A stretch of 64,000 nucleotides of DNA. Origin: Candidatus Bathyarchaeota archaeon. Its GTDB lineage: Archaea > Thermoproteota > Bathyarchaeia > Bathyarchaeales > Bathycorpusculaceae. The first letter of the stretch is position 1; each line of letters starts with the position of its first letter. The stretch spans positions 2,144,001-2,208,000 of the forward strand of contig OY970340.1 in the NCBI GenBank assembly GCA_963717465.1. Direction: 5' to 3'. The notes beneath the pieces are model-generated. The model was not told where the DNA came from, made no database searches, and saw only the letters and a program-made list of their open reading frames with translations. Of the stretch, positions 1 through 64,000 are shown in pieces. Position numbers and translations under genes: made by a program.

Positions 1-303
1 TAAGTCTGAACTTGCACACTGTCAATCGTTTCCATTAAATAATTAGCATAATTAAAAGTTGGAATAATAACAGAGATTAAAGGCTTATACTGCATTGTGT
101 TCTTGGAATGGATGATGTAAATTTCCCCCTCAAGCGTTTAATCACTCATTAATCAGTAAATCTCGTTGCAAAACTCATTATAGAACGTTGCGATAAACGA
201 CGAGATATTAAAAAAGTCGAAGAAAAACGGTTTTTCCGAACGACTTAATAATTATAATAGACTAATGAAGTTACAAAAAAATGAACATCCGCAGTGATAC
301 CTT

Positions 304-1238
304 TTGCCACTAGTGAGCGTTCTAATGCCTTCATATAATCATGGAAAATACCTCTCAGAAACTATTGAGAGTATTCTCAACCAAACCTTTCAGGATCTTG
401 AACTGATAATTATCGATGATTTCTCAAAAGATAATTCAAAAGCCATAATCGAAACATACCAGGAAAAAGATGGACGAATAAAGGCTTTTTTCCACGAAAA
501 AAACATCGGCATAACACCAACAACAAATGAACTCATAGCAAAATCGTCAGGTAAATATATCGCCCGAATCGACTCAGACGACGTTTGGATGAAATCAAAA
601 CTTGCAAAACAATTAGCCATACTTCAAAAGAATGAATCGCTCATCGTCTGGTCTGAAGGCGAAGTAATAGATGAGAAAAGCAAACCTACAGGGAAAACAT
701 TCTCACAAAGACTAGCAGCTCTCACAAGAAGAAAAGCGGCAACATCTTTGCAGAATTGATACATGATAACTACATTTTGGGGTCAAGCCTAATTTACAAT
801 CGATCAAGCGCTGAAGGCCTTCGCTATGACGAAAAATTGCGATACGTTAGCGACCACAAGTTTTTCGTAGACTTAGCCCGCCATCATGATTATTTTTACA
901 TAAAAGAACCTTTAGCGCAATACCGGATTCACCCCAAAAACACTATATCTAGCGACCGCAAGGGCTTAGGTATTGACGTAACCGCCATTAACGAGTACTT
1001 CTTGAAAGCATATGGCAAAGAACTACCCAGAGCAATACAGGGCGCACTTTACTTCAACCTAGTTAAAGCTCACTTCGCTACCGGAGACAAGAAATCAGCC
1101 AAATACTTCTTAATAAAAGCAATAAAATGCAACTATATTCAATTTCAGATAAAATCCGCATTCGCTCATCCTAAGAACAGCCTAATAATCATCCAACAGC
1201 TCTGCCTCTTAATCAGGAATTCTCGACTTAAAATCTAA
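304..1238 (+). CDS. GT2 family glycosyltransferase (frameshift near 735)
   Basis: VSVLMPSYN, IIDDFSKD and RIDSDD motifs; shifting frame near 735 gives KSGNIFAELIHDNYILGSS, joining ORFs 304..759 and 756..1238. Confidence 0.85.
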
Positions 1239-1419
1239 TCAGTCACAAAAGGCTAACTGAAAACCACTTCAGATGCAACGGAAAAATCAACGTTTATAAC
1301 TTCAATTCAGTTGATAGCATGCGTCCATTCTTTCAAGATGTTTTTTTAAATTTTACTATTCACTTTTCAAGCAAGCTTTTAGAATTTCAATATGCGATTT
1401 GCATTTAACTTGCGAACTA

Positions 1420-2130
1420 TCATTCGAGTATCATCCTAGCATCCACAGTTTTGGCACCTTTCCGATAAGCTATTATTGGGTTCAAATCTAACTCCTTGAT
1501 TTCAGGGTGATCCATAACCAGTTTTGAAGTGCAGCATAGTATGTTTACTAGGGCATCTATGTCTGCTGGAGGATTGCCTCTATAACCTTTTAGCAGTGGG
1601 TATGCTTTGAGTTCAGTAATCATGTCTTTAGCATCCTGCAGCGTTAAGGGTGCAACTTTAAAATTCACGTCCTTTAGCACTTCAACAAATATTCCACCCA
1701 ATCCAAACATTAATGTCTGCCCAAACTGAGGATCTTTAATTGCGCCGACTATAACTTCTGTTGATTGAGGCGCCATCTCTTCAACCAAAATACCCACTAT
1801 TTTTGCTTTAGCATTATGGCTTTTTGCACTGTTAATGATTGTCAAATAAGCTTCTTTAACTTCAGAGGCGCTCTTAACGTTAAGCTTGACGCCTCCAACA
1901 TCAGATTTGTGAATAACATCAGGCGAAACAATCTTCAAAACCACAGGAAAACCAATCTTCTCCGCAAACCTCACCGCTTGCTTCTCATCAGTAGCCAAAC
2001 TAAATTTGGTAACCGGAATATCATATTCCAAGCATACCGTTTTTGCCTCCGGCTCCAACAAAGCTTTTCGACCCCTGCTTAATGCTTCATTAATAATCTT
2101 AGAAGTTTTATTCACGCCTAAAACCGCCAA
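1420..2130 (-). CDS. acdB: ADP-forming acetate/acyl-CoA ligase beta subunit (ATP-grasp)
   Basis: GFPVVLKIVSPDVIHKSDVGGV, FGLGGIFVEVLKD, ELDLNP. Confidence 0.9.
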   Translation of the reverse strand: MAVLGVNKTSKIINEALSRGRKALLEPEAKTVCLEYDIPVTKFSLATDEKQAVRFAEKIGFPVVLKIVSPDVIHKSDVGGVKLNVKSASEVKEAYLTIINSAKSHNAKAKIVGILVEEMAPQSTEVIVGAIKDPQFGQTLMFGLGGIFVEVLKDVNFKVAPLTLQDAKDMITELKAYPLLKGYRGNPPADIDALVNILCCTSKLVMDHPEIKELDLNPIIAYRKGAKTVDARMILE

Positions 2131-2178
2131 CTAATTTCATGTAATAATTAGTTAAAATGGTTTATCAAAACTTCCCAA

Positions 2179-3405
2179 TTAAATCATAGCTAACAACGCA
2201 AATATCTTTGCATCCGCAATCATATTAGCCACTTTTGAATACTCATCAGACTGATGAGCCACTTCATCCATCGTACTCCACACTGCAGCAGGAATGCCAA
2301 TTTGCCTAAAGAACGCGGCACATGAACCTCCGCCAATTCCTCCTACATCAGCATCCAAGCCTCTTGCCTGCTTGATGGCTTTCATAAGTAAAGGCACAAT
2401 TTCCCCGTCTTTAATGGCTAAATTAGGGGAAGCCTGTTTCTGCAAAATCTCCATCTGAATATTGGCGCCTGTTTTAGCCTCAAACTCCAAAAGAACAAAT
2501 TTTATATCGCTAATAACCTGGTCAAGACTGTAACTTGGGTGAACTCGGCAATCAAAATAAAGAACATCCTCACCTGGAATAATATTTACACTATCAACAT
2601 TCTTTTCCTTCTTAGTAGGCTCAAAAGTGCTCTCAGGAACATCAAACTGGTCATCCTGCAAAAAATATTTTTCATGCAACATCCGATCTAAAGCCAATGC
2701 AACCTGCATTCCGATTCGATGAGCATTTAAACCTTTAGTCGGCAAACTTCCATGCGTCTGCTTTCCAATCGTGTGAATCTTAAACCACAAAATACTCTTT
2801 TCCGCGACCTCGATAAAACTTCCATTCTCATTACCTGAATCCGGAACCAAAATCAAATCATCTTTCTTGAAAAGTTCCATGGCAATCAAGTGCTGAATGC
2901 CAAAGGTGCTGCCTTGCTCTTCGTCGGCTACAAACGCCAACGCAACAGTACGCTTCGGTTTAATTCTTAACTGATTGAGGGCTTTTACCGCAAAAATAGA
3001 AGCGATAAGCGATTGCCCATTATCTTCACTTCCACGACCATAAATGCGCCCTTCTTTCAAGGTCGGCTCAAATGGCTTAGTAACCTTCCAAAGCGATTCG
3101 TCGCCGGATTGAACTGTATCCAAATGAGTTATAATCCAAAGCCGCGGATAGGCAGATTCCCCATAACAATATGCAATTAAATTTGGCCTCTTACCCGATG
3201 AAACCCTTGTGTCATCAGCATCTAACCGGTCTATTTTATCAAAACCTACACTACTAAGCATGAGCAATAATTTCTTGGCCCTTTCATCTTCACCATCACC
3301 GCCATTTTCAGGCGACAAAGCAGGAACTCTAATCAATTCCATCAAGGCTTCTTCCATTTCATGTTTAAGACAGTCAATTTGACCAAAAACATCTCGGCTA
3401 TTCAA
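2179..3405 (-). CDS. M20 family metallohydrolase (DapE/ArgE-like)
   Basis: THLDTV, GRGSEDN, ADEE, AHQSDE metal ligands; start set to TTG 3405. Confidence 0.85.
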   Translation of the reverse strand: MNSRDVFGQIDCLKHEMEEALMELIRVPALSPENGGDGEDERAKKLLLMLSSVGFDKIDRLDADDTRVSSGKRPNLIAYCYGESAYPRLWIITHLDTVQSGDESLWKVTKPFEPTLKEGRIYGRGSEDNGQSLIASIFAVKALNQLRIKPKRTVALAFVADEEQGSTFGIQHLIAMELFKKDDLILVPDSGNENGSFIEVAEKSILWFKIHTIGKQTHGSLPTKGLNAHRIGMQVALALDRMLHEKYFLQDDQFDVPESTFEPTKKEKNVDSVNIIPGEDVLYFDCRVHPSYSLDQVISDIKFVLLEFEAKTGANIQMEILQKQASPNLAIKDGEIVPLLMKAIKQARGLDADVGGIGGGSCAAFFRQIGIPAAVWSTMDEVAHQSDEYSKVANMIADAKIFALLAMI

Positions 3406-3571
3406 GACAACACCTAGCATTAATGTTGATACAGCAAGTGCTTTAATGCTTTTCACAAGCTGTAAGCAGCTGCAAGCACAGTTTAGTTCTTGTAGATCAC
3501 GCAATGCAATCACTTAACAACATCAGAATGAGTTGAAAGGTATGCATTCTATCGATAAATTGTCGCTTGAA

Positions 3572-4390
3572 CTATACATGATGCCCTATCACAATTAACC
3601 TCTTAGATTCAGGACCAAATGCTTCGTCTTCGTAGCCACCAAAAACCCTTTCAACGATAAAGTTTGCTTGCCCCAAAATAGCTTTCAACTGGCATAAATT
3701 GAACAAGCGTACTGTATGCCAGTAAACCCTGATTTTCCCATCGGACTTATCACGCACAACCCACAAATCATTAAGCCTCCTCTCATTCATCACAATAGTT
3801 CGCTTAGATAACAAAGTGAAACTCGAATATTCCTTATGCCTCAGTAGACTAAAAAGAAATCGGCTCATCAACCCATTTGGATACTGCACAAAAAACCAAA
3901 ACGGAAAATTCTCCAAACGATTAGTAATTCTGCGAATGGGTCTATGATGCTTTAAAACTAAGTTTTCAATGTTGAAAACATCCAGAACAAATGTTCCCTC
4001 TTTTTTCAGGATTCTTGACGCTTCTCTTAAGCTTTGAAGATCCTCTTGCTCAGAGGGCAAATACCCAAAACTTGTATCCATGCTCAATATACACGAAAAA
4101 ACACTCCTCTTAAAAGGTAAATATCGTATGTCTCCTCGCACGAGGTGACTTTGACCTGATTTTCGCGCTATCCTAAGCAGACTAGAAGAAACATCAACGC
4201 CAACAATGAAGTAGCCTTCTCTGCTTAATGGATTAGTGTGCCTTCCAGTTCCACACGCCAAGTCAAGAACTAAATCCTGCTTTTCCACGGTTCTCTTAAT
4301 AAAGTTCACTTGAACCTCTGAAAAATTCTTAGCTGCCATTTCTGCCCAATAAGCACCCATTTCATCAAAAACATTCGGCGTTTCCTTCAT
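3572..4390 (-). CDS. Class I SAM-dependent methyltransferase
   Basis: VLDLACGTGRH, GVDVS, GDIRYLPF. Confidence 0.85.
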   Translation of the reverse strand: MKETPNVFDEMGAYWAEMAAKNFSEVQVNFIKRTVEKQDLVLDLACGTGRHTNPLSREGYFIVGVDVSSSLLRIARKSGQSHLVRGDIRYLPFKRSVFSCILSMDTSFGYLPSEQEDLQSLREASRILKKEGTFVLDVFNIENLVLKHHRPIRRITNRLENFPFWFFVQYPNGLMSRFLFSLLRHKEYSSFTLLSKRTIVMNERRLNDLWVVRDKSDGKIRVYWHTVRLFNLCQLKAILGQANFIVERVFGGYEDEAFGPESKRLIVIGHHV

Positions 4391-4515
4391 TGCTATGTAC
4401 TTCGCTTTTAGAGTCTAATTTGCTTGGCATATTTTCAGATTTACGCTATACTCTTAATGTTTCGAGCCGCTTAAATATCAATCATTCATACCTAATAATG
4501 ATTGGAGAGTTAAGC

Positions 4516-5205
4516 GTGACTGAAAAACGCAAATGGCAGCATATTTACATGCTCTTTAAGCTTGCTGAGATGGGAGCTTACAGGCGAATTGCCAAAATTT
4601 CAACCGAGTATTTGGCTGAAAAACTATCAATCTCCCAACAAACAGCTTCACGCAATTTGATAGAACTTGAACGCGAAGGATTGATAACCAGAGAAATAAC
4701 TCCTGAGGGAAGCCTGATAAAAGTTGACGATAAAGGCATCGTGGAACTTCAAAAGCTTTACAGTAGTCTTAAAGTTCTAATGGAAAAATCTTACCCGCCA
4801 TCAATAACTTTGGAAGGCATAGTATTTTCAGGGTTAGGCGAAGGGGCATATTACATTTCTAAAGAGCAATACAAGAAGCAATTTTTAGAAAAACTTGGTT
4901 TTGAACCGTACCCAGGCACTCTTAATCTAAAGCTCATAACGGATTATGATCTTAAAGCTCGCATGGAATTGGAAGCTTATCCAGCGATTGAAGCCCCCGG
5001 TTTTAAAAATGAAGATCGCACTTTCGGAGTCGTTAAATGTTACCCTGCAATTATCGAAAACAAAGTCAAAGGTGCCCTAATATCCGCACTACGGACGCAT
5101 TACGATTATTCTGTTTTGGAGATAATTGCGCCTGTTTGCTTAAGAAAATTGCTTACGCTTAAGGATGGAACTAAAGTTAAGGTAGAAATACTAACGCTTC
5201 CATAA
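4516..5205 (+). CDS. ribK: wHTH-fused CTP-dependent riboflavin kinase (RbkR-type regulator-enzyme)
   Basis: N-terminal HTH (LAEKLSISQQTASRNL); SGLGEGAYYIS, PYPGTLN, RTHY, LEIIAP. Confidence 0.9.
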   Translation: MTEKRKWQHIYMLFKLAEMGAYRRIAKISTEYLAEKLSISQQTASRNLIELEREGLITREITPEGSLIKVDDKGIVELQKLYSSLKVLMEKSYPPSITLEGIVFSGLGEGAYYISKEQYKKQFLEKLGFEPYPGTLNLKLITDYDLKARMELEAYPAIEAPGFKNEDRTFGVVKCYPAIIENKVKGALISALRTHYDYSVLEIIAPVCLRKLLTLKDGTKVKVEILTLP

Positions 5206-5817
5206 CTAAAAAGGAAAGCTAGAATAGCGTGGAGAATATGAATAATCCGGTTTGCGTCTAGATCCTATAACATATCCGATTAGTAAACCCATAGCAAGAC
5301 CGCCTAAATGTGCAAAGTAATTCACTTCTGGTCCGTAAGAAAGTAAAAATAGGAAAAAACCATAAACGAACGCGCCGATTATTGATTGTCCTATAGAGCG
5401 TCGGGAGAAGATTACCACGGCACCGAACAAGGCGAAAATAGCTCCTGATGCTCCAAGAGAGGGAACGAGCGGATTCAAAAACGCAAGAGTCAAGAGATTT
5501 CCTGCTAATCCGCCTACGAAGTAAATCAGTAGGTATTCTGGCAACGAGAACATTTCTTCTGCTCTTAATCCAAAGATGAACAGGAAAAGCATGTTGCCTG
5601 CAAGGTGTAATATTGAGGCATGAATAAATATTGAGGTTATTAGTTGCCAATAAAAACCATGGTAAACAAGCCAATTTACTTGGACAAGATAGAGTACTTG
5701 AGAGTTTATGTTGGTGTTTAGGAAGTCGCCTCCAATTAAAGATGTATAAACATATGCAATTATGTTTAAGGCAATTAGAATGTATGTTATTCTAAACTTT
5801 ACTGAATTCTTAGACAT
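5206..5817 (-). CDS. Rhomboid intramembrane serine protease
   Basis: HASILHLAGNM, GASGA, AHLGG. Confidence 0.92.
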   Translation of the reverse strand: MSKNSVKFRITYILIALNIIAYVYTSLIGGDFLNTNINSQVLYLVQVNWLVYHGFYWQLITSIFIHASILHLAGNMLFLFIFGLRAEEMFSLPEYLLIYFVGGLAGNLLTLAFLNPLVPSLGASGAIFALFGAVVIFSRRSIGQSIIGAFVYGFFLFLLSYGPEVNYFAHLGGLAMGLLIGYVIGSRRKPDYSYSPRYSSFPF

Positions 5818-5824
5818 TTTTAAT

Positions 5825-6286
5825 TCATCTATTGAATTTCTCGATGATCCTTTGTTTTATTTTAGAGGAACTGTCCAAGTCTTCGCCGAACTTGCCAACT
5901 CTTACAACTTTAACGTTTATTTTTTGTTTTCCTATGTAGTCTTCGACGTTCTTAGCCATATCCGACTGATCATATCCTAATGCAATTATGTCCGGTTTAA
6001 TTTTCTCGATAATTTCACCAATTTCCAGTTCCTCGTATCCAAGCACTGCCTTATCTACTACTTTCAATGATTCAACCAATGCACGGCGTTGATCTTCAGG
6101 CATTATGGGTTTTTTTCCTTTCATCCTTTCGACTGTGCTATCCCGTGCGATAACAACGATTAATTCTGCGTTTTTTCCTCCGGCTTTTTTAGCTTCTTCC
6201 AAGAATTTTACGTGACCCAAATGTAACAAATCGAAAACGCCTGATGCCAAAACTACTTTTCTGTTTTTCTTGGTATTGTTGGCCAT
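5825..6286 (-). CDS. ribL: Archaeal FAD synthase (cytidylyltransferase family)
   Basis: GVFDLLHLGH, VIARD, LGYDQ, SSSKIK; close to ribK. Confidence 0.85.
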   Translation of the reverse strand: MANNTKKNRKVVLASGVFDLLHLGHVKFLEEAKKAGGKNAELIVVIARDSTVERMKGKKPIMPEDQRRALVESLKVVDKAVLGYEELEIGEIIEKIKPDIIALGYDQSDMAKNVEDYIGKQKINVKVVRVGKFGEDLDSSSKIKQRIIEKFNR

Positions 6287-6534
6287 TCGAATTTCACTGC
6301 TCCCAATAGTCTTAATGCGTCAAGTATTCCCTCACAATAAGCAATTGATGTTAGGCTGGTTTCAAGCTTGCCTTCAGCCTTATAATATTTTGCGTCCTTC
6401 AAGTAATCCATGGCATGGAGCAGAAGGTTATTCGCAGATTCATCGGTTATACTTGTTGGCGTGTTTTTCTGCATTTTTTGAAAAACTTTCTCTGCAGAAC
6501 TTATGTACCTGGATGTTAACTCTTCCAAGCTCAT
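6253..6534 (-). CDS. DUF357 domain protein
   Basis: YLKDAKYY...YCEGILDALRLLG; follows dph5. Confidence 0.8.
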   Translation of the reverse strand: MSLEELTSRYISSAEKVFQKMQKNTPTSITDESANNLLLHAMDYLKDAKYYKAEGKLETSLTSIAYCEGILDALRLLGAVKFEWPTIPRKTEK

Positions 6535-7337
6535 TTCGCAAGCCTCCTAATTGAGGCTGGGGCTCCAGCAAGCGTTATTAGGGCTTCGATTTCCATAAAG
6601 TGCAAGCTTCCAGTAAAAACTAGACTGTACGGTGGCTCGCCAAAATCATGCTTGGCCAAGTTTAATATGTAATCTGCTTTAACAATTGGGCATTCGCTTC
6701 CGATTCGTGCAAAGCCGACAGCTACGGTTTTATCAGATATTACCTGCTCTTTCTTTGTTTCTTCAACTAATAGCAAAGATTTGACTGCTTCGCTTAGGCT
6801 TAAGAAGCGGTTTTCTTCTGTGTTCAAGTCAAGTAGGCAAAGTGTGTGAAGTCCTAGTTCTTTGTTTTGGGCAATAACATTATATGGTGTTTCATAAAAA
6901 TTCTCTTGAAAAGGGATAGTTACGGTTTTTCCAAACTTATAATTGTGCAGTCCGGAAGAGCTTATTACCGCCGATATTATTGATGCTCCATGGACAATGT
7001 GGGTTTTTATTCCTAGTTTTTCTGCTTCGATGCGTAACGTTACGTGTGTTGTGGCGATAAATGGATCTCCGGGAATAAGTAGAACGGTTTTTCCTTTTTG
7101 TGCTGCGTTGAGAATTTTTTTGCCGTTTTCTTCTTCCAGTTCTTTTCGGGAGACCGCGTGGATTTGTTTGTCGCATAGAACTTGAAGTTTTTCCAGTGAA
7201 AAGTTAGGCATTAAACTTGTGTAAAGCTCGATGAAGACTTCATCAGCGGCTTTGGCTTCTTGTAAGCCTTTTAGACTTATGCCTTTTTCATCGTTTAAGC
7301 CTAAGCCAACAAAGAATAGCTCCTTCAATGTTATCAC
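6531..7337 (-). CDS. dph5: Diphthine synthase
   Basis: VGLGL, ELYTS, GDPFIATTH, YKFGKTVTIP, GLHTLCLLD, LHFME. Confidence 0.95.
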   Translation of the reverse strand: MITLKELFFVGLGLNDEKGISLKGLQEAKAADEVFIELYTSLMPNFSLEKLQVLCDKQIHAVSRKELEEENGKKILNAAQKGKTVLLIPGDPFIATTHVTLRIEAEKLGIKTHIVHGASIISAVISSSGLHNYKFGKTVTIPFQENFYETPYNVIAQNKELGLHTLCLLDLNTEENRFLSLSEAVKSLLLVEETKKEQVISDKTVAVGFARIGSECPIVKADYILNLAKHDFGEPPYSLVFTGSLHFMEIEALITLAGAPASIRRLAK

Positions 7338-7531
7338 TTCTTGATTGTCAATGCATCTATTCTTAGACTGCTCGCTGTTTTAAATGGTTCTTTTTTCGAA
7401 AAGCATTTCAATTTCTCGTTGCTTAAATGGTTTATTCGAGAATTGGTCTTGCAACTTAGTTTTGGCGCTTGTAGAGTTTTGGATTTCTAGCCTAAAAATT
7501 ACTGGCAAAAAAAGTTAGACTGTGCCTGTTT

Positions 7532-7729
7532 TTAGCCCGTGCCTGTTGAATTTTCTTCGTTTGATGGATGATGGGTCATTGTCATGTGGGATTTCAGTTC
7601 AATTACGTCTCGAAACAGCCCGCCGCATTCTGGGCATCGTACCATCAGTTTTTCTAGTGTGATTAATTTTTTCTCTAGCGAAAGTATTTTTTCTAATTCA
7701 ATTTTTTGAGTTTTTTGATTTTGAGACAT
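7532..7729 (-). CDS. Small C2H2 zinc-finger protein
   Basis: CPECGGLF...LKSHMTMTH; GGGGAG upstream. Confidence 0.65.
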   Translation of the reverse strand: MSQNQKTQKIELEKILSLEKKLITLEKLMVRCPECGGLFRDVIELKSHMTMTHHPSNEENSTGTG

Positions 7730-7961
7730 TAGACTCCCCTTCGATGTAGCGGTTTAAACATTAAAAATGAATGAATAAATGTGTATGTGGTTGTGCAGTG
7801 CCTACTATTTGATTTAAGTGTCAGGATGAAGACTTCTTGGCGATGGGTTGTTTAATTTGAGTTTGTGTGCCTTTAGGGGCTGCTGTTAAGCTTTGTTTTG
7901 GGAATATTTTGTGTGTTGGAGCAAATTTTAAATATTTAGAAACGAAATAAACAGAAGCCGA

Positions 7962-8846
7962 GTGGATTCATTGCGACTTTTCAAGTTTTCAAGACCGACT
8001 CTTAGTAGAGGCAAAAAAGAGAAATTGCCGGATGCCAAGCTTCAATCTGATTCTAAAAAGCTTCAATCTGATTCTAAAAAGATTAATCAGTTCAAGAAGA
8101 AATCCAATATTAAAGCTTTAATGAAGATGTTTAACACGTCTCCGAGAGTTGAAACACGCGTTGAAGCGGTTAAGGCTTTAGCTGAAATTCGTAGCGTAAA
8201 GGCGCTTCTTGCCCTCCATGGGCTTTCTAACATGCCAATTTATCCTTATTTGCATGATGAAATCCAAGCTCAGCTATCACTGGCTATGGATTCTTACAAA
8301 CAATCACAACGCACGCCCATGATAGTAAAAGGAAAAGGTCGTTTGGGTGGTTTTGCTTTTTGGAGGAAAACAGTGTTAGGTCAAAATATAGTGCAGCCTG
8401 CGCCGCATCCTGTTGATTCTGAGTCGATACAAGCTGAGCCCGTTAAAGAGGAGAGTCGTTTAAGTCGTTTTGCGTTTTGGAAAAAAATAGGCTTAGGTCA
8501 CAAAATGTCAAAGCCTAGTGTTTCTGAATCTGTACAGGCTGAACCGGCTAGAGTGAAGGGTAGTTTGGGTCGTTTAGCTTTCTGGAAAGGATTAAGGTCG
8601 CGTCAAAAAGTGTCTCAGACTGTTGAATCCGCACCATCCCAAGGTAAGCTGGCTAGAGTGAAGGGTAGTTTGGGTCGTTTAGCTTTCTGGAAAGGATTAA
8701 GGTCGCGTCAAAAAGTGTCTCAGACTGTTGAATCCGCACCATCCCAAGGTAAGCTGGCTAGAGTGAAGGGTAGTTTGGGTCGTTTAGCTTTCTGGAAAAA
8801 GTTGCGGTCACGTAGTAAGAAGGCAAAGGCAGCAAAGAATACATAA
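7962..8846 (+). CDS. Basic hypothetical protein: HEAT-like segment plus five RLxxFAFW(K/R)-type repeats
   Basis: VETRVEAVKALAEI (HEAT-like); repeated GRLAFWK-type units. Confidence 0.7.
   Translation: MDSLRLFKFSRPTLSRGKKEKLPDAKLQSDSKKLQSDSKKINQFKKKSNIKALMKMFNTSPRVETRVEAVKALAEIRSVKALLALHGLSNMPIYPYLHDEIQAQLSLAMDSYKQSQRTPMIVKGKGRLGGFAFWRKTVLGQNIVQPAPHPVDSESIQAEPVKEESRLSRFAFWKKIGLGHKMSKPSVSESVQAEPARVKGSLGRLAFWKGLRSRQKVSQTVESAPSQGKLARVKGSLGRLAFWKGLRSRQKVSQTVESAPSQGKLARVKGSLGRLAFWKKLRSRSKKAKAAKNT
8546..8798 (+). repeat. 105-bp coding tandem repeat (about 2.4 copies, 35 aa)
   Basis: ggctagagtgaagggtagtttgggtcg starts at 8546, 8651 and 8756; the units are identical. Confidence 0.95.
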
Positions 8847-9121
8847 TTTACAGGTTGAGTGTTCAAGCCAGTACCTTTTGTATTGTTTGTGCTATTTGTT
8901 TGGGAAAACTTTTGTTTGCGAAAGCTTTTTATGCAAGTTGGCATTTTATTAGCCAAATAACAATCCGCTTGCTTGAATATTGTGAACTAAAGTAACATTT
9001 GATACTAGTTATTGCTTATTAATTGCTTTTTGATGTACCTATTTTTCTAGTATTGCGCCAACGGGAGCAAGAATTAAATGGGAGTGGCGCAGAATTAATT
9101 AAGAGAGAGGGTAAGGGAACA

Positions 9122-9514
9122 ATGTCTTATGGTACAAAAACAATAAAGGGCGCGGCAGAAAATCTAAATAGTTTTGCAAATGTACTGATGTCACAGTTAA
9201 CTGTTGTAGGTCTCAAGCCTAAGCATGAAATTACTAATTTAGGCAATTGCTTTAGGCTTGGTCGTGGGCTTGTGATGGTTGGGGTTACTGCTCGAATTTA
9301 CTATAAAGTGGTTGGAGATGATATTGTTGTTACGCCTGAGATTACGAGGTCATTTTGGTATAACTTCCTTCTTCCAATCCTGCTTTGTATATTATTCGTA
9401 GTTCCTGGAGTAATATACTATATTTGGACAAATAGGAATATGAGTAGAGCAATTGCAAGGGTATCTTTCGCTATTGAATCTTCGATGTCAATGTATAACG
9501 ATATCAACGGTTAA
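9122..9514 (+). CDS. Hypothetical membrane protein
   Basis: C-terminal hydrophobic hairpin LLPILLCILFVVPGVIYYIW; ATG 9122. Confidence 0.7.
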   Translation: MSYGTKTIKGAAENLNSFANVLMSQLTVVGLKPKHEITNLGNCFRLGRGLVMVGVTARIYYKVVGDDIVVTPEITRSFWYNFLLPILLCILFVVPGVIYYIWTNRNMSRAIARVSFAIESSMSMYNDING

Positions 9515-9548
9515 ATCTTCCTTTTAAGGGTGTATAAGTCTGGGAAAT

Positions 9549-9995
9549 TTGGAAGATGGTGTTAAAGAGGACTCTCTCTCTTTTCTTGTGCTGTCCCATC
9601 ACACCAGGGCTAATTTGAATAGAACCTGGAAACTGCGTGTTAGAGGAAAGGACTTGTACATTTGTTCCAGATGCACGGGGGTGGCAATTGGGTTTGTTGC
9701 CGCCTTGTTATTTAGACAAGCGGTATTATTATTTTCTCAAAATTCCATATTGCTTCTTGCACTTCCAGCTTTTGCAATGGCTGATTGGGTTCTGCAGACT
9801 TTAAAATTGCATGAAAGCAAAAATCCGGTGAGAATAGCGTCTGGGTTTTTTTTAGGATTATGCTGGGCAAGCATGTTTTATCTGCTCTTCTTTGACTGGA
9901 CCAATATCATGCTGTGGATTACGGCAGTTTTATATGTTGCAGTTTTTGTGGTAGTTTTACCATTTCGGATGAGACAGATGGGAGGAAAGTTTTGA
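9549..9995 (+). CDS. DUF2085-like membrane protein
   Basis: SHH...ICSRCTG, DW, NPVRIASG; about 4 TM helices. Confidence 0.7.
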   Translation: MEDGVKEDSLSFLVLSHHTRANLNRTWKLRVRGKDLYICSRCTGVAIGFVAALLFRQAVLLFSQNSILLLALPAFAMADWVLQTLKLHESKNPVRIASGFFLGLCWASMFYLLFFDWTNIMLWITAVLYVAVFVVVLPFRMRQMGGKF

Positions 9996-11742
9996 GCAGA
10001 AACGCTAAAAAGAGTTCAAACGATGAACTCCAAGGCAAACAAGGAAAAGTTGAGACTAAAATTGGGGAACCGCGAAAGGTTGCCTTGATTGTTGCATTAT
10101 GTATTATAATTGGTTATGCTGTTTTTTTGAGAGCTTGGCATCTTTTGGATACCAATTATTATTATATTATTGGTCCTAACTCGTTTCTTTACAATAGAAT
10201 GGCTGAACTCATCATATCAGGGGCTCCTCCTCTTCCCATTCCTGAAGTTGCCAGCATCACGAGTACTGGTGGTTCTGGATTAGCTTATCCTCTTGCATAT
10301 ACTGCTTACATATTAGCCTTCATTTTTCACACTTCGACCACGAGTGGACTGGTGTTAGCTGGAGAAATCTTGCCATTAGTGCTAACTGTAGTGACTTTGC
10401 TGATTATGTATTTTGTTGTTTCTAAAACTAATAATCGGCTTGTTGGTGTTTCTTCAGTTCTTGCCATGGCAATTATGCCTTTAGTTTACCTGGTTCAGGC
10501 TTCTGGATATCTTGACAGGGACGCTCTGAGTTTGTTATTAGTTATGGTTGGAGTTTTTGCGTATTACTTCTTGAGAAAGTGGCATTTCAAGCGAGAAAAT
10601 CGTGATTATGGTTGGATTATAAGCGCCATACCTATTTTGAGTATTGAATACTTACTTTTTTCGGAGTGGAATTTTGGAGCATTTATCATGATTGCTATAA
10701 TTAGTGGAAGTTTTACCTCAGAGTTTATTGGCGACTTCCTGAAAGATTTTCTAAAAGGCTATGACAAAAAAGTGTTGCCGTATCTTTTACGAAGCCCAGA
10801 ATTCGTAGTTGCTGGTTTGGAAAAGGTGCCAAATCAGCGCGAGCGGCAATTAAGCAAGTGAATTGGAAGTTATTCGTTCTGATTATCTTGATAAATGTTG
10901 TAGTTGCAATAGTACTTCCCGACCCTTTTTCTCTTGCTACAAATATTGTGGCTCAAAATTTTTCTATAACTCTTGCTTACATAATAGCTGGTTGCCTTAT
11001 CCTGTGTATTCCTTTAGTGATTGGTTTCTTTATACCATTTATAAGAAGGAGTGAGGGAGACATCTTTTGGTTAGGCTGGTTTCTTACCGCACTTATTTTA
11101 TGCTTTCTTAATTCGGAATCACTTATTTTTCTAACACCTGCCGCTGCTGTATTAATTGCCTACGTAATCTGGCCTATTGGAAAATTCAAAACATTACGTT
11201 GGAAAGGAAAAACAGCACTTACGATGTTTATGATCATAGCAATTTTCATATCCATTTCAGCCTACGATGCCCCCCTAACGCAAGGCTCTCCAACCAATAA
11301 CTGGACTCAAGCGCTTGTTTGGTGTAATCAAAATACTCCAGCAAACGCGTCTATTCTAACCTTGCCGAGTTATTCCTATTGGGTTATAGATATAGCGCAT
11401 AGAACGCCCGTCTTTAGTTATTCAGGGCTAAATTCCTCAAAAACAAGCGATTTAGCATTAGCTTACTGTACGAATGATACTAGTACGACAATTCAAATCA
11501 TGAACAAGTATGGAGCGACGTACATTATTTTCTCAACAGATGAAGTTGCAGTTCTTCCACAGTTAACAAAACTGGCGTTTGGCCAATCGTATGGTAATGG
11601 GCAAACAGTGCCTGATAACATGATTAATTCGGTTTATTATCGCTTCGTATTTGGAAATGTTAGCTCTGATGATGGTCTGACCAAGGTTTATTATGCATCG
11701 CAAAATCAACAGGAGGTAGTAGTGTTAAAACTTGAAGCCTAG
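9992..11742 (+). CDS. AglB/STT3-like GT-C transferase with degenerate motifs (frameshift near 10830)
   Basis: Multi-TM N-terminal part with GYLDRD; C-terminal W..AL.W..NTP.NA.IL...Y.YWV..IAHRTPV and KYGATYI as in AglB. Confidence 0.75.
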
Positions 11743-11915
11743 TATCAAATTGTGTAATGTTTGGAAGAAAAGAATTATTATGCTTATCAGAGTAAAGTGT
11801 ATAAGTTATTGGATAGGTAATATGTTAAAAGTAGTTCATGCATCGTGCTCGAAGCGTTGTGATTTGTTGCCGTTTGGAAGTGGGTTGGCTGAACTGGTAG
11901 ATGGAGTGAATAAAG

Positions 11916-12530
11916 GTGCCTTATCAGTTTAGTTTTGATATATCTCGTATTTCACGAAAATTGTTTCAGGAAATAGCTCTAATTGCGCAAGAGCGAAAAA
12001 CGCATATGGTAATTGGAGCTAAAACCGTCGCCCTTGCAAAACGGTTAAAACTTCTTGAAATAACAGGCTTAGATGTTACGGAAGCGGCCATTCTTCTCGA
12101 AGATCTGGTCGATATTTTTGCGAAGAATATTTCAGATAGACCATTGTTCGATAAGACGAATAAAAGAGTTCTCTTTCTATCGCATTGTTCAAGAAAATAT
12201 ATGGATAACCAGTGCAAAGCGCAATTTGATCCTAAAAAGACAACTTATGTTTGTGCTCATTGTTCCCCAGATTGCTTGATAAATCAATCGTGCGCACTGG
12301 GTGAAAAGAAAGGGTATGATGTCTATGTTGTTCCGGGAGGATCATGCATTCCTGGAATACTTAAGGCTGGAGGCTATAATGGGGTTGTTGGAGTTGCTTG
12401 TAGTCAAGAACTTAAAATGGCAAGCAATATCGTTGAAAAGATGAATGTTCATGGTCAAGGGATGCCTCTTCTTAAGAATGGATGCTGTAATACGCGGTTT
12501 AGTGTGGACAGTCTTGAAAAGATATTATAG
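11916..12530 (+). CDS. DUF116 domain protein (Cys-rich)
   Basis: SHCSRK, CAHCSPDC, VVPGGS, GVAC..EL, LLKNGC. Confidence 0.8.
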   Translation: MPYQFSFDISRISRKLFQEIALIAQERKTHMVIGAKTVALAKRLKLLEITGLDVTEAAILLEDLVDIFAKNISDRPLFDKTNKRVLFLSHCSRKYMDNQCKAQFDPKKTTYVCAHCSPDCLINQSCALGEKKGYDVYVVPGGSCIPGILKAGGYNGVVGVACSQELKMASNIVEKMNVHGQGMPLLKNGCCNTRFSVDSLEKIL

Positions 12531-12586
12531 GTGGGACATATTATGTATTCAATGGTATTGGAAGAGTGAGGGGGTAAAAGCAAGGT

Positions 12587-13291
12587 ATGGCTCTGAATAA
12601 AGCACTTGCTATTCTAGTCTGCTCTATATTTTTGTTATCAGCAATTGTGATGGTTGCTCCGGTTAAGGCTGCGCCATCGACTGAATCCAGTAGCGTTGCC
12701 AACTTTACTTTAACAGGGTGGGTTTGGGGACTTGATTATGCGCAGGATGGTATTGGAAATGCCACTCTAACTGTAACAAATGGTCAAGTAACTTATAATT
12801 CAAATACTCAGACGTGGAGCTTTAATTTTCCGAATTGCCAATTAACCTTCACCTTCGAAGATTCAACTACTCAAACTCCGGTGTCTCAAACGCTTACGAT
12901 TAACCTGGTGGGTTCTGAAACAGAATCCATTTTCCAACTGGGCGAACTTGATTATCCTACGAGCTCTAGTTTTTCAGGCGTATGGTTAAGTAGCGGTTAT
13001 ATCGCGATTATAGGTTATATTTATCTACCGCCTATCAGTGGTGGAGTTTTAAAATCTGCATCACCCTACTATTTTGCTATGAAGACACCAAATGTTAACA
13101 TTCCATTTTCTACTTCTTATAATAATGGTTTTGCTGGTGGTATAGATTCCATAATTAATAATAGCTTTATTTTAATTGATGAATTTGATAGTCAAGTATA
13201 TCAGCTGCGTGGAGTATTATCAAGCGTTCTATATGAACTGATGGTTCTTTTTTCAGGAGTACGCAACCTTATTACGCCATATATTCCTTAA
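12587..13291 (+). CDS. Secreted/surface hypothetical protein
   Basis: Signal peptide ending PVKA; S/T/N-rich beta region with N-x-S/T sequons; amphipathic C-terminal helix. Confidence 0.7.
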   Translation: MALNKALAILVCSIFLLSAIVMVAPVKAAPSTESSSVANFTLTGWVWGLDYAQDGIGNATLTVTNGQVTYNSNTQTWSFNFPNCQLTFTFEDSTTQTPVSQTLTINLVGSETESIFQLGELDYPTSSSFSGVWLSSGYIAIIGYIYLPPISGGVLKSASPYYFAMKTPNVNIPFSTSYNNGFAGGIDSIINNSFILIDEFDSQVYQLRGVLSSVLYELMVLFSGVRNLITPYIP

Positions 13292-13430
13292 CAAATAACC
13301 TAAAATCCGTAACTTAATTATAAAACTTAAGTTGAAACTTAATATTTAATTTTAGACGTGTGCATAATTTTATATCTTAGCGCTTTTGCATCGCGCGCTT
13401 TCAGCAGTTGTTTTTCTTTTTTCTAAACGT

Positions 13431-13820
13431 TTACAGTAATGCTGTTGCTATCTCGGTCACTATGTGAATTATGAACTTTACTATAGTAACGGTACTCGCA
13501 ATGATAATGGGTATCCCGGTTACAATTCCTCCCGCTAATGTACTGCTGTTTCCAGCGTAATATATTGTATTATTCGCTGCATCAGCTGTCATGGATAGTA
13601 TGGGGCACGTAGATGAAATGTAAGCAGCTATACTTGCTGGGTAGGCCATTACGTAATTCAAGGCTACTAATGAGTTCATTACAAGAACTGATATTTCAGC
13701 AGGGGCATTCGCCATTATGCTCACACCGAGGGCGCTATTCGCAGTAAGTGAATTGCTTCCGATAGTTACTAAGTTGATCGTAAAAGCTATTAAGTCATTG
13801 AGAAAAGCTATTAGTGACGT
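13431..13820 (-). CDS. Small hydrophobic helical protein, family A copy 1
   Basis: Paralog of 14394..14771; the open frame extends to ACG at 13820, at the position of the paralog's ATG. Confidence 0.75.
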   Translation of the reverse strand, partial: TSLIAFLNDLIAFTINLVTIGSNSLTANSALGVSIMANAPAEISVLVMNSLVALNYVMAYPASIAAYISSTCPILSMTADAANNTIYYAGNSSTLAGGIVTGIPIIIASTVTIVKFIIHIVTEIATALL

Positions 13821-13945
13821 TTTTTCATTCTTCCCTCCTTAGTGCGCTAACCTCTTGCCATTGACCTCGCGTTTGAATATCCAAAAACAAAGCCTATTTG
13901 TTGTGCGCGCGCAAGTCATGAGGATAAAAAATATGGCTCATGATA

Positions 13946-14284
13946 TCAGGAACCTGTTAGAATATACGTTAAGATATTATTCATAACTGCGACGGTATTT
14001 TGTAATACGCCGGCTAAATTACTAGCCAGAGTTTGCCCAGGCGAAGTAAGGGTATTGCCATTAACAAATTGTGCAAGTACAGCATTTGCTAGCGTGAGCA
14101 AATAGTCCAAAAGAATTGTCACTTGCTTAATTAAATATGATGATTCATTAACCAGAATTTGCCCAGACGGAGTAAGGGTATTGCCATTAACAAATTGTGC
14201 AAGTACAGCATTTGCTAGCGTGAGCAAATAACTCGAAAGAATTGCAAATTGCTGATTTAAAGATGTTAAAGCTGCAGTACTCAT
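13946..14284 (-). CDS. Small hydrophobic two-repeat protein, family B copy 1
   Basis: YLLTLANAVLAQFVNGNTLT occurs twice, 42 aa apart (60 bp identical: 14045-14104 and 14171-14230). Confidence 0.8.
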   Translation of the reverse strand: MSTAALTSLNQQFAILSSYLLTLANAVLAQFVNGNTLTPSGQILVNESSYLIKQVTILLDYLLTLANAVLAQFVNGNTLTSPGQTLASNLAGVLQNTVAVMNNILTYILTGS

Positions 14285-14393
14285 TTTATTTCACTTCTTG
14301 TTTCTTCTCCGACTTAATAGCAAGTGTTACGAAAAAGGGGAATATTTGATATTTTCATCGGTTAGCGCATGCGCTATCCTTTTTTCTAAATGC

Positions 14394-14771
14394 TTAAATA
14401 ACCGTTGCTAGCCACTTCATTAAAGCGCTTAATACAGTAACGCAATTCCCCACGATACCGCCTATCCCGGTTACAATTCCTCCCGCTAATGTACTGCTGT
14501 TTCCAGCGTAAGCTACTGTATTATTCGCTGCATCAGTTGCAAAGCTGGGAACTGGGCACGTAGATGAAATGTAAGCAGCTATACTTGCTGGGTAGGCCAT
14601 TACGTAATTCAAGGCTACTAATGAGTTCATTACAAGAACTGATATTTCAGCAGGGGCATTCGCCATTATGCTCACACCGAGGGCGCTATTCGCAGTAAGT
14701 GAATTGCTTAGGATAGAGAATAAGCTGGCCAGAAAATTTACTAAGCTATTTGCTAGATCTATTAGAGACAT
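14394..14771 (-). CDS. Small hydrophobic helical protein, family A copy 2
   Basis: ATG 14771 after AGGAGG; 125 aa with 4 charged residues. Confidence 0.8.
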   Translation of the reverse strand: MSLIDLANSLVNFLASLFSILSNSLTANSALGVSIMANAPAEISVLVMNSLVALNYVMAYPASIAAYISSTCPVPSFATDAANNTVAYAGNSSTLAGGIVTGIGGIVGNCVTVLSALMKWLATVI

Positions 14772-14993
14772 TTTTTCATTCTTCCCTCCTTTCATTTTTT
14801 TAACTCTAACTTGATTAGTTAGAGTTGACACGAATATACTTACATCAAGCTTTAAGTTATAAGCAGTAGGTAGTAACAAACGTAACTAAAGAATTTCCAA
14901 AAAAAATTCACTTTTCAAACTCAAAAAGTGGGATTTATGGCGTTCAACTCGAAAGCAAATTATTTAGCGGTTGAAATGTCACGGAAGGACAAT

Positions 14994-15776
14994 TTAGAAT
15001 TCAGTTTCTTTGCTGATTGCTTTCATAGCCTCTGACTGACGCCCTAAAGCTTTTTGGTTCCTCATTGCCTTCATCATATTGAGCTTTAGTTTAGCTTTCT
15101 GCGGGTTAATCTCACCTCTAGCTATACCCGCATGCATAGCATAAGTAGCGGTTGAACCGAACTCAGTTTCTTTATTACTAAGATCAGCTGCCTTAGCCTC
15201 GCTAACTGTTCCCTTCCCATTATCAAACTTCATCAGAAAAGCTCTCGGCTGCCCATCTGGACCCACAACATCAGAATAGACATACATAAAACTTGTAGTA
15301 AGCGCTGCTTTCATCCATTCTTGATCATTGTTTAACCAATCAGCCATTTTCTGATACCACTCCAATGTTCCAAATTTAAGCCGCATTTGAGTGGATTCCA
15401 TTTGAACAGGCTCTGCTGATGAAGGCTCAATTATGGCAGATTCCGCAAGATCGGGTTCTTTTGGAGTAGGTTCTGCTTGAACAGACTCGCCTTGAAAAGG
15501 CACCGTTAATGTTGGTTCTGTTTTAACAGCTGTTGGTGCAGATTCTGTTTTAACAGGTTCATCCTTTTTAAGCTCCTTTTTTTCTTCAAGGCTCCTTTTA
15601 ACATCACTTAAGGGCTTTTTGAAAATTGCAGTATTATTAACGCGAGTTCCAGATACTGTTGAAAAAGTAGCTATTAATTCCCAACCATCCAATCCAAGTT
15701 GTCTAAACTCTCTTTCATTTTCTTCCTGATACGAGTACGGTTTCAGTTTAAAAAATTTATATTGCCAACCTTTCAA
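14994..15776 (-). CDS. DUF4177-like + P/E/T/S linker + SCP2-like lipid-binding domain fusion
   Basis: LGLDGWELI at the N-terminus; C-terminal KFGTLEW...WLNND...ATY...IARGEINP. Confidence 0.65.
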   Translation of the reverse strand: MKGWQYKFFKLKPYSYQEENEREFRQLGLDGWELIATFSTVSGTRVNNTAIFKKPLSDVKRSLEEKKELKKDEPVKTESAPTAVKTEPTLTVPFQGESVQAEPTPKEPDLAESAIIEPSSAEPVQMESTQMRLKFGTLEWYQKMADWLNNDQEWMKAALTTSFMYVYSDVVGPDGQPRAFLMKFDNGKGTVSEAKAADLSNKETEFGSTATYAMHAGIARGEINPQKAKLKLNMMKAMRNQKALGRQSEAMKAISKETEF

Positions 15777-16186
15777 GTTAACCCTTCCCCTTTTCTCTAA
15801 TTCCTAAACAGCATATTTCTATTATAACAACTATAAAATTTTTGTTCTTTTTCGCATACGCACGCCAACAACTAAACATCCATCAACAGGCAAATCCATC
15901 TACTTCTCAAAACCACCCAACATCCCCAAAGACCACAATCGCCCCTTTTACCCCTGACAAACGCGCGGTGCGTGCACTACGACGCTTGTTTTATTTTCCA
16001 TCATGAACCTGTACTTGAACCTATACTCTGAAGCAGAGTCCATAAGCAAAAAGCAGACTTTTAATCATTTTTAACCATTTTTGGAACAGGCATGCTCGCT
16101 ACAGCCGTCTAATCCGTAAATCTCTATTTTTCTTCAAGTTTTGAAGTTCATAACACTTATAGTCTTTACAGTTGATATTTTAGCGC

Positions 16187-18601
16187 ATGAGCAATAAAAA
16201 AGCTCACCAAGAGGCAAAACCTCAAACTATCCAGGCAACTTCACCCGTATTGATCGATTCGACAGTTACTGGCAAGAAGGAATGTCTTCACATTTTACAC
16301 GTTGATGATGATGTTTCTCTTCTGGAAGTTTCAAAACAGATACTATCTATGGAGAACAATTTCCAGATTGATACAGCCCTATCAGTTGACGAAGCTTTCA
16401 GAAAAATGGAGAAGCAACCATATGACGTGATTGTTTCCGACTATGAAATGCCTCTAAAAACCGGATTGGAATTTCTGAAAGACCTAAGAGAGCAGAAGAA
16501 TGAAGTACCTTTTATTTTATTTACGGGAAAAGGCAGAGAAGAAGTTGCAGTTAAAGCTTTGAATTTAAGCGCTGACAGCTACATCAATAAAAATGGCTCG
16601 CCAGAAACGGTATATTGCGAATTGACGGATGCTATTAACAAGGCGGCGGAGCGAAAAAAGTCGAGACAGTTACTTACAAAGTCAGAATTAAAGTACCGTA
16701 CACTAGTTGAGAAATCACTCCAAGGAATACTGGTTGCACTACCAAAGCCGCTAAAGTATGTTTTTGCTAACAGTGCGATAGAAAAGATGTTAGGTTATTC
16801 TTCTCAAGAGCTAATGTCGCTTTCGCCCGAAGAAATTATGAGTTTAGTGTATTCTGAGGATAGAACAATTTTCTTTAAGCGCCTGGAAGACCGCTTGAAT
16901 GGTGAACCGGCGAATTCTTGCTATGAGTTTCGTGCAGTCCGCAAAGATGGCTCGATAATCTGGCTAAGTGTACTCTCTGAGAGAGTTGATTATGATGGGC
17001 AGCCAGCCGTGATGGGTATGTTCTTGGATATTACTGAAAGCAGAAAGCATGAGGAGAGTGTGAGAAAAAGTGAGCAGAGGTATCGAGATCTTGCCAACTT
17101 TTTGCCGGGGCTTGTTTATGAATCAGATCTAACTAAGGTTACTTTCGTTAATAAACGAGTTTTCGAAGTGACAGGCTATACAGAGGAAGAGATCAATGAT
17201 GCTATGAATACGCTGGCGTTCATTGCCCCCGAGGACCAAGAAAGGCTGAGGGAAATGTGGGTGAAAACATTGAACCCAGTGATTGAAGAATGCCCTGATA
17301 GAAAAGGCCCTGATAAAAGCCTTGATATTGAATGTGAGTTTACGCTCGTGAAAAAAGACGGCACCAGATATCCTGCGCTTATTATGTCCAGTCCCATTAT
17401 TTCTGAAAACGAACTGACAGGGTTCAGAGGGTTGGTCATAGACATCACAGAACGCAAGAAGGCTGAAGAGAACGTAAGAAAAAGTGAGCAGAGGTATCGA
17501 GATCTTGCCAACTTTTTGCCAGGGGTTGTTTTTGAGAGAGATCTAAACGGGGTTACTTACGTCAATCGACATGCTTTCGAAATGACAGGCTATACGACAG
17601 AGGAGCTCCAATCGGACTCGGACATGATGCTGTTTGTTCTTCCCGAGGATCAAGAAAAAGTAATAGAAAACGTAAAGAAGATACTGATTGCAGAAAATCT
17701 TGGCATTGTCGAGTTTACAATCGTAAAAAAAGACGGCACCACTTTCCCCGCGCTTATCATGATCAGCCCTGTTATTTCTGAAGGTGAAGTGACAGGGTTT
17801 AGAGGCGTGGTCATGGACATCACAGAACGCAAGAAGGCTGAAGAAGCCCTAAATCAGACAATGAATAAGTTGGCGATAGTAAACGAGAAACTCAGAGTTG
17901 TGGGCAGCCTAACTAGGCATGACGTACGAAACAAGCTCTCCATAGTGACTGGAAACGCGTTCTTGCTCAAAAAGAAGCATGCAGATCAGCCGGACATCAT
18001 TGATAGGATTGGCAAAATAGAGCAAGCTAGCAAAGAAATTGAGAGAATTTTAGACTTCGCTAAAATGTATGAGCAACTAGGAGTTGAAGAACTAACATTT
18101 ATCGACGTCGAGGCCAAACTGAAAGAAGCGTATTCTCTCTTTTCCTACCCGCTCCCACAGATAATTAATGAATGCCAAGGATTAACTGTTTTAGCGGATT
18201 CATTTCTAAGACAACTGTTCTACAATTTCATCGATAATACCTTGAAATATGGCAAGAAAACCACAACTATAAATGTATACTTCGAAAAAACTGATCAAGA
18301 CAGCCTAAAACTAGTATATGAAGATGACGGCATAGGAATATCCTTTGAGAATAAAAAGAGTCTTTTCACTGAAGGTTTCAGCACGGGCGGCAGCACCGGC
18401 TTTGGACTATTCTTATCAAAAAAGATGATGGATGTTTATGACTGGAAAATTGAAGAGAATGGTGAGCCGGGCAAAGGCGCAAAATTCACCATGACAATTC
18501 CCAGGTTCAACAAAAACGGAAAGGAAACCTTTCAAATTAAAAGCAAAAACATGATCCTAAGGAATGATGATGCTGTACCACTACGATTGGAAAAAGGCTG
18601 A
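16187..18601 (+). CDS. Hybrid sensor kinase REC-PAS-PAS-PAS-HisKA-HATPase
   Basis: HVDDD, SDYEMP, three PAS/PAC units (DITE), H-box RHDVRN, DDGIG, GFGL. Confidence 0.92.
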   Translation: MSNKKAHQEAKPQTIQATSPVLIDSTVTGKKECLHILHVDDDVSLLEVSKQILSMENNFQIDTALSVDEAFRKMEKQPYDVIVSDYEMPLKTGLEFLKDLREQKNEVPFILFTGKGREEVAVKALNLSADSYINKNGSPETVYCELTDAINKAAERKKSRQLLTKSELKYRTLVEKSLQGILVALPKPLKYVFANSAIEKMLGYSSQELMSLSPEEIMSLVYSEDRTIFFKRLEDRLNGEPANSCYEFRAVRKDGSIIWLSVLSERVDYDGQPAVMGMFLDITESRKHEESVRKSEQRYRDLANFLPGLVYESDLTKVTFVNKRVFEVTGYTEEEINDAMNTLAFIAPEDQERLREMWVKTLNPVIEECPDRKGPDKSLDIECEFTLVKKDGTRYPALIMSSPIISENELTGFRGLVIDITERKKAEENVRKSEQRYRDLANFLPGVVFERDLNGVTYVNRHAFEMTGYTTEELQSDSDMMLFVLPEDQEKVIENVKKILIAENLGIVEFTIVKKDGTTFPALIMISPVISEGEVTGFRGVVMDITERKKAEEALNQTMNKLAIVNEKLRVVGSLTRHDVRNKLSIVTGNAFLLKKKHADQPDIIDRIGKIEQASKEIERILDFAKMYEQLGVEELTFIDVEAKLKEAYSLFSYPLPQIINECQGLTVLADSFLRQLFYNFIDNTLKYGKKTTTINVYFEKTDQDSLKLVYEDDGIGISFENKKSLFTEGFSTGGSTGFGLFLSKKMMDVYDWKIEENGEPGKGAKFTMTIPRFNKNGKETFQIKSKNMILRNDDAVPLRLEKG

Positions 18602-19007
18602 TGTAGTGCGTTAAAAAAGAGGAAAAAACTTACCACCAACACAAAAAAGCCGGCACAAGGCAGCGCGCCTTCAAAACAGTCCACTTCAAAAAAAAAAAAC
18701 ATAAAAAAAGCAATCCTGAACAAAAGAAAACTAATTAGTAACTAATTAGCAGCCGACAAATAACCCTAAACCGCTTCCTTAACCATGCAAAAAGTTCAAA
18801 CAACACCACCCATAACCATAAAAAGGTTCAAAACGCACAACGCTTCAAGACTAAGACTAACGCACTTTTGCAAAAACAAGCCCAAATAAACCGTTTTCAA
18901 ACTAAAAAAATTCTTAAAATTGAACAAAAAAGTTCAAAATTCCACTCCACCACACGTGAACAATACCAACCACACAAAAACCATGACCCAAAAACTCACA
19001 GTGGCAT

Positions 19008-19775
19008 TCAGCTTAAACTAAACGACGGTTCAAAAGCAACTGAACTCCAAAGCTTCTCAGCAGCCTCCTCTTGCTCTTTAGACCCAGTAACTAAAAGCCA
19101 AACACATCCCTCAGCACCACATACGCCGCCAGCCGAAAGCAATTCAGCACATGCACCCGTCAACTGATTTATTGCATCAAGTTCAGTAAACACCTCACCA
19201 GCTACAGAAAACAACCGGTAACCACCTGCACCTGGAGAATTCACCTTCTCTGCCAAAGCATTCAAATCACAATCGAGACGCTTCTCAAGGCCAACGGGCA
19301 AAATCAACTTAACTCGACGACCTAAAACCGCAGGCAAAGCAACACCTATAGTTCCAGCTTTCGGATGACCAATCAAAATAGCCGCCTGCTTAAGCCTAAC
19401 GTTCAATGCATTAGCGCCTTTCAAGATAACATCACCTTCCTTAAGCGAATCAACAACATCCATGATTGTTTTGCCTTTTTGCCAAACACCTTTCATTATT
19501 ACAATATCTCCAGGAAATCTGCTTTCATCCCCAAGACGCCCTTCAGATGTTACCGCTTTGCCTGGAGGCAATGTTATTCCACGAAAAAAATGTTGACGCG
19601 AAAAATCATTAACCCCCATAGTTTTCAGTATTTCTTCAGCAACATAACCGTTAGTGGTGCCTGCAACAATAACAACAGTACCATTTCCCAATGCTTTAAC
19701 GACTAAAGGATGTTTAGCTAACGCCTTAGCGATTAACCGTTTACCTGCAGAAGGAGTTACAATAAACTGCTTCAT
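19008..19775 (-). CDS. Conserved hypothetical alpha/beta protein
   Basis: [38 protein letters not shown]; function not assignable. Confidence 0.7.
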
Positions 19776-20069
19776 CAAACACTCACCCATCAGTTTAGAC
19801 ACTACTAATATCGACAGTATGCAATAAAAGGTCTATTAGCAAACTACCGTTAACACACTAAAGTTACAAAACCTTAGGCCAACATTTTACCTTTCTCAAA
19901 CAAAACAATCATCAATAAACGCTGATTCTAACAATCCAGATGCTTCAAAGAAGGCTAAAGATCTTAATTAAATAAACCCTAAAATACCACAACGATAAGC
20001 CAACATCTCATATTTTGGCTCATTAAAATCAAGAAATCCAACAAATATGCCTTACAAACCAAGGAATTC

Positions 20070-20240
20070 TTACCATCCTGAAGTTGCATCTTCCCCAGTT
20101 TGATCTAAAGCCTTTTTCTCTTCATCCCCAACATCAGGGGGAATATCTGCTTTTTTGTTGCCTTCTTGAATCGTTTCCTTCTTCTTTTTCTTTTCAATAA
20201 TGGTAAATTGACCTTTTTCTTCACGATTTTTCTTCGTCAT
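20070..20240 (-). CDS. Small charged protein (56 aa), absent from the ORF track
   Basis: MTKKNREEKGQFTIIEKKKK...DQTGEDATSGW*. Confidence 0.5.
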   Translation of the reverse strand: MTKKNREEKGQFTIIEKKKKKETIQEGNKKADIPPDVGDEEKKALDQTGEDATSGW

Positions 20241-20310
20241 TTCATTTCAAACCGTACAATCCTTGTTTACTCATCTTATTTAAAAGAATAAAACGCTGAC
20301 ATTCGATTAA

Positions 20311-20622
20311 TTACACCATTAACATCGCTGTCAGCACTTGGTTAATGAAGTACACTGTATTTTGCACCATAAGACTCAAACTACTAAGAAGACTTGCACC
20401 TGCAGGAGTAAGAGCACCCGTGCTAGGTACAACCCAAATCGACAGCAAACTATCCACAAGCGATAAAACAGACAACAACATCGTCGAACTCAAGTAGACT
20501 AACTGACTGCCAGCAGGAGTAAGATAACCCGTGCCAGGTACAACCCAGAACGAAAGGATACCATTCATGAGAACCATGATAGAAGATATCATATTTACCA
20601 TCTGAACAATTATAACCGACAA
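20311..20622 (-). CDS. Small hydrophobic two-repeat protein, family B copy 2
   Basis: WVVPxTGxLTPAG twice, 37 aa apart; TTG 20622 after AGGAGGGAA; C-terminus VQNTV..INQVLT resembles LQNTV..MNNILT of 13946..14284. Confidence 0.8.
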   Translation of the reverse strand: MSVIIVQMVNMISSIMVLMNGILSFWVVPGTGYLTPAGSQLVYLSSTMLLSVLSLVDSLLSIWVVPSTGALTPAGASLLSSLSLMVQNTVYFINQVLTAMLMV

Positions 20623-20897
20623 ATTTTTCCCTCCTAACACATTTTTAAGCGAACCAAGAAGCCTAAAATCTCTTCAAAATCACAAAAAAGGAAAGAAACA
20701 ATCTAACGACAAGTCAGAAAGCCTGATGTCACTTTTCACGTCACTTTTGCTGCGCGCGCACATTCAAGCCAGCCAAATCCATCCGTCATCCGCCGTATTC
20801 TTGACTTCCATCAGTTTTCGCCAATAAGGATGAGTAACACAGAATTATTAACATGAGTGACTGTGATAAGTCAGCAACAAAACTATTACTTCAATTG

Positions 20898-22871
20898 TTA
20901 TTTTACTCTTTCAAGACGCAAAGAATTTAGCAAAAGAAGCAAAGTTAACCCATCGTCGCCGGATGCAACAGTAAACCATAACGGAATTAAACCTAAAAAT
21001 CCCAAGGAGCCCAAAATCATTTTTATAATCAGAGAAGCTGCAATGTTCTGCTTCGAGATAGCCATTGTCTTCTCGCTCAGTTCAATCAAGTATGGAATCT
21101 GCGCCAATTCATCATTAACCAGTACAATATCAGCTGATTCTAAGGCAATATCAACTTTTTTCCCGCCCATCGCAATACCTACATCTGAAGCAGCAAGCGC
21201 TGGAGCATCATTTACTCCATCTCCAACCATGGCAACTAAAGCTTCTTTACCCCTCATTTCTTCGACGAGTCTAAGCTTATCTTCCGGAAGCAAATCAGCA
21301 TAAACCTCATCAATTGATAATGTTCGAGCTGTCTCATTTGCGATTTCCTTTTTATCCCCAGTCAATATGGCGGTCTTAATACCTGATTCTTTTAGTGAAC
21401 GAACAGCTTTCAAAGCGTCTTCCCTAACTTCATCCTCAACGCAAACTGATGCCAAGCCTTCTCTACCGATAGAAACACATACTGCAGTGTGAATATCCTC
21501 TGAAGCGATTTCAAAGGCCTCAGTACAATCGCAGCCAAACTCCCTCATCAATTCAACGTTTCCAATAGCCACGTGTTTGCCGTCAACTAGTCCTACAATT
21601 CCTTTGCCAGGTACTTCTGCAACGTCAGAAACATGAATTTTGCTAAGATCAATCCCTTGCTCAAGTGCTCTCCTTACGATAGCTTGAGCTACAGGATGAT
21701 TCGAGTACTGATCTAAGGCTGCAGCGTAAGCTAACGCCTCCTCTTTTGTCCTATGAATGTCCACTTGTTTGAACTCATGAACCGATGGTCGACCCAACGT
21801 CAACGTGCCAGTCTTGTCAAAAACAACGGTCTTAACGTGTGCAAGTTTTTCTATGTATATGCCTCCTTTTATTATGATTCCCCGCTTAGCAGCGACTGTT
21901 ACCGCCATTAAAACGGTTGCTGGAACAGAAATAATAAACGCGCTTGGGCACGAAACAACCAAAAGGATAAGCGAACGGTAAAACCAAGTTTGAAAAGAAC
22001 CCCCTGTAATCAAAGGCAAGGCTAAAGCGGTAAAAATTGCAAGAGCTATCACAATCGGCACATAAATCCTTGCAAACCTGTCAATTAGTTTTTCCACCGA
22101 CGCCTTTTTCTTGCTGGACTCTATAACAAGCTGCGCTATTCTAGATACTAAGGCTTCACTAGCCTTTTTTGTGACAGATATCTTCAGGACGCCATCAGTA
22201 TTGAACGTGCCCCCATAGACGCTATCGTTTACCTTTTTTGGAACTGGAATTGATTCTCCAGTAACTAAGGCTTGATCAACATGCGAAAACCCATCAATTA
22301 CGGTGCCGTCTAAAGGGATTCTTTCTCCTGGACGAACAAGCAATACTACGCCTGGCTCAACCGCATTAACAAACACATTTCTTTCTTTGCCGTCAATTAT
22401 AACATGCGCTCGGTCAGGCAGGAACTTTTCAAGTTTTTCAACTGTTCGCCTAGCTCGATCTTGAATGTAACCTTCAAAGTATTCAGCTATGCAATATAGG
22501 AATAGTACAGTTGCTGCTTCAAAGCGATAACCCAAGAATAGGGCACCCAAACCAGCAACTGCCATTAAGAATTCCACAGAGAACCGTCTTTCTATAGCAA
22601 GTTCCTGTAAACCTATAACACCGATGTAAACTGCCGCGGTCAATATTGCAGCATAATACAAAATGAACGACACTGTTAAGCTTACGTTCAAGACTGGAAT
22701 GCTTTGATGCAAAGGAATCCCAGCGACGAAAAGATCCAACAAACCGCCAATAAGCATGGTTACGCCTAACCAGACTATGAAGAATACAAGCGTTTTTCTT
22801 GTAAGTCCCCTTTCACCTAATGCCGACTGCTCTTCATTTGCTTCTTCAGCGATATTCATTTTCATCTCCAA
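20898..22871 (-). CDS. Heavy-metal P1B-type ATPase (CPS motif)
   Basis: TGES, SCPSA, DKTGT, HP, TGD, GDGVNDAP. Confidence 0.93.
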   Translation of the reverse strand: MEMKMNIAEEANEEQSALGERGLTRKTLVFFIVWLGVTMLIGGLLDLFVAGIPLHQSIPVLNVSLTVSFILYYAAILTAAVYIGVIGLQELAIERRFSVEFLMAVAGLGALFLGYRFEAATVLFLYCIAEYFEGYIQDRARRTVEKLEKFLPDRAHVIIDGKERNVFVNAVEPGVVLLVRPGERIPLDGTVIDGFSHVDQALVTGESIPVPKKVNDSVYGGTFNTDGVLKISVTKKASEALVSRIAQLVIESSKKKASVEKLIDRFARIYVPIVIALAIFTALALPLITGGSFQTWFYRSLILLVVSCPSAFIISVPATVLMAVTVAAKRGIIIKGGIYIEKLAHVKTVVFDKTGTLTLGRPSVHEFKQVDIHRTKEEALAYAAALDQYSNHPVAQAIVRRALEQGIDLSKIHVSDVAEVPGKGIVGLVDGKHVAIGNVELMREFGCDCTEAFEIASEDIHTAVCVSIGREGLASVCVEDEVREDALKAVRSLKESGIKTAILTGDKKEIANETARTLSIDEVYADLLPEDKLRLVEEMRGKEALVAMVGDGVNDAPALAASDVGIAMGGKKVDIALESADIVLVNDELAQIPYLIELSEKTMAISKQNIAASLIIKMILGSLGFLGLIPLWFTVASGDDGLTLLLLLNSLRLERVK

Positions 22872-22978
22872 GCTAGCTTCTTCTAATATTAGCTTAGTGC
22901 TAAAATTCTATCAAAAAATATTTGCTTAATACTAATGGGCAAGTATAATATTAATATATAATTTAAGGTGAAAAATCA

Positions 22979-23377
22979 TTGACGGTTATCAGTATAACTT
23001 TGCCTCTTGAACTTTTAAGAAGATTTGACGCTTTCATGAATTCACGAGGGTATTACAGTAGGTCAGAGGCTTTCCGTGATGCAGTTAGAAGCCTTATGGG
23101 CGAGTCAGAACTTGCAAAACTTGAAACTGAAAGTGTTGCTGCAACAATAATGGTAACCTGTGATTATGCGAGGAAAGACGTTGATTTGAAAATGACGGAG
23201 CTAAGACATGAGTTCGACGATGTAGTAATAGAGAATGTGCATCGACATATTGGCGAAAAATATTGCTTGGAAATATTCATCACGCAGGGAAACAACGACA
23301 GAATCCTGAATCTGATCAACCGACTTCGTGGAATGCACGGGATTCAACAAGTGAAAGCCATGTTCATGGTGCTTTAA
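22979..23377 (+). CDS. nikR: Nickel-responsive regulator NikR
   Basis: RHH (ISITLP...YSRSEAFRDAVR) plus H...HRH...CLE ligands. Confidence 0.85.
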   Translation: MTVISITLPLELLRRFDAFMNSRGYYSRSEAFRDAVRSLMGESELAKLETESVAATIMVTCDYARKDVDLKMTELRHEFDDVVIENVHRHIGEKYCLEIFITQGNNDRILNLINRLRGMHGIQQVKAMFMVL

Positions 23378-24375
23378 TGTTTTTGCATAAATTGTTTATA
23401 AACTGGGTGGCCTTTAAAGCGCAGATTTGTTTCAGATTTTTCAGTTGTCCCGCTTGGTAATCGCATGCAGATGGATTGAACGATTGCGCCTTCATGAATT
23501 AATCTAACACCGTCCAAGAGTTCTCCCTTTGTAATTCCTGAAGCTGCAAAAACTAGCTCCTTGCCTTTTGCTAGTTCATCCTGATTATATATTTTATCCA
23601 CATCCACTCCCTCGTTCTTTAAACGATCCATTCTTCGCGCATCATCTTTTTTGTCTTTCCAAACTTTAATCAGCATACTTCCTCCTAAGCATTTTACAGC
23701 TGTAGCAGCAATAGTTGCTTCAGGTCCTGCACCTGCACCAATTAATAGATCAATGCCTGATTGAGGAATACAAGATACAACTGCGCCTGCAATATCACCA
23801 TCTGGAATAAGTATTATTCTTACGCCTAACTTGCGCAGTGTTTTTAGTAATTCTGTGTGTCTTTCGCGTTCAAGCATTATAACCGTAAGGTTTCCAATGG
23901 GTAAATTTTTTTGCCGTGCTACTGTGCTAACAATTTCTTCAATAGACATATCTAAAGATAATTTCCCAGCTGACTGATAATCTGTGGCTATTTTAAAATA
24001 ATACCCATCATCCGGCAAGACTTGGAAGCAGCCTACAGGTGCGCAAGCTAAAGCGGAAATTGCGTCTTTGCTTCCTTTACTAACTGCTGTAGTGCCATCT
24101 ACGGGGTCAACTACGAATTCTAATCTTGGACCTTGACCAGTCCCCACTTTTTCCCTGAATTGGAAAGCGGGTGCATTATCTTTTGGTCCTTCACAGCAAA
24201 TTATGTTACCATCCATGTCTGTCTGAGCCAGAACAGCTCGCGAAAACTCTATTGCAGTTGCGTCGATTAGGTCGCAGTCGCCCTGTCCTATGTGGAGAGC
24301 TGCCCCTATTGCTGCCGCAACTGTTATTCTTGTTAAAGATGGAGCCAAAGCTCTAAGAGAAACCAAGATATTCAA
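23374..24375 (-). CDS. glpX: Fructose-1,6-bisphosphatase class II
   Basis: CEGPKDNAP, VDPVDGT, RERH, DGDI, GAGPE, ASGIT. Confidence 0.9.
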   Translation of the reverse strand: MNILVSLRALAPSLTRITVAAAIGAALHIGQGDCDLIDATAIEFSRAVLAQTDMDGNIICCEGPKDNAPAFQFREKVGTGQGPRLEFVVDPVDGTTAVSKGSKDAISALACAPVGCFQVLPDDGYYFKIATDYQSAGKLSLDMSIEEIVSTVARQKNLPIGNLTVIMLERERHTELLKTLRKLGVRIILIPDGDIAGAVVSCIPQSGIDLLIGAGAGPEATIAATAVKCLGGSMLIKVWKDKKDDARRMDRLKNEGVDVDKIYNQDELAKGKELVFAASGITKGELLDGVRLIHEGAIVQSICMRLPSGTTEKSETNLRFKGHPVYKQFMQKH

Positions 24376-24515
24376 CTCCTAATACTCTGAAAATGTACCT
24401 TTTCCTAATAAATTAATATTCTGCCAGCATGATTAATTTTTGAAGCGAAGAGAAATCATTTTTTGCAGCTTCATTAAACTGGCTAAAATAGACTTGATGT
24501 AGTACATAAAAGGAT

Positions 24516-25095
24516 TCATTTTAATGTGTAATATGACTCGCTGAAACATGGTTTACAGTAAACTTTTCCGTCAAAGGTATTTGATAAATCTGAAGGACAC
24601 AACTCGTTGCACTTGGAGCACAAAGAGATTTTACCTGACTCGAGGCAGCTAGTTTGTAATTTATCTACGTGAATTTCTTGAATCACCAAGTATTTTTCTT
24701 CTAAATTTAAAAGTTGATTAGACAAATTATGTTCTTCTTCTTTTGTTAACCTTCCAAGGCGCATCATCCAATTATTCAACAGTGAAGAATGTTTTTTTGC
24801 ATCTTCTTTCAATGCTATGCGAATGCCTTTTTTGGTTGTTGAATCTGCTAACGTAAGAGCAAGTTTACCATAATTCACAAGATTAATGCTGTTATGCCCA
24901 AGAGTGCAGACCCGTAGCAACTTGAATTGCATCAGGAAGACATCTGTTTGTCTCGCTTACAGCAATAAGCGCTTTATTGCCTTTTGTCATTTTCAATCTT
25001 TGCAAAGCAATTTCGCTCATTCTAAGACCTAAAGCGATGCCGGGTGAGAGATGACCATGCAAGGCAACTGCAGTTTCAATTGTCGCGTTATCCAT
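24516..25095 (-). CDS. FmdE family protein (frameshift near 24910)
   Basis: HGHLSPGIALG, CLPDAIQVATG/CTLG, C-terminal CxxC...CxxC. Confidence 0.8.
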
Positions 25096-25310
25096 TGAAT
25101 TATCAGTCCGCTTCAAAAATACTTGAATTCAAAATATATGTTTTTGGCTTCGAATTTGTCAGCGCGTTAATTAACATTTTTGAGGATGCACTCTGGCGTC
25201 GTAGTGGGGATAAGAGATCGCATAAAAACAGGTTCCTGAAAAATCATCGAGACAATTCAATCGCTGAATGGTAATAATCTTTTATTAGTTTGTTTCATAT
25301 AATTTTAACT

Positions 25311-25730
25311 ATGTACGAAGGATACGTACTTTTCTGCAACAAGAAATCTCAACAAGAATGCTTGACGAAAAAGCTTTTTGCGTGTGCAGATCAAAAGGCT
25401 TCAAGCAGAATCAGAGTTGGTGACATCGTTTTTTTGTATAATGTAGAAAGCAGAAGTTTGATTGGACCTTTTACAGCTTTGACTCCTAGAGGTGACGAGT
25501 TAGATTCGGGTGCGTGGGCAATGGATGTTGAAGAGCGCATTCCCTACGAAGATATAAAAGTAACCTGGGAAGACCTTCACATACTCTATGACGCTCCATC
25601 TGTTCTTCCTTTTCTTGAAAATCTTAAAACGTGCGTTTTGACGCAGAATCAGACCCAGCGAATATTAGATTTGCTGAAGAATAGTGAATTCTACGTTAAC
25701 TCAAAGCAAAGAGAAGCTGCTATGCCTTAG
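25311..25730 (+). CDS. DCD (EVE/PUA-like) domain protein
   Basis: GYVLFCN...ECL..KLF, IRVGDIVFLYN...LIGPF.A, LD..AW. Confidence 0.65.
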   Translation: MYEGYVLFCNKKSQQECLTKKLFACADQKASSRIRVGDIVFLYNVESRSLIGPFTALTPRGDELDSGAWAMDVEERIPYEDIKVTWEDLHILYDAPSVLPFLENLKTCVLTQNQTQRILDLLKNSEFYVNSKQREAAMP

Positions 25731-25902
25731 AATCAGCTATTTTCTTCGTTTGTAAACATAAAATCTTGTGGCAGTTAATGCACCTAGTGAGAACAAGCTC
25801 AAAACCATTTAGAATGTCTAGACGATTCTGCGTATAATGTCTCTCTCGTGCATGATTGCAGTTTAGCTGCTTTACTAAAAACGCATCTTTCTCCTCGTCC
25901 AT
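25720..25902 (-). CDS. Small putative Zn-binding protein
   Basis: CNH...H...RCINCHK. Confidence 0.5.
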   Translation of the reverse strand: MDEEKDAFLVKQLNCNHARERHYTQNRLDILNGFELVLTRCINCHKILCLQTKKIADSKA

Positions 25903-26227
25903 TTCTACCTACTCATAAAAAATCAGATTTAAGAGCTTAAAAAGCTTATTAAAAAAATCGAAATATTAAAACGAGTCAACTTAAAATTCATTTTTGATTT
26001 CGCTTTCTCAGTAGTTTTAAGCTTTAGCTTCTTGAAAAATTTGCTATACTAAGCAACATAGGAAAGATTTCAGAAGAAAATATGATGATCTTAAAAGAAT
26101 AATGTGCGTAAAGTAAAGCGTTATTTTGTAGTAAAATCGGAGGCAAAAAAGCTCAATTAACTGGTTAGCGGTGAAACCGCAAACCTTATTTAACGATGTA
26201 AGCGCATTATTAAAACACGTGATAAAT

Positions 26228-27953
26228 ATGGTTAATGATGTTAAAAAATGGGACATGGAAGTGGACGTTGTTGTCGTGGGTTCTGGGGCTTCTGGTTTAT
26301 CCGCAGCTAACGTAGCGCATCTTGAAGGCTCAAAGAAGGTCGTCGTTCTGGAGAAGACTGATCTGATTGGCGGAGCTACAACTTATTCTGGAGCTGGCGC
26401 GTGGGTTCCTAATAATAAATTCCTCCGAATGGGCTTCAAAGTGGAGGTTTGGGATCCGGTAAAGAAAGTCTGGAATTGGAAGCGAATCGATAACGAAGAA
26501 GGCCGACAGATGGCACTAAGGTACGCAAAAAGATGCTCACTCGGATATTCAACTGATGAACTCATAGAAACTTATGTGGATAATGCGTGGAAGATGGCTG
26601 ACTATCTTGAAGAGCATACTCATCTGAAATGGGCTCATACGAGATTTATGCCTGAGTACTATCCTGAATGGGATGGCGCAATAAAAGCAGGAAGAACCAT
26701 CGAGCCTATATGCTTTGACACTAAGACTATGCCGCCTGAACTGGTTGAGAAACTTCGTATTATGCCACAGGGCTTTCCAGTTCTGATTGATGAAAATGAC
26801 AAGTGGGGAGGACTTAACACCATTGGCACCGAAGGCGCATGGGACTTTGGAATTGTAATGGAAAGAGGTAACAATCAAATTGTCTCCATGGGGCTTGCTT
26901 TGATAGGGCTGTTAGCCTGGTCATGTTGGGATAATAAAATCGACATCATGACTAAAACTCCTGCTAAACGATTAGTCGTTGAGAATGGTAGGGTTATCGG
27001 CTTAGTCGCAGAGAAAGATGGCAAGGACTTCGCAATCCGTGCAAAGAAAGGAGTAATCATGTGCGCTGGAGGATTTGAATGGAACCCGAAATTTGTCAAG
27101 ACCTTTACAAGAGGACCATATGATGGACCAATGCCTGGGCCACACAACACTGGCGATGGACAACGTATGGGCATGGAAGTTGGAGCACAAATGTCACAGA
27201 TGCAGGATGCATGGTATTTCCCGACATGTTACTACCCTGGAGATACATATGAAGGTAAACCATCTTACAGAACCATCATGTACGATAAAGTTGCTCCTGG
27301 AACAATATGGGTCAACAAATATGGAAAACGATTCACAGACGAAGGTCAAAACTACAGAAGTGTAATGAGAACATTGCAACAATACGATGCAATAAAACAT
27401 GAATGGACGAACCATCCGTCCTACATGATTTGTGACGAGTTTGCCCATAAAACTCATTTGATCGCACAGATTCCATTTGACCAAGACCTGCCAGATCCTC
27501 CGTTCAAGAAAGGAAATACGCTAAAAGAGTTGGCTGAGAAGTGCGGTATGGATCCAGCTGGCTTAGAGGAGACAGTGAAGAACTTTAACAAGTTTGCTAA
27601 GCAAGGCAAGGACCCAGAGTTCCATCGCGGCGAAAGCTATTATGACTGGTTCTACGGAGACAAAATAGGTGAAGCACGAGGCATTTACAAGCATTCAGCC
27701 TTAGCACCAATTGAAAAACCACCGTTCTATGCAATTCAGGTTCTTCCAGGATGCTCTTGGCACAGCAGGCGGCATAGCGATTAACAAAGATGGTCAAGCG
27801 CTCGATTGGAATGATAAACCAATACCAGGTCTGTATCAGCAGGAAACACTCAGTGGATGTGTTTTAGGCTGGGGCTATCCAGGTGGCGGCTCCACAATTG
27901 GGCCAGCTTTAACAATGGGTTACTTAGCAGGCAAAGCAATCAATAAACAATAA
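26228..27953 (+). CDS. FAD-dependent oxidoreductase, FAD_binding_2 family (KstD-like; frameshift near 27760)
   Basis: VVVGSGASG, GGATTYSG...W.PNN, GGFEWN, NTGDG, F.RGES.YD, YPGGGSTIGPA. Confidence 0.85.
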
Positions 27954-28304
27954 AAATAAATCCTAGTTGGCTTTTTACTTTTAAATACTCATTGCGTTTC
28001 ATCTTAAATCAAAGCTATTTATTAATTTGCTCAATTTTTTTAGACTTCTTGAGAATAAATGAGAAATTCCGTTTTAACAATCTAGTTTTACGGCTTCAAT
28101 TATTCCTGATGATTCTTGTCAGAGGATATTGTTCTTAACATTGCCCCAATCATAAATTAAATCTAAGCAAGAAAAATAATCAGATTAACTTCCAAGTAAC
28201 AAAGCTGAAGTCAGAAAAACCAAGCTTCTAAGAAATAAATCAATAACTTTTAAATTAAAATAAAATAAAAAAAGATAAAGAACGAGTATTTTTCTCTTTG
28301 TCGC

Positions 28305-29670
28305 TTATCCCCAAGCTGGGTAATCAAAGCCTAGGTCTTTGAATTCTTTTGTCATTCTCTTATAGAGATCGGCGTAACTTGGTTTCATTTTTAGAGTTTC
28401 TGCGTCATAGTAGTCGTACAAGCTGGCTGGTTTAATTTCATAGAAAGGCGCAACATGAGGTTCATATTTTTTGAGAAGGTCTTTTATTACCTTTACTCCT
28501 TCGCTTACTTTCATTCCGGCTGCTGCTCTTGTTACTTCACTTCCAAATCTTGCCTCTAAAGCAGGTTGACCGCCAATCATCCACATTCCTTCCATACCGG
28601 ATATGCATGAAGTAATGCAACTGCATGCTGCTGCATACCAACTGATGTCCGTGGTAAATTGTGGAGTTATGCCTAATCCACTTGAAATCCATGGTGATCC
28701 TATGTTTCTGTCTGCGGACTAAAGCCATTGCTGAGTTAGTCCAGAAAACATCATACCCTTCAAATCGAGTGTTAATTGTGTTGCTCATAGCTTGTGTAAA
28801 TGAACCGTCTGCATAAGCCATTTGACCTAATGAGTGAGCCATTCCTTCAACGGCTGCTGTTTCAGGGCAACTGATATAGGCGTATAAGTGTAGGGCTGCA
28901 ACTCTGCCAAGGAATGATTTGATGCTGCATAGCAAAGTAGGCAAGATTAACTCTGTCAAGAACAATCTCATATCTTGCAATATGTGTACTGGCATCATCA
29001 TGTTCTCTTTAGTGTAGTATCCAGGATCAAAGGCTGAGATTAATGCAATCATGCTTGTTGCTGTCTGAGGAATGCCTAAATGCAGACCAGGCCTTCCTGC
29101 AGCGCGTGCTCCTGCAGTCATTAATTCTGCTTCAGTGTGAACCATGAGTGACTCTGTAGGTGTTCCTCCTGTAGGTTTTTGACCAAAGGATGCCTCGATT
29201 ACAGCAGGCATCATTCCGTCCGTCGTCGGCTCTTTAGCAGTTAGATAAACAGAATCTCTCCATTGTTGTATGTCGCTTCCTCTCCACCCGCCAGCGTTAA
29301 GGCAGTATGGATGTTGCTTATCCTCTGGATGTCTCGGACGCCAATGTATTGTATCTCTGCCTGATCCAAACACCAACTCCTTCTTTCGTGTTTTGGCAAC
29401 TTCTCTAAGTTCATTTTCTTGGAATTTGACAATGTGTTTAGTTTCTTTACAGTATAATCCGGCTTGAACTAGTAATTGTATGCCTGCTTCAAATATAGCA
29501 TCAGCCATTTGATTATCAGTCAAAATTGGCTCGCCTGGCTCCCATTTAATCTTGAAATCTTTAACGATCTGCTCTAGTATTCCTGGAAGATACGTTGTCT
29601 CAAATTCGTCTTCTTTCATTATCTGACCAGTTCTGCTTCTTTCTAAAACTTCCCATAATAAATGACCCAT
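28305..29670 (-). CDS. MtmB-family corrinoid methyltransferase without pyrrolysine (three indels)
   Basis: ERSRTG, ADAIFEAG, AGRPG, EARF...AAAGMK; indels near 28960, 28885 and 28719. Confidence 0.8.
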
Positions 29671-29901
29671 ATTTTTCACCTTTAGGTGATGGAAAGGTTC
29701 GCAAGCAGGTATATAATTTTTTTGCAAATCACATTTTTAATGATAATGAGCATGCGTTGCACTTATCTGTATCATGCTACCAACTTTGTCAACCAAAGGA
29801 GTTCGCGATAGAACTTTTGAGAGACAGACACAAAAATTCTAAACCGCAAAATATAATAATAGAACAATTATAAAATGATTGCACAAACGGATGTGTCATA
29901 A

Positions 29902-30096
29902 ATGGTCGATTTAAAACCAAAATATTATGTAATAAAAGATAAAGTGCACATAATGCCAACTCCGCCTAACTGTTGGGAATCGTACACTGGACTAGAGAAA
30001 TTATACGAGTCCATACCTGCTGGAAAAGAAAAATGCAAAGAATGCTTTGAGAAACCCTATTCCAGGAGTTTGCCAGATAATCCTAACTTAAAATAA
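29902..30096 (+). CDS. Small protein with H..C..CxxC motif
   Basis: 64 aa; appears to start the + strand methyl-transfer run. Confidence 0.55.
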   Translation: MVDLKPKYYVIKDKVHIMPTPPNCWESYTGLEKLYESIPAGKEKCKECFEKPYSRSLPDNPNLK

Positions 30097-30145
30097 ATTC
30101 TTAAACTTTAAGAGACTGTCACATTTACATTACAGGTGACGATGG

Positions 30146-30598
30146 ATGCCGAAATATCAAGAAACATGGACTGTAAAAGCGCCGTCAGATAAATGCTGGG
30201 CTTTCTTTAGCGACTTGAAGAATCTCGCTTCATGCATGCCCGGTTTCATTAATTTAGAAATAATTGACGATAAAAGCCAAATTTGGACAATAGACGTTGA
30301 AGTATCGAGAATGAAAAGACAAGCAACATTTAAAGGGTTTATCCAGGAAATGAAACCGCCGACCTATGCAAAATTCACATTAGAAGGCATATCTGAAAAA
30401 TTAAGTGGAAGTGGAACTGCAAGTGTAGAGGCTGCTGGTCCAAACGAAACCAAAGTTTCATTCTTCCTCGACGTTGAAGCTACAGGACTCTTGAGAGCCG
30501 TAATAAACCCTGCAATCAAGGGAACCGTGGAAAAGATGGGCAAGGGTTTCGTTGCAAATTCAACAGCCGCGCTGGAAGGCAAACCAAAACCGAAATAA
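30146..30598 (+). CDS. CoxG/SRPBCC (START-like) ligand-binding protein
   Basis: AP.D.CW.FFSD..NLASCMPG; C-terminal amphipathic helix. Confidence 0.8.
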   Translation: MPKYQETWTVKAPSDKCWAFFSDLKNLASCMPGFINLEIIDDKSQIWTIDVEVSRMKRQATFKGFIQEMKPPTYAKFTLEGISEKLSGSGTASVEAAGPNETKVSFFLDVEATGLLRAVINPAIKGTVEKMGKGFVANSTAALEGKPKPK

Positions 30599-30859
30599 AT
30601 TCCTTGAAGAGTCTAAATTTAAAACTCGAAATAAACTCCAATTTTCTGGCTCTCCTTTTTTGTGTTTTAGAAAATTCTTGTTGTGTTGATACGTTGACTG
30701 TATCTTTGCTTCGATATTGCATGTCAAAACAAGTACCTATCTGCCTACATATCGTCAATACCTTTATCTCAATCTTTCGATTGCTTAAACTTTACGCAAA
30801 ATTTTTATAAGGGACGCTAACATACCTGACGAACAGCGAATCTAAAATGGTGAAAATTT

Positions 30860-31495
30860 ATGGTCGAAATTGAAGATCTTAGAAAAGTGACAGCAGACGT
30901 AAAAATGGAAGAAATGGAAAAAATGACAAATGAACTCATTGCCAAAGGCGTTGACCCAGTTAAAATCCTTAACGACGGCATTGTAAGAGGTCTCTATGAT
31001 TTAGGCGATAAATTTGAAAAGAGAAAGGCCTTCATCCCAGATCTAGTAAGAGGTGAAAAAGCAGCCAGAAAATGCATCGAAATATTAACAAAACTCCTCC
31101 CAGCACAATCAAGTAAAATTTCCAAGAAAATAGTTATTGGAACCATGCTCAGCCAGCATAACATTGGCAAAAACCTTGTGAGCACCTTCCTATCAATCAA
31201 CGGATTCGACGTGATTGACATCGGCGAGAAAAAGGAGCCGTGGGATTTCTATGAAAAAGCCGAGCAAGTTCACGCAGACATGATTGCGGTCTCATGCATC
31301 TTTTTGCCATCCCTGACTAAGTTCCCAGAGTTGATTGACGTGTTAAAGCAAATGAAAGTACGCGACAAATACAAGGTCATTGTAGGCGGGACTTTAACCT
31401 CAAAGAAATGGGCTGAAGAGAACGGTGCTGACGGCTGGGGCTTTGACGCAAACGAAGGTGTACAAGTAGCAAAGAAATTACTCGGCGTGGCCTAA
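30860..31495 (+). CDS. Methyltransferase cognate corrinoid protein
   Basis: Cap domain (GDKFE...FIPDL), HNIGKNLV, NGFDVIDIG, KVIVGG, GADG. Confidence 0.9.
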   Translation: MVEIEDLRKVTADVKMEEMEKMTNELIAKGVDPVKILNDGIVRGLYDLGDKFEKRKAFIPDLVRGEKAARKCIEILTKLLPAQSSKISKKIVIGTMLSQHNIGKNLVSTFLSINGFDVIDIGEKKEPWDFYEKAEQVHADMIAVSCIFLPSLTKFPELIDVLKQMKVRDKYKVIVGGTLTSKKWAEENGADGWGFDANEGVQVAKKLLGVA

Positions 31496-31548
31496 AAAAC
31501 CAAGCGCTGACGAAAACTGTTCATTACTGCTTGAGAAGTGAATTACTG

Positions 31549-32469
31549 ATGGTTCTTAGGTTTAAACGAGAACAGCTAACTTATGATATTTCAGGCACTA
31601 AAATCGGTGGACAACCTGGCGAGTATCCGACTGCTCTGGTTGGAAGCATATTCTATTCTGGTGGCAAAATGGTAAAAGACCCACAAAAAGGAATTTTTGA
31701 CCACGACAAAGCTAGAGCCACAATTGCCAAGCAAGATGAAATGTCACAGAAAACAGGAATTCCCGCCATAGTAGATGTTGTCGCCTCGACAGGGGAAGCA
31801 ATGGCAAATTACATCGAATTCGTCGCTGACGTTACAAAGGCACCAATGTTCATTGACTCTCCACAACCTGATGTTCGTCTTCATGCTTGCAAACATGCTG
31901 TCCAAGTTGGTCTGCGTAGTCGCATTGTATACAGTTCCATTACTCCTGCGTTCAAGATAAAGAGCTTGAAGCAATAAAGGAGTTAGGTCTTGAATCATGT
32001 GTTATATTGGCGTTCCATGGAGATGAGTTTCTGCCAGAGCAAAAACTTGAACTCTTGCAGGGAACTGATAAACAAGAAGGCTTAATTTCTAAAGTGAAGA
32101 GAGCAGGAATCAAAAACATCTTAATCGACAACGCAGTTTTAGACGTGCCAAGCGTCGCTTACGTCGTCGCTTCCATTAACGCGGTTAAGGAAACATTAGG
32201 AATGCCGTGTGGCTGTGCACCAGCAAACGTCTTTGATACTTGGCCCAGAATTAAAGAGCTTGGAGAAAGTGCTTCAGACGTATGTTACGCTTCATTGCCA
32301 GTATTCATTCAAATTCACGGTGCAGACTGGCTTCTATACGGCCCAATGAAGAATGCAGACATCGTGTTTCCAGCTGTTGCCATGTCAAACTGCGATAATA
32401 ACTTATAGCGGCGTAATAAACGGCTTCGAAGCTAAAACCGAGAAAACCCCACTATACACGGTATTTTAA
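31549..32469 (+). CDS. MtrH-like methylcorrinoid:pterin methyltransferase (indels near 31960 and 32390)
   Basis: GGQPGEYPTALVGSIFY, IDS, GCAPAN, GADWLLYGP, ends PLYTVF*. Confidence 0.85.
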
Positions 32470-32590
32470 CCGAGGCAATTGCCTTGGTTCCCGCACTCTT
32501 TATTTTTTAAAGCGCAAAGAAATTTTAAAATTTTTTTCGTAGATTAGTTGTATTCTGTGCGTTTTTTAAAAAATATAGAATCCAGATTTG

Positions 32591-32782
32591 TTAGGTATTT
32601 TGCGAATCATTAAAATCAGGAAAATCCTGAAAATCTGGAAAATTCTGCGAATGGCATCGAGAATCTGGAAAAACTGAAAAAGAAAAAATTTTCTTCACAG
32701 AAAACGAACATATCTGACCCTTGTTCTTTTGCTTTTTTAGATTAAACGATTGTTGTTTTACTTCTATCTTAGTAACGTCCAC
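32591..32782 (-). CDS. Short ORF with C-terminal FxD repeats
   Basis: ...FPD...NFPDFQDFPDFND; same strand, just downstream of the U32 pair; start uncertain. Confidence 0.35.
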   Translation of the reverse strand: MDVTKIEVKQQSFNLKKQKNKGQICSFSVKKIFSFSVFPDSRCHSQNFPDFQDFPDFNDSQNT

Positions 32783-32860
32783 CGTTTGGTCATTTTCGTT
32801 TTGATTTTCGCTGCCTATAATGTTCTTGGTCGTTAGCCAGCCTTTTTCAATTTGATTTTA

Positions 32861-33754
32861 CTAAGCGTTTTTGAATGATTGAATGAAATCGTCTATTTTC
32901 TGTCTTTTGTCTATGCGTGTGACTGGGTTCATTGAAATCACAAATTCTTCTACAGTGCTTCTTTTCAATTTTTTTATATCTTCTCGAAGAGGTTGCGCAA
33001 ATCTAAATACGGCATTTCCGTACAGAAAAAGTTCAGGCATTGGTAGGAACTCGTTCAAGAAGAATCCTTCTGAGACCTCTTTTCTTGGCAGCTTTAGTAA
33101 AAACGCGTTTTCAAAGCATGACTTGGAGCATTCTTCAGGGCTTTTTTCTCCAACAAAACGTGCTGTGTGGCATCTTCTGGCTAGGGTAACGGGAACTAAA
33201 TGAACGTGTACGCAAAGTTTGAGACCTGAATTTACTAGAGAATCAAAGCTGGCAAATGAGATCCAATCTATATCCACATTTCTTATTCCGCAAGATTGAA
33301 AGAATTCTATGGTTAAAGCGTAGTTCAGGCTTGTTGAATAGAACACTTTATTGAATCGTCTGTTTTCAAGTAGTCCCGAATCTGTGATCATGTCTATCCA
33401 GGGGCTTCGAGCAGGCGTTCTTATCAATTGTCTTCCCAAAATCGGGTGCATTCTATCATAATTTCCAACGATGTTAAGTGCTCCAAGATCGTTCACTACT
33501 ACGTCTGAAATGCCCTTTTCGTTTAGAAAAGCTAAGTGTTTTCTAAGTTTTTCGACGCCGCTGTTTGAAAGTCTTGGAGTAACGTATGTGAACTTTTTTC
33601 CAGTTTCGCAAATAATCTCATATGCGCTCTGCAGCATTTCAAGGCTTGGCATCTTGTACTCGCAAAATTCTGAGCCGAAACGTACACTATTGCACTTGCT
33701 GTTTGCTGCTTCTTCTAGCAACCTAAAGTCATCGAGTTGAACAGTAAAATTCAC
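32861..33754 (-). CDS. U32 family Fe-S protein (UbiV-like partner)
   Basis: FGSEFC, VVNDLG, RCH...ECSKSC, GNAVF. Confidence 0.75.
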   Translation of the reverse strand: MNFTVQLDDFRLLEEAANSKCNSVRFGSEFCEYKMPSLEMLQSAYEIICETGKKFTYVTPRLSNSGVEKLRKHLAFLNEKGISDVVVNDLGALNIVGNYDRMHPILGRQLIRTPARSPWIDMITDSGLLENRRFNKVFYSTSLNYALTIEFFQSCGIRNVDIDWISFASFDSLVNSGLKLCVHVHLVPVTLARRCHTARFVGEKSPEECSKSCFENAFLLKLPRKEVSEGFFLNEFLPMPELFLYGNAVFRFAQPLREDIKKLKRSTVEEFVISMNPVTRIDKRQKIDDFIQSFKNA

Positions 33755-34762
33755 TTTTGCGCTACTCCTGTGCTCGGCTTTGCTGATATGGGTATTTTAT
33801 AAGGAGCATGGAAAAAGGGAAGATAATAACATCGCTTCTGTTTACACGAGTTAGGCGGCAGGCTTGCACTGTATTCCCTATTTTTTATTGACTCCAATTT
33901 CTTTTGGAACACATCTAATTGACCGTGCTCTATTAAATCTGTGAGTTCACGGTACATTCTAGTAGTCTCTTCCACATATGCCGTTGGCGCACCCCTGCCC
34001 ACAATCTTAAATCCAGAAACACCGCTTCGAACCAAATCTGGTAATTGGCAAAGGGAGCAGAATGAAAAGGCGTCTAGTATCGGTTTCACAGCCTATTTTC
34101 ATTTGCCTGTCATCGTATATTTTATACATGTCATATGGAAGTCGACATAGCGTAAAGGCAAAAGTTGACGGCCCGTGAATTTTGGAATCAACGTGCTCTG
34201 TGCAGCCGTAACAGTTTACGTTAATGTTGGAGCAACCTGGACCATGAACAAAAATTTCTATCGCAACGTCTTTGTTGCTTTGAACGATTTCTCGTATCTC
34301 ATCGATTGCTAAATGACGTTCAAGCACAATTCTCTTAAACTCAAGCTTCTTTAAGAATTTAACAGCTTCATAATTCATGGACGCCATGTAAGTGCTTGCG
34401 TAAACGGGCACGTCCAACCCCATTTTCTTTATCAATAAAGCAATCCCAATGTCACTAGCTATTATCGCGTCAACGCCCTTTTCAACGCAACAACAAATGT
34501 AATTCTTAATTTCTTTTTCTATTCCTGCAGAAATAAAGGGCAATTCAGTAGTAACAAATACTTTTATGCCGCGGCCATGAGCATAACTAACAATTTTTCC
34601 AAGTTCACTATAAGATGAGAGGCTGCATTGAGTAGGACGAGTACTTAATCCAACATACTCAACACCTTCTATTTTAACGCCACAATAAAGCTCGTCAGCC
34701 CCTGCAGAAATCGCCGCTACAGCTCCTTCAAGAGAAGTAACTGGCGAAAGAATCTTAACCAC
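33751..34762 (-). CDS. U32 family Fe-S protein (UbiU/TrhP-like; frameshift near 34085)
   Basis: ILSP, AGADELYCG, AST, RIVLERHL, EIFVHG.GC..C..C, FCSLC, KIVGR. Confidence 0.85.
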
Positions 34763-34999
34763 TCTCTGAATCGCCACCGAAATTAAAAGGTGAACAGCCA
34801 AAGATCACCAAATTCAACTCCCTAAATCTAACCCAAACAAAAGACCGCGAATCAATATATAACTATTTTATTTAAACAAAATTCACCAATAGGCAAATAA
34901 CAGAAGCAAAAATGTTGCATATGCATGAGACCTGCTTTTAAAAGCTAAATCTACGCTTTTTGTTTTTTAATTAGCTTGTTAATCTCATGCTTACAAATT

Positions 35000-35896
35000 T
35001 TACTTTTCAGATAATGTTAAGTTGACATTTGCATTTGGCGAATGTGAGTGAGATAAGATTACGAAATCAGCTAAGTTGCCAAGAAGATCTCTAGCCTTGC
35101 TTGGTTTAAGTTTTTCAAGTTTTTGTTTTGCTTCAAAAACAAGTGAAGCAGACATTTTTTCAAGATACTTAGCAGTGCTTGTTTTAGCTAAACTTGAATT
35201 TGAAACTTGCACCATTTTTACTAGCGAGCTTGTTTCCCAATCTAAAATGTCATCCTGAATTTGGTACGCAGTACCGACCAGTTTACCGTACTCCGACAAA
35301 GCTTCAATCTCTGCTTCGCTAGCACCGCCGATTAGCGCCCCAAGCTTTGCTGAGACCTCAAAAAGAGAAGCAGTCTTCTTCTCAACAATGCCAACAAACT
35401 TGTCTAAGCTTACGCTTTCCGAAGTATTCACAACTTCTAGCTCTTCAAGCTCTCCTTCGCACATCATGCGAGCTCCGAAGGCAAGCGTTCGTGTAACTCT
35501 TGCGTCAGAATATTTTGCGGCAATGTTAAGAATCATCGAAAGAATGAAATCTGCACTAAGGGCAGATAATCCCCAGCCGTACAGGGCGTGAAAGGCTGCG
35601 GAGCCTCGCCTTAGGATGTCTTTATCAATTATGTCATCATGAATTAGGGATTCTGTGTGAGCGAGTTCTACCGCGACTGCTGCTGGCAGTGGACTCAGCC
35701 CTTTTCCGCCCACACTTTCGTGAGAAAGAACGAGTAATATTGGTCTTATCCGTCCGCCTCCTCGGGTAGCGTATGTCAGAGGCGTGAAGAACACTGAATC
35801 TCTGTAATTGTTGAGTTCGTCGGATAGAGCCTTTTCAATTTCGCTAACGTAGCCTTTTGTTTCAGTGCGAAATGAAGAAACATCTAATTTAGCCAT
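35000..35896 (-). CDS. Polyprenyl diphosphate synthase
   Basis: GG.RIRP, SLIHDDIID, KKTASLF, YQIQDDILD. Confidence 0.9.
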   Translation of the reverse strand: MAKLDVSSFRTETKGYVSEIEKALSDELNNYRDSVFFTPLTYATRGGGRIRPILLVLSHESVGGKGLSPLPAAVAVELAHTESLIHDDIIDKDILRRGSAAFHALYGWGLSALSADFILSMILNIAAKYSDARVTRTLAFGARMMCEGELEELEVVNTSESVSLDKFVGIVEKKTASLFEVSAKLGALIGGASEAEIEALSEYGKLVGTAYQIQDDILDWETSSLVKMVQVSNSSLAKTSTAKYLEKMSASLVFEAKQKLEKLKPSKARDLLGNLADFVILSHSHSPNANVNLTLSEK

Positions 35897-36117
35897 TTAT
35901 TTCACAAGAAATAATTGAACCGGACGTTTTTAAAGATTATTTCAAGGAAATATTAAACTCCAAATATAACTTTCAGTTATCAACAATCGTTATAATGCCT
36001 TATTACATGACTTTACGATCAGTAGAACGTCCATCAGAACCATGTGACATGCCAAGAATTGATTTAAGCATTATAAGTTTTAAATACATGAAATAACCAT
36101 GTTCTGTTGATTCAACC

Positions 36118-36528
36118 ATGGACTACAATTACAATGACCTCTTAAAGAAAGCTGTATCACAGTTACCAGAGGTTTCCCTAAAACGCGAACGTCTCGAATT
36201 ACCTAGGCTATTCATAACCACAGTCGGCATGCGAACCATAATCTCTAATTTCAAAGAAGTCGCTGACGCATTAGACAGAGATCCGCAACACATATTGAAA
36301 TTCCTAACGCGCGAAATGGCTACAGCCGCCACATTTCATGACTCAAGAGCCATTTTCCAAGGAAAATTCCAACGCGAAAGCTTTGAACGCTTGCTGCAAA
36401 GATACATGGAAAGCTTTGTAATTTGCCCTGTATGCAAGCGTCCAGATACAAAAATTGTTAAAGAGAAACGTTTAGCCTTTCTCGTTTGTAACGCTTGCGG
36501 AGCGAGATCATCAATTAAGCAAATATAA
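36118..36528 (+). CDS. eif2b: Translation initiation factor aIF-2 beta
   Basis: TIISNF, RDPQH, CPVCKRPDT...CNACGA. Confidence 0.95.
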   Translation: MDYNYNDLLKKAVSQLPEVSLKRERLELPRLFITTVGMRTIISNFKEVADALDRDPQHILKFLTREMATAATFHDSRAIFQGKFQRESFERLLQRYMESFVICPVCKRPDTKIVKEKRLAFLVCNACGARSSIKQI

Positions 36529-36542
36529 AGAGAGCGTAAAAA

Positions 36543-36839
36543 TTGGAAGTCTACGTAAATCTCAAGCAAATAGGAAGAAACGTGCTATTGGCAATTTGCG
36601 ATTGTGAATTACTTGGAAAAACGCTTAGGGATGGCAAAATCGTATTTAAAGTAAAAAATGAGTTTTACAACGGAAGAAAAGCCAGTGTTGAAGAAGCAGT
36701 TGGCTTAATCAATAACTCCACTATCATAAACCTTGTGGGCAAGAATTGTGTTGAGAAAGCAATCGCTCAAGGTTATGTTCATCCCGAAGCCGTCATAAAA
36801 ATTGACGGCGTCCCTCACGCTCAAATCATTAAGATTTAA
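36543..36839 (+). CDS. DUF424 family protein
   Basis: AICD.ELLGK, FYNG, NLVG, IDGVPHAQ. Confidence 0.85.
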   Translation: MEVYVNLKQIGRNVLLAICDCELLGKTLRDGKIVFKVKNEFYNGRKASVEEAVGLINNSTIINLVGKNCVEKAIAQGYVHPEAVIKIDGVPHAQIIKI

Positions 36840-36962
36840 ACGCGATTCTTTACAGAAGTAAATTGCTTATTGCAACCGCTTAATATTCAACTGAATTATC
36901 GCATTGAGTAAAAGCTTAATAGCCAAAATTTATTTAATTATAATCTAGAAGGAAATAAGTCC

Positions 36963-37943
36963 TTGTCTATTTCTAGATTCCTAAAAGATACCGCAGCAAA
37001 AAGCATCTCTAAAGTTTTACCACTACTAGCATGGGACAAAAGATGCTTTGAAATATTCCAAAAAGCAGGATTTCACGTTCAACCAAATCTCTGTCACTAT
37101 CCTTCACCCGATACAAGAACGTTAGATGACAAGTTATGGGAAAAAGAATCAGAACTTGTCGGCTTAAACATGAATTCAAGCGGGCAACTAAACTTATTAA
37201 ATGAAGGCTTCTCTCACTTCAAAAAAGAATTCAATTTTCCAGTTGAAAAAAGCACCACAATGCATGAATATGATTTTCACTTAAGCAACTTAACTTTTGG
37301 TTCAGGCGGTGATGCTGAAGTGCTGCATTCAATGATACGCTTCTTTAAGCCTAAACGCATAATTGAAATTGGCTCAGGCTTCTCAACGTATATTTCGGCT
37401 AGGGCTTGCCTATTGAACGAGGAGAAAGATGGTGTTAATACTAAGCTTATTGCTATTGAGCCTTATGCAAATGATACCTTAAAGAAAGGCTTTCCTGGAT
37501 TGACCAAATTACTTCAAAAACCTCTTGAACAAGTTGATCTGGAACTATTCCAAAGCCTTGAAGAAAATGATATTCTGTTTATCGATTCAACGCATGTATT
37601 AAAAATAGGCGGTGACGTAAAGTATGAGTATCTGGATATTCTGCCCAGACTAAAAGAAGGCGTTATCGTTCATAGCCATGATATTTTCTTCCCATGGGAA
37701 TATCCTAAAAGCTGGATCAGGGATGAACATTGGTTTTGGACTGAACAATACCTTTTACAAGCGTTTTTAACGTTTAATTCAGAGTTTGAAATTTTATGGG
37801 CAAGTTACTACATGGCAAAAAAGTATCCAGACATGGTGCAAGCTGTATTTCCATCATTTCAAAAGCTATCATCCAACGAGTATAATAAAGCTCGAGGAGC
37901 TAGCCTTTGGATAAGAAGGAAGATAACTGCAAGCGTACACTGA
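36963..37943 (+). CDS. Class I SAM methyltransferase (Methyltransf_24-like)
   Basis: IIEIGSGFST, LFIDSTH, HSHDIF.P.EYP, WTEQYLLQAFL. Confidence 0.85.
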   Translation: MSISRFLKDTAAKSISKVLPLLAWDKRCFEIFQKAGFHVQPNLCHYPSPDTRTLDDKLWEKESELVGLNMNSSGQLNLLNEGFSHFKKEFNFPVEKSTTMHEYDFHLSNLTFGSGGDAEVLHSMIRFFKPKRIIEIGSGFSTYISARACLLNEEKDGVNTKLIAIEPYANDTLKKGFPGLTKLLQKPLEQVDLELFQSLEENDILFIDSTHVLKIGGDVKYEYLDILPRLKEGVIVHSHDIFFPWEYPKSWIRDEHWFWTEQYLLQAFLTFNSEFEILWASYYMAKKYPDMVQAVFPSFQKLSSNEYNKARGASLWIRRKITASVH

Positions 37944-38006
37944 AATTACAAGACGGAACCCTTGCTTTTTATTTGCGATAATCTTTCGCTCATAGTATTT
38001 ACCGGC

Positions 38007-38070
38007 TTAGATTCAGCCTAAGGTTTGTCGGAGAACTTGGAAAGACGGCAAACCTTAGGTGTGAGTCTGG
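38007..38070 (+). ncRNA. Long hairpin, candidate structured RNA
   Basis: About 24-bp stem (cctaaggtttg/caaaccttagg core) whose non-Watson-Crick pairs are G-U on the + strand. Confidence 0.4.
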
Positions 38071-38086
38071 TTGGATTATCCAACCA
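38068..38086. promoter_or_regulatory. Palindromic operator-like site, copy 1
   Basis: tggttggattatccaacca. Confidence 0.6.
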
Positions 38087-38188
38087 TTATTTGATAATTA
38101 ATCCATATAAACTTTACTAGGCAATAAAAATTAGTGACTTTCGCCTGCTGAAAAGCAAACGAGCAGTAAAATAAAAAAAAATCAAGTG

Positions 38189-38782
38189 TTAACTTTGGTT
38201 TCTTCTATTCCTGCTTAGCCATTCTTTAAAACTGCCTGTATACATTCCCCAAGCTTTGAGTTTTGGTGAGATAGCTCTAATCAAAGCTGGAGAGATTATG
38301 CATACTATTGGCAAGTTGATTAGAAATGTGCTTATGAAAGCTAATTCAGCCCATTCTGAAGTTGGAAATAATACTGGCAAAATTGTATATTGCCAAACGA
38401 TATAGGCTAATCCAACAAAGAGCGTCAAAGCATATACGCCTGCGAGGTAAGCGAGATTTCGTTTTTTTCCTTTCTCACCTGCATTTCGTGGCATGAGAAC
38501 CCAATTCATCATGTAGATTAGAAAAGCTACGACTGCTTCAAAGATGCCGAGTGGACCTAGACCTTCCGCGAAGGCTCCGCCTATAAACGCTCCAATCATG
38601 CTGCCTATTAGCCCGTTCCACCCGAACCATAGAGGGAAAACTCCTAGTAGAACTATTGGGAGATAGAGCAATGCGAATTTAGAAATATTAATTGCTGATG
38701 ACACAAAAAACAAGGCAGCGTAGATTGCTGCAGACATTGCCATTATGGACACTGATTTAGCTGAAATTGTTTTTCTATTCAT
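38189..38782 (-). CDS. QueT/ECF S-component-like membrane protein
   Basis: MAMSAAIYAAL, PLWFG; about 5-6 TM helices; downstream of cobT. Confidence 0.6.
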   Translation of the reverse strand: MNRKTISAKSVSIMAMSAAIYAALFFVSSAINISKFALLYLPIVLLGVFPLWFGWNGLIGSMIGAFIGGAFAEGLGPLGIFEAVVAFLIYMMNWVLMPRNAGEKGKKRNLAYLAGVYALTLFVGLAYIVWQYTILPVLFPTSEWAELAFISTFLINLPIVCIISPALIRAISPKLKAWGMYTGSFKEWLSRNRRNQS

Positions 38783-38798
38783 TTTCCCTTTCCTCCAT

Positions 38799-39899
38799 TC
38801 AATTTTGCTGTTTTGAATTTACTAGGTGAGCGTAATTTGTTTCAATCTCCGACAGCAACATGTCTGATGTAATTTTGCCTTTTGACTTTGCCATAGCAGC
38901 TATGCTTGTCCCTCCAACGCCAACTCCTTCTTTTACAACGCCAGCTTCGTACGCTTGTAAACCCTTGAATTTTGATTTACTAAAATTCAAGTTTGCTACG
39001 AGAATTGGGGCGTCAGCGATTTGAGTAACTATTCCTTTAAGATCAGATGACTTGTCTTCAATAATCCATCTTGTAGTTCCAATTGCTACGTTCTTCAAAA
39101 CCTCATTGTCTAAAGCTTTGATAATGGATAAAACTGCAGCCATTTGGGTTCCTCCAGCCATTAAAACAGGAACATTCTCTGCCGCACCTAAAACCAACCC
39201 TGCGAATGCGGGCATCATTGGGTCGCCTAAACACGAAACTGCCTTAAGAGGTTCCTTTTTAAAAGCGCCTGGTCCGATGTTAAGTGTTTTGAGGCCTTGT
39301 TCAACTGCTTTGGTTTTGAGGTCATGAGGGTTCCCAGGCATGCTGCTGCTGACTTTTCCTTTTGCGTCTATGCCCATTGCAAGCAGAACGCCGAGTGCAG
39401 TTGTGGTTCCTCCGGGAATGCTTTCTCCTATGACGAGGTAATCTGCGGTTTGTGATAGCATTTTTCCAGCGAGTTGAGCTCTTTGCAGGACTTTTTCTGC
39501 GTTTTCTACGGCTTTTCCAGTTCGTATGTCTCCACCGTGTTTTCCGCCTAAATCAACGAATGGAACTTGAGGCAACACACGTAACCCTGCATTAACTGGC
39601 AATGCTGGTATGTCTGCCAGCTTCAGCGCTGACATGGTAACTAATGCGGGAGTAGGAATGCCGTCAGGTGTAACAGGTACGCCGTTGATGCATTTGCATC
39701 GACCAAGAAGTAATAGTTCTACATCTGCAGGTGGCGTATAATCGGTTATTTCCGGGCATGCTCCTGCGGCTGATATGCCAGGGATTTTAGCTGTCTCCGT
39801 TGTACCAATCGTGCATAAAAAAAGCGGTTTTTTTCCAGTTATTTTTTTAAGGAAACTTTTGCTTTTAACTTCGTTGTTAACTATAGTTATATCTTGCAT
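38799..39899 (-). CDS. cobT: Archaeal NaMN:base phosphoribosyltransferase CobT
   Basis: GISAAG, PTPA, GESIPGGTTTA, GDPM, AGGTQM, KEGVG. Confidence 0.9.
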   Translation of the reverse strand: MQDITIVNNEVKSKSFLKKITGKKPLFLCTIGTTETAKIPGISAAGACPEITDYTPPADVELLLLGRCKCINGVPVTPDGIPTPALVTMSALKLADIPALPVNAGLRVLPQVPFVDLGGKHGGDIRTGKAVENAEKVLQRAQLAGKMLSQTADYLVIGESIPGGTTTALGVLLAMGIDAKGKVSSSMPGNPHDLKTKAVEQGLKTLNIGPGAFKKEPLKAVSCLGDPMMPAFAGLVLGAAENVPVLMAGGTQMAAVLSIIKALDNEVLKNVAIGTTRWIIEDKSSDLKGIVTQIADAPILVANLNFSKSKFKGLQAYEAGVVKEGVGVGGTSIAAMAKSKGKITSDMLLSEIETNYAHLVNSKQQN

Positions 39900-39990
39900 T
39901 TTCTCAATCTCGGAGACTTTTTGCTTTCAAAGCAAGAATGGTAAATAATATAAGCCTTTTCTGCCGCATTACAAATGTAGTGTGTAAACT

Positions 39991-40920
39991 TTGAAGGTCA
40001 CTAATATCAGATTTTCCGAAAAGTTGCTATCCGACGCTGACAAATTGGCGAAAAAGCATGGGCTCAACCGCTCTGAAATCATACGCCAAGCGCTAACTGT
40101 CTACTTGCACCTAGTCGAAAACATGGGAACAATGCTTAGACCCGTGGCCTTTCAAGTTAAGCCTTCACAGATTAATTATATGCGCAAAGGAGACGTCTCA
40201 ATTTTAAGAATTCCCACGGGGCACGCAATCGTCGTTGGGTCAACTTCTTCCGGAGCTGTAGGGCCCAAATCAATGGATAAGATAAAAGTTGACGGAAGAG
40301 TACTTGGTAAGTTTCTCGCCAGGGTTGGCTTAATGGACGTCGCTGCAACGGGTGCCTTTCCAATTATGCTTTCTGCGACCTTAGGTGTAGAGAAAGAGCC
40401 TACTGGACGCGAAATTCTGGAGGGCATGCGACGTGAGGCTGCTGTACTTGGGCTTGAACCAAACCAAGTCTTAATGGAAAACACTGAGGAGAATTTTGAA
40501 ACAGTGCAAACAGGAGTTGGCTTAACCGTGGTTGGCTTTGCAAATGAAGAAGAGCTTCGAGTGGGGAAAAGTATGCCTGGAGACTTATTGGTTGCTATTG
40601 GCAAGCCTAAGGTGGGCAACGAAGTCATTTCTTCTGAAGCTAAAGGTGAAATAGCTGACTTAAAAAGCGTAATTTGGCTTAGCCAAAAAAAATATATTCA
40701 TGACATTGTGTCTGTTGGCGCTTTTGGAATCGCTTATGAAGCTAGAATGATGGCTCAAGCAGTTGGACGACAGTTGAAACTATCGGAGAACATGGTGGTG
40801 GATATAGAGAAATCCGCTGGACCTGCAACAGTGGTTCTCGTCACCGTAAACTCGGAAAAGTTTGAGGAGTTAGCTTCAGTTATCAAAAAACCTGTGGCTA
40901 TAATTGGAGAAATATTATAA
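39991..40920 (+). CDS. RHH-fused alpha-ribazole kinase-like (CblS, PurM-like) protein
   Basis: N-terminal RHH (TNIRF...NRSEIIRQAL); GAVGPK..D, TEENF.T.QTG.G, G.PKVG.EV, KSAGPAT. Confidence 0.75.
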   Translation: MKVTNIRFSEKLLSDADKLAKKHGLNRSEIIRQALTVYLHLVENMGTMLRPVAFQVKPSQINYMRKGDVSILRIPTGHAIVVGSTSSGAVGPKSMDKIKVDGRVLGKFLARVGLMDVAATGAFPIMLSATLGVEKEPTGREILEGMRREAAVLGLEPNQVLMENTEENFETVQTGVGLTVVGFANEEELRVGKSMPGDLLVAIGKPKVGNEVISSEAKGEIADLKSVIWLSQKKYIHDIVSVGAFGIAYEARMMAQAVGRQLKLSENMVVDIEKSAGPATVVLVTVNSEKFEELASVIKKPVAIIGEIL

Positions 40921-40944
40921 TTAAAAGTGCATATCTCAGAGAAA

Positions 40945-41907
40945 TTAAACGATCAGTGCTATAAGAGCTAAAATTGAAAAAACTACAATCACGCCAAACA
41001 AGATTGCAGTTACACACATTATCCTCCATGCCCTAGTAATGTCCCCGGTTGAAATCTTCGTTCCATCTCCAAGGGCATAATTGTTTTCCTTTTCAAGTTG
41101 AGTATTTAACGCTCCCGCCATAGCTGAAATTGTCCATCCAGCATTCGGGCTTGCAGTTTTGTTTTTATCTCTTTTTAGAATTCGCCAAGAATTCCGCCAA
41201 TTCGCACGCAGCAATCCAGCTGAAGCAACCATTAAAACCGCAGTAATCCTTGTTGGGACATAATTGGTTATTGTGTCCATTTTTGCGCTGAACCATCCGA
41301 TATTCACGTTTACTTGGTCTTTGTATCCTACCATTGAATCTAAAGTGCTGATGGCTCTAAAAGCGAAAGCGCCTGGAACTCCAAATAAAGCAAAGAAGAA
41401 AAACGGTGAGGTTACTCCATCTGTTGTGCTTTCTGCTATGGACTCAACTGCCGCGGAAATAATGTGCCGTTCATCTAACTCGTTTGGGTTGCGGCGTACA
41501 ATGAAAGGCAGCCACTCTCTAGCCCTGTTTAGATCTTTTTCCTTCAGAGCTTTTTCAATCGGATAAGTGTAATGACGCATGCCTTTGAGTGAAAATGTAG
41601 CTTTAAACATCAAGGCACCTAAAATTATGTATATCAGCGTGCCCCAAACAGGAATTTGCAGAACTGCCCACAAAATGACTCCTGCTGGAACTGCGAAAAG
41701 TACAATCAGCCCAACGCATAAAAAAACACCATTAATTTTTTCAACCTGTGGATTTGAGTTTTTGATTTTTGGCTTAAAAAAAGATATAACTTTTCCCATC
41801 CAAACCGTAGGATGTACGCGATCGGGAATCTCGCCGAAAATCAAATCAATCAAGAGCGCTAAAACAAAAATTAACAATGAATCCAAAAAAAATGCAGTAT
41901 CAAACAT
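40945..41907 (-). CDS. cbiB: Adenosylcobinamide-phosphate synthase
   Basis: D...GE...HPTVWMG, ESIAES..DG, TLDSMVGY, SPNAG. Confidence 0.9.
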   Translation of the reverse strand: MFDTAFFLDSLLIFVLALLIDLIFGEIPDRVHPTVWMGKVISFFKPKIKNSNPQVEKINGVFLCVGLIVLFAVPAGVILWAVLQIPVWGTLIYIILGALMFKATFSLKGMRHYTYPIEKALKEKDLNRAREWLPFIVRRNPNELDERHIISAAVESIAESTTDGVTSPFFFFALFGVPGAFAFRAISTLDSMVGYKDQVNVNIGWFSAKMDTITNYVPTRITAVLMVASAGLLRANWRNSWRILKRDKNKTASPNAGWTISAMAGALNTQLEKENNYALGDGTKISTGDITRAWRIMCVTAILFGVIVVFSILALIALIV

Positions 41908-41926
41908 ATTTCGGCTTCAAACCTGT

Positions 41927-43052
41927 CTATCCATAGACTTCCTTTAGTGTCTCAAGCAGTTTTTTATTTTCGTCTCTTGTTTTAATTGCAATCCTGACAA
42001 AGTATTCATCTAAACCTGTAAAAGAGTTGCAGTCTCGAATTAGAACTCCCTGCTTAAGCATTTTTTCCTTAAGCTGCGCAGCTGTCCAACCTGATTTTCT
42101 GATATCGATAAATAGGAAGTTTGCGTCAGGCGGATAAATCTTGAAAGCCTTAAATTGTTTAAGCTCTGCTAGGAGAAATTTTTTTTCTTCTTTTATTAGT
42201 TTCAAAGTTTTCGTTAGGTGTTCTTCGTCTTTGAGAGCTGTAATTGCTGCTGATTGAGCTAAACAGTTAGCGTTCCAAGGAATCTTATTGCTTAACATAT
42301 AGCTGACAAGCTCTTCACAAGCAATTCCGTAGCCGACTCTCAAGCCAGTTAAACCATAGATTTTCGTGAAGGACTTTAAGATGAAAAGGTTAGGGTATTC
42401 TTCTATTTTATTTATGAACGTCAGCTTTTCTTGGTTTTCGACAAATTCTAAGAAATCTTCATCAAGAAAAACTAATGTACTATTTTCCAGTGCAGTTTGA
42501 ATAATAAACTCTAAGTCTTTTGTTGAAGTTAAATTTCCTGTTGGGTTGTTCGGGTTGCATAAAAAGAAGATTTTGGCTCCAGCAATATCTTTGGTGAAAG
42601 TTGCTTGTTCAACTTGAAAATTTTTATTTAACAGTAAGAATTTTACTTGCTCTCCCGTTCTTCTTATTGCGCCTTCGTACTCGCTAAAGCTGGGTGCTGG
42701 AATAACCGCGAAATCGTCTTTTTTCATGAAAATGTCCGCAAATAGGTAAATTAGCTCAGTTGAGCCGTTTCCAATTACGATGTTTTCCTTGCTAAGTGAA
42801 TAGTGATTTGCGATTGCTTCCCTGAGCTGGTTTGAGTTAGAATCTGGATATTTTGGGATCTGCCAAAAATTATCTAGTTATTGCTTCAAGAGCTTTGGGT
42901 GAGGGACCGATGGGATTTACGCTTGAACTAAAGTCTAAAATGTCAACAGGCTTTAAACCAGTCTGTTTGGCTGCAGCCAAGATCTGACCGCCATGAACGC
43001 ACGGCTTAAAATTCCTCAAATTGTCTTTAACTAAGCTTTCGATTGGCTTCAT
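41927..43052 (-). CDS. cobD: Threonine-phosphate decarboxylase (frameshift near 42872)
   Basis: HGG, DFSSSVNP.GP, CNPNNPTG, KSFTKIYGLTGLRVGY, IRDC..F.GL. Confidence 0.85.
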
Positions 43053-43074
43053 TATTTTTCCTCGTGATATTAAA

Positions 43075-44288
43075 TCAAATTAAGTTTAAGAGTATCGGCA
43101 TGACGTTTTTGCCTTGAATTCGTTTTAAGCCGCCCTTATACATTGCTTTTTCATTAAACTCAACGACTTCGTCTCTTACTATCTCATTGCTTGCTATTGA
43201 GATAGGCACTGGGTCGCCTGTGTGTTTTCTGGTTTTGCAGGATGTAACATGATCAGGCATTAAGGCTATAGCGACTTCTTCAAGGTTCACGTTATCCAGT
43301 ATTGTTCCCACCATTGTGTCAATTTTTTTGATTATACCTATTTTTCCTTGAATATCTCCGTTGTGGCTGGCTTCGTCAGGTGCTTCAACATGTACAAAAA
43401 CAAAATCATCCGTTCGAAGCGCGGCTAATGCTGCTTTAGCCTTTGCATTAGTGTCTGTATCAAGCTCGCCTGTGGCTCCAGGAACATCTACAACAGACAT
43501 GCCTGTTAATTTGCCGATGCCCTTAATGACGCTAACTGCAGCGACACATGATGCCTTCAACTTGTATTTTTCATAGAATGATTGAAGGACTGGCGTTTTG
43601 CTTCCACTCCAAGGAATCACAACGTTAGCAGGAAGTTTTCCTTTTGCCTTGCGCTGTAAGGTTAACAGGATTATTTTCAAGCAACGTATTAGAGGTTTTC
43701 ACAAACTCATTTAGCACTTCAGCGGTTTTTTTCGCTTCACTCGAATCGTCTAAAGGTTTGATCAACCCAATTGTACTGCCCACTTTAGGCAGTGTAACCG
43801 CAGACACATTGGCTGAGAGTTTTTCACCCCTAAGTACTAAAGCGCCTTTAAACCCCAATGTCTGCTTGAAAATAACTTCAACATCCGAATTTTTCTTTAA
43901 TTTTATATTCGCAACCTCTCGCTCTAAGTGCTTTAGCTTCCTCTCGAATGCGTCCTGCCCTTTCATCAACTAACATCAATTCTTTATTTACTGTTGCAAA
44001 GTTGCATCTGAACGCTGTGTCTCCGGTTTCAAGCTTTATTCCTGCTCCTGTAGCCTCAAAAGGTCCTCTTCCAGTGCAATTTTGTCCCTCGTAACCCAGA
44101 ATAGATAAGTTTGCAGCGTCGCTTCCAGGAGCAACTCCTAATGCTACTGAGTCAAGTAAACCGGAAATACCGTTGGCCGCTAACCTATTCATATTTCTTG
44201 GTTTGGCTGCTTGAAGCGGTGTTTTGTAATCCAGTTCCTTTAACGGTCGATCTGCCATTCCATCGCCGACTATGACGATTAGGCGCAT
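43075..44288 (-). CDS. ApgM-like alkaline-phosphatase-superfamily phosphomutase (two indels)
   Basis: [44 protein letters not shown]. Confidence 0.85.
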
Positions 44289-44372
44289 ATTTTTTTCTCC
44301 TGGCTGCTTTGCTTTGCCGTAAGTCTATTATTTAGGTGTTGTTAGTGGGGTTTGCAAATCATATAAACATTT

Positions 44373-44389
44373 GGATGGATAGTCCAACC
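44373..44389. promoter_or_regulatory. Palindromic operator-like site, copy 2 (imperfect)
   Basis: ggatggatagtccaacc between the divergent apgM-like gene and cbiZ, next to catataaac. Confidence 0.55.
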
Positions 44390-44441
44390 GGAAATATTAT
44401 TATAGAACCAACTAATAAAACAGCGCAAAGGTGTAGTCATC

Positions 44442-45452
44442 ATGAAGCAAGTTGATTTGTTAGGCGTTAAAGGCAAAATCGTAATCAAAAATAACGTGCT
44501 ATTGATAACCAGTCAAACAGACATGACAACTGTTAGCTCCGCATTCTACAATGGTGGTTTAACAAAAACTAGAAACATCCTCAATATTCAAGTGTCCGGA
44601 TACAACCAAATAGAACTTCACAACGACCCGTTCATACCGATAAAACATGCCCAAAAAAAACTACAGCTAAACGATGATTTTGTCGCAATGCTCACTATTG
44701 TAGATATTAACAAGATGGCGTTTGTTTCTGCTAAAGCAGGCGAAATATCTATAAACGTGATTGCAACAGGAGGCTGCACTCACCCTGAATCCGCAGGAGA
44801 AAAAATTGATTCAACAGTAACCGCAGGAACAATAAACACTTTCGTCTTAGTGGATGGCAACCCTTCAGGCGGCGCTTTGATGAACTTATACTTAACAGCA
44901 ACTGAAGCCAAGGTTGCCGCTGTGCAAGATTTGGATGTTCGAAGCCGATACACCGGCGTCGCAGCCACAGGAACAGTAACAGACAGTTTGCTTGTGGCGG
45001 CTTCTGGTAAAGGTGAACGTTTCGATTTTGGCAGTCCCGCCTCGCCAGTAGGTCAAATAGTCGCACAGTGCGCCCGCAAAGCCGTTCGGCAAGCAATCCT
45101 AAACTACGAGTCTGAAAAATACGGCGGCTCCATCGCGACTCGATTAAAGGATAGGCAGTTGACAGTGGAACGGTTAGCTGGCGAGATTTCAAAAATTGAA
45201 GGCTTTCACAAAAACAAAAAGGCACTTGCTGCTGAAATTGAGAAAATATTGCAGGACGAATCATTAGCCATTTACTTGCTTGCAGCAGCAAAACTAGATG
45301 AAGACTGCGAAAAACAACTTATTAAATCCCAACTTTCCACTGCTTTTGGAAGTTTTTCACCAGCGAATCCAGTAAGCTTTAATAGCGATTCAGCAAATCT
45401 GCCGCAATTCACTAAACACGCCCTACTGAACTTACTTTTAAACAGAAAATAA
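44442..45452 (+). CDS. cbiZ: Adenosylcobinamide amidohydrolase
   Basis: SSAFYNGG, GTINT, TEAK, ATGTVTD. Confidence 0.85.
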   Translation: MKQVDLLGVKGKIVIKNNVLLITSQTDMTTVSSAFYNGGLTKTRNILNIQVSGYNQIELHNDPFIPIKHAQKKLQLNDDFVAMLTIVDINKMAFVSAKAGEISINVIATGGCTHPESAGEKIDSTVTAGTINTFVLVDGNPSGGALMNLYLTATEAKVAAVQDLDVRSRYTGVAATGTVTDSLLVAASGKGERFDFGSPASPVGQIVAQCARKAVRQAILNYESEKYGGSIATRLKDRQLTVERLAGEISKIEGFHKNKKALAAEIEKILQDESLAIYLLAAAKLDEDCEKQLIKSQLSTAFGSFSPANPVSFNSDSANLPQFTKHALLNLLLNRK

Positions 45453-45566
45453 AGGCAATTTCTATTTTTGTTTAGCGCGATTTATTGTGTCAAAGTTTAG
45501 TTGAAGGTATCGCCGCTTAAATAGCATCATCGGTTAATTTTGAATAAAAGTTGTGCAGCAATTTTC

Positions 45567-46316
45567 TTATACACTGCCCTTTTTCAGAGTTACAATTGAT
45601 GCTGAGAAGAAAAAAATTCCGTAGCCTATGAGCACTAAGAAGGACAACCATGGGAAAGACTGGTTCAACGCCGCCGCTCGCAAACACAGACTTGAATGTG
45701 TAAGCGGCAATAGATAAAGTGCAATCTTTAAGGCTTCAGGCACTTGATTCAAAGAGAAAAAAGTGCCACATAGAAAAGTCATGGGTAAAATAACTAAGTT
45801 GCTGAAATTCCATATTTTCTCATGCTCATTGAAGACTAAAGCGATAAGCACTCCAAATAACGCAAAGACAAAACAAGAGATAAGCAGTGTTAATATGAAA
45901 ATTGGGCTAACAGTTAGCGTCGGCAAAAGGACAAGCCCCACAAGCAGTATAGCAACCGAGCTGATTAAGCCACGAACCACGCCTATTAACGCCTTGCCCC
46001 AGACAATCGAATAAAAACTAACTGGAGACATTAAGAAATTGTCGAAGCTCTTGTAAAATAGTTTATCCATCTGAAGCTTTGATGAAGAACCGTTGTAGCT
46101 GGATGAAAATGCTGTCAAGGCAACAATCCCTGGAATGACAAACGCCAGGTAGCTTTCGCCTTCAATGTTGACGGCGTTTCCTAAGCCATAACCGAAAGCT
46201 ATTATGTATAAAAGAGGCTGCACAAGGCTAATGAGTACCGTTGAACGCCAATGATGACGCAAGTTCTGCAAATCTACCCAAAAAATGGAATAAGTGTCTT
46301 TTAGTGAGTCAAGCAT
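45567..46316 (-). CDS. ABC-2 type permease
   Basis: Y.AFVIPG, GKAL, PM.FL.GTFF, LPLTH. Confidence 0.85.
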   Translation of the reverse strand: MLDSLKDTYSIFWVDLQNLRHHWRSTVLISLVQPLLYIIAFGYGLGNAVNIEGESYLAFVIPGIVALTAFSSSYNGSSSKLQMDKLFYKSFDNFLMSPVSFYSIVWGKALIGVVRGLISSVAILLVGLVLLPTLTVSPIFILTLLISCFVFALFGVLIALVFNEHEKIWNFSNLVILPMTFLCGTFFSLNQVPEALKIALYLLPLTHSSLCLRAAALNQSFPWLSFLVLIGYGIFFFSASIVTLKKGSV

Positions 46317-47182
46317 TATGCGTCACTGACCTTCTGCCCTGTGCTTTCTACAAAAACATCTTCTAGGTTAGTATCGCGGATAGTAATTGTCTTAATGTTT
46401 GGCGATAAATTTTGAACAAACGTGCTAGCTGCTGCTCGATCAGCAAAGAATTGGTAGTGAGTCTCTTTGTTATCTACTAGTGTCTCAACAGCGATTGGTC
46501 CCAAGTTCTTACGCAATTCCATAGGTGTGTCAACAGCGATCAAGCTACCCTTATGCATAATGCCGACACGTTTGCAGAGTGCCTCGGCCTCCTCAATATA
46601 GTGAGTAGTGAGAAAAATTGTTGTCCCATCCGAGTTTAATCGACGAACTAAATCCCAGAGGCGACGTCGCGCTTGAGCATCCAGACCTACTGTTGGCTCA
46701 TCCAGAAACAATAGTTTTGGTTTATGCAAAAGGCTGCAGACTATTGCGGCCCTCTTCTTCATTCCGCCCGAAAGAGTGTCTACCATTTTATCAGCACACT
46801 CTCCGAGCTCGACATAATCTATCAACTCGGCTATGCGTGCCTTGCGTTCTGATGAGCTCAGACGATGGAGTCTAGCGTTAAACTCCAAGTTTTCTCTAAC
46901 TGTCAAATCCCAATCTAAAGTAAGATGCTGTTGCACTACACCGATAATCCGCTTAACTTTATCTGGCTCTCTTGTTACGTCAAAACCTCCCACAGATGCA
47001 TAACCCGAAGTCGCGTGAGTTAAAGTAGTTAAGACACGGATGGTTGTGGTTTTTCCTGCTCCATTAGGTCCTAAAAAACCAAAAATTTCTCCACTTTGAA
47101 CTTTCAAATCGAGGTCGCGGATAGCTTTAGTGTTTCCGTAAGTCTTATTCAGTTTTTCAGTTACGATAGTTCCTTCAATCAA
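46316..47182 (-). CDS. ABC ATPase (DrrA-like)
   Basis: GPNGAGKTT, LSGGM, LDEPT.GLD. Confidence 0.9.
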   Translation of the reverse strand: MIEGTIVTEKLNKTYGNTKAIRDLDLKVQSGEIFGFLGPNGAGKTTTIRVLTTLTHATSGYASVGGFDVTREPDKVKRIIGVVQQHLTLDWDLTVRENLEFNARLHRLSSSERKARIAELIDYVELGECADKMVDTLSGGMKKRAAIVCSLLHKPKLLFLDEPTVGLDAQARRRLWDLVRRLNSDGTTIFLTTHYIEEAEALCKRVGIMHKGSLIAVDTPMELRKNLGPIAVETLVDNKETHYQFFADRAAASTFVQNLSPNIKTITIRDTNLEDVFVESTGQKVSDA

Positions 47183-47204
47183 CGAAATCCGCCTTTAGTT
47201 TTTG

Positions 47205-48525
47205 CTAAGCAGTTTTCTTAGATTTTAAGTGATCGACGACGCTTTGAGGGACCTCTCCGGACAGTTTGGACGTTTGAACGTGGATATCAAGCTTGGATAA
47301 AAGTTCATTTTGAGTTTTTACGAAGATTGCTCCCATTTTTTTTAGTTCGTCTAAGCATGCTTTTGCTTGTCCTTTAGTGAAGTCTCGGCTTTCTATGGGC
47401 ACTTGGTCTAATACTATTACATTAACTCCTTTTTGGAGAGCTTCTTTGGCTGCTTGCAAGTTCTCCAAGTTGCCATAGCCGAATGGAACAGAGGAAATGA
47501 CTGTAAAGTTAGCTTTTTTAATCATTTCCAAATTTATTTTCATTGATTTGTCGGTTATGGGTGAAAATGGGGCTTCACTAGCTACGGGTATATTGAGATA
47601 TTGTGCTGTTTCATAGTCAGTGTCTAAGACGTTAAGAACTCCAGCAGTAACCAAGTAGCCTTCGTTTTGAAAGATTTTCATGAGTTCAGCTCCCGTTCCT
47701 GCGCCACAAATCAAGTGAATGGAGCAGTTTTTGGGTGCAGGAGGCTTGGTGACTGACATGAGGTTAACGTATAATGAGCCTGTAACCGAGTTTTTCTTAA
47801 CTATGGCCTCGACATTGAACACGTTTTTTATGTTCTCGTTGGTTATAACTTGCTCTATAGTTCCTGCAGCATACACCTTGCCGCTTTTAAGAAGCAAAGC
47901 GTAGTTGCAGTAGCGCGCAGCCATATTCAGGTCATGGATAACTGCCAGTACCATAAGTTCCTCTTTTACGCAAAGGCTTTTCATCAAATCCATAATCTCA
48001 AGTTGATTAACTATGTCTAAATGTGTCAATGGTTCATCAAGGAGCATAATTCTTGGCTCCTGCGCTAGCGCCTGTAGCGATAACAACTCGCTGCTTTTCA
48101 CCGCCGCTTAACTCGTTTATGGGTCTTTGAGATAGATGCCATGTATTTGTGAGGTTCATGGCTTTTTTGGCAATTTCGAAATCTTTAGCGCTTTCCATCT
48201 CAAACCTGTTTAAGTGGGGGTTTCGACCCATTAGAACAATATCGAGCGCGCTAAAGCTGAATCCTATGCTGCTTTCTTGGGGAACAACCGCAACGTGTTT
48301 GGCGACATCGATACTTTTCATTAGGTAAACGTCATTGTTGTCGAGCGTTATAGCGCCCTTGTGCGGTTTGAGAGTTCTGCTGATGCTCTTAAATAAAGTG
48401 CTTTTACCAGAACCATTTGGTCCGAGGATTCCGATGAAATCTCCTTTTTTTACGGTTAGGGTGACGCCTTCCAAAACCTTAGTGGAGCCGTAATGGCATT
48501 CGACGCCTTCAACATTCAGCAGCAA
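47205..48525 (-). CDS. btuD: Corrinoid ABC importer ATPase with C-terminal extension (frameshift near 48068)
   Basis: GPNGSGKS, LSGGEKQRV, LLDEP..HLD, HDLN.A. Confidence 0.8.
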
Positions 48526-48538
48526 AGTTTTAGCCTTC

Positions 48539-49618
48539 CTAAAGTGAGTAAGTGGTTTTCTTCCTTCTAAGCAGGTAGATGAAGAAAGGCGTTCCCAGCA
48601 AGGCAGTTATTACTCCAACTGGCAATTCTGCAGCACCCGTAGCTACCCGAGCAATAGCGTCACAGCATATCAAAAAGATTGCGCCTACAATTGTTGAGGC
48701 TGGAAGTAGGATGCGGTGATCTGGCCCGATTATGAGTCGGGTCATATGAGGAACTATTAAGCCTACAAAACCGATGATTCCGCTGATCGATACCGCTGCT
48801 GCAGTCATCAGAGATCCTAAAATTAGTAAAATTTGTCGCACTCTTTCCGTGTTAACGCCTAATTGTTGAGCCGTATCATCGCCTAACGCAAGCAAGTTGA
48901 GGTCGCGAGCAAAAAAATACGATATTGAAATACCTATTACAAGGAATGGCAAAACTTCCCAAACATTTAACCAACTCATGGCGCTAAAACCACCTGCAAG
49001 CCAAGCAACTATTCCAGTAAGAGCTTGCCCTGACCGCAACTCCATGAGTGTTTCAATTGCTAACAAGAAAATGTTGACTACGATCCCTGAAAGCAATAGA
49101 GTTGTTACTGGAACCCTGGAGCCAACTCTTGAAATGGAGTAGACCACCAAAATCGTAGCCATCGACACAACGAAAGCAAAGATTTGGTAAATGCTGGGAC
49201 CAAACAATGAAACAAGAGAACTGAAATACAGGACGGCAGCGATAAAGCCTACTGAAGCGCCTGCTGAAGCGCCGAGCAAATATGAGTCAGCCATTGGATT
49301 CTTGAAGACACCTTGATATAATACTCCTGCAGCAGCTAACGCTGCACCAACCAGTGCAGCTGCCATGATGCGTGGAAAGCGAATCAGCATAATTATTGCT
49401 GCATCGCTTGGCGATATTATTGTTGATGCAAGAGTTTTGCTTAAAAAAGGAATGTTTTTTCCGATTATGATCATAATTTCGGAAAATGAAATTGGCGCAT
49501 AACCAACGTTAAGGCAGATAACTATAGCTGCGATTAACGTAAGAATTAGAAATACGATTATTAATTTCCAGTGCGAAGAACGCTTATTGTATGACCCTTC
49601 GAGTTTATCTGCGCTCAT
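48539..49618 (-). CDS. btuC: Corrinoid ABC importer permease (FecCD family)
   Basis: RFPRI, NPMAD.YLLG, GIIGFVGLIVPH, ELPVG. Confidence 0.85.
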   Translation of the reverse strand: MSADKLEGSYNKRSSHWKLIIVFLILTLIAAIVICLNVGYAPISFSEIMIIIGKNIPFLSKTLASTIISPSDAAIIMLIRFPRIMAAALVGAALAAAGVLYQGVFKNPMADSYLLGASAGASVGFIAAVLYFSSLVSLFGPSIYQIFAFVVSMATILVVYSISRVGSRVPVTTLLLSGIVVNIFLLAIETLMELRSGQALTGIVAWLAGGFSAMSWLNVWEVLPFLVIGISISYFFARDLNLLALGDDTAQQLGVNTERVRQILLILGSLMTAAAVSISGIIGFVGLIVPHMTRLIIGPDHRILLPASTIVGAIFLICCDAIARVATGAAELPVGVITALLGTPFFIYLLRRKKTTYSL

Positions 49619-49705
49619 TCTTTAGCTCCAGTCATGTAGACGGGAAGCTTTCTTTGAGACATTACAATTCTTCCTAAAATAGCCTCTGACTAGAAATAAA
49701 AATAT

Positions 49706-50701
49706 TTAGGATGTTGAATTGAAAAGCTGCGGATACAAGCAAGCTGCGAGATCTTGAATTAATATGCCGATTCTTGGTCCTGGTTCACTGAAAAGGTCTT
49801 CATTAACAACGTATATTTGATTATTTTGCAAGGCACTTATTGTATTCCACCCTGTCCTTGCTTGAACATCAGCTGTCGTTACACCTAAATCATCTAGTAT
49901 GATGACATTGGGATTAAGCGTAATTATAGACTCCTGATCTACGGTAGGCCATGGGTCTGTGACATTAGCGAAAATATTAGTTCCTCCCGCCTGATGGATT
50001 GCATCGCTTATCCAAGTGGTTCCACCTACGCTTATGTAGCCTGTTGTGCTGCTCCAGACTTCAAAGTAAACGTTAACTGGTGTTGTAATATTTGCGTCGG
50101 CAATTTTTGTTGATATATTTGTTATTGTGCTGCTTATGTTGGTATCAAGTGATGCTGCTTGCGCCTGAGCTCCTGTTGCTCTGCCTACCAGGTCTATGTC
50201 TTGTTCTATGCCAGTCACTATGGTTGGGTTGAGTACTATTACTTTGTACCCGTCATCTCTTAGTGTTGCAATGCTTTGAGCGTCACATTGACTATCCGCT
50301 ATGATTAAGTCGGGAAGAGCAGAAGCAACGGCTTCCAAATTGGGTGTCCCATAGGCCCCATCAAACGTCATGTTGCCAGCTACAACCCAAGCGGTGAAAT
50401 TGTAGGGGTAATCTTCGCTTACGACATCAGGAGAATTTAACGCGCCTGTCACGGCTACTACCTTGTCGCCTACGCCTATAGCAAAACATATTTGTGTGGC
50501 ACTTGGCGCTAAGGAGACAATTCTTTGAGGTGTCGAAGTTAGGTTGGTTACGTATCCGTAGTCGTCTACTACTGAGATTTGAGCATTCTGCGATTGAAGG
50601 TTGTTGATTTGTGAAGAAAAACTGAGGTATATGAACAGTGAAGAAACGATGGCTATTATAGTTATAATTGCGGCTATGTAAGTTCCTGTTTTGTTACTCA
50701 T
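49706..50701 (-). CDS. btuF: Corrinoid ABC substrate-binding protein
   Basis: N-terminal TM anchor, PQRIVSLAPS, PNLEAV, EPGPR. Confidence 0.85.
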   Translation of the reverse strand: MSNKTGTYIAAIITIIAIVSSLFIYLSFSSQINNLQSQNAQISVVDDYGYVTNLTSTPQRIVSLAPSATQICFAIGVGDKVVAVTGALNSPDVVSEDYPYNFTAWVVAGNMTFDGAYGTPNLEAVASALPDLIIADSQCDAQSIATLRDDGYKVIVLNPTIVTGIEQDIDLVGRATGAQAQAASLDTNISSTITNISTKIADANITTPVNVYFEVWSSTTGYISVGGTTWISDAIHQAGGTNIFANVTDPWPTVDQESIITLNPNVIILDDLGVTTADVQARTGWNTISALQNNQIYVVNEDLFSEPGPRIGILIQDLAACLYPQLFNSTS

Positions 50702-50717
50702 TTTTTGATCATCCTGC

Positions 50718-50738
50718 TTGGTTGGATAATCCAACCAA
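50718..50738. promoter_or_regulatory. Palindromic operator-like site, copy 3
   Basis: ttggttggataatccaaccaa between a TATA-like box and the btuF start. Confidence 0.7.
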
Positions 50739-50824
50739 ATATTTAAAACTTACGACACGATTAAACTAAAAATAAAAAAGACGAGTGAAAAAGAATAAGC
50801 TGAATAAGTACAGGTGAAACGTGT

Positions 50825-51551
50825 ATGGATATAGAAAAAGTTGCAGTTTCATGGAGTGGCGGCAAAGACGGTTGTTTTGCTTGCTACAAAGCCATGAAGG
50901 AAGGCTTCCAAGTTTGTAACTTGTTAACTATGATGAAAGATGAATTTACGTCAAGTTTCCATTTAATTCGCTCTGACCTGCTTAGATGCCCAGGCAGCAG
51001 CTTTCGGAATTCCCATAATTAAAAAGAAGACTACGCTTGAAGGGTACGATGAAGATTTTAAAGCCGCTCTAAAACAATTAAAAGAGTTGGAGTAGAAGCC
51101 TTGGTTACTGGAGACATATATGAAGTAAGCGGACACGAGACAGGCTGGTTGGAACGAATCTGCAGCGAAGTTGGTTTGAAAACTTGGAAGCCGCTATGGA
51201 TGGGTGACACAAAAAAAATTTTCTGAGGATTATTTGAAGGCTGGCTTTAAAGCGATTGTAGTTAGAACAAAATTGGATGTGCTTAGAGCCAGTTGGCTGG
51301 GCAGGCAATTGAATGAAGAATTTCTCAAAGATATAATTGAGCTTGGAAATGTGGATCCGTGCGGAGAAAACGGTGAATACCATACGCTTGTTATCGACGG
51401 GCCAATATTCAATAGAAGCATTGAAATTGTTGAAACTAAGAAGCATAAGCTAGAAAGCGGTTATGGATTCCTGGAGATAAAACAGTTCAAAGTAACCCAA
51501 AAGCATGAGAGCCAAAAACGTCTAAAATCAGAAAATTCATTTGCTCATTAA
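50825..51551 (+). CDS. Dph6/MJ0570-like PP-loop ATP pyrophosphatase (about 3 indels)
   Basis: SWSGGKDG, VTGDI, PLW, DPCGENGEYHT.V.DGP.F. Confidence 0.8.
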
Positions 51552-51585
51552 AACCACGAACTAATGTAAAATAAGTGAGATTGTC

Positions 51586-52342
51586 TTGGTAGTTAAGCAA
51601 TTAAAAAACCTTCTATCTTTTCTTAACCGTCTTTCCAGTATCAATGGATAATAACTTTCTGACAGACTGCGCCAACTACATGTTCGCTTTTCCGTTAGTC
51701 GGCGCATTAATCGGTTTATTGGCTGGAGTATTCGGTTGGGCGCTAAGCTTCTTTCTTCCAACCTTAGTAGTTGGAACATTAATTCTAGCGTTAATACTGT
51801 TAATTACGGGGGTTCACCATACAGATGGCTTATTAGATTTTGGTGATGGCCTTATGGCTCATGGTTCTCCTGAGCATAAACTTGAGGTTATGCATGATCG
51901 TTTTACAGGCGCAGGAGGCATAGCCTTAGGCGTTATGACTCTTCTGATTACTGCCGTCGCCTTTGGGCAATTAAAAAGTGACATAATCATTCAAGCTATA
52001 ATCGTTGCAGAGGTTTCAGCAAAGCTTTCGATGGTTGTCACGACTTGGGCTGGCAAACCCGTGCGTCAAGGGATGAACTCACCCTTCATGCAAGCAATGC
52101 ATGGAGGCAAGGGCAATTTGCGCTTGATTATCGCTTTAATAATTTCACTTGTATTCGCGTTTCTGCTACTTCATGCGGCTGGTTTATTCATCGTACTTGC
52201 TGCAATAATAACTAGTTTAGTTATGGTCGCAATAGCGCATAAGAATTTTAATGGGGTAACGGGTGATGTTTTAGGTGCTACTAACGATCTTTCAAGAATG
52301 GTTGCAATCGTTGTTTTATTGGCGGTGATTAGTTGGGCGTGA
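51586..52342 (+). CDS. cobS: Cobalamin synthase (frameshift near 51625)
   Basis: FPLVG, H.DGL.DF.D, MHD...GA.G, GVTGDVLGA. Confidence 0.9.
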
Positions 52343-52950
52343 CAGCGCTTGTTATGGCTGGAGGCAAGGGCTCACGTTTAAAAATTGCTCAGGAAAAACC
52401 GTTGATAAAAGTATGCGGTAAACCAGTTATCGATTATGTCCTCATGGCTTTGCTGAGCGCAAAGAAAGTTGATTCGATTATTGTGGCAGTTAGCAATAAT
52501 ACGCCCAAAACTGGGGAATTAATGGCTAATTTCCCCGTTAAAGTTATCCAAACACCCGGAAAAAATACTGTTTTTGATATGGGATACGCCGTCGAGCAGC
52601 TTAAGCTTGGAGTCGTCTTGGTCATTGCTGCTGACCTTCCACTGATAACTGGAAAAACCTTGGATGGCATAATTGATTATTATGAGCATTGCGGTAAACC
52701 TGCCTTGAGTGTTATCGTCTCAGCAGAAACTAAAGAACGGTTGGGAATGAGTATAGAACATGCATACAAAATAGGAGATAGACAGGTTGTCCCCGCCGGG
52801 ATTAATATCATTAATGGGCATAAAAGAATTGGCGATGAGTGGCTTGAACAAGAAGATTATCTGTTAGATATAGAACAAGTTGCCGTCAATATTAACACTC
52901 TCGAAGAATTAAGAGCTGCCAAACGCCTAATGGAGAGCGCAATTACTTGA
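52333..52950 (+). CDS. cobY: Adenosylcobinamide-phosphate guanylyltransferase
   Basis: MAGGKGSRL...EKPL, ADLP, PAGIN, NINT. Confidence 0.85.
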   Translation: MGVTALVMAGGKGSRLKIAQEKPLIKVCGKPVIDYVLMALLSAKKVDSIIVAVSNNTPKTGELMANFPVKVIQTPGKNTVFDMGYAVEQLKLGVVLVIAADLPLITGKTLDGIIDYYEHCGKPALSVIVSAETKERLGMSIEHAYKIGDRQVVPAGINIINGHKRIGDEWLEQEDYLLDIEQVAVNINTLEELRAAKRLMESAIT

Positions 52951-53000
52951 CATTTTGTTGTGACATTTTGGTGTTAATGGGTATATGGTAAGCTGATACC

Positions 53001-54398
53001 ATGAACACTCCAAGGATATTAATCGCAGGCATGCATAGCGGTGTTGGAAAAACCACGGTTTCGTTAGGTTTAATGGGAGCTGTCAAAGAATTGGGGTTTA
53101 GGGTCCAAGGCTTCAAAGTCGGCCCAGACTATATTGACCCGAGTTATCACAATGTAGTTACTGGCGGAGCCTCGGAAAACCTGGATTCCTGGATGATACC
53201 GCACGACCAGATCATTGAATTATTCAATCGGGCAGCTTCCCACGCAGACATAGCGGTAATTGAAGGGGTTATGGGTCTATACGACGGCGTAAACGGTCTA
53301 GATGAATCAGGAAGCACAGCTGAAATCGCTAAAATATTAAAATGCCCAGTGATTTTGGTTATTGACTCACATGCATTGGCTCGAACCGCTGGAGCACTGG
53401 TTTTAGGCTTCAAAAATTTTGATAAAAAAGTAAATTTTGCCGGCGTTATCGTTAATAGAGTCGCAAGCCAAACCCATGCATTATGGTGCAAGCAAGCCAT
53501 CGAATCATCTACAGGGATAAAAGTTATTGGCTCATTGCCAGTTAATTCCGAATTGAAACTTCAGGAAAGACATTTAGGATTGATTCCCACTGTAGAAACC
53601 AAAACATTCAATCCAATATTAGCAAAGATCATGCGATTCGTGAAAAATAACATAAATATTGATGCAGTTATAGAAATTGCAAGATCCGCTAAACACCAGC
53701 CAAAAACCGCAAACCCAGTTTATCCGAAATTAAACATGCCTAAGAGAGTCGCTATAGGCGTAGCTTTCGACGAAGCCTTCAATTTTTATTATCCAAGCAA
53801 CCTGTCGCTTCTTGAAGTATATGGAGCGGAAATTAAGCATTTTAGCCCTATTCACGACCCAGAGTTACCAAACCACGTGAACGGATTGTACATTGGCGGT
53901 GGCTTTCCAGAGATGCTTCCAAAACAGTTAGAAGATAACCAAAAAATGCAAAATGCAATTAGAAAAGCCGCAGACATTGGAATGCCAATTTATGCTGAAT
54001 GCGGTGGTTTAATGTACCTAACAGACTCAATAGCCGATTTTGAAGGAAACACATTTCCTATGGTTGGCATATTGCATGGCAAAACTCTGATGACAAGCAA
54101 GACATTGCTTAACTATACTATTTCAAAGACATTCAAAGATAACATTTTAACCGCTGAAGGCTGCCTTTTAAGAGGTCATGAATTTCACTGCTCCAAAATT
54201 ATTGATATTTCAAGTGATGCACAATTTGCTTATCGCATGCAACAGGGTGAAGGTATAGTCAGAAAACAGGATGGCTGGATTAAAAACAATATTTTAGCCT
54301 CCTACATGCATATTCCTTTCATACAGTGTAGACAATTAGCATTTAATTTTGTAAATGCTTGCGAGAAACATAAAGATGAAAAGGCTTCAGCGACGTAA
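53001..54398 (+). CDS. cbiA: Cobyrinate a,c-diamide synthase
   Basis: SGVGKTT, GPDYIDP, EGVMGLYDG, ERHLGL, AECGG, GHEFH. Confidence 0.92.
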   Translation: MNTPRILIAGMHSGVGKTTVSLGLMGAVKELGFRVQGFKVGPDYIDPSYHNVVTGGASENLDSWMIPHDQIIELFNRAASHADIAVIEGVMGLYDGVNGLDESGSTAEIAKILKCPVILVIDSHALARTAGALVLGFKNFDKKVNFAGVIVNRVASQTHALWCKQAIESSTGIKVIGSLPVNSELKLQERHLGLIPTVETKTFNPILAKIMRFVKNNINIDAVIEIARSAKHQPKTANPVYPKLNMPKRVAIGVAFDEAFNFYYPSNLSLLEVYGAEIKHFSPIHDPELPNHVNGLYIGGGFPEMLPKQLEDNQKMQNAIRKAADIGMPIYAECGGLMYLTDSIADFEGNTFPMVGILHGKTLMTSKTLLNYTISKTFKDNILTAEGCLLRGHEFHCSKIIDISSDAQFAYRMQQGEGIVRKQDGWIKNNILASYMHIPFIQCRQLAFNFVNACEKHKDEKASAT

Positions 54399-54403
54399 TT
54401 ACT

Positions 54404-54601
54404 TTATTGGCTGCTAGTTTTCTTGTTCGCAATCTCTCGAAGGTTTTGGATTGGCGAATCTTGCAATTCCGAATTCGCATAGATCTTTTCATGATATTTT
54501 TTCTCGGCGACTTTTGCTTTAGATTCATTTGAACTGAATTCAACGCTATTTTCCAGTTTTCTTATTGTCCTGCCGAGTCTACGCTGTCCTATGGTAACCA
54601 T
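54404..54601 (-). CDS. Small basic hypothetical protein
   Basis: 65-aa ORF filling the intergenic space. Confidence 0.45.
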   Translation of the reverse strand: MVTIGQRRLGRTIRKLENSVEFSSNESKAKVAEKKYHEKIYANSELQDSPIQNLREIANKKTSSQ

Positions 54602-54684
54602 TTAAATCATACTCAACAAAGTATCTTCCGCCTAATTAAATAAATTTTTAGGAAAAGAAAATGCAAATAGAACAAGAATTATCG

Positions 54685-55428
54685 CTAATGATCGGCAACC
54701 AGCGTATTCTCAATAACTTGTTTTGTTAACGAAACTGTTTCATTGACACTGCTACCTTTAAGGATAATTGATTTAGCTTCAGGACCTAAATTGAAAAGCA
54801 AGTCAATTATTGACATGTTGGGTTCAAATCCATCGAAATTTTGCTTATAAAACGGATGAGTATAATTATGCCAAATAATTTTAATATTGGAATCTGAAAA
54901 TTTGCTTTCTTCCATGTATTTTTTTCCGCCTGAACCTGAAAGGTAGGTATCGGCGCCAACGTGCTTACATAAAGAAATTAATTTTCCGTTTTTTTCTTTA
55001 TCATGGTGAGGGAACTTGGATGAAAAAGCAAGTTTCATTCTGAAGCCTAAACTCTGAGCAAACTTTTCTATTAAATTTAAATCCAGATCAATCAAAGAAT
55101 CATAATTAACCGCTAAAGTCTCTTCCACTATTGAGAAGTACTCTTTAAAATATGGTGCTTTGTCATAATTCTGCCTTAAAATTCTTAAATGATTTTGCTT
55201 CCATTGATCTCCAGCTATCTTAACATCTTTTATTAATTGAGGATAATTATGTTTGATGGGAACAGTTAGCCATCTCCAGCCCTGCATTGTTCTTATCCGA
55301 TTTCTGTTCTGAAAGCCTCCGTGAACAAACTGTGCATCATCATAAACAATAAAAATATCAGATTGCAAGAGCTTATCAAAAAATCCGATCCAGGGGATAT
55401 ATTCTGGCTGATGCACAAATGTAATCAT
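54685..55428 (-). CDS. WbqC family protein
   Basis: HQP.Y.PW.G.F, NRNRI, WLTVP, YLSG..G..Y, SIIDLLFN.G. Confidence 0.88.
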   Translation of the reverse strand: MITFVHQPEYIPWIGFFDKLLQSDIFIVYDDAQFVHGGFQNRNRIRTMQGWRWLTVPIKHNYPQLIKDVKIAGDQWKQNHLRILRQNYDKAPYFKEYFSIVEETLAVNYDSLIDLDLNLIEKFAQSLGFRMKLAFSSKFPHHDKEKNGKLISLCKHVGADTYLSGSGGKKYMEESKFSDSNIKIIWHNYTHPFYKQNFDGFEPNMSIIDLLFNLGPEAKSIILKGSSVNETVSLTKQVIENTLVADH

Positions 55429-55737
55429 GTCTTTCACTTCAGTATAGAACCAATTCTCCGATTTTCGTAGCAATCACTCAAATTTTTAAATTAAAACTTA
55501 ATAGTTAAGAGCAAACAATTATCAAATTAAAGAACTTGATAAGTCTATATAAGGACTAGTTATTGCATCTAGCTGCCTACAACTCTCTCTTTTGCTCGTA
55601 GGCTCCATTAAACGGTTTTTAAAGATAACGAATCGTGGCTTCGATAACTGACAACAGCTGAGGGTAATTTATCAAAAATGGTTTTAGCGTTTTTAAAGCA
55701 GAAAAATTATAAATTTTGCAGTTTTTTCTTGTTTTTT

Positions 55738-56541
55738 CTAAATTTCGAATTTCTGGATAATTCTGTTTTCTTTTTCACCCGTTATTTCTGCTTCAACATG
55801 GAAGAACTGTTGAAGCCTTGAATTAACAATTCTTGGCTTAAGCAACTCGTCGATTTGGAAAACACCCGCAGAATTTGACATGCGAATCTTAATCACGATC
55901 GGTTTATCATCGTTTTCTCGCACTTCAACCACTACTTTTTCGATTGAAAGCGCAGATATAGCATGAATATCAACTTTGCCTGACTCAAAGGGAATTCGAG
56001 CTCTTCCCGCTTCCATATCCAATGCGTCAGCGATGCTTACAATCCCAGCCTCAAAGGTTAAGGGCTTGTTTGGTTGTTCATGGGCAACAATTGCATGCAG
56101 AACTTCTGAGGTCATTATAGCCTGTTCCTCAGCAGTGTAGATTGGGCTTAATAGTCTGTTAAGAAATTCCATTGCTAAAAAGGCGCTGTACTTTTCATGG
56201 CTTTCCCGTTGAACAGTCATGCCTAAGTCATGCAGTATTGAGCCAAGTACGACCACGATTTCTGCATCCTCATTTGTCATTCCATAGTTTTCGACGATAC
56301 TGGGTTTTATGAGTTGCTTCTCGATTAGTGTGCGGAGTAACTTCAGGGCTAGATTAGCAACTATTTTAACGTGTGTTGGACCGTGATCAGTGTAACCCAT
56401 GCGGTCGATCGCCATTACGTTGGCGCATCTCCAAAGAGTCTGCAATTTTTTATCTTCCTTGATTTTATCCATAACATCTTTGAGTTTACCATTATTCCGA
56501 ACAGGCAGGTTAAAGACGTATGACAATCTGTTAAACTCCAA
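55738..56541 (-). CDS. HD-domain phosphohydrolase
   Basis: DHGPTH, LHDLG, AH, ADALD. Confidence 0.88.
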   Translation of the reverse strand: MEFNRLSYVFNLPVRNNGKLKDVMDKIKEDKKLQTLWRCANVMAIDRMGYTDHGPTHVKIVANLALKLLRTLIEKQLIKPSIVENYGMTNEDAEIVVVLGSILHDLGMTVQRESHEKYSAFLAMEFLNRLLSPIYTAEEQAIMTSEVLHAIVAHEQPNKPLTFEAGIVSIADALDMEAGRARIPFESGKVDIHAISALSIEKVVVEVRENDDKPIVIKIRMSNSAGVFQIDELLKPRIVNSRLQQFFHVEAEITGEKENRIIQKFEI

Positions 56542-56958
56542 TATGATTTTATTCCAAATAAGGAATTAAATTTAATACGCATTTATTTAATTCTTTGTGA
56601 ATTTTAGTCTTATAATTTATTGCAATGATTGTTTCAGATTAGCTTTAAAATCAATACTTAAAATTAATAATTCTTTAATTTTCAGCATCATATCTTAATA
56701 TTTTGATAAATATTGCGTAGAAGTTGAAAAAGGGGATACTGCATTTACCAATAAAATGAAACATCCAAATGGTCACTTAAGAAACCTAACATTGGAAATA
56801 CGCAATAAATTCAGTAGCTATTCTCAAAAACAAAACCATGCGCATGAGCAGGCGATCAAAGCGAAACTTCAAAAAAACAAGCATTAAAAACGAAAAATTC
56901 TGAGGATTCGAATGTACATTGTCAATTTTCTCTCTTTAATTTCTGTCTTTGTCTTGAT

Positions 56959-57291
56959 ATTTCTGAAAAGGGAGCACTTGAAATAAGAAGCCAACAAACG
57001 AATGACCAAGTAGAGATCGCATTCACCGACACAGGTGTAGGAATTCCTAAAGAAATCTTGCCAAAGATCTTTTCGCCGCTTTTTACAACTAAAGCAAAAG
57101 GCATAGGCTTTGGATTATCAATATGCAAACGAATTGTAGAATCACATGGAGGTGAAATAACGGTTAAAACGGCAGTAAACCAGGGAACAACATTTACGGT
57201 AACCCTGCCGGTCGAGCCTAAACTTGAGAGTGCAGTTGAAAAACCGTCGATAGACCTGCCTAAATCATTGCTCACGAGGTCAAAAACATAA
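56959..57291 (+). pseudogene. Orphan C-terminal half of a histidine kinase HATPase domain
   Basis: FTDTGVGI, F.PLFTTK..G.G.GL, HGG.I; no N-box, H-box or start codon upstream. Confidence 0.7.
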
Positions 57292-57490
57292 GAGATAGAT
57301 AGCAAAGAATGAAACGCTGCTTTTGTCCTTGCCTTGAAAACATGAATTGTAGAGAATCGCTAAGCCTGCTAAAGATCTGCTTAAGCAAAAACGAATTTTA
57401 GAAAAATCAATTAATAAGGCTCTGTATATTAGTACATACGCTTTTAAGTAGGGTTATTCATTCTTTTTTTATTGCGACGAGGTTTACGAT

Positions 57491-57796
57491 TTGGGAAAGA
57501 AGAAAGTACTGAGCGAAGGCGAAATCAGTGAATTAGTATATCCCGGACAAGGAGAAGTACTCGGTGTAGTTGTCAAACTGCTCGGTTTTGACCGGATACT
57601 AGTCAAATGTCAAGATGGCGCTGAAAGGTTATGCCGTATTAGAGGCAAAATGAAACGAAGGGTTTGGATTCGTGAGGGTGACATCGTGATTGCTTCGCCT
57701 TGGGATTTTCAGAGCGACAAACGTGGTGACGTAGTTTGGCGTTACACTCATGCGCAGGCTGACACGCTTAGGCGAAAAGGCATTTTAACTCTTTAA
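57491..57796 (+). CDS. eif1a: Translation initiation factor aIF-1A
   Basis: RIRGKMKRRVWIREGD...PWDFQ. Confidence 0.95.
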   Translation: MGKKKVLSEGEISELVYPGQGEVLGVVVKLLGFDRILVKCQDGAERLCRIRGKMKRRVWIREGDIVIASPWDFQSDKRGDVVWRYTHAQADTLRRKGILTL

Positions 57797-57921
57797 TTCT
57801 TTATCATCTACTTGCTTTCTTAACTTGTTAAATTATTGTTTTTTCACTTAAATTACTTCAATTTTTGCTTTTCTGTTGAAGTGTTTTTAAATATGTGACA
57901 TGCCATACGTAAGAGTATTCT

Positions 57922-58704
57922 ATGTCAAGAAAAGCTCAGGAAAGACTTGCGCATCGCGAAAAAGCTGTGGAAAAAAGAGATAAAATGCTAATCCACGACC
58001 TATCTAACGAACGAGCTACGTTAGAGGAGGTTTTTGATCAATCAACACTTATGATTGTTTATGGATTACTAAATAGTGGCGTTTTGTACGAGGTAAACGG
58101 GGTTGTTAATTCTGGAAAGGAAGCACGAGTTTACTGGGGTAAGAACAGAGAGGGCAAGGATTTAGCCGTTAAAATTTACTTAACTTCGTCAGCTGAATTC
58201 AAAAAGGGAATGCTCCGTTACATTGAGGGTGATCCACGCTTCAAAAATTTCAAGCGTGATACTCGGTCTTTGATTGCTGCTTGGGCTCAAAAAGAATTTC
58301 GCAATTTGGAAGAGGCTCTTCAGGCGAAAGTGCGTGTACCAAAGCCAATTGTTGTTCGCAGTAACGTTTTAGTCATGGAGTTCATCGGAAAAGAAGGTGT
58401 TAGCGCCCCGTCATTAAAGGAACAACTGCCAAGCAATCCTGAAAAAGTTTATCATGTAATAATTACTTACTTAAAGAGACTTTACCAAAAAGCCAAGATT
58501 GTCCATGGGGACTTAAGCGAATACAACATTATGATATGGAAGGGACGACCAGTCATATTCGATATGTCTCAATCAGTTTTTATATCGCATCCTATGGCAA
58601 ATTTCATGCTGCAAAGGGATATTACAAATGTAAATAAGTTCTTTAGACGGTTAGGTGTTAATGTCTATTCTGATGAGGAAACATACTCGCTGATTGTAGG
58701 TTAG
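57922..58704 (+). CDS. rio1: RIO1 family kinase
   Basis: SGKEA.VY, AVKIY, KEFRNL, VHGDLSEYNI, IFDMSQ. Confidence 0.93.
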   Translation: MSRKAQERLAHREKAVEKRDKMLIHDLSNERATLEEVFDQSTLMIVYGLLNSGVLYEVNGVVNSGKEARVYWGKNREGKDLAVKIYLTSSAEFKKGMLRYIEGDPRFKNFKRDTRSLIAAWAQKEFRNLEEALQAKVRVPKPIVVRSNVLVMEFIGKEGVSAPSLKEQLPSNPEKVYHVIITYLKRLYQKAKIVHGDLSEYNIMIWKGRPVIFDMSQSVFISHPMANFMLQRDITNVNKFFRRLGVNVYSDEETYSLIVG

Positions 58705-58711
58705 GTTAAGA

Positions 58712-59293
58712 ATGTCCAGTCCAGATGCATTTGTCAGAATTCCTAAGGAGCGTGTTGGCGTTTTAGTCGGTCCAGATGGAAAAGTAAAACAGTATATTGA
58801 AGATAGATTAAACGTTGAGCTTAAGATAGAAAGTGAAGAGGGAGGCGTAACTATAATTCTTCATGAGGGCATACCTGACCCATCTGTTTTGCTTAAAGCT
58901 AAAGACGTTGTACAAGCCATCGGCAGAGGTTTTGCTCCTAATGTTGCCTTCCGTTTGATTCGAAATGAAGACGAAATTTTCGACCTAGTTGATTTGCGAT
59001 TAGTCTTTGGCAGATCAGAGTCAGATATTAGCCGCATTAAAGCAAGAATTATAGGTGCAAACGGCAAAACACGTAGATTAATTGAGGAATTATCTGAAGC
59101 AAACGTGGTTGTTTACGGCCACACTGTTGGTCTTGTAGGAACTTTTGATCAAGTTGACACAGCTAGAAATGCTGTACAAATGATTATTGAAGGTTGCATG
59201 CATCATACTGTTTATAGGTATCTGCAAAAGAAGCGGACCGAAATGAAAAAGGAAAGGCTTGAGTTATGGGAAAAGCCAGAGAGCAAAAAATAG
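58712..59293 (+). CDS. KH-domain rRNA-processing protein (Dim2/Pno1-like)
   Basis: VLVGPDG, AIGRGF, RIIGANGKTR; follows rio1. Confidence 0.9.
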   Translation: MSSPDAFVRIPKERVGVLVGPDGKVKQYIEDRLNVELKIESEEGGVTIILHEGIPDPSVLLKAKDVVQAIGRGFAPNVAFRLIRNEDEIFDLVDLRLVFGRSESDISRIKARIIGANGKTRRLIEELSEANVVVYGHTVGLVGTFDQVDTARNAVQMIIEGCMHHTVYRYLQKKRTEMKKERLELWEKPESKK

Positions 59294-59409
59294 TTATACG
59301 CTGATAAAGTTGAATGAGAAAAACTCATGATTAGCGATTAATCCTTATATTTAGGTATCACGGGTCATAATGGCATAAAAAGAGAGTTAGGGAAAACGAA
59401 GGTAGCTGT

Positions 59410-59691
59410 TTGAGTCAATTCGTAGCCACGGTTAACATGTTTGTTGAATCCTCAGAGAAAGATAACGTTTTGATTGCACTCTCAAGAATCGATGCTATAA
59501 AAGAAGTTTATGAAGTAGCAGGGGAATATGACATTGTTTCCTTAATTTCAACTCCTGGCATGGAAGAGTTTCGAGAGCTATTACACAAAGAAATATTATC
59601 TATAAAAGGCATAAAAAGTACAGTTACAACTGTGATTTTGAAACTGCATGATAGACACGTTATCAAAAATATTTCAGAGAAAGGTATATAG
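59410..59691 (+). CDS. Stand-alone Lrp/AsnC ligand-binding domain
   Basis: YEVAGEYDIV, IKGIKST; no HTH. Confidence 0.8.
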   Translation: MSQFVATVNMFVESSEKDNVLIALSRIDAIKEVYEVAGEYDIVSLISTPGMEEFRELLHKEILSIKGIKSTVTTVILKLHDRHVIKNISEKGI

Positions 59692-59730
59692 CGCACTTAA
59701 AATACCCAACCATGGGAAAGGAGACCATAT

Positions 59731-60039
59731 TTGCCTCGTTTATTCGCATTTGTTGATATCTTTGTTGAATCTCCAGAAATGGATAATGTGGTTTCTGCTC
59801 TTGCTAAATTAAAGAATCTGGAAGAATTGTATGAGGTAACTGGAGAATTTGACATAGTTACGCTTGTTTCAGCAACGGACATTGAAGAATTCCGTGACGT
59901 CCTTAAAAACAAGATAATGAAAATTAAAGGCGTGAAAAGTACTGTGAGCTCAGTAGTCCTCAAAGTCCATAAAGGACCAAGGTATGATGGAGGCTCCAAA
60001 GGAACGAACGCCACCAATCCGCATCTCCTTAAAACATAA
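59731..60039 (+). CDS. Stand-alone Lrp/AsnC ligand-binding domain
   Basis: YEVTGEFDIV, IKGVKST; no HTH. Confidence 0.8.
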   Translation: MPRLFAFVDIFVESPEMDNVVSALAKLKNLEELYEVTGEFDIVTLVSATDIEEFRDVLKNKIMKIKGVKSTVSSVVLKVHKGPRYDGGSKGTNATNPHLLKT

Positions 60040-60101
60040 GAGCAGCTTCATTTTAATTCAGCTAAACGCAAATTAGCATTATTTACCGCTAAAATAGACA
60101 T

Positions 60102-60512
60102 TTAATGGCCATTTAACCATTTCTTGGCTAGTTCTTCAGCTTGCTGTTCTTGTTTTCTTTCAGTTTCTCTGGTCATTTTTGTAAATAATGGGCTTTTATG
60201 ATCTAATTTTGCGTGGGCGATCTCTTGAGCAATTATTAAAGAAAAAGTCTCTTCTTCTTCGTGTTTTAAGTATTGCGATAGAAAAATGAATCCTTTCTTA
60301 TCTTTCCAATCGTCTAGTCTTCCCCAAAAGGCCAAGTATTCTGAGCTTGAGGAAACGAAAAGTGTATTTTTAATAGTCCAATCAACAATTTCTTTCGGAA
60401 GTTTAGTTAGCGTTTTACTAATTATGATCCTAAATTCAGGACTGACACTGTTCGTTTCAGCTAACATTTGTTCTGCTTCATCTATTGTATATCTATCTTT
60501 CATTCTCGGCAT
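60102..60512 (-). CDS. Hypothetical zincin-like protein with QExxH
   Basis: IIAQEIAH...H...EQQAEELA..W. Confidence 0.55.
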   Translation of the reverse strand: MPRMKDRYTIDEAEQMLAETNSVSPEFRIIISKTLTKLPKEIVDWTIKNTLFVSSSSEYLAFWGRLDDWKDKKGFIFLSQYLKHEEEETFSLIIAQEIAHAKLDHKSPLFTKMTRETERKQEQQAEELAKKWLNGH

Positions 60513-60519
60513 TTATGCA

Positions 60520-60651
60520 AGCCTTCAGCTATAGGCAGGCTCTTGTAAGTGTCCAAGTTAACTGTAAAGTTAAAGTAGACACTTATCCGCACTCAAGATC
60601 CACATCATCCTCGCGTCTTCGGGGCCAGAGTCGTCATCGCCCACCTAAGCC
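60520..60651 (-). ncRNA. Candidate structured RNA or 5' leader
   Basis: Nested stems 60639-60647/60532-60540 and 60576-60585/60546-60555 with G-U pairs on the - strand; C/D-like boxes. Confidence 0.5.
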
Positions 60652-60762
60652 AAAAACAGGCTAAACAAACATTAAAATGTTCAGGTAAAACTAAACAATT
60701 CATTTTACGCCAAAGAAACCCATGAAATAGGCAGTTTTGTAACTATACTAAAGTTGATTAGG

Positions 60763-61320
60763 CTAAAGCTGTACCTTAATCTTATTCGCAAACCGTTCTT
60801 GCAGCTTAGCTATTTTTGGTGCAATGACTACCTGGCAATAAGAAAGTTTCGGATGCTTTTCAAAGTAGTCTTTATGATAAGTTTCTGCCTTGTAAAACAC
60901 TTTGAGCGGTTCCACGCTTGTAACGATTGGATTATCCCAGATACCTTGCTTATTTAAATCATCGATCATTTCCAGGGCAATTTGCTTTTGTTCTTCATTA
61001 TGGTAAAATACAGCTGAACGATACTGGATGCCAACATCATTCCCTTGGCGATTAAGCGTTGTCGGGTCGTGTGATGCAAAAAAGATTTCAAGAATTTCCT
61101 TAAAAGAAATAATTTCTGGATTAAAAGTTACTTGCGCCGCTTCAGCATGTCCACTTTGACCCGTTGAAACCTGCTCATAAGTTGGGTTAGGTGTTGATCC
61201 ACCTGTGTAGCCAGGTTCAACCAATTCTACTCCTTTAATTATCTTAAAAGTTGCTTCAATACACCAAAAACAACCACCAGCTAAAGTTGCAACTTCAAAT
61301 TTTACATGTTTATTTTCCAT
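60763..61320 (-). CDS. msrA: Peptide methionine sulfoxide reductase A
   Basis: GGCFWC, GYTGG, GHAE, HDPT, QYRS, AE.YH. Confidence 0.95.
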   Translation of the reverse strand: MENKHVKFEVATLAGGCFWCIEATFKIIKGVELVEPGYTGGSTPNPTYEQVSTGQSGHAEAAQVTFNPEIISFKEILEIFFASHDPTTLNRQGNDVGIQYRSAVFYHNEEQKQIALEMIDDLNKQGIWDNPIVTSVEPLKVFYKAETYHKDYFEKHPKLSYCQVVIAPKIAKLQERFANKIKVQL

Positions 61321-61445
61321 TAATCCTCCTCAAAAAGCCAATTATAGTTTAAAATTATAACTTGATCGTTAATAGTTTTGTGGTTGTAAAAGTACAACAA
61401 CTTAAAATAAAAATAAATAAACTCGTCATGATAAGGCTATATGCA

Positions 61446-62453
61446 ATGACAAATGCTCCAGAAAAAATAACGCCTTTGCATGAAATAAAGGTTACACCTA
61501 TCGCTGCTGAGAGTTTTGGTGTCAGATCAATGTGCACGCTTGTAGAAACTCCTGATTTAAAGGTGCTTTTGGACGCTGGCATGTCACTTTGCCCTTACAG
61601 ATTTAATCTGCTACCTCACCCAATAGAATTTAAAACCATAGAGAAGCTCCGAAAACGCATGGCAAAAGCTGCTGACAAAGCATCTGTAGTTACTATTAGT
61701 CATTATCATTTTGATCATCACACTCCATCATACGAAGACTGGTTAGTAAATTGGACCGAAGTTAATGAGACTGCACGGCAAATTTACCAAGATAAGCGAG
61801 TCTTACTTAAGAACCCTAAAGAAAAAATCAACGCTAGCCAAAGACAAAGAGCATGGCTTTTCCAAAAAACAGGCGGCAAATACGCAAAAAAACTTGAAGT
61901 TGCAGACGGAAAAACGTTCGTTTTCGGAAATACTTCCTTGAGATTTTCAACGCCAGTGTTTCATGGCCCAGAAGATTCTACGCTTGGTTGGGTTATAATG
62001 ACAACTGTAACTTTCAAGACTGAACGATTTTTATTCGCACCTGACATCCAAGGTCCAATGTCCAAGGTTACCTGTGAAGAGATAATTAAAATGAATCCAT
62101 CAATAATAATGCTTGGAGGCCCACCATTTTACCTTAAAGGTTTCAAAGTAGAGGATAAAAGTCTTAATTTGGGCTTAGAAAATTTAGCAAGCATAGCTGA
62201 AACCGTGCCAGTCACTATTCTTGAACATCATACTTTAAGAGATGAATTCTGGCAGGAAAAAGTAAAACGAGTTTATGATGTTGCCGCCAATGCTGGACAT
62301 AGCGTTTTAACTGCTGCAGAGTTTGCAGGTGAAAAAAACTTTTTTCTTGAATCTAGGCGAAAACAATTATTTAATGAAAATCCACCCTCTGAAAAATTCA
62401 TGCATTGGAGAAAAGCTTTAGACATTAAAAAAGTTTTGAAACCTCCGACATAA
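61446..62453 (+). CDS. Metallo-beta-lactamase-fold hydrolase (UPF0282-like)
   Basis: AESFGVRSM, SHYHFDH, HG, DIQGP, HH.LRD. Confidence 0.8.
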   Translation: MTNAPEKITPLHEIKVTPIAAESFGVRSMCTLVETPDLKVLLDAGMSLCPYRFNLLPHPIEFKTIEKLRKRMAKAADKASVVTISHYHFDHHTPSYEDWLVNWTEVNETARQIYQDKRVLLKNPKEKINASQRQRAWLFQKTGGKYAKKLEVADGKTFVFGNTSLRFSTPVFHGPEDSTLGWVIMTTVTFKTERFLFAPDIQGPMSKVTCEEIIKMNPSIIMLGGPPFYLKGFKVEDKSLNLGLENLASIAETVPVTILEHHTLRDEFWQEKVKRVYDVAANAGHSVLTAAEFAGEKNFFLESRRKQLFNENPPSEKFMHWRKALDIKKVLKPPT

Positions 62454-62805
62454 GAAAACTATAGTTAAGTCTTTCTTTTAATTAAATTAGCATACCAAAA
62501 GTGGCCTTCAGTATCAGTTTTTTAGAGTTATCGTTCGCTACACGAAAACTATCATGTCAAATATTTAATTTCTATGCTTTTTTTTCAGGTTTTTGTTTCT
62601 TTTCCTACGCACATTATCTATTATAAAGCTTGAGTATTTGTCTATTTGTTAAAGCTGTATTACTGGAGCTGACTTAGCTATTCGCAGATTACATAAGACG
62701 TTGCAGTATTTTGTTTTTTTATATGTATTTTTGATAATTAGGTTGCTTTCATAAGTTAGTTAAATATCCTGCGCTATTTGGAGATTGATTCGGAGGAAAA
62801 ATGAA

Positions 62806-62989
62806 GTGAAGCGACAGATTGCTGATAAAGGTAGAAAAGAATTAGAAGCAAAATTAGCAAATGTATTCATGGATAAAATTAGGTAATTTGTCAACAGAAT
62901 TGCAAGAAATATTGATAGATGACATGGTGACAGCATTCGAAAATAGATTAAAAGTGTTAAATCAGGCATCGAAAAAAGGTGCAATGTAA
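62806..62989 (+). CDS. Small helical protein hidden by a 1-nt insertion at about 62881
   Basis: GGAGG at 62792; repaired frame VKRQIADKGRKELEAKLANVFMDKI-GNLSTELQEILIDDMVTAFENRLKVLNQASKKGAM*. Confidence 0.55.
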
Positions 62990-63077
62990 CCCATTGCATG
63001 GACAAAAATACTGATTAGTAATACATAAAAGCTTTATATAAAAACAGGAGAATGAAATAAAAAAAGAGGTCAATTGC

Positions 63078-63371
63078 ATGCGTCGTTCAAAACTTGAAAT
63101 GTATGTTGATATCTTGAAGGTATTAGCTCATAGAGGTCCATTAAAGTTAACCCATGTAATGTACAAGGCTAACGTTAACTGCAGTGTACTTAAGGAATAC
63201 TTAGATTTTCTTATTAAGCAGGGCTTAGTTGAAGAGCGTAATGTTGGTAAACGAAGAGTTGTTTATGCAGTTACTCAACGCGGCATCACTGTGCTTAAGT
63301 ACTTCAGAGAACTAAAGCAAGTACTTCCCATTGTTGAAGAAGCTAGAAACCAAGTACCAGTTCCTTACTAA
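63078..63371 (+). CDS. Winged-helix DNA-binding protein
   Basis: RRSKLEMYVDIL, THVMYKANVN, Y.VT.RG. Confidence 0.85.
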   Translation: MRRSKLEMYVDILKVLAHRGPLKLTHVMYKANVNCSVLKEYLDFLIKQGLVEERNVGKRRVVYAVTQRGITVLKYFRELKQVLPIVEEARNQVPVPY

Positions 63372-63562
63372 TCGAATTTTTTTCCATATATAATCTACCT
63401 ATTGGTAGATTGATTAGCTTTACCTTTTAGTACAAAGGCATATGCGTAAATCTGATTTTATAAACAGTTTCTAAATAGTTATTTTTGTTTCGTAAGACTT
63501 AATAATCCCGTTTCATCGTAATTTGTACACAAGAAATACAGAACAGCACTCGGGGATATTCA

Positions 63563-63953
63563 TTGAGCAAAGAAGAAATACTAGGAAAAAAACCCTTAGC
63601 CATCCTAGAAAAAATAAAGGAAAACTTCGAAAGGCTAAATGAGAAAATGGAAGTAATGATCGAAATCCAGAGAAATTCAGGAACCCGAAAAGACAATCAA
63701 ATGTTACAAGACACATCACTTGATGTCATGACTTTATTAAATATGCCTGATCACCTTCGAAAGACCGCAATGACCATTTGCCGAAATGGCAGAGCGACAG
63801 CTGAAGAAATTTCTGAGCAAACGACTCGAGCTCGAGCAGTTGAAAGCGCGTATCTAAATCAATTAGTGATTATGGGTTATCTTAAAAAGGAAAGAAAAGG
63901 ACAGAAAGGCATACTTCTTCGTTGACAGGGACGCCCAAGAGGGAGAAAAATGA
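63563..63953 (+). CDS. Coiled-coil + wHTH protein (indel near 63902)
   Basis: LPDHLRKTA-like segment, RARAVESAYLNQL; repaired end GRKAYFFVD...* overlaps the next ATG (ATGA). Confidence 0.7.
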
Positions 63954-64000
63954 GCAAAATACTAGCTGTTCATTCATACAAAGGTGGAACAGGAAAAACT
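63950..64000 (+). CDS. MinD/ParA family ATPase (5' end, truncated by the window)
   Basis: MSKILAVHSYKGGTGKT deviant Walker A. Confidence 0.85.
   Translation, partial: MSKILAVHSYKGGTGKT

Follow-up and report, generated by a model that had tools for sequence, protein, structure and literature searches.

A charge-poor family of predicted helical hairpins linked to a short STT3 lineage in bacteria and an archaeon

Our results revealed that two charge-poor mini-proteins (m2 and m4) encoded in the window, that is, the whole 64,000-nucleotide stretch of a Candidatus Bathyarchaeota contig analyzed here, are members of a helix-loop-LTxxG-helix family that has no name and comprises at least 324 clusters at 50% identity, and that this family is linked to a lineage of short STT3 transferases. 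Specifically, a hairpin gene adjoins the short STT3 in 15 of 34 loci, versus 0 of 133 ordinary AglB loci. The preliminary description of this DNA had held that a new system should show a conserved neighborhood and mini-proteins matching no characterized family; m2 and m4 have such a neighborhood, and no known-family match was found for them. Its overall reading, that of hydrophobic helical mini-proteins forming an undescribed family and served by a dedicated STT3-type transferase, stands in that core; the lipid-related and DUF members that it proposed do not, and the structural role of the mini-proteins is one that we, too, infer. Charge-poor open reading frames are not rare per se, as 15 passed a genome-wide filter (60 to 140 aa, at most 5% charged residues, and an RBS-like motif); it is the family and its STT3 linkage, not charge poverty as such, that exceed chance. 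We regard it as about evenly balanced whether the hairpins are glycosylated subunits of a cell-surface polymer, with the neighboring short STT3 glycosylating their exposed loop.

A re-check of the sequence bore out the positions given for all open reading frames of both gene runs in the window. The forward strand encodes a Trp/Lys repeat protein (7962-8846), a membrane protein (9023-9514), a DUF2085 protein (9549-9995), the N-terminal half of a short STT3/AglB-like transferase (9914..10861, with a true start that may be more internal), its C-terminal half in a different frame (10858..11742), a DUF116 paralogue (11916..12530), and a conserved secreted partner that recurs in short-STT3 loci (12587..13291). 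On the reverse strand lie m1 (13431..13820; 129 aa, 5 charged), the hairpin-family protein m2 (13946..14284; 112 aa, 3 charged), the orphan charge-poor protein m3 (14394..14771; 125 aa, 4 charged), an SCP2-like fusion consisting of a weakly DUF4177-like N-terminus, an acidic linker, and an SCP2-like domain (14994..15776), and the hairpin-family protein m4 (20311..20622; 103 aa, 1 charged). A recount agreed with the reported range of 103 to 129 aa with one to five charged residues, and the ribosome-binding site said to be shared, AGGAGGGAA, does precede m1, m3, and m4; the genome of 3.05 Mb contains 14 copies of this 9-mer. The N-x-S/T sequons ascribed to several mini-proteins are present in m1 (two), m3 (two), and m2 (one) and missing from m4.

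The helical hairpin fold of the family is predicted, with an AF2 model of 63 residues placing helices at 2-22 and 33-62 (pLDDT 79.7). Fold searches with this model were non-specific and exclude nothing: no capsid protein, pilin, or GvpA was listed, the best Z-score (6.3) was to generic helical pairs, and the best BFVD match had an E-value of 3. The hairpins had no match to a Pfam, PHROG, or PDB family, with 41 members scanned against Pfam and PHROG, and a PDB sequence match to 8qad, a designed coiled coil (E 6e-5), was rejected as compositional. Both window members have three helices through internal duplication, involving a 117-nt repeat (88% identical) in m2, which has no loop sequon, and a 58-nt repeat in m4, which has a TTG start after its AGGAGGGAA site; P0103, a close relative of m4, is a single hairpin. 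A word-based search with m4 returned only proteins of the same genome, and the Atlas held no usable match for m4 or P0040. Weak m2 matches in 5 of 200 genomes of the class (E 3e-4 to 0.01) were set aside, given stops inside three of the five; with a three-sequence profile, only L005 among them scored (E 0.89). A lead that the abundant Dehalococcoides proteins DET0754/CbdbA727 are family members was unconfirmed and dropped. Hairpins also form the C-terminal end of P0102, P0119, and P0206, larger proteins that contain Ig, Fn3, or beta-helix domains; 34 of at least 150 library matches listed were read and Pfam-scanned.

The STT3-like identity proposed for the window transferase was upheld by homology. 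A profile of the short STT3 family matches human STT3A in the PDB with an E-value of 4e-27 over about 480 profile columns, and AglB with 2e-20, while the family consensus aligns with the EFDP, DNE, SVSE, and WWD motifs. These proteins (550 to 660 aa) form a separate clade in the tree and are homologous to the membrane domain plus soluble core of STT3A and AglB, differing from the known STT3/AglB/PglB enzymes in being encoded beside their likely substrates and in having repeatedly lost WWD with the acidic residues staying. The subfamily surfaced in an alignment-based metagenome scan; when the window STT3 alone was used as query, a contig scan and a search across the class gave only distant, ordinary-AglB-like matches, and its TIGR04154 match lies far under the cut-off (37 versus 450 bits). 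Three of the four catalytic motifs are lost in the window enzyme: the first catalytic Asp is Asn (GPNSF versus SPDSY), the segment with the SVSE/TIXE-type Glu is absent, and the WWDYG position reads PSYSY, with the DxD-type YLDRD retained. The second copy in this genome keeps WWDYG and has Thr in place of the first Asp of its DxD-type motif. The acidic residues expected of STT3/AglB are consequently incomplete in both copies; metagenomic short-STT3 relatives retain them, with WWD absent in about half. The window copy probably does not act any more as a normal N-oligosaccharyltransferase; an ordinary AglB-like gene lies elsewhere in the same genome, at C1:158961.

Across loci, the hairpins are linked to the enzyme, and their loop sequons track its WWD motif. 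Where at least 2 kb of upstream DNA was available, some mini-protein was present in 14 of 17 short-STT3 loci. Loci with hairpins carry between one and five paralogues, and 30 of 37 hairpin genes are located upstream on the other strand; three loci (L117, L120, and L122) have a short STT3 and no mini-protein in the available DNA. Sequons are enriched in the hairpin loops, with 39 observed against 16.3 +/- 3.3 in within-loop shuffles, none of 2000 of which reached as many. The WWDYG motif binds the +2 Ser/Thr of the sequon. Beside WWD-intact enzymes, 18 of 18 hairpin units bear sequons, whereas only 2 of 22 do so beside WWD-less enzymes, and the difference persists among long loops only (18/18 versus 1/6). 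It is also seen within the archaeal genome, where the WWD-intact copy adjoins a hairpin domain with six sequons and the WWD-less copy adjoins m2 and m4, neither with a loop sequon. This joint loss of sequon and WWD suggests that the enzyme is tied to its substrate, albeit from few events: six WWD-intact loci in one clade and about three WWD losses in a quick tree, in which P0005 (WWE) was counted as WWD-less and L131 labelled WWD-less though it carries WWDYG. The pattern has exceptions outside the hairpin family. Partners of the 12587 type hold 7 to 16 sequons beside WWD-less enzymes, four of six mini-proteins of two other families beside such enzymes have one sequon, a mini-protein of another family beside the WWD-intact L131 has none, and m1 and m3 have their two sequons each beside the degenerate window enzyme.

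The secreted partner recurs in 6 of 34 short-STT3 loci and combines a signal-peptide-like N-terminus (recognized by eye), a seemingly beta-rich domain of about 150 aa, and, at the C-terminus, a pair of amphipathic helices ending in PYIP. Its relatives carry cohesin, Fn3-like, or DUF2341/LamG domains N-terminal of the shared part, and the neighbors in short-STT3 loci are surface-type proteins. In the polymer model, hairpin subunits would be exported through signal-peptide-like leaders in some members and through helix 1 as an uncleaved signal in others, and would pack via their hydrophobic helices into a filament, tube, or sheet. The short STT3 would glycosylate the exposed loop, several paralogues could co-assemble, and proteins that join Ig, Fn3, or beta-helix domains to a hairpin at the C-terminus or to a 12587-type domain may be incorporated as minor subunits. 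WWD-less enzymes, with three acidic catalytic positions kept, may modify sequon-free hairpins by another rule. A broader version, which we hold to be rather improbable, is that of an unrecognized cell-encoded surface shell or tube of capsid-like hairpins (a "protein membrane") that is widespread in Dehalococcoidia and can be transferred to archaea, with its own STT3 lineage whose WWD-less branch modifies sequon-free proteins.

Small hydrophobic helical subunits are familiar from conjugative, Ced, and Ted pilins and from PilO/PglL pilins with a dedicated glycosyltransferase. The hairpins resemble pilins in their several paralogues and neighboring lipid-linked sugar transferase, and differ in that their transferase is of the STT3 type; no pilin family appeared among the Pfam results of 41 members or the NCBIfam results of m2, m3, and m4, nor did prepilin peptidase, ATPase, or T4SS genes among the families common to loci L103-L134 (locus DNA only). 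The small, hydrophobic shell protein GvpA has helices on either side of a short beta element, whereas the hairpins have far fewer charges and a variable sequon-bearing loop; they had no Pfam match to GvpA, and no gvp genes were among the common locus families. More generally, no assembly ATPase, peptidase, or channel was recurrent among the families common to these loci; there is thus no visible extrusion machine, which counts against a polymer.

The same lack of a common assembly machine favors a two-helix membrane anchor, by which small membrane glycoproteins would form a glycan coat under or replacing an S-layer and the same anchor would tether adhesin domains; the STT3 link would stand with no polymer. 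Two hydrophobic helices also fit a plain membrane anchor. The helices span about 20 to 30 residues with a mean best Kyte-Doolittle value of 1.4 to 1.5, the hairpin is C-terminal in secreted fusions, and a three-span topology of a 342-aa paralogue would place its five-sequon loop outside. However, only 14 and 12 of 41 helices reach 1.6, Lys plus Arg make up just 2.4% of the net acidic or neutral hairpins, leaving hardly any to fix a topology, and the mean hydrophobic moment is 0.35 to 0.38; together, low Lys and Arg, modest hydropathy, and this moment fit protein-protein packing better than ordinary membrane spans. Further, in members with a leader or an extracellular domain at the N-terminus, the loop would end up in the cytoplasm, and yet the P0119 loop has a sequon and a Cys (P0119 may be a read-through fusion), and there are as many as five diverged paralogues per locus. 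We consider the anchor a serious but doubtful alternative. Capsid proteins of the SMV1, SSV1 VP1, and APBV1 type are credited with a two-helix fold and N-glycosylation. These spindle- or rod-shaped archaeal virus capsids and the IME1 proteins HOG00/HOG01 are likewise short, very hydrophobic subunits, so a domesticated or decayed budding-virus morphogenesis block, with hairpins kin to SSV1-VP1-like or IME1 capsids and yielding virus-like particles or decoys, has to be weighed. Two sources describe the highly hydrophobic subunits of spindle-virus shells as forming a "protein membrane" (PMC10589707) and short hydrophobic IME1 proteins of Dehalococcoides as resembling SSV1 VP1 (bioRxiv 10.64898/2026.09.15.751708). 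Unlike these capsids, the hairpins are chromosomal, with their own transferase and adhesin fusions, at loci among housekeeping genes such as gyrA, and no sequence match was found, nor a fold match in the non-specific fold searches: no capsid PHROG matched among 41 members or 22 further proteins, the PDB gave no capsid match, the best PHROG match among the 41 was no better than E 0.04, and in a second scan m2 weakly matched two families without a name (E 2e-4 to 3e-4), although no stretch passed. A Zot/pI-type ATPase (PF05707) was not found in the 88%-complete genome, and viral contigs and phage records yielded no STT3, partner, or m4 relative; we consider a viral origin of this kind unlikely.

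The small size, hydrophobicity, paralogy, fast divergence, and patchy distribution of the hairpins would also suit exported membrane-active peptides matured by the transferase, akin to glycocins or circular bacteriocins. Peptides of that kind usually carry a net positive charge, in contrast to the hairpins; no ABC exporter or immunity family is recurrent beside the hairpins, no bacteriocin family matched, and the same module terminates large adhesin-like proteins, making this reading very unlikely. Least probable of all is a lipid particle, also raised in the preliminary description, in which the SCP2 fusion and DUF116 would load apolipoprotein-like subunits. In its favor, the helices show moderate amphipathicity. 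Pfam confirmed DUF2085 (E 5e-13) and DUF116 (E 1e-25), and support for the SCP2-like domain comes from the six best PDB matches of a paralogue profile, all SCP2-type (best E 0.005), with Pfam SCP2 matched by three of nine paralogues and not by the window protein itself. However, SCP2, DUF116, DUF2085, the membrane protein at 9023, and the Trp/Lys protein, all suggested as members, occurred in 0 of 34 short-STT3 loci in single-protein searches, so that the lipid-particle reading loses support. The SCP2-like domain is an expanded family with 12 matches across the genome. DUF116 flanks both module copies in this genome, but it is a core gene of the genus (31/31 genomes), found beside a TFIIB-like gene in 12 of 12 fetched loci, and is probably a passenger.

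If the hairpins do polymerize, cells would have their own counterpart of the spindle-virus "protein membrane". Regardless, a family of this size tied to a bacterial-archaeal STT3 lineage occurs in a group with poorly understood envelopes, Dehalococcoides and Dehalogenimonas being reported to be without peptidoglycan (PMC10284905). The paired loss of WWD and sequons offers natural enzyme-substrate pairs for asking whether an oligosaccharyltransferase can act sequon-free, a question that bears on glyco-engineering and the evolution of N-glycosylation. The newness lies in the module; the enzyme alone is a variant of known STT3, and the whole would be less new if the hairpins were plain membrane anchors.

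The single named holder of the hairpin family is a Dehalococcoidia, represented by one named protein. In the archaeon, a second module copy lies 7 to 13 kb before the window; the module was found in none of 200 sampled genomes of the taxonomic family, and the secreted partner in none of 400 genomes of the phylum or 100 of the genus. Gene transfer is the likely source of the archaeal copy. A separate question, concerning the window copy only, is whether a transferred module has been left here as a decaying relic that does not work any more in this archaeon, which we consider possible but on balance less probable than not. The loss of three catalytic motifs suggests that it may be decaying, and the split of the STT3 by a frameshift near 10840-10860, the ACG at the start of m1 where its paralogue m3 has ATG, and the module's absence from sampled relatives point the same way. 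However, frameshifts in 8 of 57 conserved genes tested in the same assembly suggest that the split may be an assembly error, the reading frames of m2, m3, m4, and 12587 are uninterrupted, three of the mini-genes retain a strong RBS, and the lack of loop sequons in m2 and m4 is in step with WWD loss. As for m1 and m3, they form a family unrelated to m2 and m4 (hhalign probability 0.5%); hhalign found no link of the hairpin family to m1/m3, to a second mini family, or to the partner's C-terminal helices. No homologues of m1 and m3 were found, a word-based m3 search matching only proteins of the same genome, and m3 is placed in the module by position only. The two are 69% identical in amino acid sequence and share an identical central DNA block.

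The hairpin mini-proteins form a real, conserved module together with a secreted partner protein and an STT3 lineage dedicated to them, and this module is apparently undescribed so far; a literature search covering few subscription papers returned no description of the hairpin family or of any Dehalococcoidia oligosaccharyltransferase. Direct searches with the charge-poor mini-proteins m4 (20311-20622, (-)) and m3 (14394-14771, (-)) gave no match beyond this genome. The unsplit STT3-like gene of a second copy (L001) in the same genome, used as the query, recovered 16 full-length relatives (29-73% identity), and a scan of metagenome contigs with the alignment of these short STT3 enzymes yielded 78 loci. 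A hairpin profile seeded with m2 (13946-14284, (-)), m4 and the L001 domain was run repeatedly against six-frame translations of every locus retrieved until it converged, at 39 proteins; 36 of these lie outside this genome, and one further protein fell just below threshold. The preliminary description had suggested looking for a conserved neighbourhood around mini-protein homologues, and for the hairpin family there is one: it is present in 15 of 34 short-STT3 loci (those that reach 200 bits or more with the short-STT3 profile; many on short contigs) vs 0 of the 133 loci with an ordinary AglB, which total 1.79 Mb, and the counts are 17/34 and 0/133 when either of two other small hydrophobic families is included. 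Where at least 2 kb of upstream sequence was available (loci among L103-L131), 14 of 17 loci held some mini-protein, and 30 of 37 hairpin genes lay upstream of the short STT3 on the opposite strand, an arrangement unlike the convergent layout of the window.

Each hairpin unit comprises a helix, an aromatic-Val pair, a variable loop of 6-42 residues, LTxxG and a second helix; an AF2 model places two predicted helices at 2-22 and 33-62 (pLDDT 79.7). The forms m2 and m4 have three helices through internal duplication, and P0065, P0066 and P0169 each contain two units. Hydrophobicity is moderate only (Kyte-Doolittle 1.6 reached by 14/41 and 12/41 helices), as is amphipathicity, and Lys/Arg are nearly absent (2.4%). 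Some members bear signal-peptide-like leaders, as judged by eye, and at least three among the 150 matches listed are larger, at 296-418 aa, and end in the hairpin after Ig, Fn3-type or beta-helix domains. HMMER searches of 1.84 billion representatives, with matches accepted to E 0.001, returned 324 clusters. One of 10 looked-up matches carried an organism name, Dehalococcoidia bacterium (MBE0480895.1), and gyrA adjoins the module in two metagenome loci; from this one named match and the gene content typical of that class, most holders are likely Dehalococcoidia. The 41 members had no Pfam match better than E 0.009 and no PHROG match better than E 0.04; in PDB sequence searches nothing but a designed coiled coil scored below E 1, and we set it aside.

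The core of the earlier idea, mini-proteins with a dedicated transferase, is thus supported, while its DUF116, DUF2085 and SCP2-fusion (14994-15776, (-)) components are not, each being found in 0 of 34 short-STT3 loci by single-protein searches. DUF116 occurs in 31/31 genus genomes and adjoins a TFIIB-like gene in 12/12 loci read. The SCP2-like identity of the domain is supported, with 12 matches across the genome; this divergent family (L210-L221) includes two identical copies (C1:2309615 and 2613327). The membrane protein at 9023-9514 and the Trp/Lys protein at 7962-8846 were likewise absent from all 34 loci in single-protein searches. Relatives of the secreted partner (12587-13291, (+)) occur in 6/34, as a C-terminal module after cohesin, Fn3-like or DUF2341/LamG domains.

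The second copy (L001:7263-12696 = C1:2131263-2136696) lies 7-13 kb before the window and adjoins glycosyltransferase genes extending into the window start. It contains a DUF116 paralogue (85% identical to that of the window), the STT3-like gene (662 aa, 48% identical to the window copy), a transposase-like fragment, an FdhD-like gene and a secreted 342-aa protein, whose C-terminal part, homologous to m2 and m4, is a three-helix hairpin domain with a long Ser/Thr/Asn-rich loop. The window spans C1:2144001-2208000 of an archaeal genome whose gene content suggests Bathyarchaeia. Within it, every ORF described earlier was found in place, and the four mini-proteins are indeed 103-129 aa with 1-5 charged residues each; AGGAGGGAA precedes three of their genes, and N-x-S/T sequons number two in m1 (13431-13820, (-)), two in m3, one in m2 and none in m4. 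The window STT3-like gene (9914-11742, (+)) shifts reading frame near 10840-10860, which breaks it in two. The assembly may be at fault here, since 8 of 57 conserved genes in the genome (one contig, 3.05 Mb, 88% complete), tested with ORFs of a same-genus genome, are also frameshifted and one of 57 carries a stop; gene splits in this assembly therefore need caution.

Against human STT3A, the short-STT3 profile aligns the EFDP, DNE, SVSE and WWD motifs, the last of which binds the sequon +2 Ser/Thr. Sequons in 41 hairpin units are concentrated in the loop (39 in 735 residues, 11 in the other 2494), and within-loop shuffles gave 16.3 +/- 3.3, reaching 39 in 0 of 2000 (41 units, rows related). 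Loop sequons occur in 18/18 units beside WWD-intact enzymes (6 loci) and 2/22 beside WWD-less ones (9 loci including the window; L134 was excluded because its enzyme is truncated), or, for long loops only, in 18/18 vs 1/6. The same contrast exists inside this genome, where the hairpin domain of the WWD-intact copy has 6 sequons and the m2 and m4 loops have none. In a quick tree with 8 ordinary AglBs, the short STT3s form one clade apart from these, with the window and L001 enzymes grouping with P0005 and P0006; the locus-level Fisher p of 2e-4 overstates the association because the six WWD-intact hairpin loci fall in a single clade and WWD was lost about three separate times among loci with hairpin data. 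Contrary to a simple WWD/sequon rule, partners of the 12587 type beside WWD-less enzymes retain 7-16 sequons and m1 and m3 carry sequons beside the degenerate window enzyme; other mini-protein families also depart from it. Three acidic positions are kept in WWD-less relatives; L001 has Thr for one Asp, and the window enzyme has Asp changed to Asn, a missing Glu segment and PSY for WWD. That the window copy is a decaying relic is a separate question, to which we lean towards answering no while taking the possibility seriously.

Our favoured reading, at about even chances, is a surface polymer, in which hydrophobic hairpins would be exported and assembled, their loops glycosylated by the adjoining short STT3, several paralogues mixed in one polymer and adhesin-type domains borne by minor subunits. 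No extrusion machine recurs among the short-STT3 loci, which favours the main rival, a plain two-helix membrane anchor making a glycan coat; an outward loop, however, is hard to square with the leaders and the extracellular domains at the N-terminus if both helices span the membrane, and we consider this anchor rather unlikely. Weaker than either is a virus-derived particle, which we regard as improbable: no viral contig carried a short STT3, 12587 partner or m4, and a Zot/pI ATPase was not found in this genome at 88% completeness. IME1 elements, according to bioRxiv 10.64898/2026.09.15.751708, carry a pI-like ATPase alongside small, SSV1-VP1-like hydrophobic proteins. Membrane-active peptides seem very improbable and lipid particles more so, both also falling behind the polymer and the anchor.

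The hairpin profile had 0 matches in 200 sampled genomes of the archaeon's family, and the 12587-partner profile had 0 in samples of 400 phylum and 100 genus genomes; this absence from sampled relatives points to probable acquisition of the archaeal module by transfer. According to PMC12488501, Dehalococcoidia and Anaerolineae received the archaellum from archaea by transfer, so that exchange of surface machinery has a precedent.

Cys residues in hairpin loops occur only beside WWD-intact enzymes (10 vs 0; L105, L112, L114, L115, L116 and L119), a second Cys often standing right behind the LT motif, and the pairing suggests a possible extracellular disulfide. The genes m1 and m3 share an identical central block of ~155 bases between diverged ends, suggesting gene conversion or recent duplication as candidate origins; the start position is ACG in m1 and ATG in m3, and a five-codon ORF begins, in another frame, 2 nt past their common RBS. 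An isolated 80-aa charge-poor, helical-looking ORF at C1:856443-856685 (+), with a strong RBS-like motif and unrelated genes around it, did not match the hairpin profile. The Trp/Lys protein is basic, with a weak HEAT-like region followed by Trp/Lys-rich tandem repeats, and has a paralogue at C1:51681-52766 with an internal repeat of its own.

Two other charge-poor helical families occupy the hairpin-gene position upstream of short STT3: one at L103:4811-5023, L103:7537-7749, L111:6585-6812 and L111:9297-9518, without detectable homology to the hairpin family, and another at L107:208-510, L108:8027-8314 and L131:2810-3103. Interleaved with hairpin genes are DUF4352 neighbours (L103:5272-6201, L106:5663-6499, L106:6851-7633, L111:7063-7974, L127:2704-3534, L128:2138-2959 and L130:4927-5754), built of a Cys-rich N-terminus (CxxC...C...C), a Pro-rich linker, one hydrophobic stretch and the DUF4352 domain. 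At L132 and L133, more distant STT3-like genes (~470 aa, WWDYG) have very large secreted proteins as neighbours and lack mini-proteins beside them. Short STT3 genes stand as tandem pairs at L103:7936-11746 and in L121, both motifs reading WWD-less in each.

Follow-up and report, generated by a model that had tools for sequence, protein, structure and literature searches.

The window, meaning the whole stretch of 64,000 nucleotides analysed here, holds a cluster of cobalamin (B12) genes in which a 17-base palindrome with the consensus GG(T/A)TGGAT-W-ATCCA(A/T)CC occurs three times (Table 1). A sequence-only reading had reported exact palindromes at 38068-38086 (19 bp) and 50718-50738 (21 bp) and a copy with 2 mismatches at 44373-44389, all intergenic and next to TATA-like boxes. 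All three were found as described, and they are the sole matches at ≤3 mismatches in the window; 0.15 are expected by chance and 0 of 100 shuffles reached 3. The 44373 copy lies between apgM-cobD-cbiB and cbiZ, and the 50720 copy between btuF-C-D and dph6-like-cobS-cobY-cbiA, so that both front B12 operons, as had been read. The copy at 38069 has no protein gene behind it: the 3' ends of a Methyltransf_24 gene and of the 197-aa membrane ORF converge on it, and it fronts a minus-strand hairpin unit lacking an ORF (unit A). A U-tract follows the last stop codon of the cobT/membrane-ORF unit, ahead of the unit A promoter. The cobT/membrane-ORF unit has no operator upstream in this genome, and a matrix scan found no site in the divergent promoter of cobT and the RHH-AIRS gene (39899-39991). 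The label CblS for the RHH-AIRS protein is that of the earlier reading.

Table 1. Palindrome copies, promoter elements and genes of the B12 region (window positions)
Feature	Position	Strand	Remarks
Unit A hairpin	38017..38059	-	stem of ~13 bp, pyrimidine-rich 15-nt loop; core of the predicted small RNA
Operator 1	38069..38085	.	GGTTGGATTATCCAACC; perfect palindrome 38068-38086; 30.4 bits; over the predicted transcription start of ORF-less unit A
BRE-like purine run and TATA box of unit A	38104..38118	-	TTTATATG; 19 nt upstream of operator 1
cobT and 197-aa membrane ORF	38189..39899	-	cobT = TIGR00303, 38799-39899; ORF without Pfam or NCBIfam match
RHH_1 + AIRS-domain protein (RHH-CblS of the sequence-only reading)	39991..40920	+	disfavoured as reader
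apgM-like (split reading frame), cobD-type aminotransferase, cbiB	40945..44288	-	transcribed away from operator 2
Two-way shared TATA box	44360..44368	.	4-5 nt from operator 2
Operator 2	44373..44389	.	GGATGGATAGTCCAACC; 21.5 bits; downstream of the cbiZ TATA, over the BRE side for apgM-cobD-cbiB
cbiZ, adenosylcobinamide amidohydrolase (cobinamide salvage)	44442..45452	+	PF01955
btuF (49706-50701), btuC (FecCD), btuD (split frame), ABC-2 ATPase/permease pair	45567..50701	-	
Operator 3	50720..50736	.	GGTTGGATAATCCAACC; perfect palindrome 50718-50738; 30.4 bits; between btuF TATA and start, over the BRE side for dph6-like-cobS
Two-way shared TATA box	50742..50749	.	4-5 nt from operator 3
dph6-like ATP pyrophosphatase (split frame), cobS, cobY, cbiA/cobB	50825..54398	+	

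A genome-wide motif scan, which the earlier reading had proposed, was carried out with a matrix built from 59 sites of relatives (training minimum 20.4 bits; motif of ~25 bits). It returned exactly 4 sites of at least 20 bits and none in 3 shuffles. Three are the window copies, and the fourth, at C1:2867182, lies far from the cob genes; the statement that no copy occurs outside the B12 region thus holds within the window and fails genome-wide. A 2-mismatch match at C1:2437532 and five 3-mismatch matches scored at most 15.7 bits against the training minimum of 20.4 and were set aside as noise. An initial degenerate pattern was too loose, its control being almost equally frequent, and was replaced.

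Phylogenetic footprinting, likewise proposed, showed that the motif occurs at ≤1 mismatch in 175/201 genomes of the class Bathyarchaeia, compared to 14/201 for the reversed pattern; at ≤2 mismatches it was found in 34/41 relatives. Sites in the class almost always adjoin a TATA box before btuF, ECF-S, cbiZ, cobT, cobD, hemA, cobN or cbiM, and the list of targets comprises btuF/FecCD, ECF-S with DUF4430, dph6-like-cobT, cobZ, cobD, hemA, cbiP, cobN, chlI and cbiM. Elsewhere in the phylum the motif occurs in families outside the class (e.g. 13/14, 8/8, 3/3, 4/4 and 5/10 genomes), while several families bearing a DUF4443 protein gave no match to the pattern (0/7, 0/13 and 0/7 in f36, f40 and f45). 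When GTDB was scanned with the motif alone, a gene start from a reference set of 37 proteins (B12 genes plus regulator candidates) lay nearby at 39/55 archaeal and 2/24 bacterial loci among the matches listed. In Methanomassiliicoccales the site stands before mcrB and corrinoid-protein genes. The palindrome is thus conserved, above chance, before one functional class of genes, and we are nearly certain that it is a protein operator marking a B12 regulon, a predicted binding site for which a literature search returned no description of the motif.

The position of the sites and the way they vary bear on whether the element works as DNA or as RNA. A TATA box was found within 10 nt of 35/59 sites, compared to 7/351 control positions. 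The btuF sites, which we picked ourselves, lie 2-8 nt downstream of the TATA box in 15/15 cases, and mcrB sites end 9 nt upstream of it in 7/7. Given the TATA pattern used, an activator position was seen at 2/4 corrinoid-protein sites, 0/2 mtaB sites and 0/4 component-A2 sites. Judged by these positions, supply genes appear to carry the site in a repressor position and mcrB of Methanomassiliicoccales in an activator position. An RNA hairpin or riboswitch-like leader could be imagined instead, as the arms of a perfect copy can pair in a 7-bp stem and, in unit A, the palindrome would be partly transcribed. However, of 78 deviating pairs in the 59 sites, 64 break pairing, 10 are of the wobble type and only 4 compensate, which argues that the palindrome acts as DNA. 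Most sites, moreover, lie 2-8 nt after the TATA box and upstream of the expected start, and so would remain untranscribed. Rfam gave no family at gathering score in the window, in agreement with the reported lack of a cobalamin riboswitch, and six site loci gave no match even when E values as high as 1 were allowed. We give an RNA element almost no credence: promoter position is fixed and variation is free of base-pairing constraint, as for an operator.

The protein that reads this operator is, in our assessment, probably a PH0730-like wHTH-DUF4443 protein, a prediction drawn from gene distribution, gene neighbourhood and fold. In this genome its gene (C1:941540-942178) adjoins a GTPase gene 1.24 Mb from the cob cluster. 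The N-terminal wHTH corresponds to PF22167 and PF21715, with fold matches to the DNA-binding domains of CggR and MarR, and is followed by the GAD-like DUF4443 domain. The protein resembles 2p8t, the structure of the family prototype PH0730 from Pyrococcus horikoshii (E 2e-12; fold Z 20.2, rmsd 2.4, 176 aligned), and shares with it the N-terminal wHTH and DUF4443 domain. Its C-terminal domain matched the GAD region of AspRS (Z 10.6, rmsd 2.9, 112 aligned) and 2p8t, in a comparison where it was folded and searched together with the rest of the protein. In the part of PMC6316755 available to us, PH0730 appears only in a family list, and a literature search returned no description of DUF4443 function.

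DUF4443 is present in 181/201 class genomes. Together with the motif it occurs in 165, without the motif in 16, while 10 genomes have the motif alone and 10 have neither (odds ratio 10.3, Fisher p 2e-5); the table is weak because DUF4443 is near-universal in the class, related genomes are not independent and assembly gaps inflate the double absences. When the ten motif-positive genomes were searched by alignment, DUF4443 was not retrieved, three weak matches spanning the wHTH only; among the genomes checked, a set without G277, G292 and G228, three with real sites (G172, G175 and G010) gave no DUF4443. Motif matches in the DUF4443-negative lineages f34, f20 and f25 are coding or promoter-less. 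Among the GTDB matches listed, 7/55 archaeal motifs lie within ~80 nt of a DUF4443 start and 0/55 beside a COG1497 or RHH-AIRS start, and no other regulator domain was found in 15 further motif neighbours scanned. Family f33 has its DUF4443 gene opposite a cbtA-like gene, with a variant site between the two (L105, L109, L121, L127, L128 and L129), and in 4/4 genomes of Methanomassiliicoccales a site lies at the start of a gene for a DUF4443-DUF2111 fusion. Counting against DUF4443, the gene of this genome has no site of its own in the matrix scan, and only 1/30 DUF4443 loci examined in relatives had one within ~1.5 kb.

The earlier reading, which had proposed the operator of a B12- or cobalt-responsive repressor, stands as regards a protein operator and its repressor position at btuF and cbiZ, but not as regards its candidate, the RHH-AIRS fusion. 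Such a protein could act as an RbkR-like trigger enzyme: it is encoded in the cob cluster, joins an RHH_1 domain to an enzyme domain and is present in most members of the genus. Its distribution nevertheless does not follow the sites, and it was rejected. Among same-order genomes beyond the genus, 1/16 has the fusion and 14/16 gave no match of any kind; real sites occur without it (G025, G029, G030, G032 and G034), G024 has it without a site, and it never stands beside the motif among the 80 GTDB loci listed. A COG1497-type wHTH-DUF7839 protein fared no better, even though a site directly precedes its gene in G040, G005, G055, G056, G058 and G198. It was not found in this genome (88% complete), occurs in 13/41 relatives and 1/16 genomes outside the genus, and is present in G006, G018 and G024, all of which lack real sites as well as DUF4443. 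We regard both proteins as very improbable readers; the COG1497 protein looks like a member of the regulon. NikR operators are longer and have a wide spacer.

Returning to DUF4443, we think it fairly likely that the B12-promoter operator as a whole is bound by this protein, predicted to bind when cobamide is plentiful. Bound between TATA box and start, as at btuF, cbiZ and unit A, it would block initiation. For dph6-like-cobS-cobY-cbiA and apgM-cobD-cbiB, which use the same two-way TATA boxes, it would do so from the BRE side, so that one site may shut the operons on either side. At mcrB and some corrinoid genes of other lineages, where the site lies 9 nt upstream of the TATA box, it would activate. 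In the accessible portion of PMC5397151, an RbkR site ~5 nt upstream of TATA is read as activation, and the sign at dph6-like-cobS and apgM-cobD could therefore be either. Among the weakest steps of this scheme are that the GAD-like domain would sense a cobamide and that the two ORF-less units would be small RNAs made under B12 shortage.

That the signal is a cobamide and not cobalt seems reasonably likely to us. Sites do precede cbiM, a cbtA-like gene, cobN and chlI, and the site in front of mcrB is not directly tied to B12 binding, as could be expected if the same operator and protein answered to cobalt, to a precursor or to the methyl-donor state. Most targets, however, import or salvage finished corrinoids (btuF, ECF-S/DUF4430, cbiZ, cobS, cobY, cobT and cobZ), and cobalt excess would presumably not make them redundant. 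The DUF4443 alignment, moreover, has no invariant or near-invariant His or Cys, its conserved motif being QRD. We consider a signal other than finished cobamide improbable. Methanomassiliicoccales carry two DUF4443 paralogs, and mcrB may thus answer to another signal.

Two of the 4 operator copies in this genome (38069 and C1:2867182) precede a short hairpin without a protein gene. These units, A and B, keep the same order of TATA box, operator and hairpin amid unrelated neighbours, with 72% column identity; the 12-mer AAAGTTTATATG is common to the unit A promoter and the head of the twin unit at C1:2867149. Transcription is predicted to start near 38082 in unit A (minus strand) and near C1:2867185 in unit B, whose hairpin, a paralog of that of unit A, spans C1:2867215-2867248. 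Each has its own BRE/TATA promoter, no long ORF and a stable structure (folding z of -3.4 and -5.6). The genome has one other hairpin family, whose stem is not the same.

We put at about even the chance that units A and B are expressed as small RNAs, as predicted from their layout, and regard them as candidate B12-repressed small RNAs. Close behind even stands the possibility that they are no functional small RNAs but promoter-leaders left stranded when B12 genes were lost, hairpins of a terminator-like kind between converging genes, or leaders for peptides of 15 and 21 codons. Homologs were found neither in 119 genus genomes (pattern or blastn) nor in a metagenome scan, where 8/8 matches were unrelated coding sequence; both units lie between converging genes with an aligned ATG after the hairpin, and one G040 copy of a related kind of RNA lacks an operator. 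A scan for loop targets did no better than shuffled loops, the best duplexes at translation starts being no stronger than with 6 shuffled loops each. On the other hand, both stems are kept along with the element order, the operators are near-perfect (29-30 bits), and the peptides, compared by eye, share 3/15 residues. Structured RNAs headed by an operator, with a second promoter after them, also recur in other genomes (G055/G058/G132/G133; G040/G198/G238/G248; G271). No targets above controls were found for the G040-family RNA, and a model of the G055/G058/G133 RNA matched 4/120 genomes, among which a single new one had a copy almost the same as that of G058; units A and B were not matched.

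Bacterial cobalamin riboswitch regulons comprise btuFCD, ECF B12 transporters, cob/cbi genes and cobalt transporters. The gene set here is the same, but neither the window nor six site loci gave an Rfam match, and control would lie at a DNA site beside the TATA box. RyhB-type sparing small RNAs act under a cofactor-sensing repressor; the ORF-less units would likewise be short non-coding transcripts under the operator of the uptake genes, although, unlike the RyhB type, they belong to RNA families that vary between lineages. ThiR is reportedly another archaeal wHTH regulator of vitamin genes with a palindromic operator. The same description fits RbkR, which like ThiR replaces a bacterial riboswitch and, according to PMC5397151, is a likely activator released by FMN, whereas supply genes here hold the site in a repressor position. 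The sensor domains of RbkR and ThiR reportedly derive from vitamin enzymes, whereas DUF4443 has a GAD-like domain. TrmBL1/Tgr, as far as the available text of PMC4158304 goes, shows the position-dependent action predicted here, repressing from downstream of BRE/TATA and activating from upstream; motif, protein family and pathway differ, and its TGM motif (TATCAC-N5-GTGATA) is not matched by our consensus. The accessible part of PMC10746257 cites CblR, a predicted protein-controlled cobalamin regulon of Pyrococcus whose regulator is unassigned. As in RegPrecise CblR, cobalamin genes here appear to be controlled in archaea without an assigned regulator; compared by description and not by motif, our case differs in covering Bathyarchaeia and others, in having a proposed regulator family and in its ORF-less units. 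The CblR motif, to be found in RegPrecise or the supplement of PMC10746257, may equal this palindrome; no Thermococcales record was among the 80 GTDB loci listed.

With a 25-bit motif and a small protein family of solved structure (2p8t), it becomes testable how corrinoid supply is regulated in archaea without B12 riboswitches. As an annotation tool, the motif points to likely B12 functions for ECF-S/DUF4430, for PQQ-propeller and cohesin surface proteins and for two further proteins, a Dph6 paralog and one resembling Asn synthase. If units A and B are indeed expressed, they would be B12-controlled small RNAs, of which a literature search found no description in archaea. In its widest form, which we find rather unlikely, the scheme would make DUF4443 proteins cobamide sensors in widespread use among archaea. 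They would repress the uptake and salvage of B12 and activate methyltransferase and mcr operons that consume it; in Bathyarchaeia they would also silence small hairpin RNAs running a B12-sparing response, in a Fur/RyhB-like circuit. As mcrB and corrinoid-protein genes of Methanomassiliicoccales have this site in front of them, methane formation would be tied to the DUF4443 family.

The palindrome GGTTGGATWATCCAACC occurs three times in the window when up to 3 mismatches are allowed, at 38069 and 50720 without mismatch (operators 1 and 3, each the core of a longer perfect palindrome, 19 bp for the former and 21 bp for the latter) and at 44373 with 2 mismatches (operator 2). Only 0.15 matches are expected and none of 100 shuffles reached three, which bears out the three copies claimed by the sequence-only reading. 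We then scanned the 3.05-Mb genome with a weight matrix (25 bits; minimum training score 20.4) trained on 59 intergenic sites picked by hand from related genomes, with a few coding 2-mismatch matches left out. Exactly four sites scored ≥20 bits, namely the three window sites and one at genome coordinate C1:2867182, and three block shuffles of the genome gave none. The earlier statement that no copy lies outside the B12 region thus holds within the window but fails genome-wide. The matrix found no site at the cobT promoter of this genome, nor at the methyltransferase, corrinoid-protein and MtrH-like genes adjoining the cob cluster (window 28537-32408).

Matches at ≤2 mismatches were found in 34 of 41 relatives. 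With one mismatch, GGHTGGATNATCCADCC was present in 175 of 201 genomes of the class Bathyarchaeia, compared to 14 of 201 for the reversed control, and 66 of 151 genomes matched at phylum level, including several families outside the class. Fetched flanks place the site directly before btuF, FecCD, ECF S-components with DUF4430, dph6-like-cobT, cobZ, cobD, hemA/cbiP, chlI, cobN, cbiM and the genes of PQQ-propeller and cohesin surface proteins; this phylogenetic footprint upholds the proposal that the motif marks a B12 regulon. An exact, motif-only scan of GTDB species genomes returned at least 121 loci, with DNA for 80, which by record title are 55 archaeal, 24 bacterial and 1 unlabelled. Among these listed matches, gene starts of the reference set lay near 39 of the 55 archaeal sites, whereas only 2 of the 24 bacterial loci had one, both aminotransferases; the site preceded mcrB at 6 more archaeal loci and at the unlabelled locus. 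The operator was also carried by Asn-synthase-like proteins with a C-terminal DUF7575 (fetched loci L037, L070, L185), PQQ-type beta-propeller surface proteins (L008, L014, L024, L025, L057) and cohesin or prenyltransferase-fold surface proteins (L052), all candidates for B12-scavenging functions.

Several observations argue for a DNA element rather than an RNA. Pair positions in the 59 sites were at consensus in 394 cases and deviated in 78; 64 of the deviations break pairing, 10 are of wobble type and 4 compensate. A TATA-like word lay ≤10 nt away in 35 of the 59 sites, compared to 7 of 351 shifted controls. TATA stood 2-8 nt upstream of all 15 selected btuF sites; of 10 ECF sites, 5 were 2-4 nt downstream of TATA, 3 were at 20-24 nt and 2 had no TATA called. 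Because archaeal TATA boxes lie at -26/27 (PMC4158304) and the sites only a few nt downstream, most sites would be untranscribed. Rfam found no family in the window, in agreement with the earlier remark that no cobalamin riboswitch was noticed. We take the palindromic element to be a DNA operator.

Operators 2 and 3 each lie 4-5 nt from a single two-way TATA box (44360-44368; 50742-50749). On the cbiZ and btuF side they come after TATA and before the start, where TrmBL1/Tgr, MDR1 and Phr act as repressors (PMC4158304), and for the opposite operons they cover the BRE side. These operons may be repressed as well, though the comparable placement of RbkR sites, ~5 nt upstream of TATA, was read as activating (PMC5397151).

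Pfam and NCBIfam identified the neighbouring genes as cobT, an RHH+AIRS protein, cbiB, cobD, an apgM-like gene, cbiZ, btuD/C/F, a paralog of Dph6 (diphthine-ammonia ligase), cobS, cobY and cbiA. By the names of its homologs, the organism falls within Bathyarchaeia. Many frames are split between 41927 and 54398 (apgM-like, cobD, btuD, dph6-like), as elsewhere in the assembly, probably by sequencing indels that are likely homopolymer errors. The Dph6 paralog is regularly present in the regulon, adjoining cobT or cobS (window 50825-51551; L004, L009, L058), and possibly performs an unassigned amidation in the synthesis of cobamides or their lower ligands. The apgM-like gene comes first in the operon with cobD and cbiB and is found next to the operator elsewhere too (window 43075-44288; L335); it weakly matches TIGR02535, a proposed homoserine kinase, and may supply threonine phosphate.

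The genes on either side of operator 1 converge on it, and the operator is part of an ORF-less unit of TATA, operator and hairpin (unit A). Unit B, at the C1:2867182 site, shares the TATA 12-mer, the operator and the stem with unit A, with 69% blastn identity over 101 nt, and folding z-scores were -3.4 for unit A and -5.6 for unit B. No homologs were found in 119 genus genomes or a metagenome scan, and no loop target was better than those of shuffled loops. The odds that the units are expressed as small RNAs are about even; the predicted transcripts would start near 38082 (minus strand) and C1:2867185. A separate promoter-linked hairpin family lies at C1:1217100-1218030; its overall design is the same, but its stem differs and its loops are rich in pyrimidines.

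The TATA-operator-RNA arrangement recurs with other sequences in three cases in relatives' genomes. One RNA family directly follows the operator in G055, G058, G132 and G133 (double changes in 2 of 38 pairs, three sequences). Another precedes purS, a gene with a second TATA-like box, in G040, G198, G238 and G248; its 12-bp stem is kept in all four, with double changes in 2 of 23 pairs, and the loop sequence complements a ribosome-binding site together with a start codon, but no target was found. G040 also has a paralog without operator (L270:1460-1540). The third case is in G271. Since a second promoter and operator come 3' of the RNA in G058, G132 and G271, these RNAs are unlikely to be mere leaders. 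Behind some RNAs of ~130-150 nt come a U-rich tract and then another promoter with operator, lying before chlI or the gene of a surface protein. Among 45 sites in ten further genomes, one faced no ORF on either side; at about 5 others a long structured stretch came first, followed by a gene that has its own promoter.

Coordinates of operator-linked features (L-numbers, fetched loci)
Feature	Location	Strand	Remark
Unit A BRE/TATA	38118-38104	-	precedes operator 1
Unit A hairpin	38059-38017	-	follows operator 1
mcrB sites	L311, L321, L326, L329, L338, L342, L358 (site at 1201)		
Model R1 RNAs	L222, L233, L242, L280		operator-led
purS-linked RNA	L002:1518-1640; L182:1435-1559 (-); L249:616-740; L252:621-740		behind operator, between purM and purS-purL
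Other operator-led structured RNAs, ~130-150 nt	model R1 loci; L256:622-770; L010:1518-1700		

Three candidate readers of the operator were compared. The RHH-AIRS fusion, earlier named among the proteins to test as RHH-CblS, had a match in 22 of 41 relatives. Of the 16 relatives outside the genus, 1 had it as a fusion, and the site-less genome G024 has it too; we reject it. COG1497, a wHTH-DUF7839 protein, was also rejected: it was not found in this genome, occurs in 13 of 41 relatives and is present in G006, G018 and G024, all without real sites. Its gene is preceded by a site in six genomes, and such genes often face cbiM or btuF (L038, L055, L188, L221, L230, L235); it may itself belong to the regulon as a secondary regulator linked to cobalt. 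The third, a PH0730-like wHTH-DUF4443 protein, has one copy here (C1:941540-942178); of the 41 relatives 36 have it, as do 181 of the 201 class genomes, and G006, G018 and G024 gave no match. A control search also gave a match in Sulfolobus acidocaldarius, and by homology to PH0730 the protein is expected in Thermococcus or Pyrococcus. Motif and DUF4443 co-occur (2x2 table 165/16/10/10; odds ratio 10.3, p 2e-5), a figure inflated by kinship and assembly gaps; of the 10 motif-positive, DUF4443-negative genomes, 7 were checked, 5 of them with coding or promoter-less matches and 2 with real sites in fragmented assemblies.

Physical linkage is the stronger evidence. Among the listed GTDB matches, a motif-only sample, a DUF4443 gene starts at 7 of 55 archaeal sites, in most cases with an ECF-S gene opposite, and RHH-AIRS or COG1497 at none; 15 other neighbours scanned held no regulator domain. 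In family f33 the DUF4443 gene and a cbtA-like operon face each other across a variant site, and the recognition-helix region is alike across operator-linked DUF4443 proteins. The structure model (pLDDT 90) matches PH0730 (Z 20.2), CggR/MarR wHTH domains and the AspRS GAD region. Against DUF4443, most Bathyarchaeia copies adjoin a GTPase gene without a site (site at 1 of 30 loci), and families f36, f40 and f45 have the protein with no match to the pattern. On balance, DUF4443 is the probable reader.

The regulon works like that of the cobalamin riboswitch, though it is no riboswitch, and is of the same kind as those of RbkR and ThiR. In the literature outside subscription papers, neither the motif nor a function of DUF4443 was found described. 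The regulon may be the same system as Thermococcales CblR, a predicted regulon whose regulator PMC10746257 lists as unknown, the two being likened by description rather than by the CblR motif. We conclude that the palindrome is a genuine operator and that the B12 regulon it marks is broad among archaea.

At 7 of 7 mcrB loci of Methanomassiliicoccales among the listed GTDB matches, the site lies upstream of TATA, with 9 nt between its end and the box. The distance is 8-10 nt for 2 of 4 corrinoid-protein sites and for the single mtaA site; the TATA pattern used did not fit at two mtaB and four component-A2 sites. In 4 of 4 genomes (L407-L410) the gene of a wHTH-DUF4443-DUF2111 fusion, which is divergent from MCR component A2, has a site at its start, and a second, short DUF4443 paralog has no site nearby. 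When cobamide is plentiful, the protein would bind, shutting supply genes and opening consumption genes; such binding would account for both geometries, repression of supply and activation of consumption.
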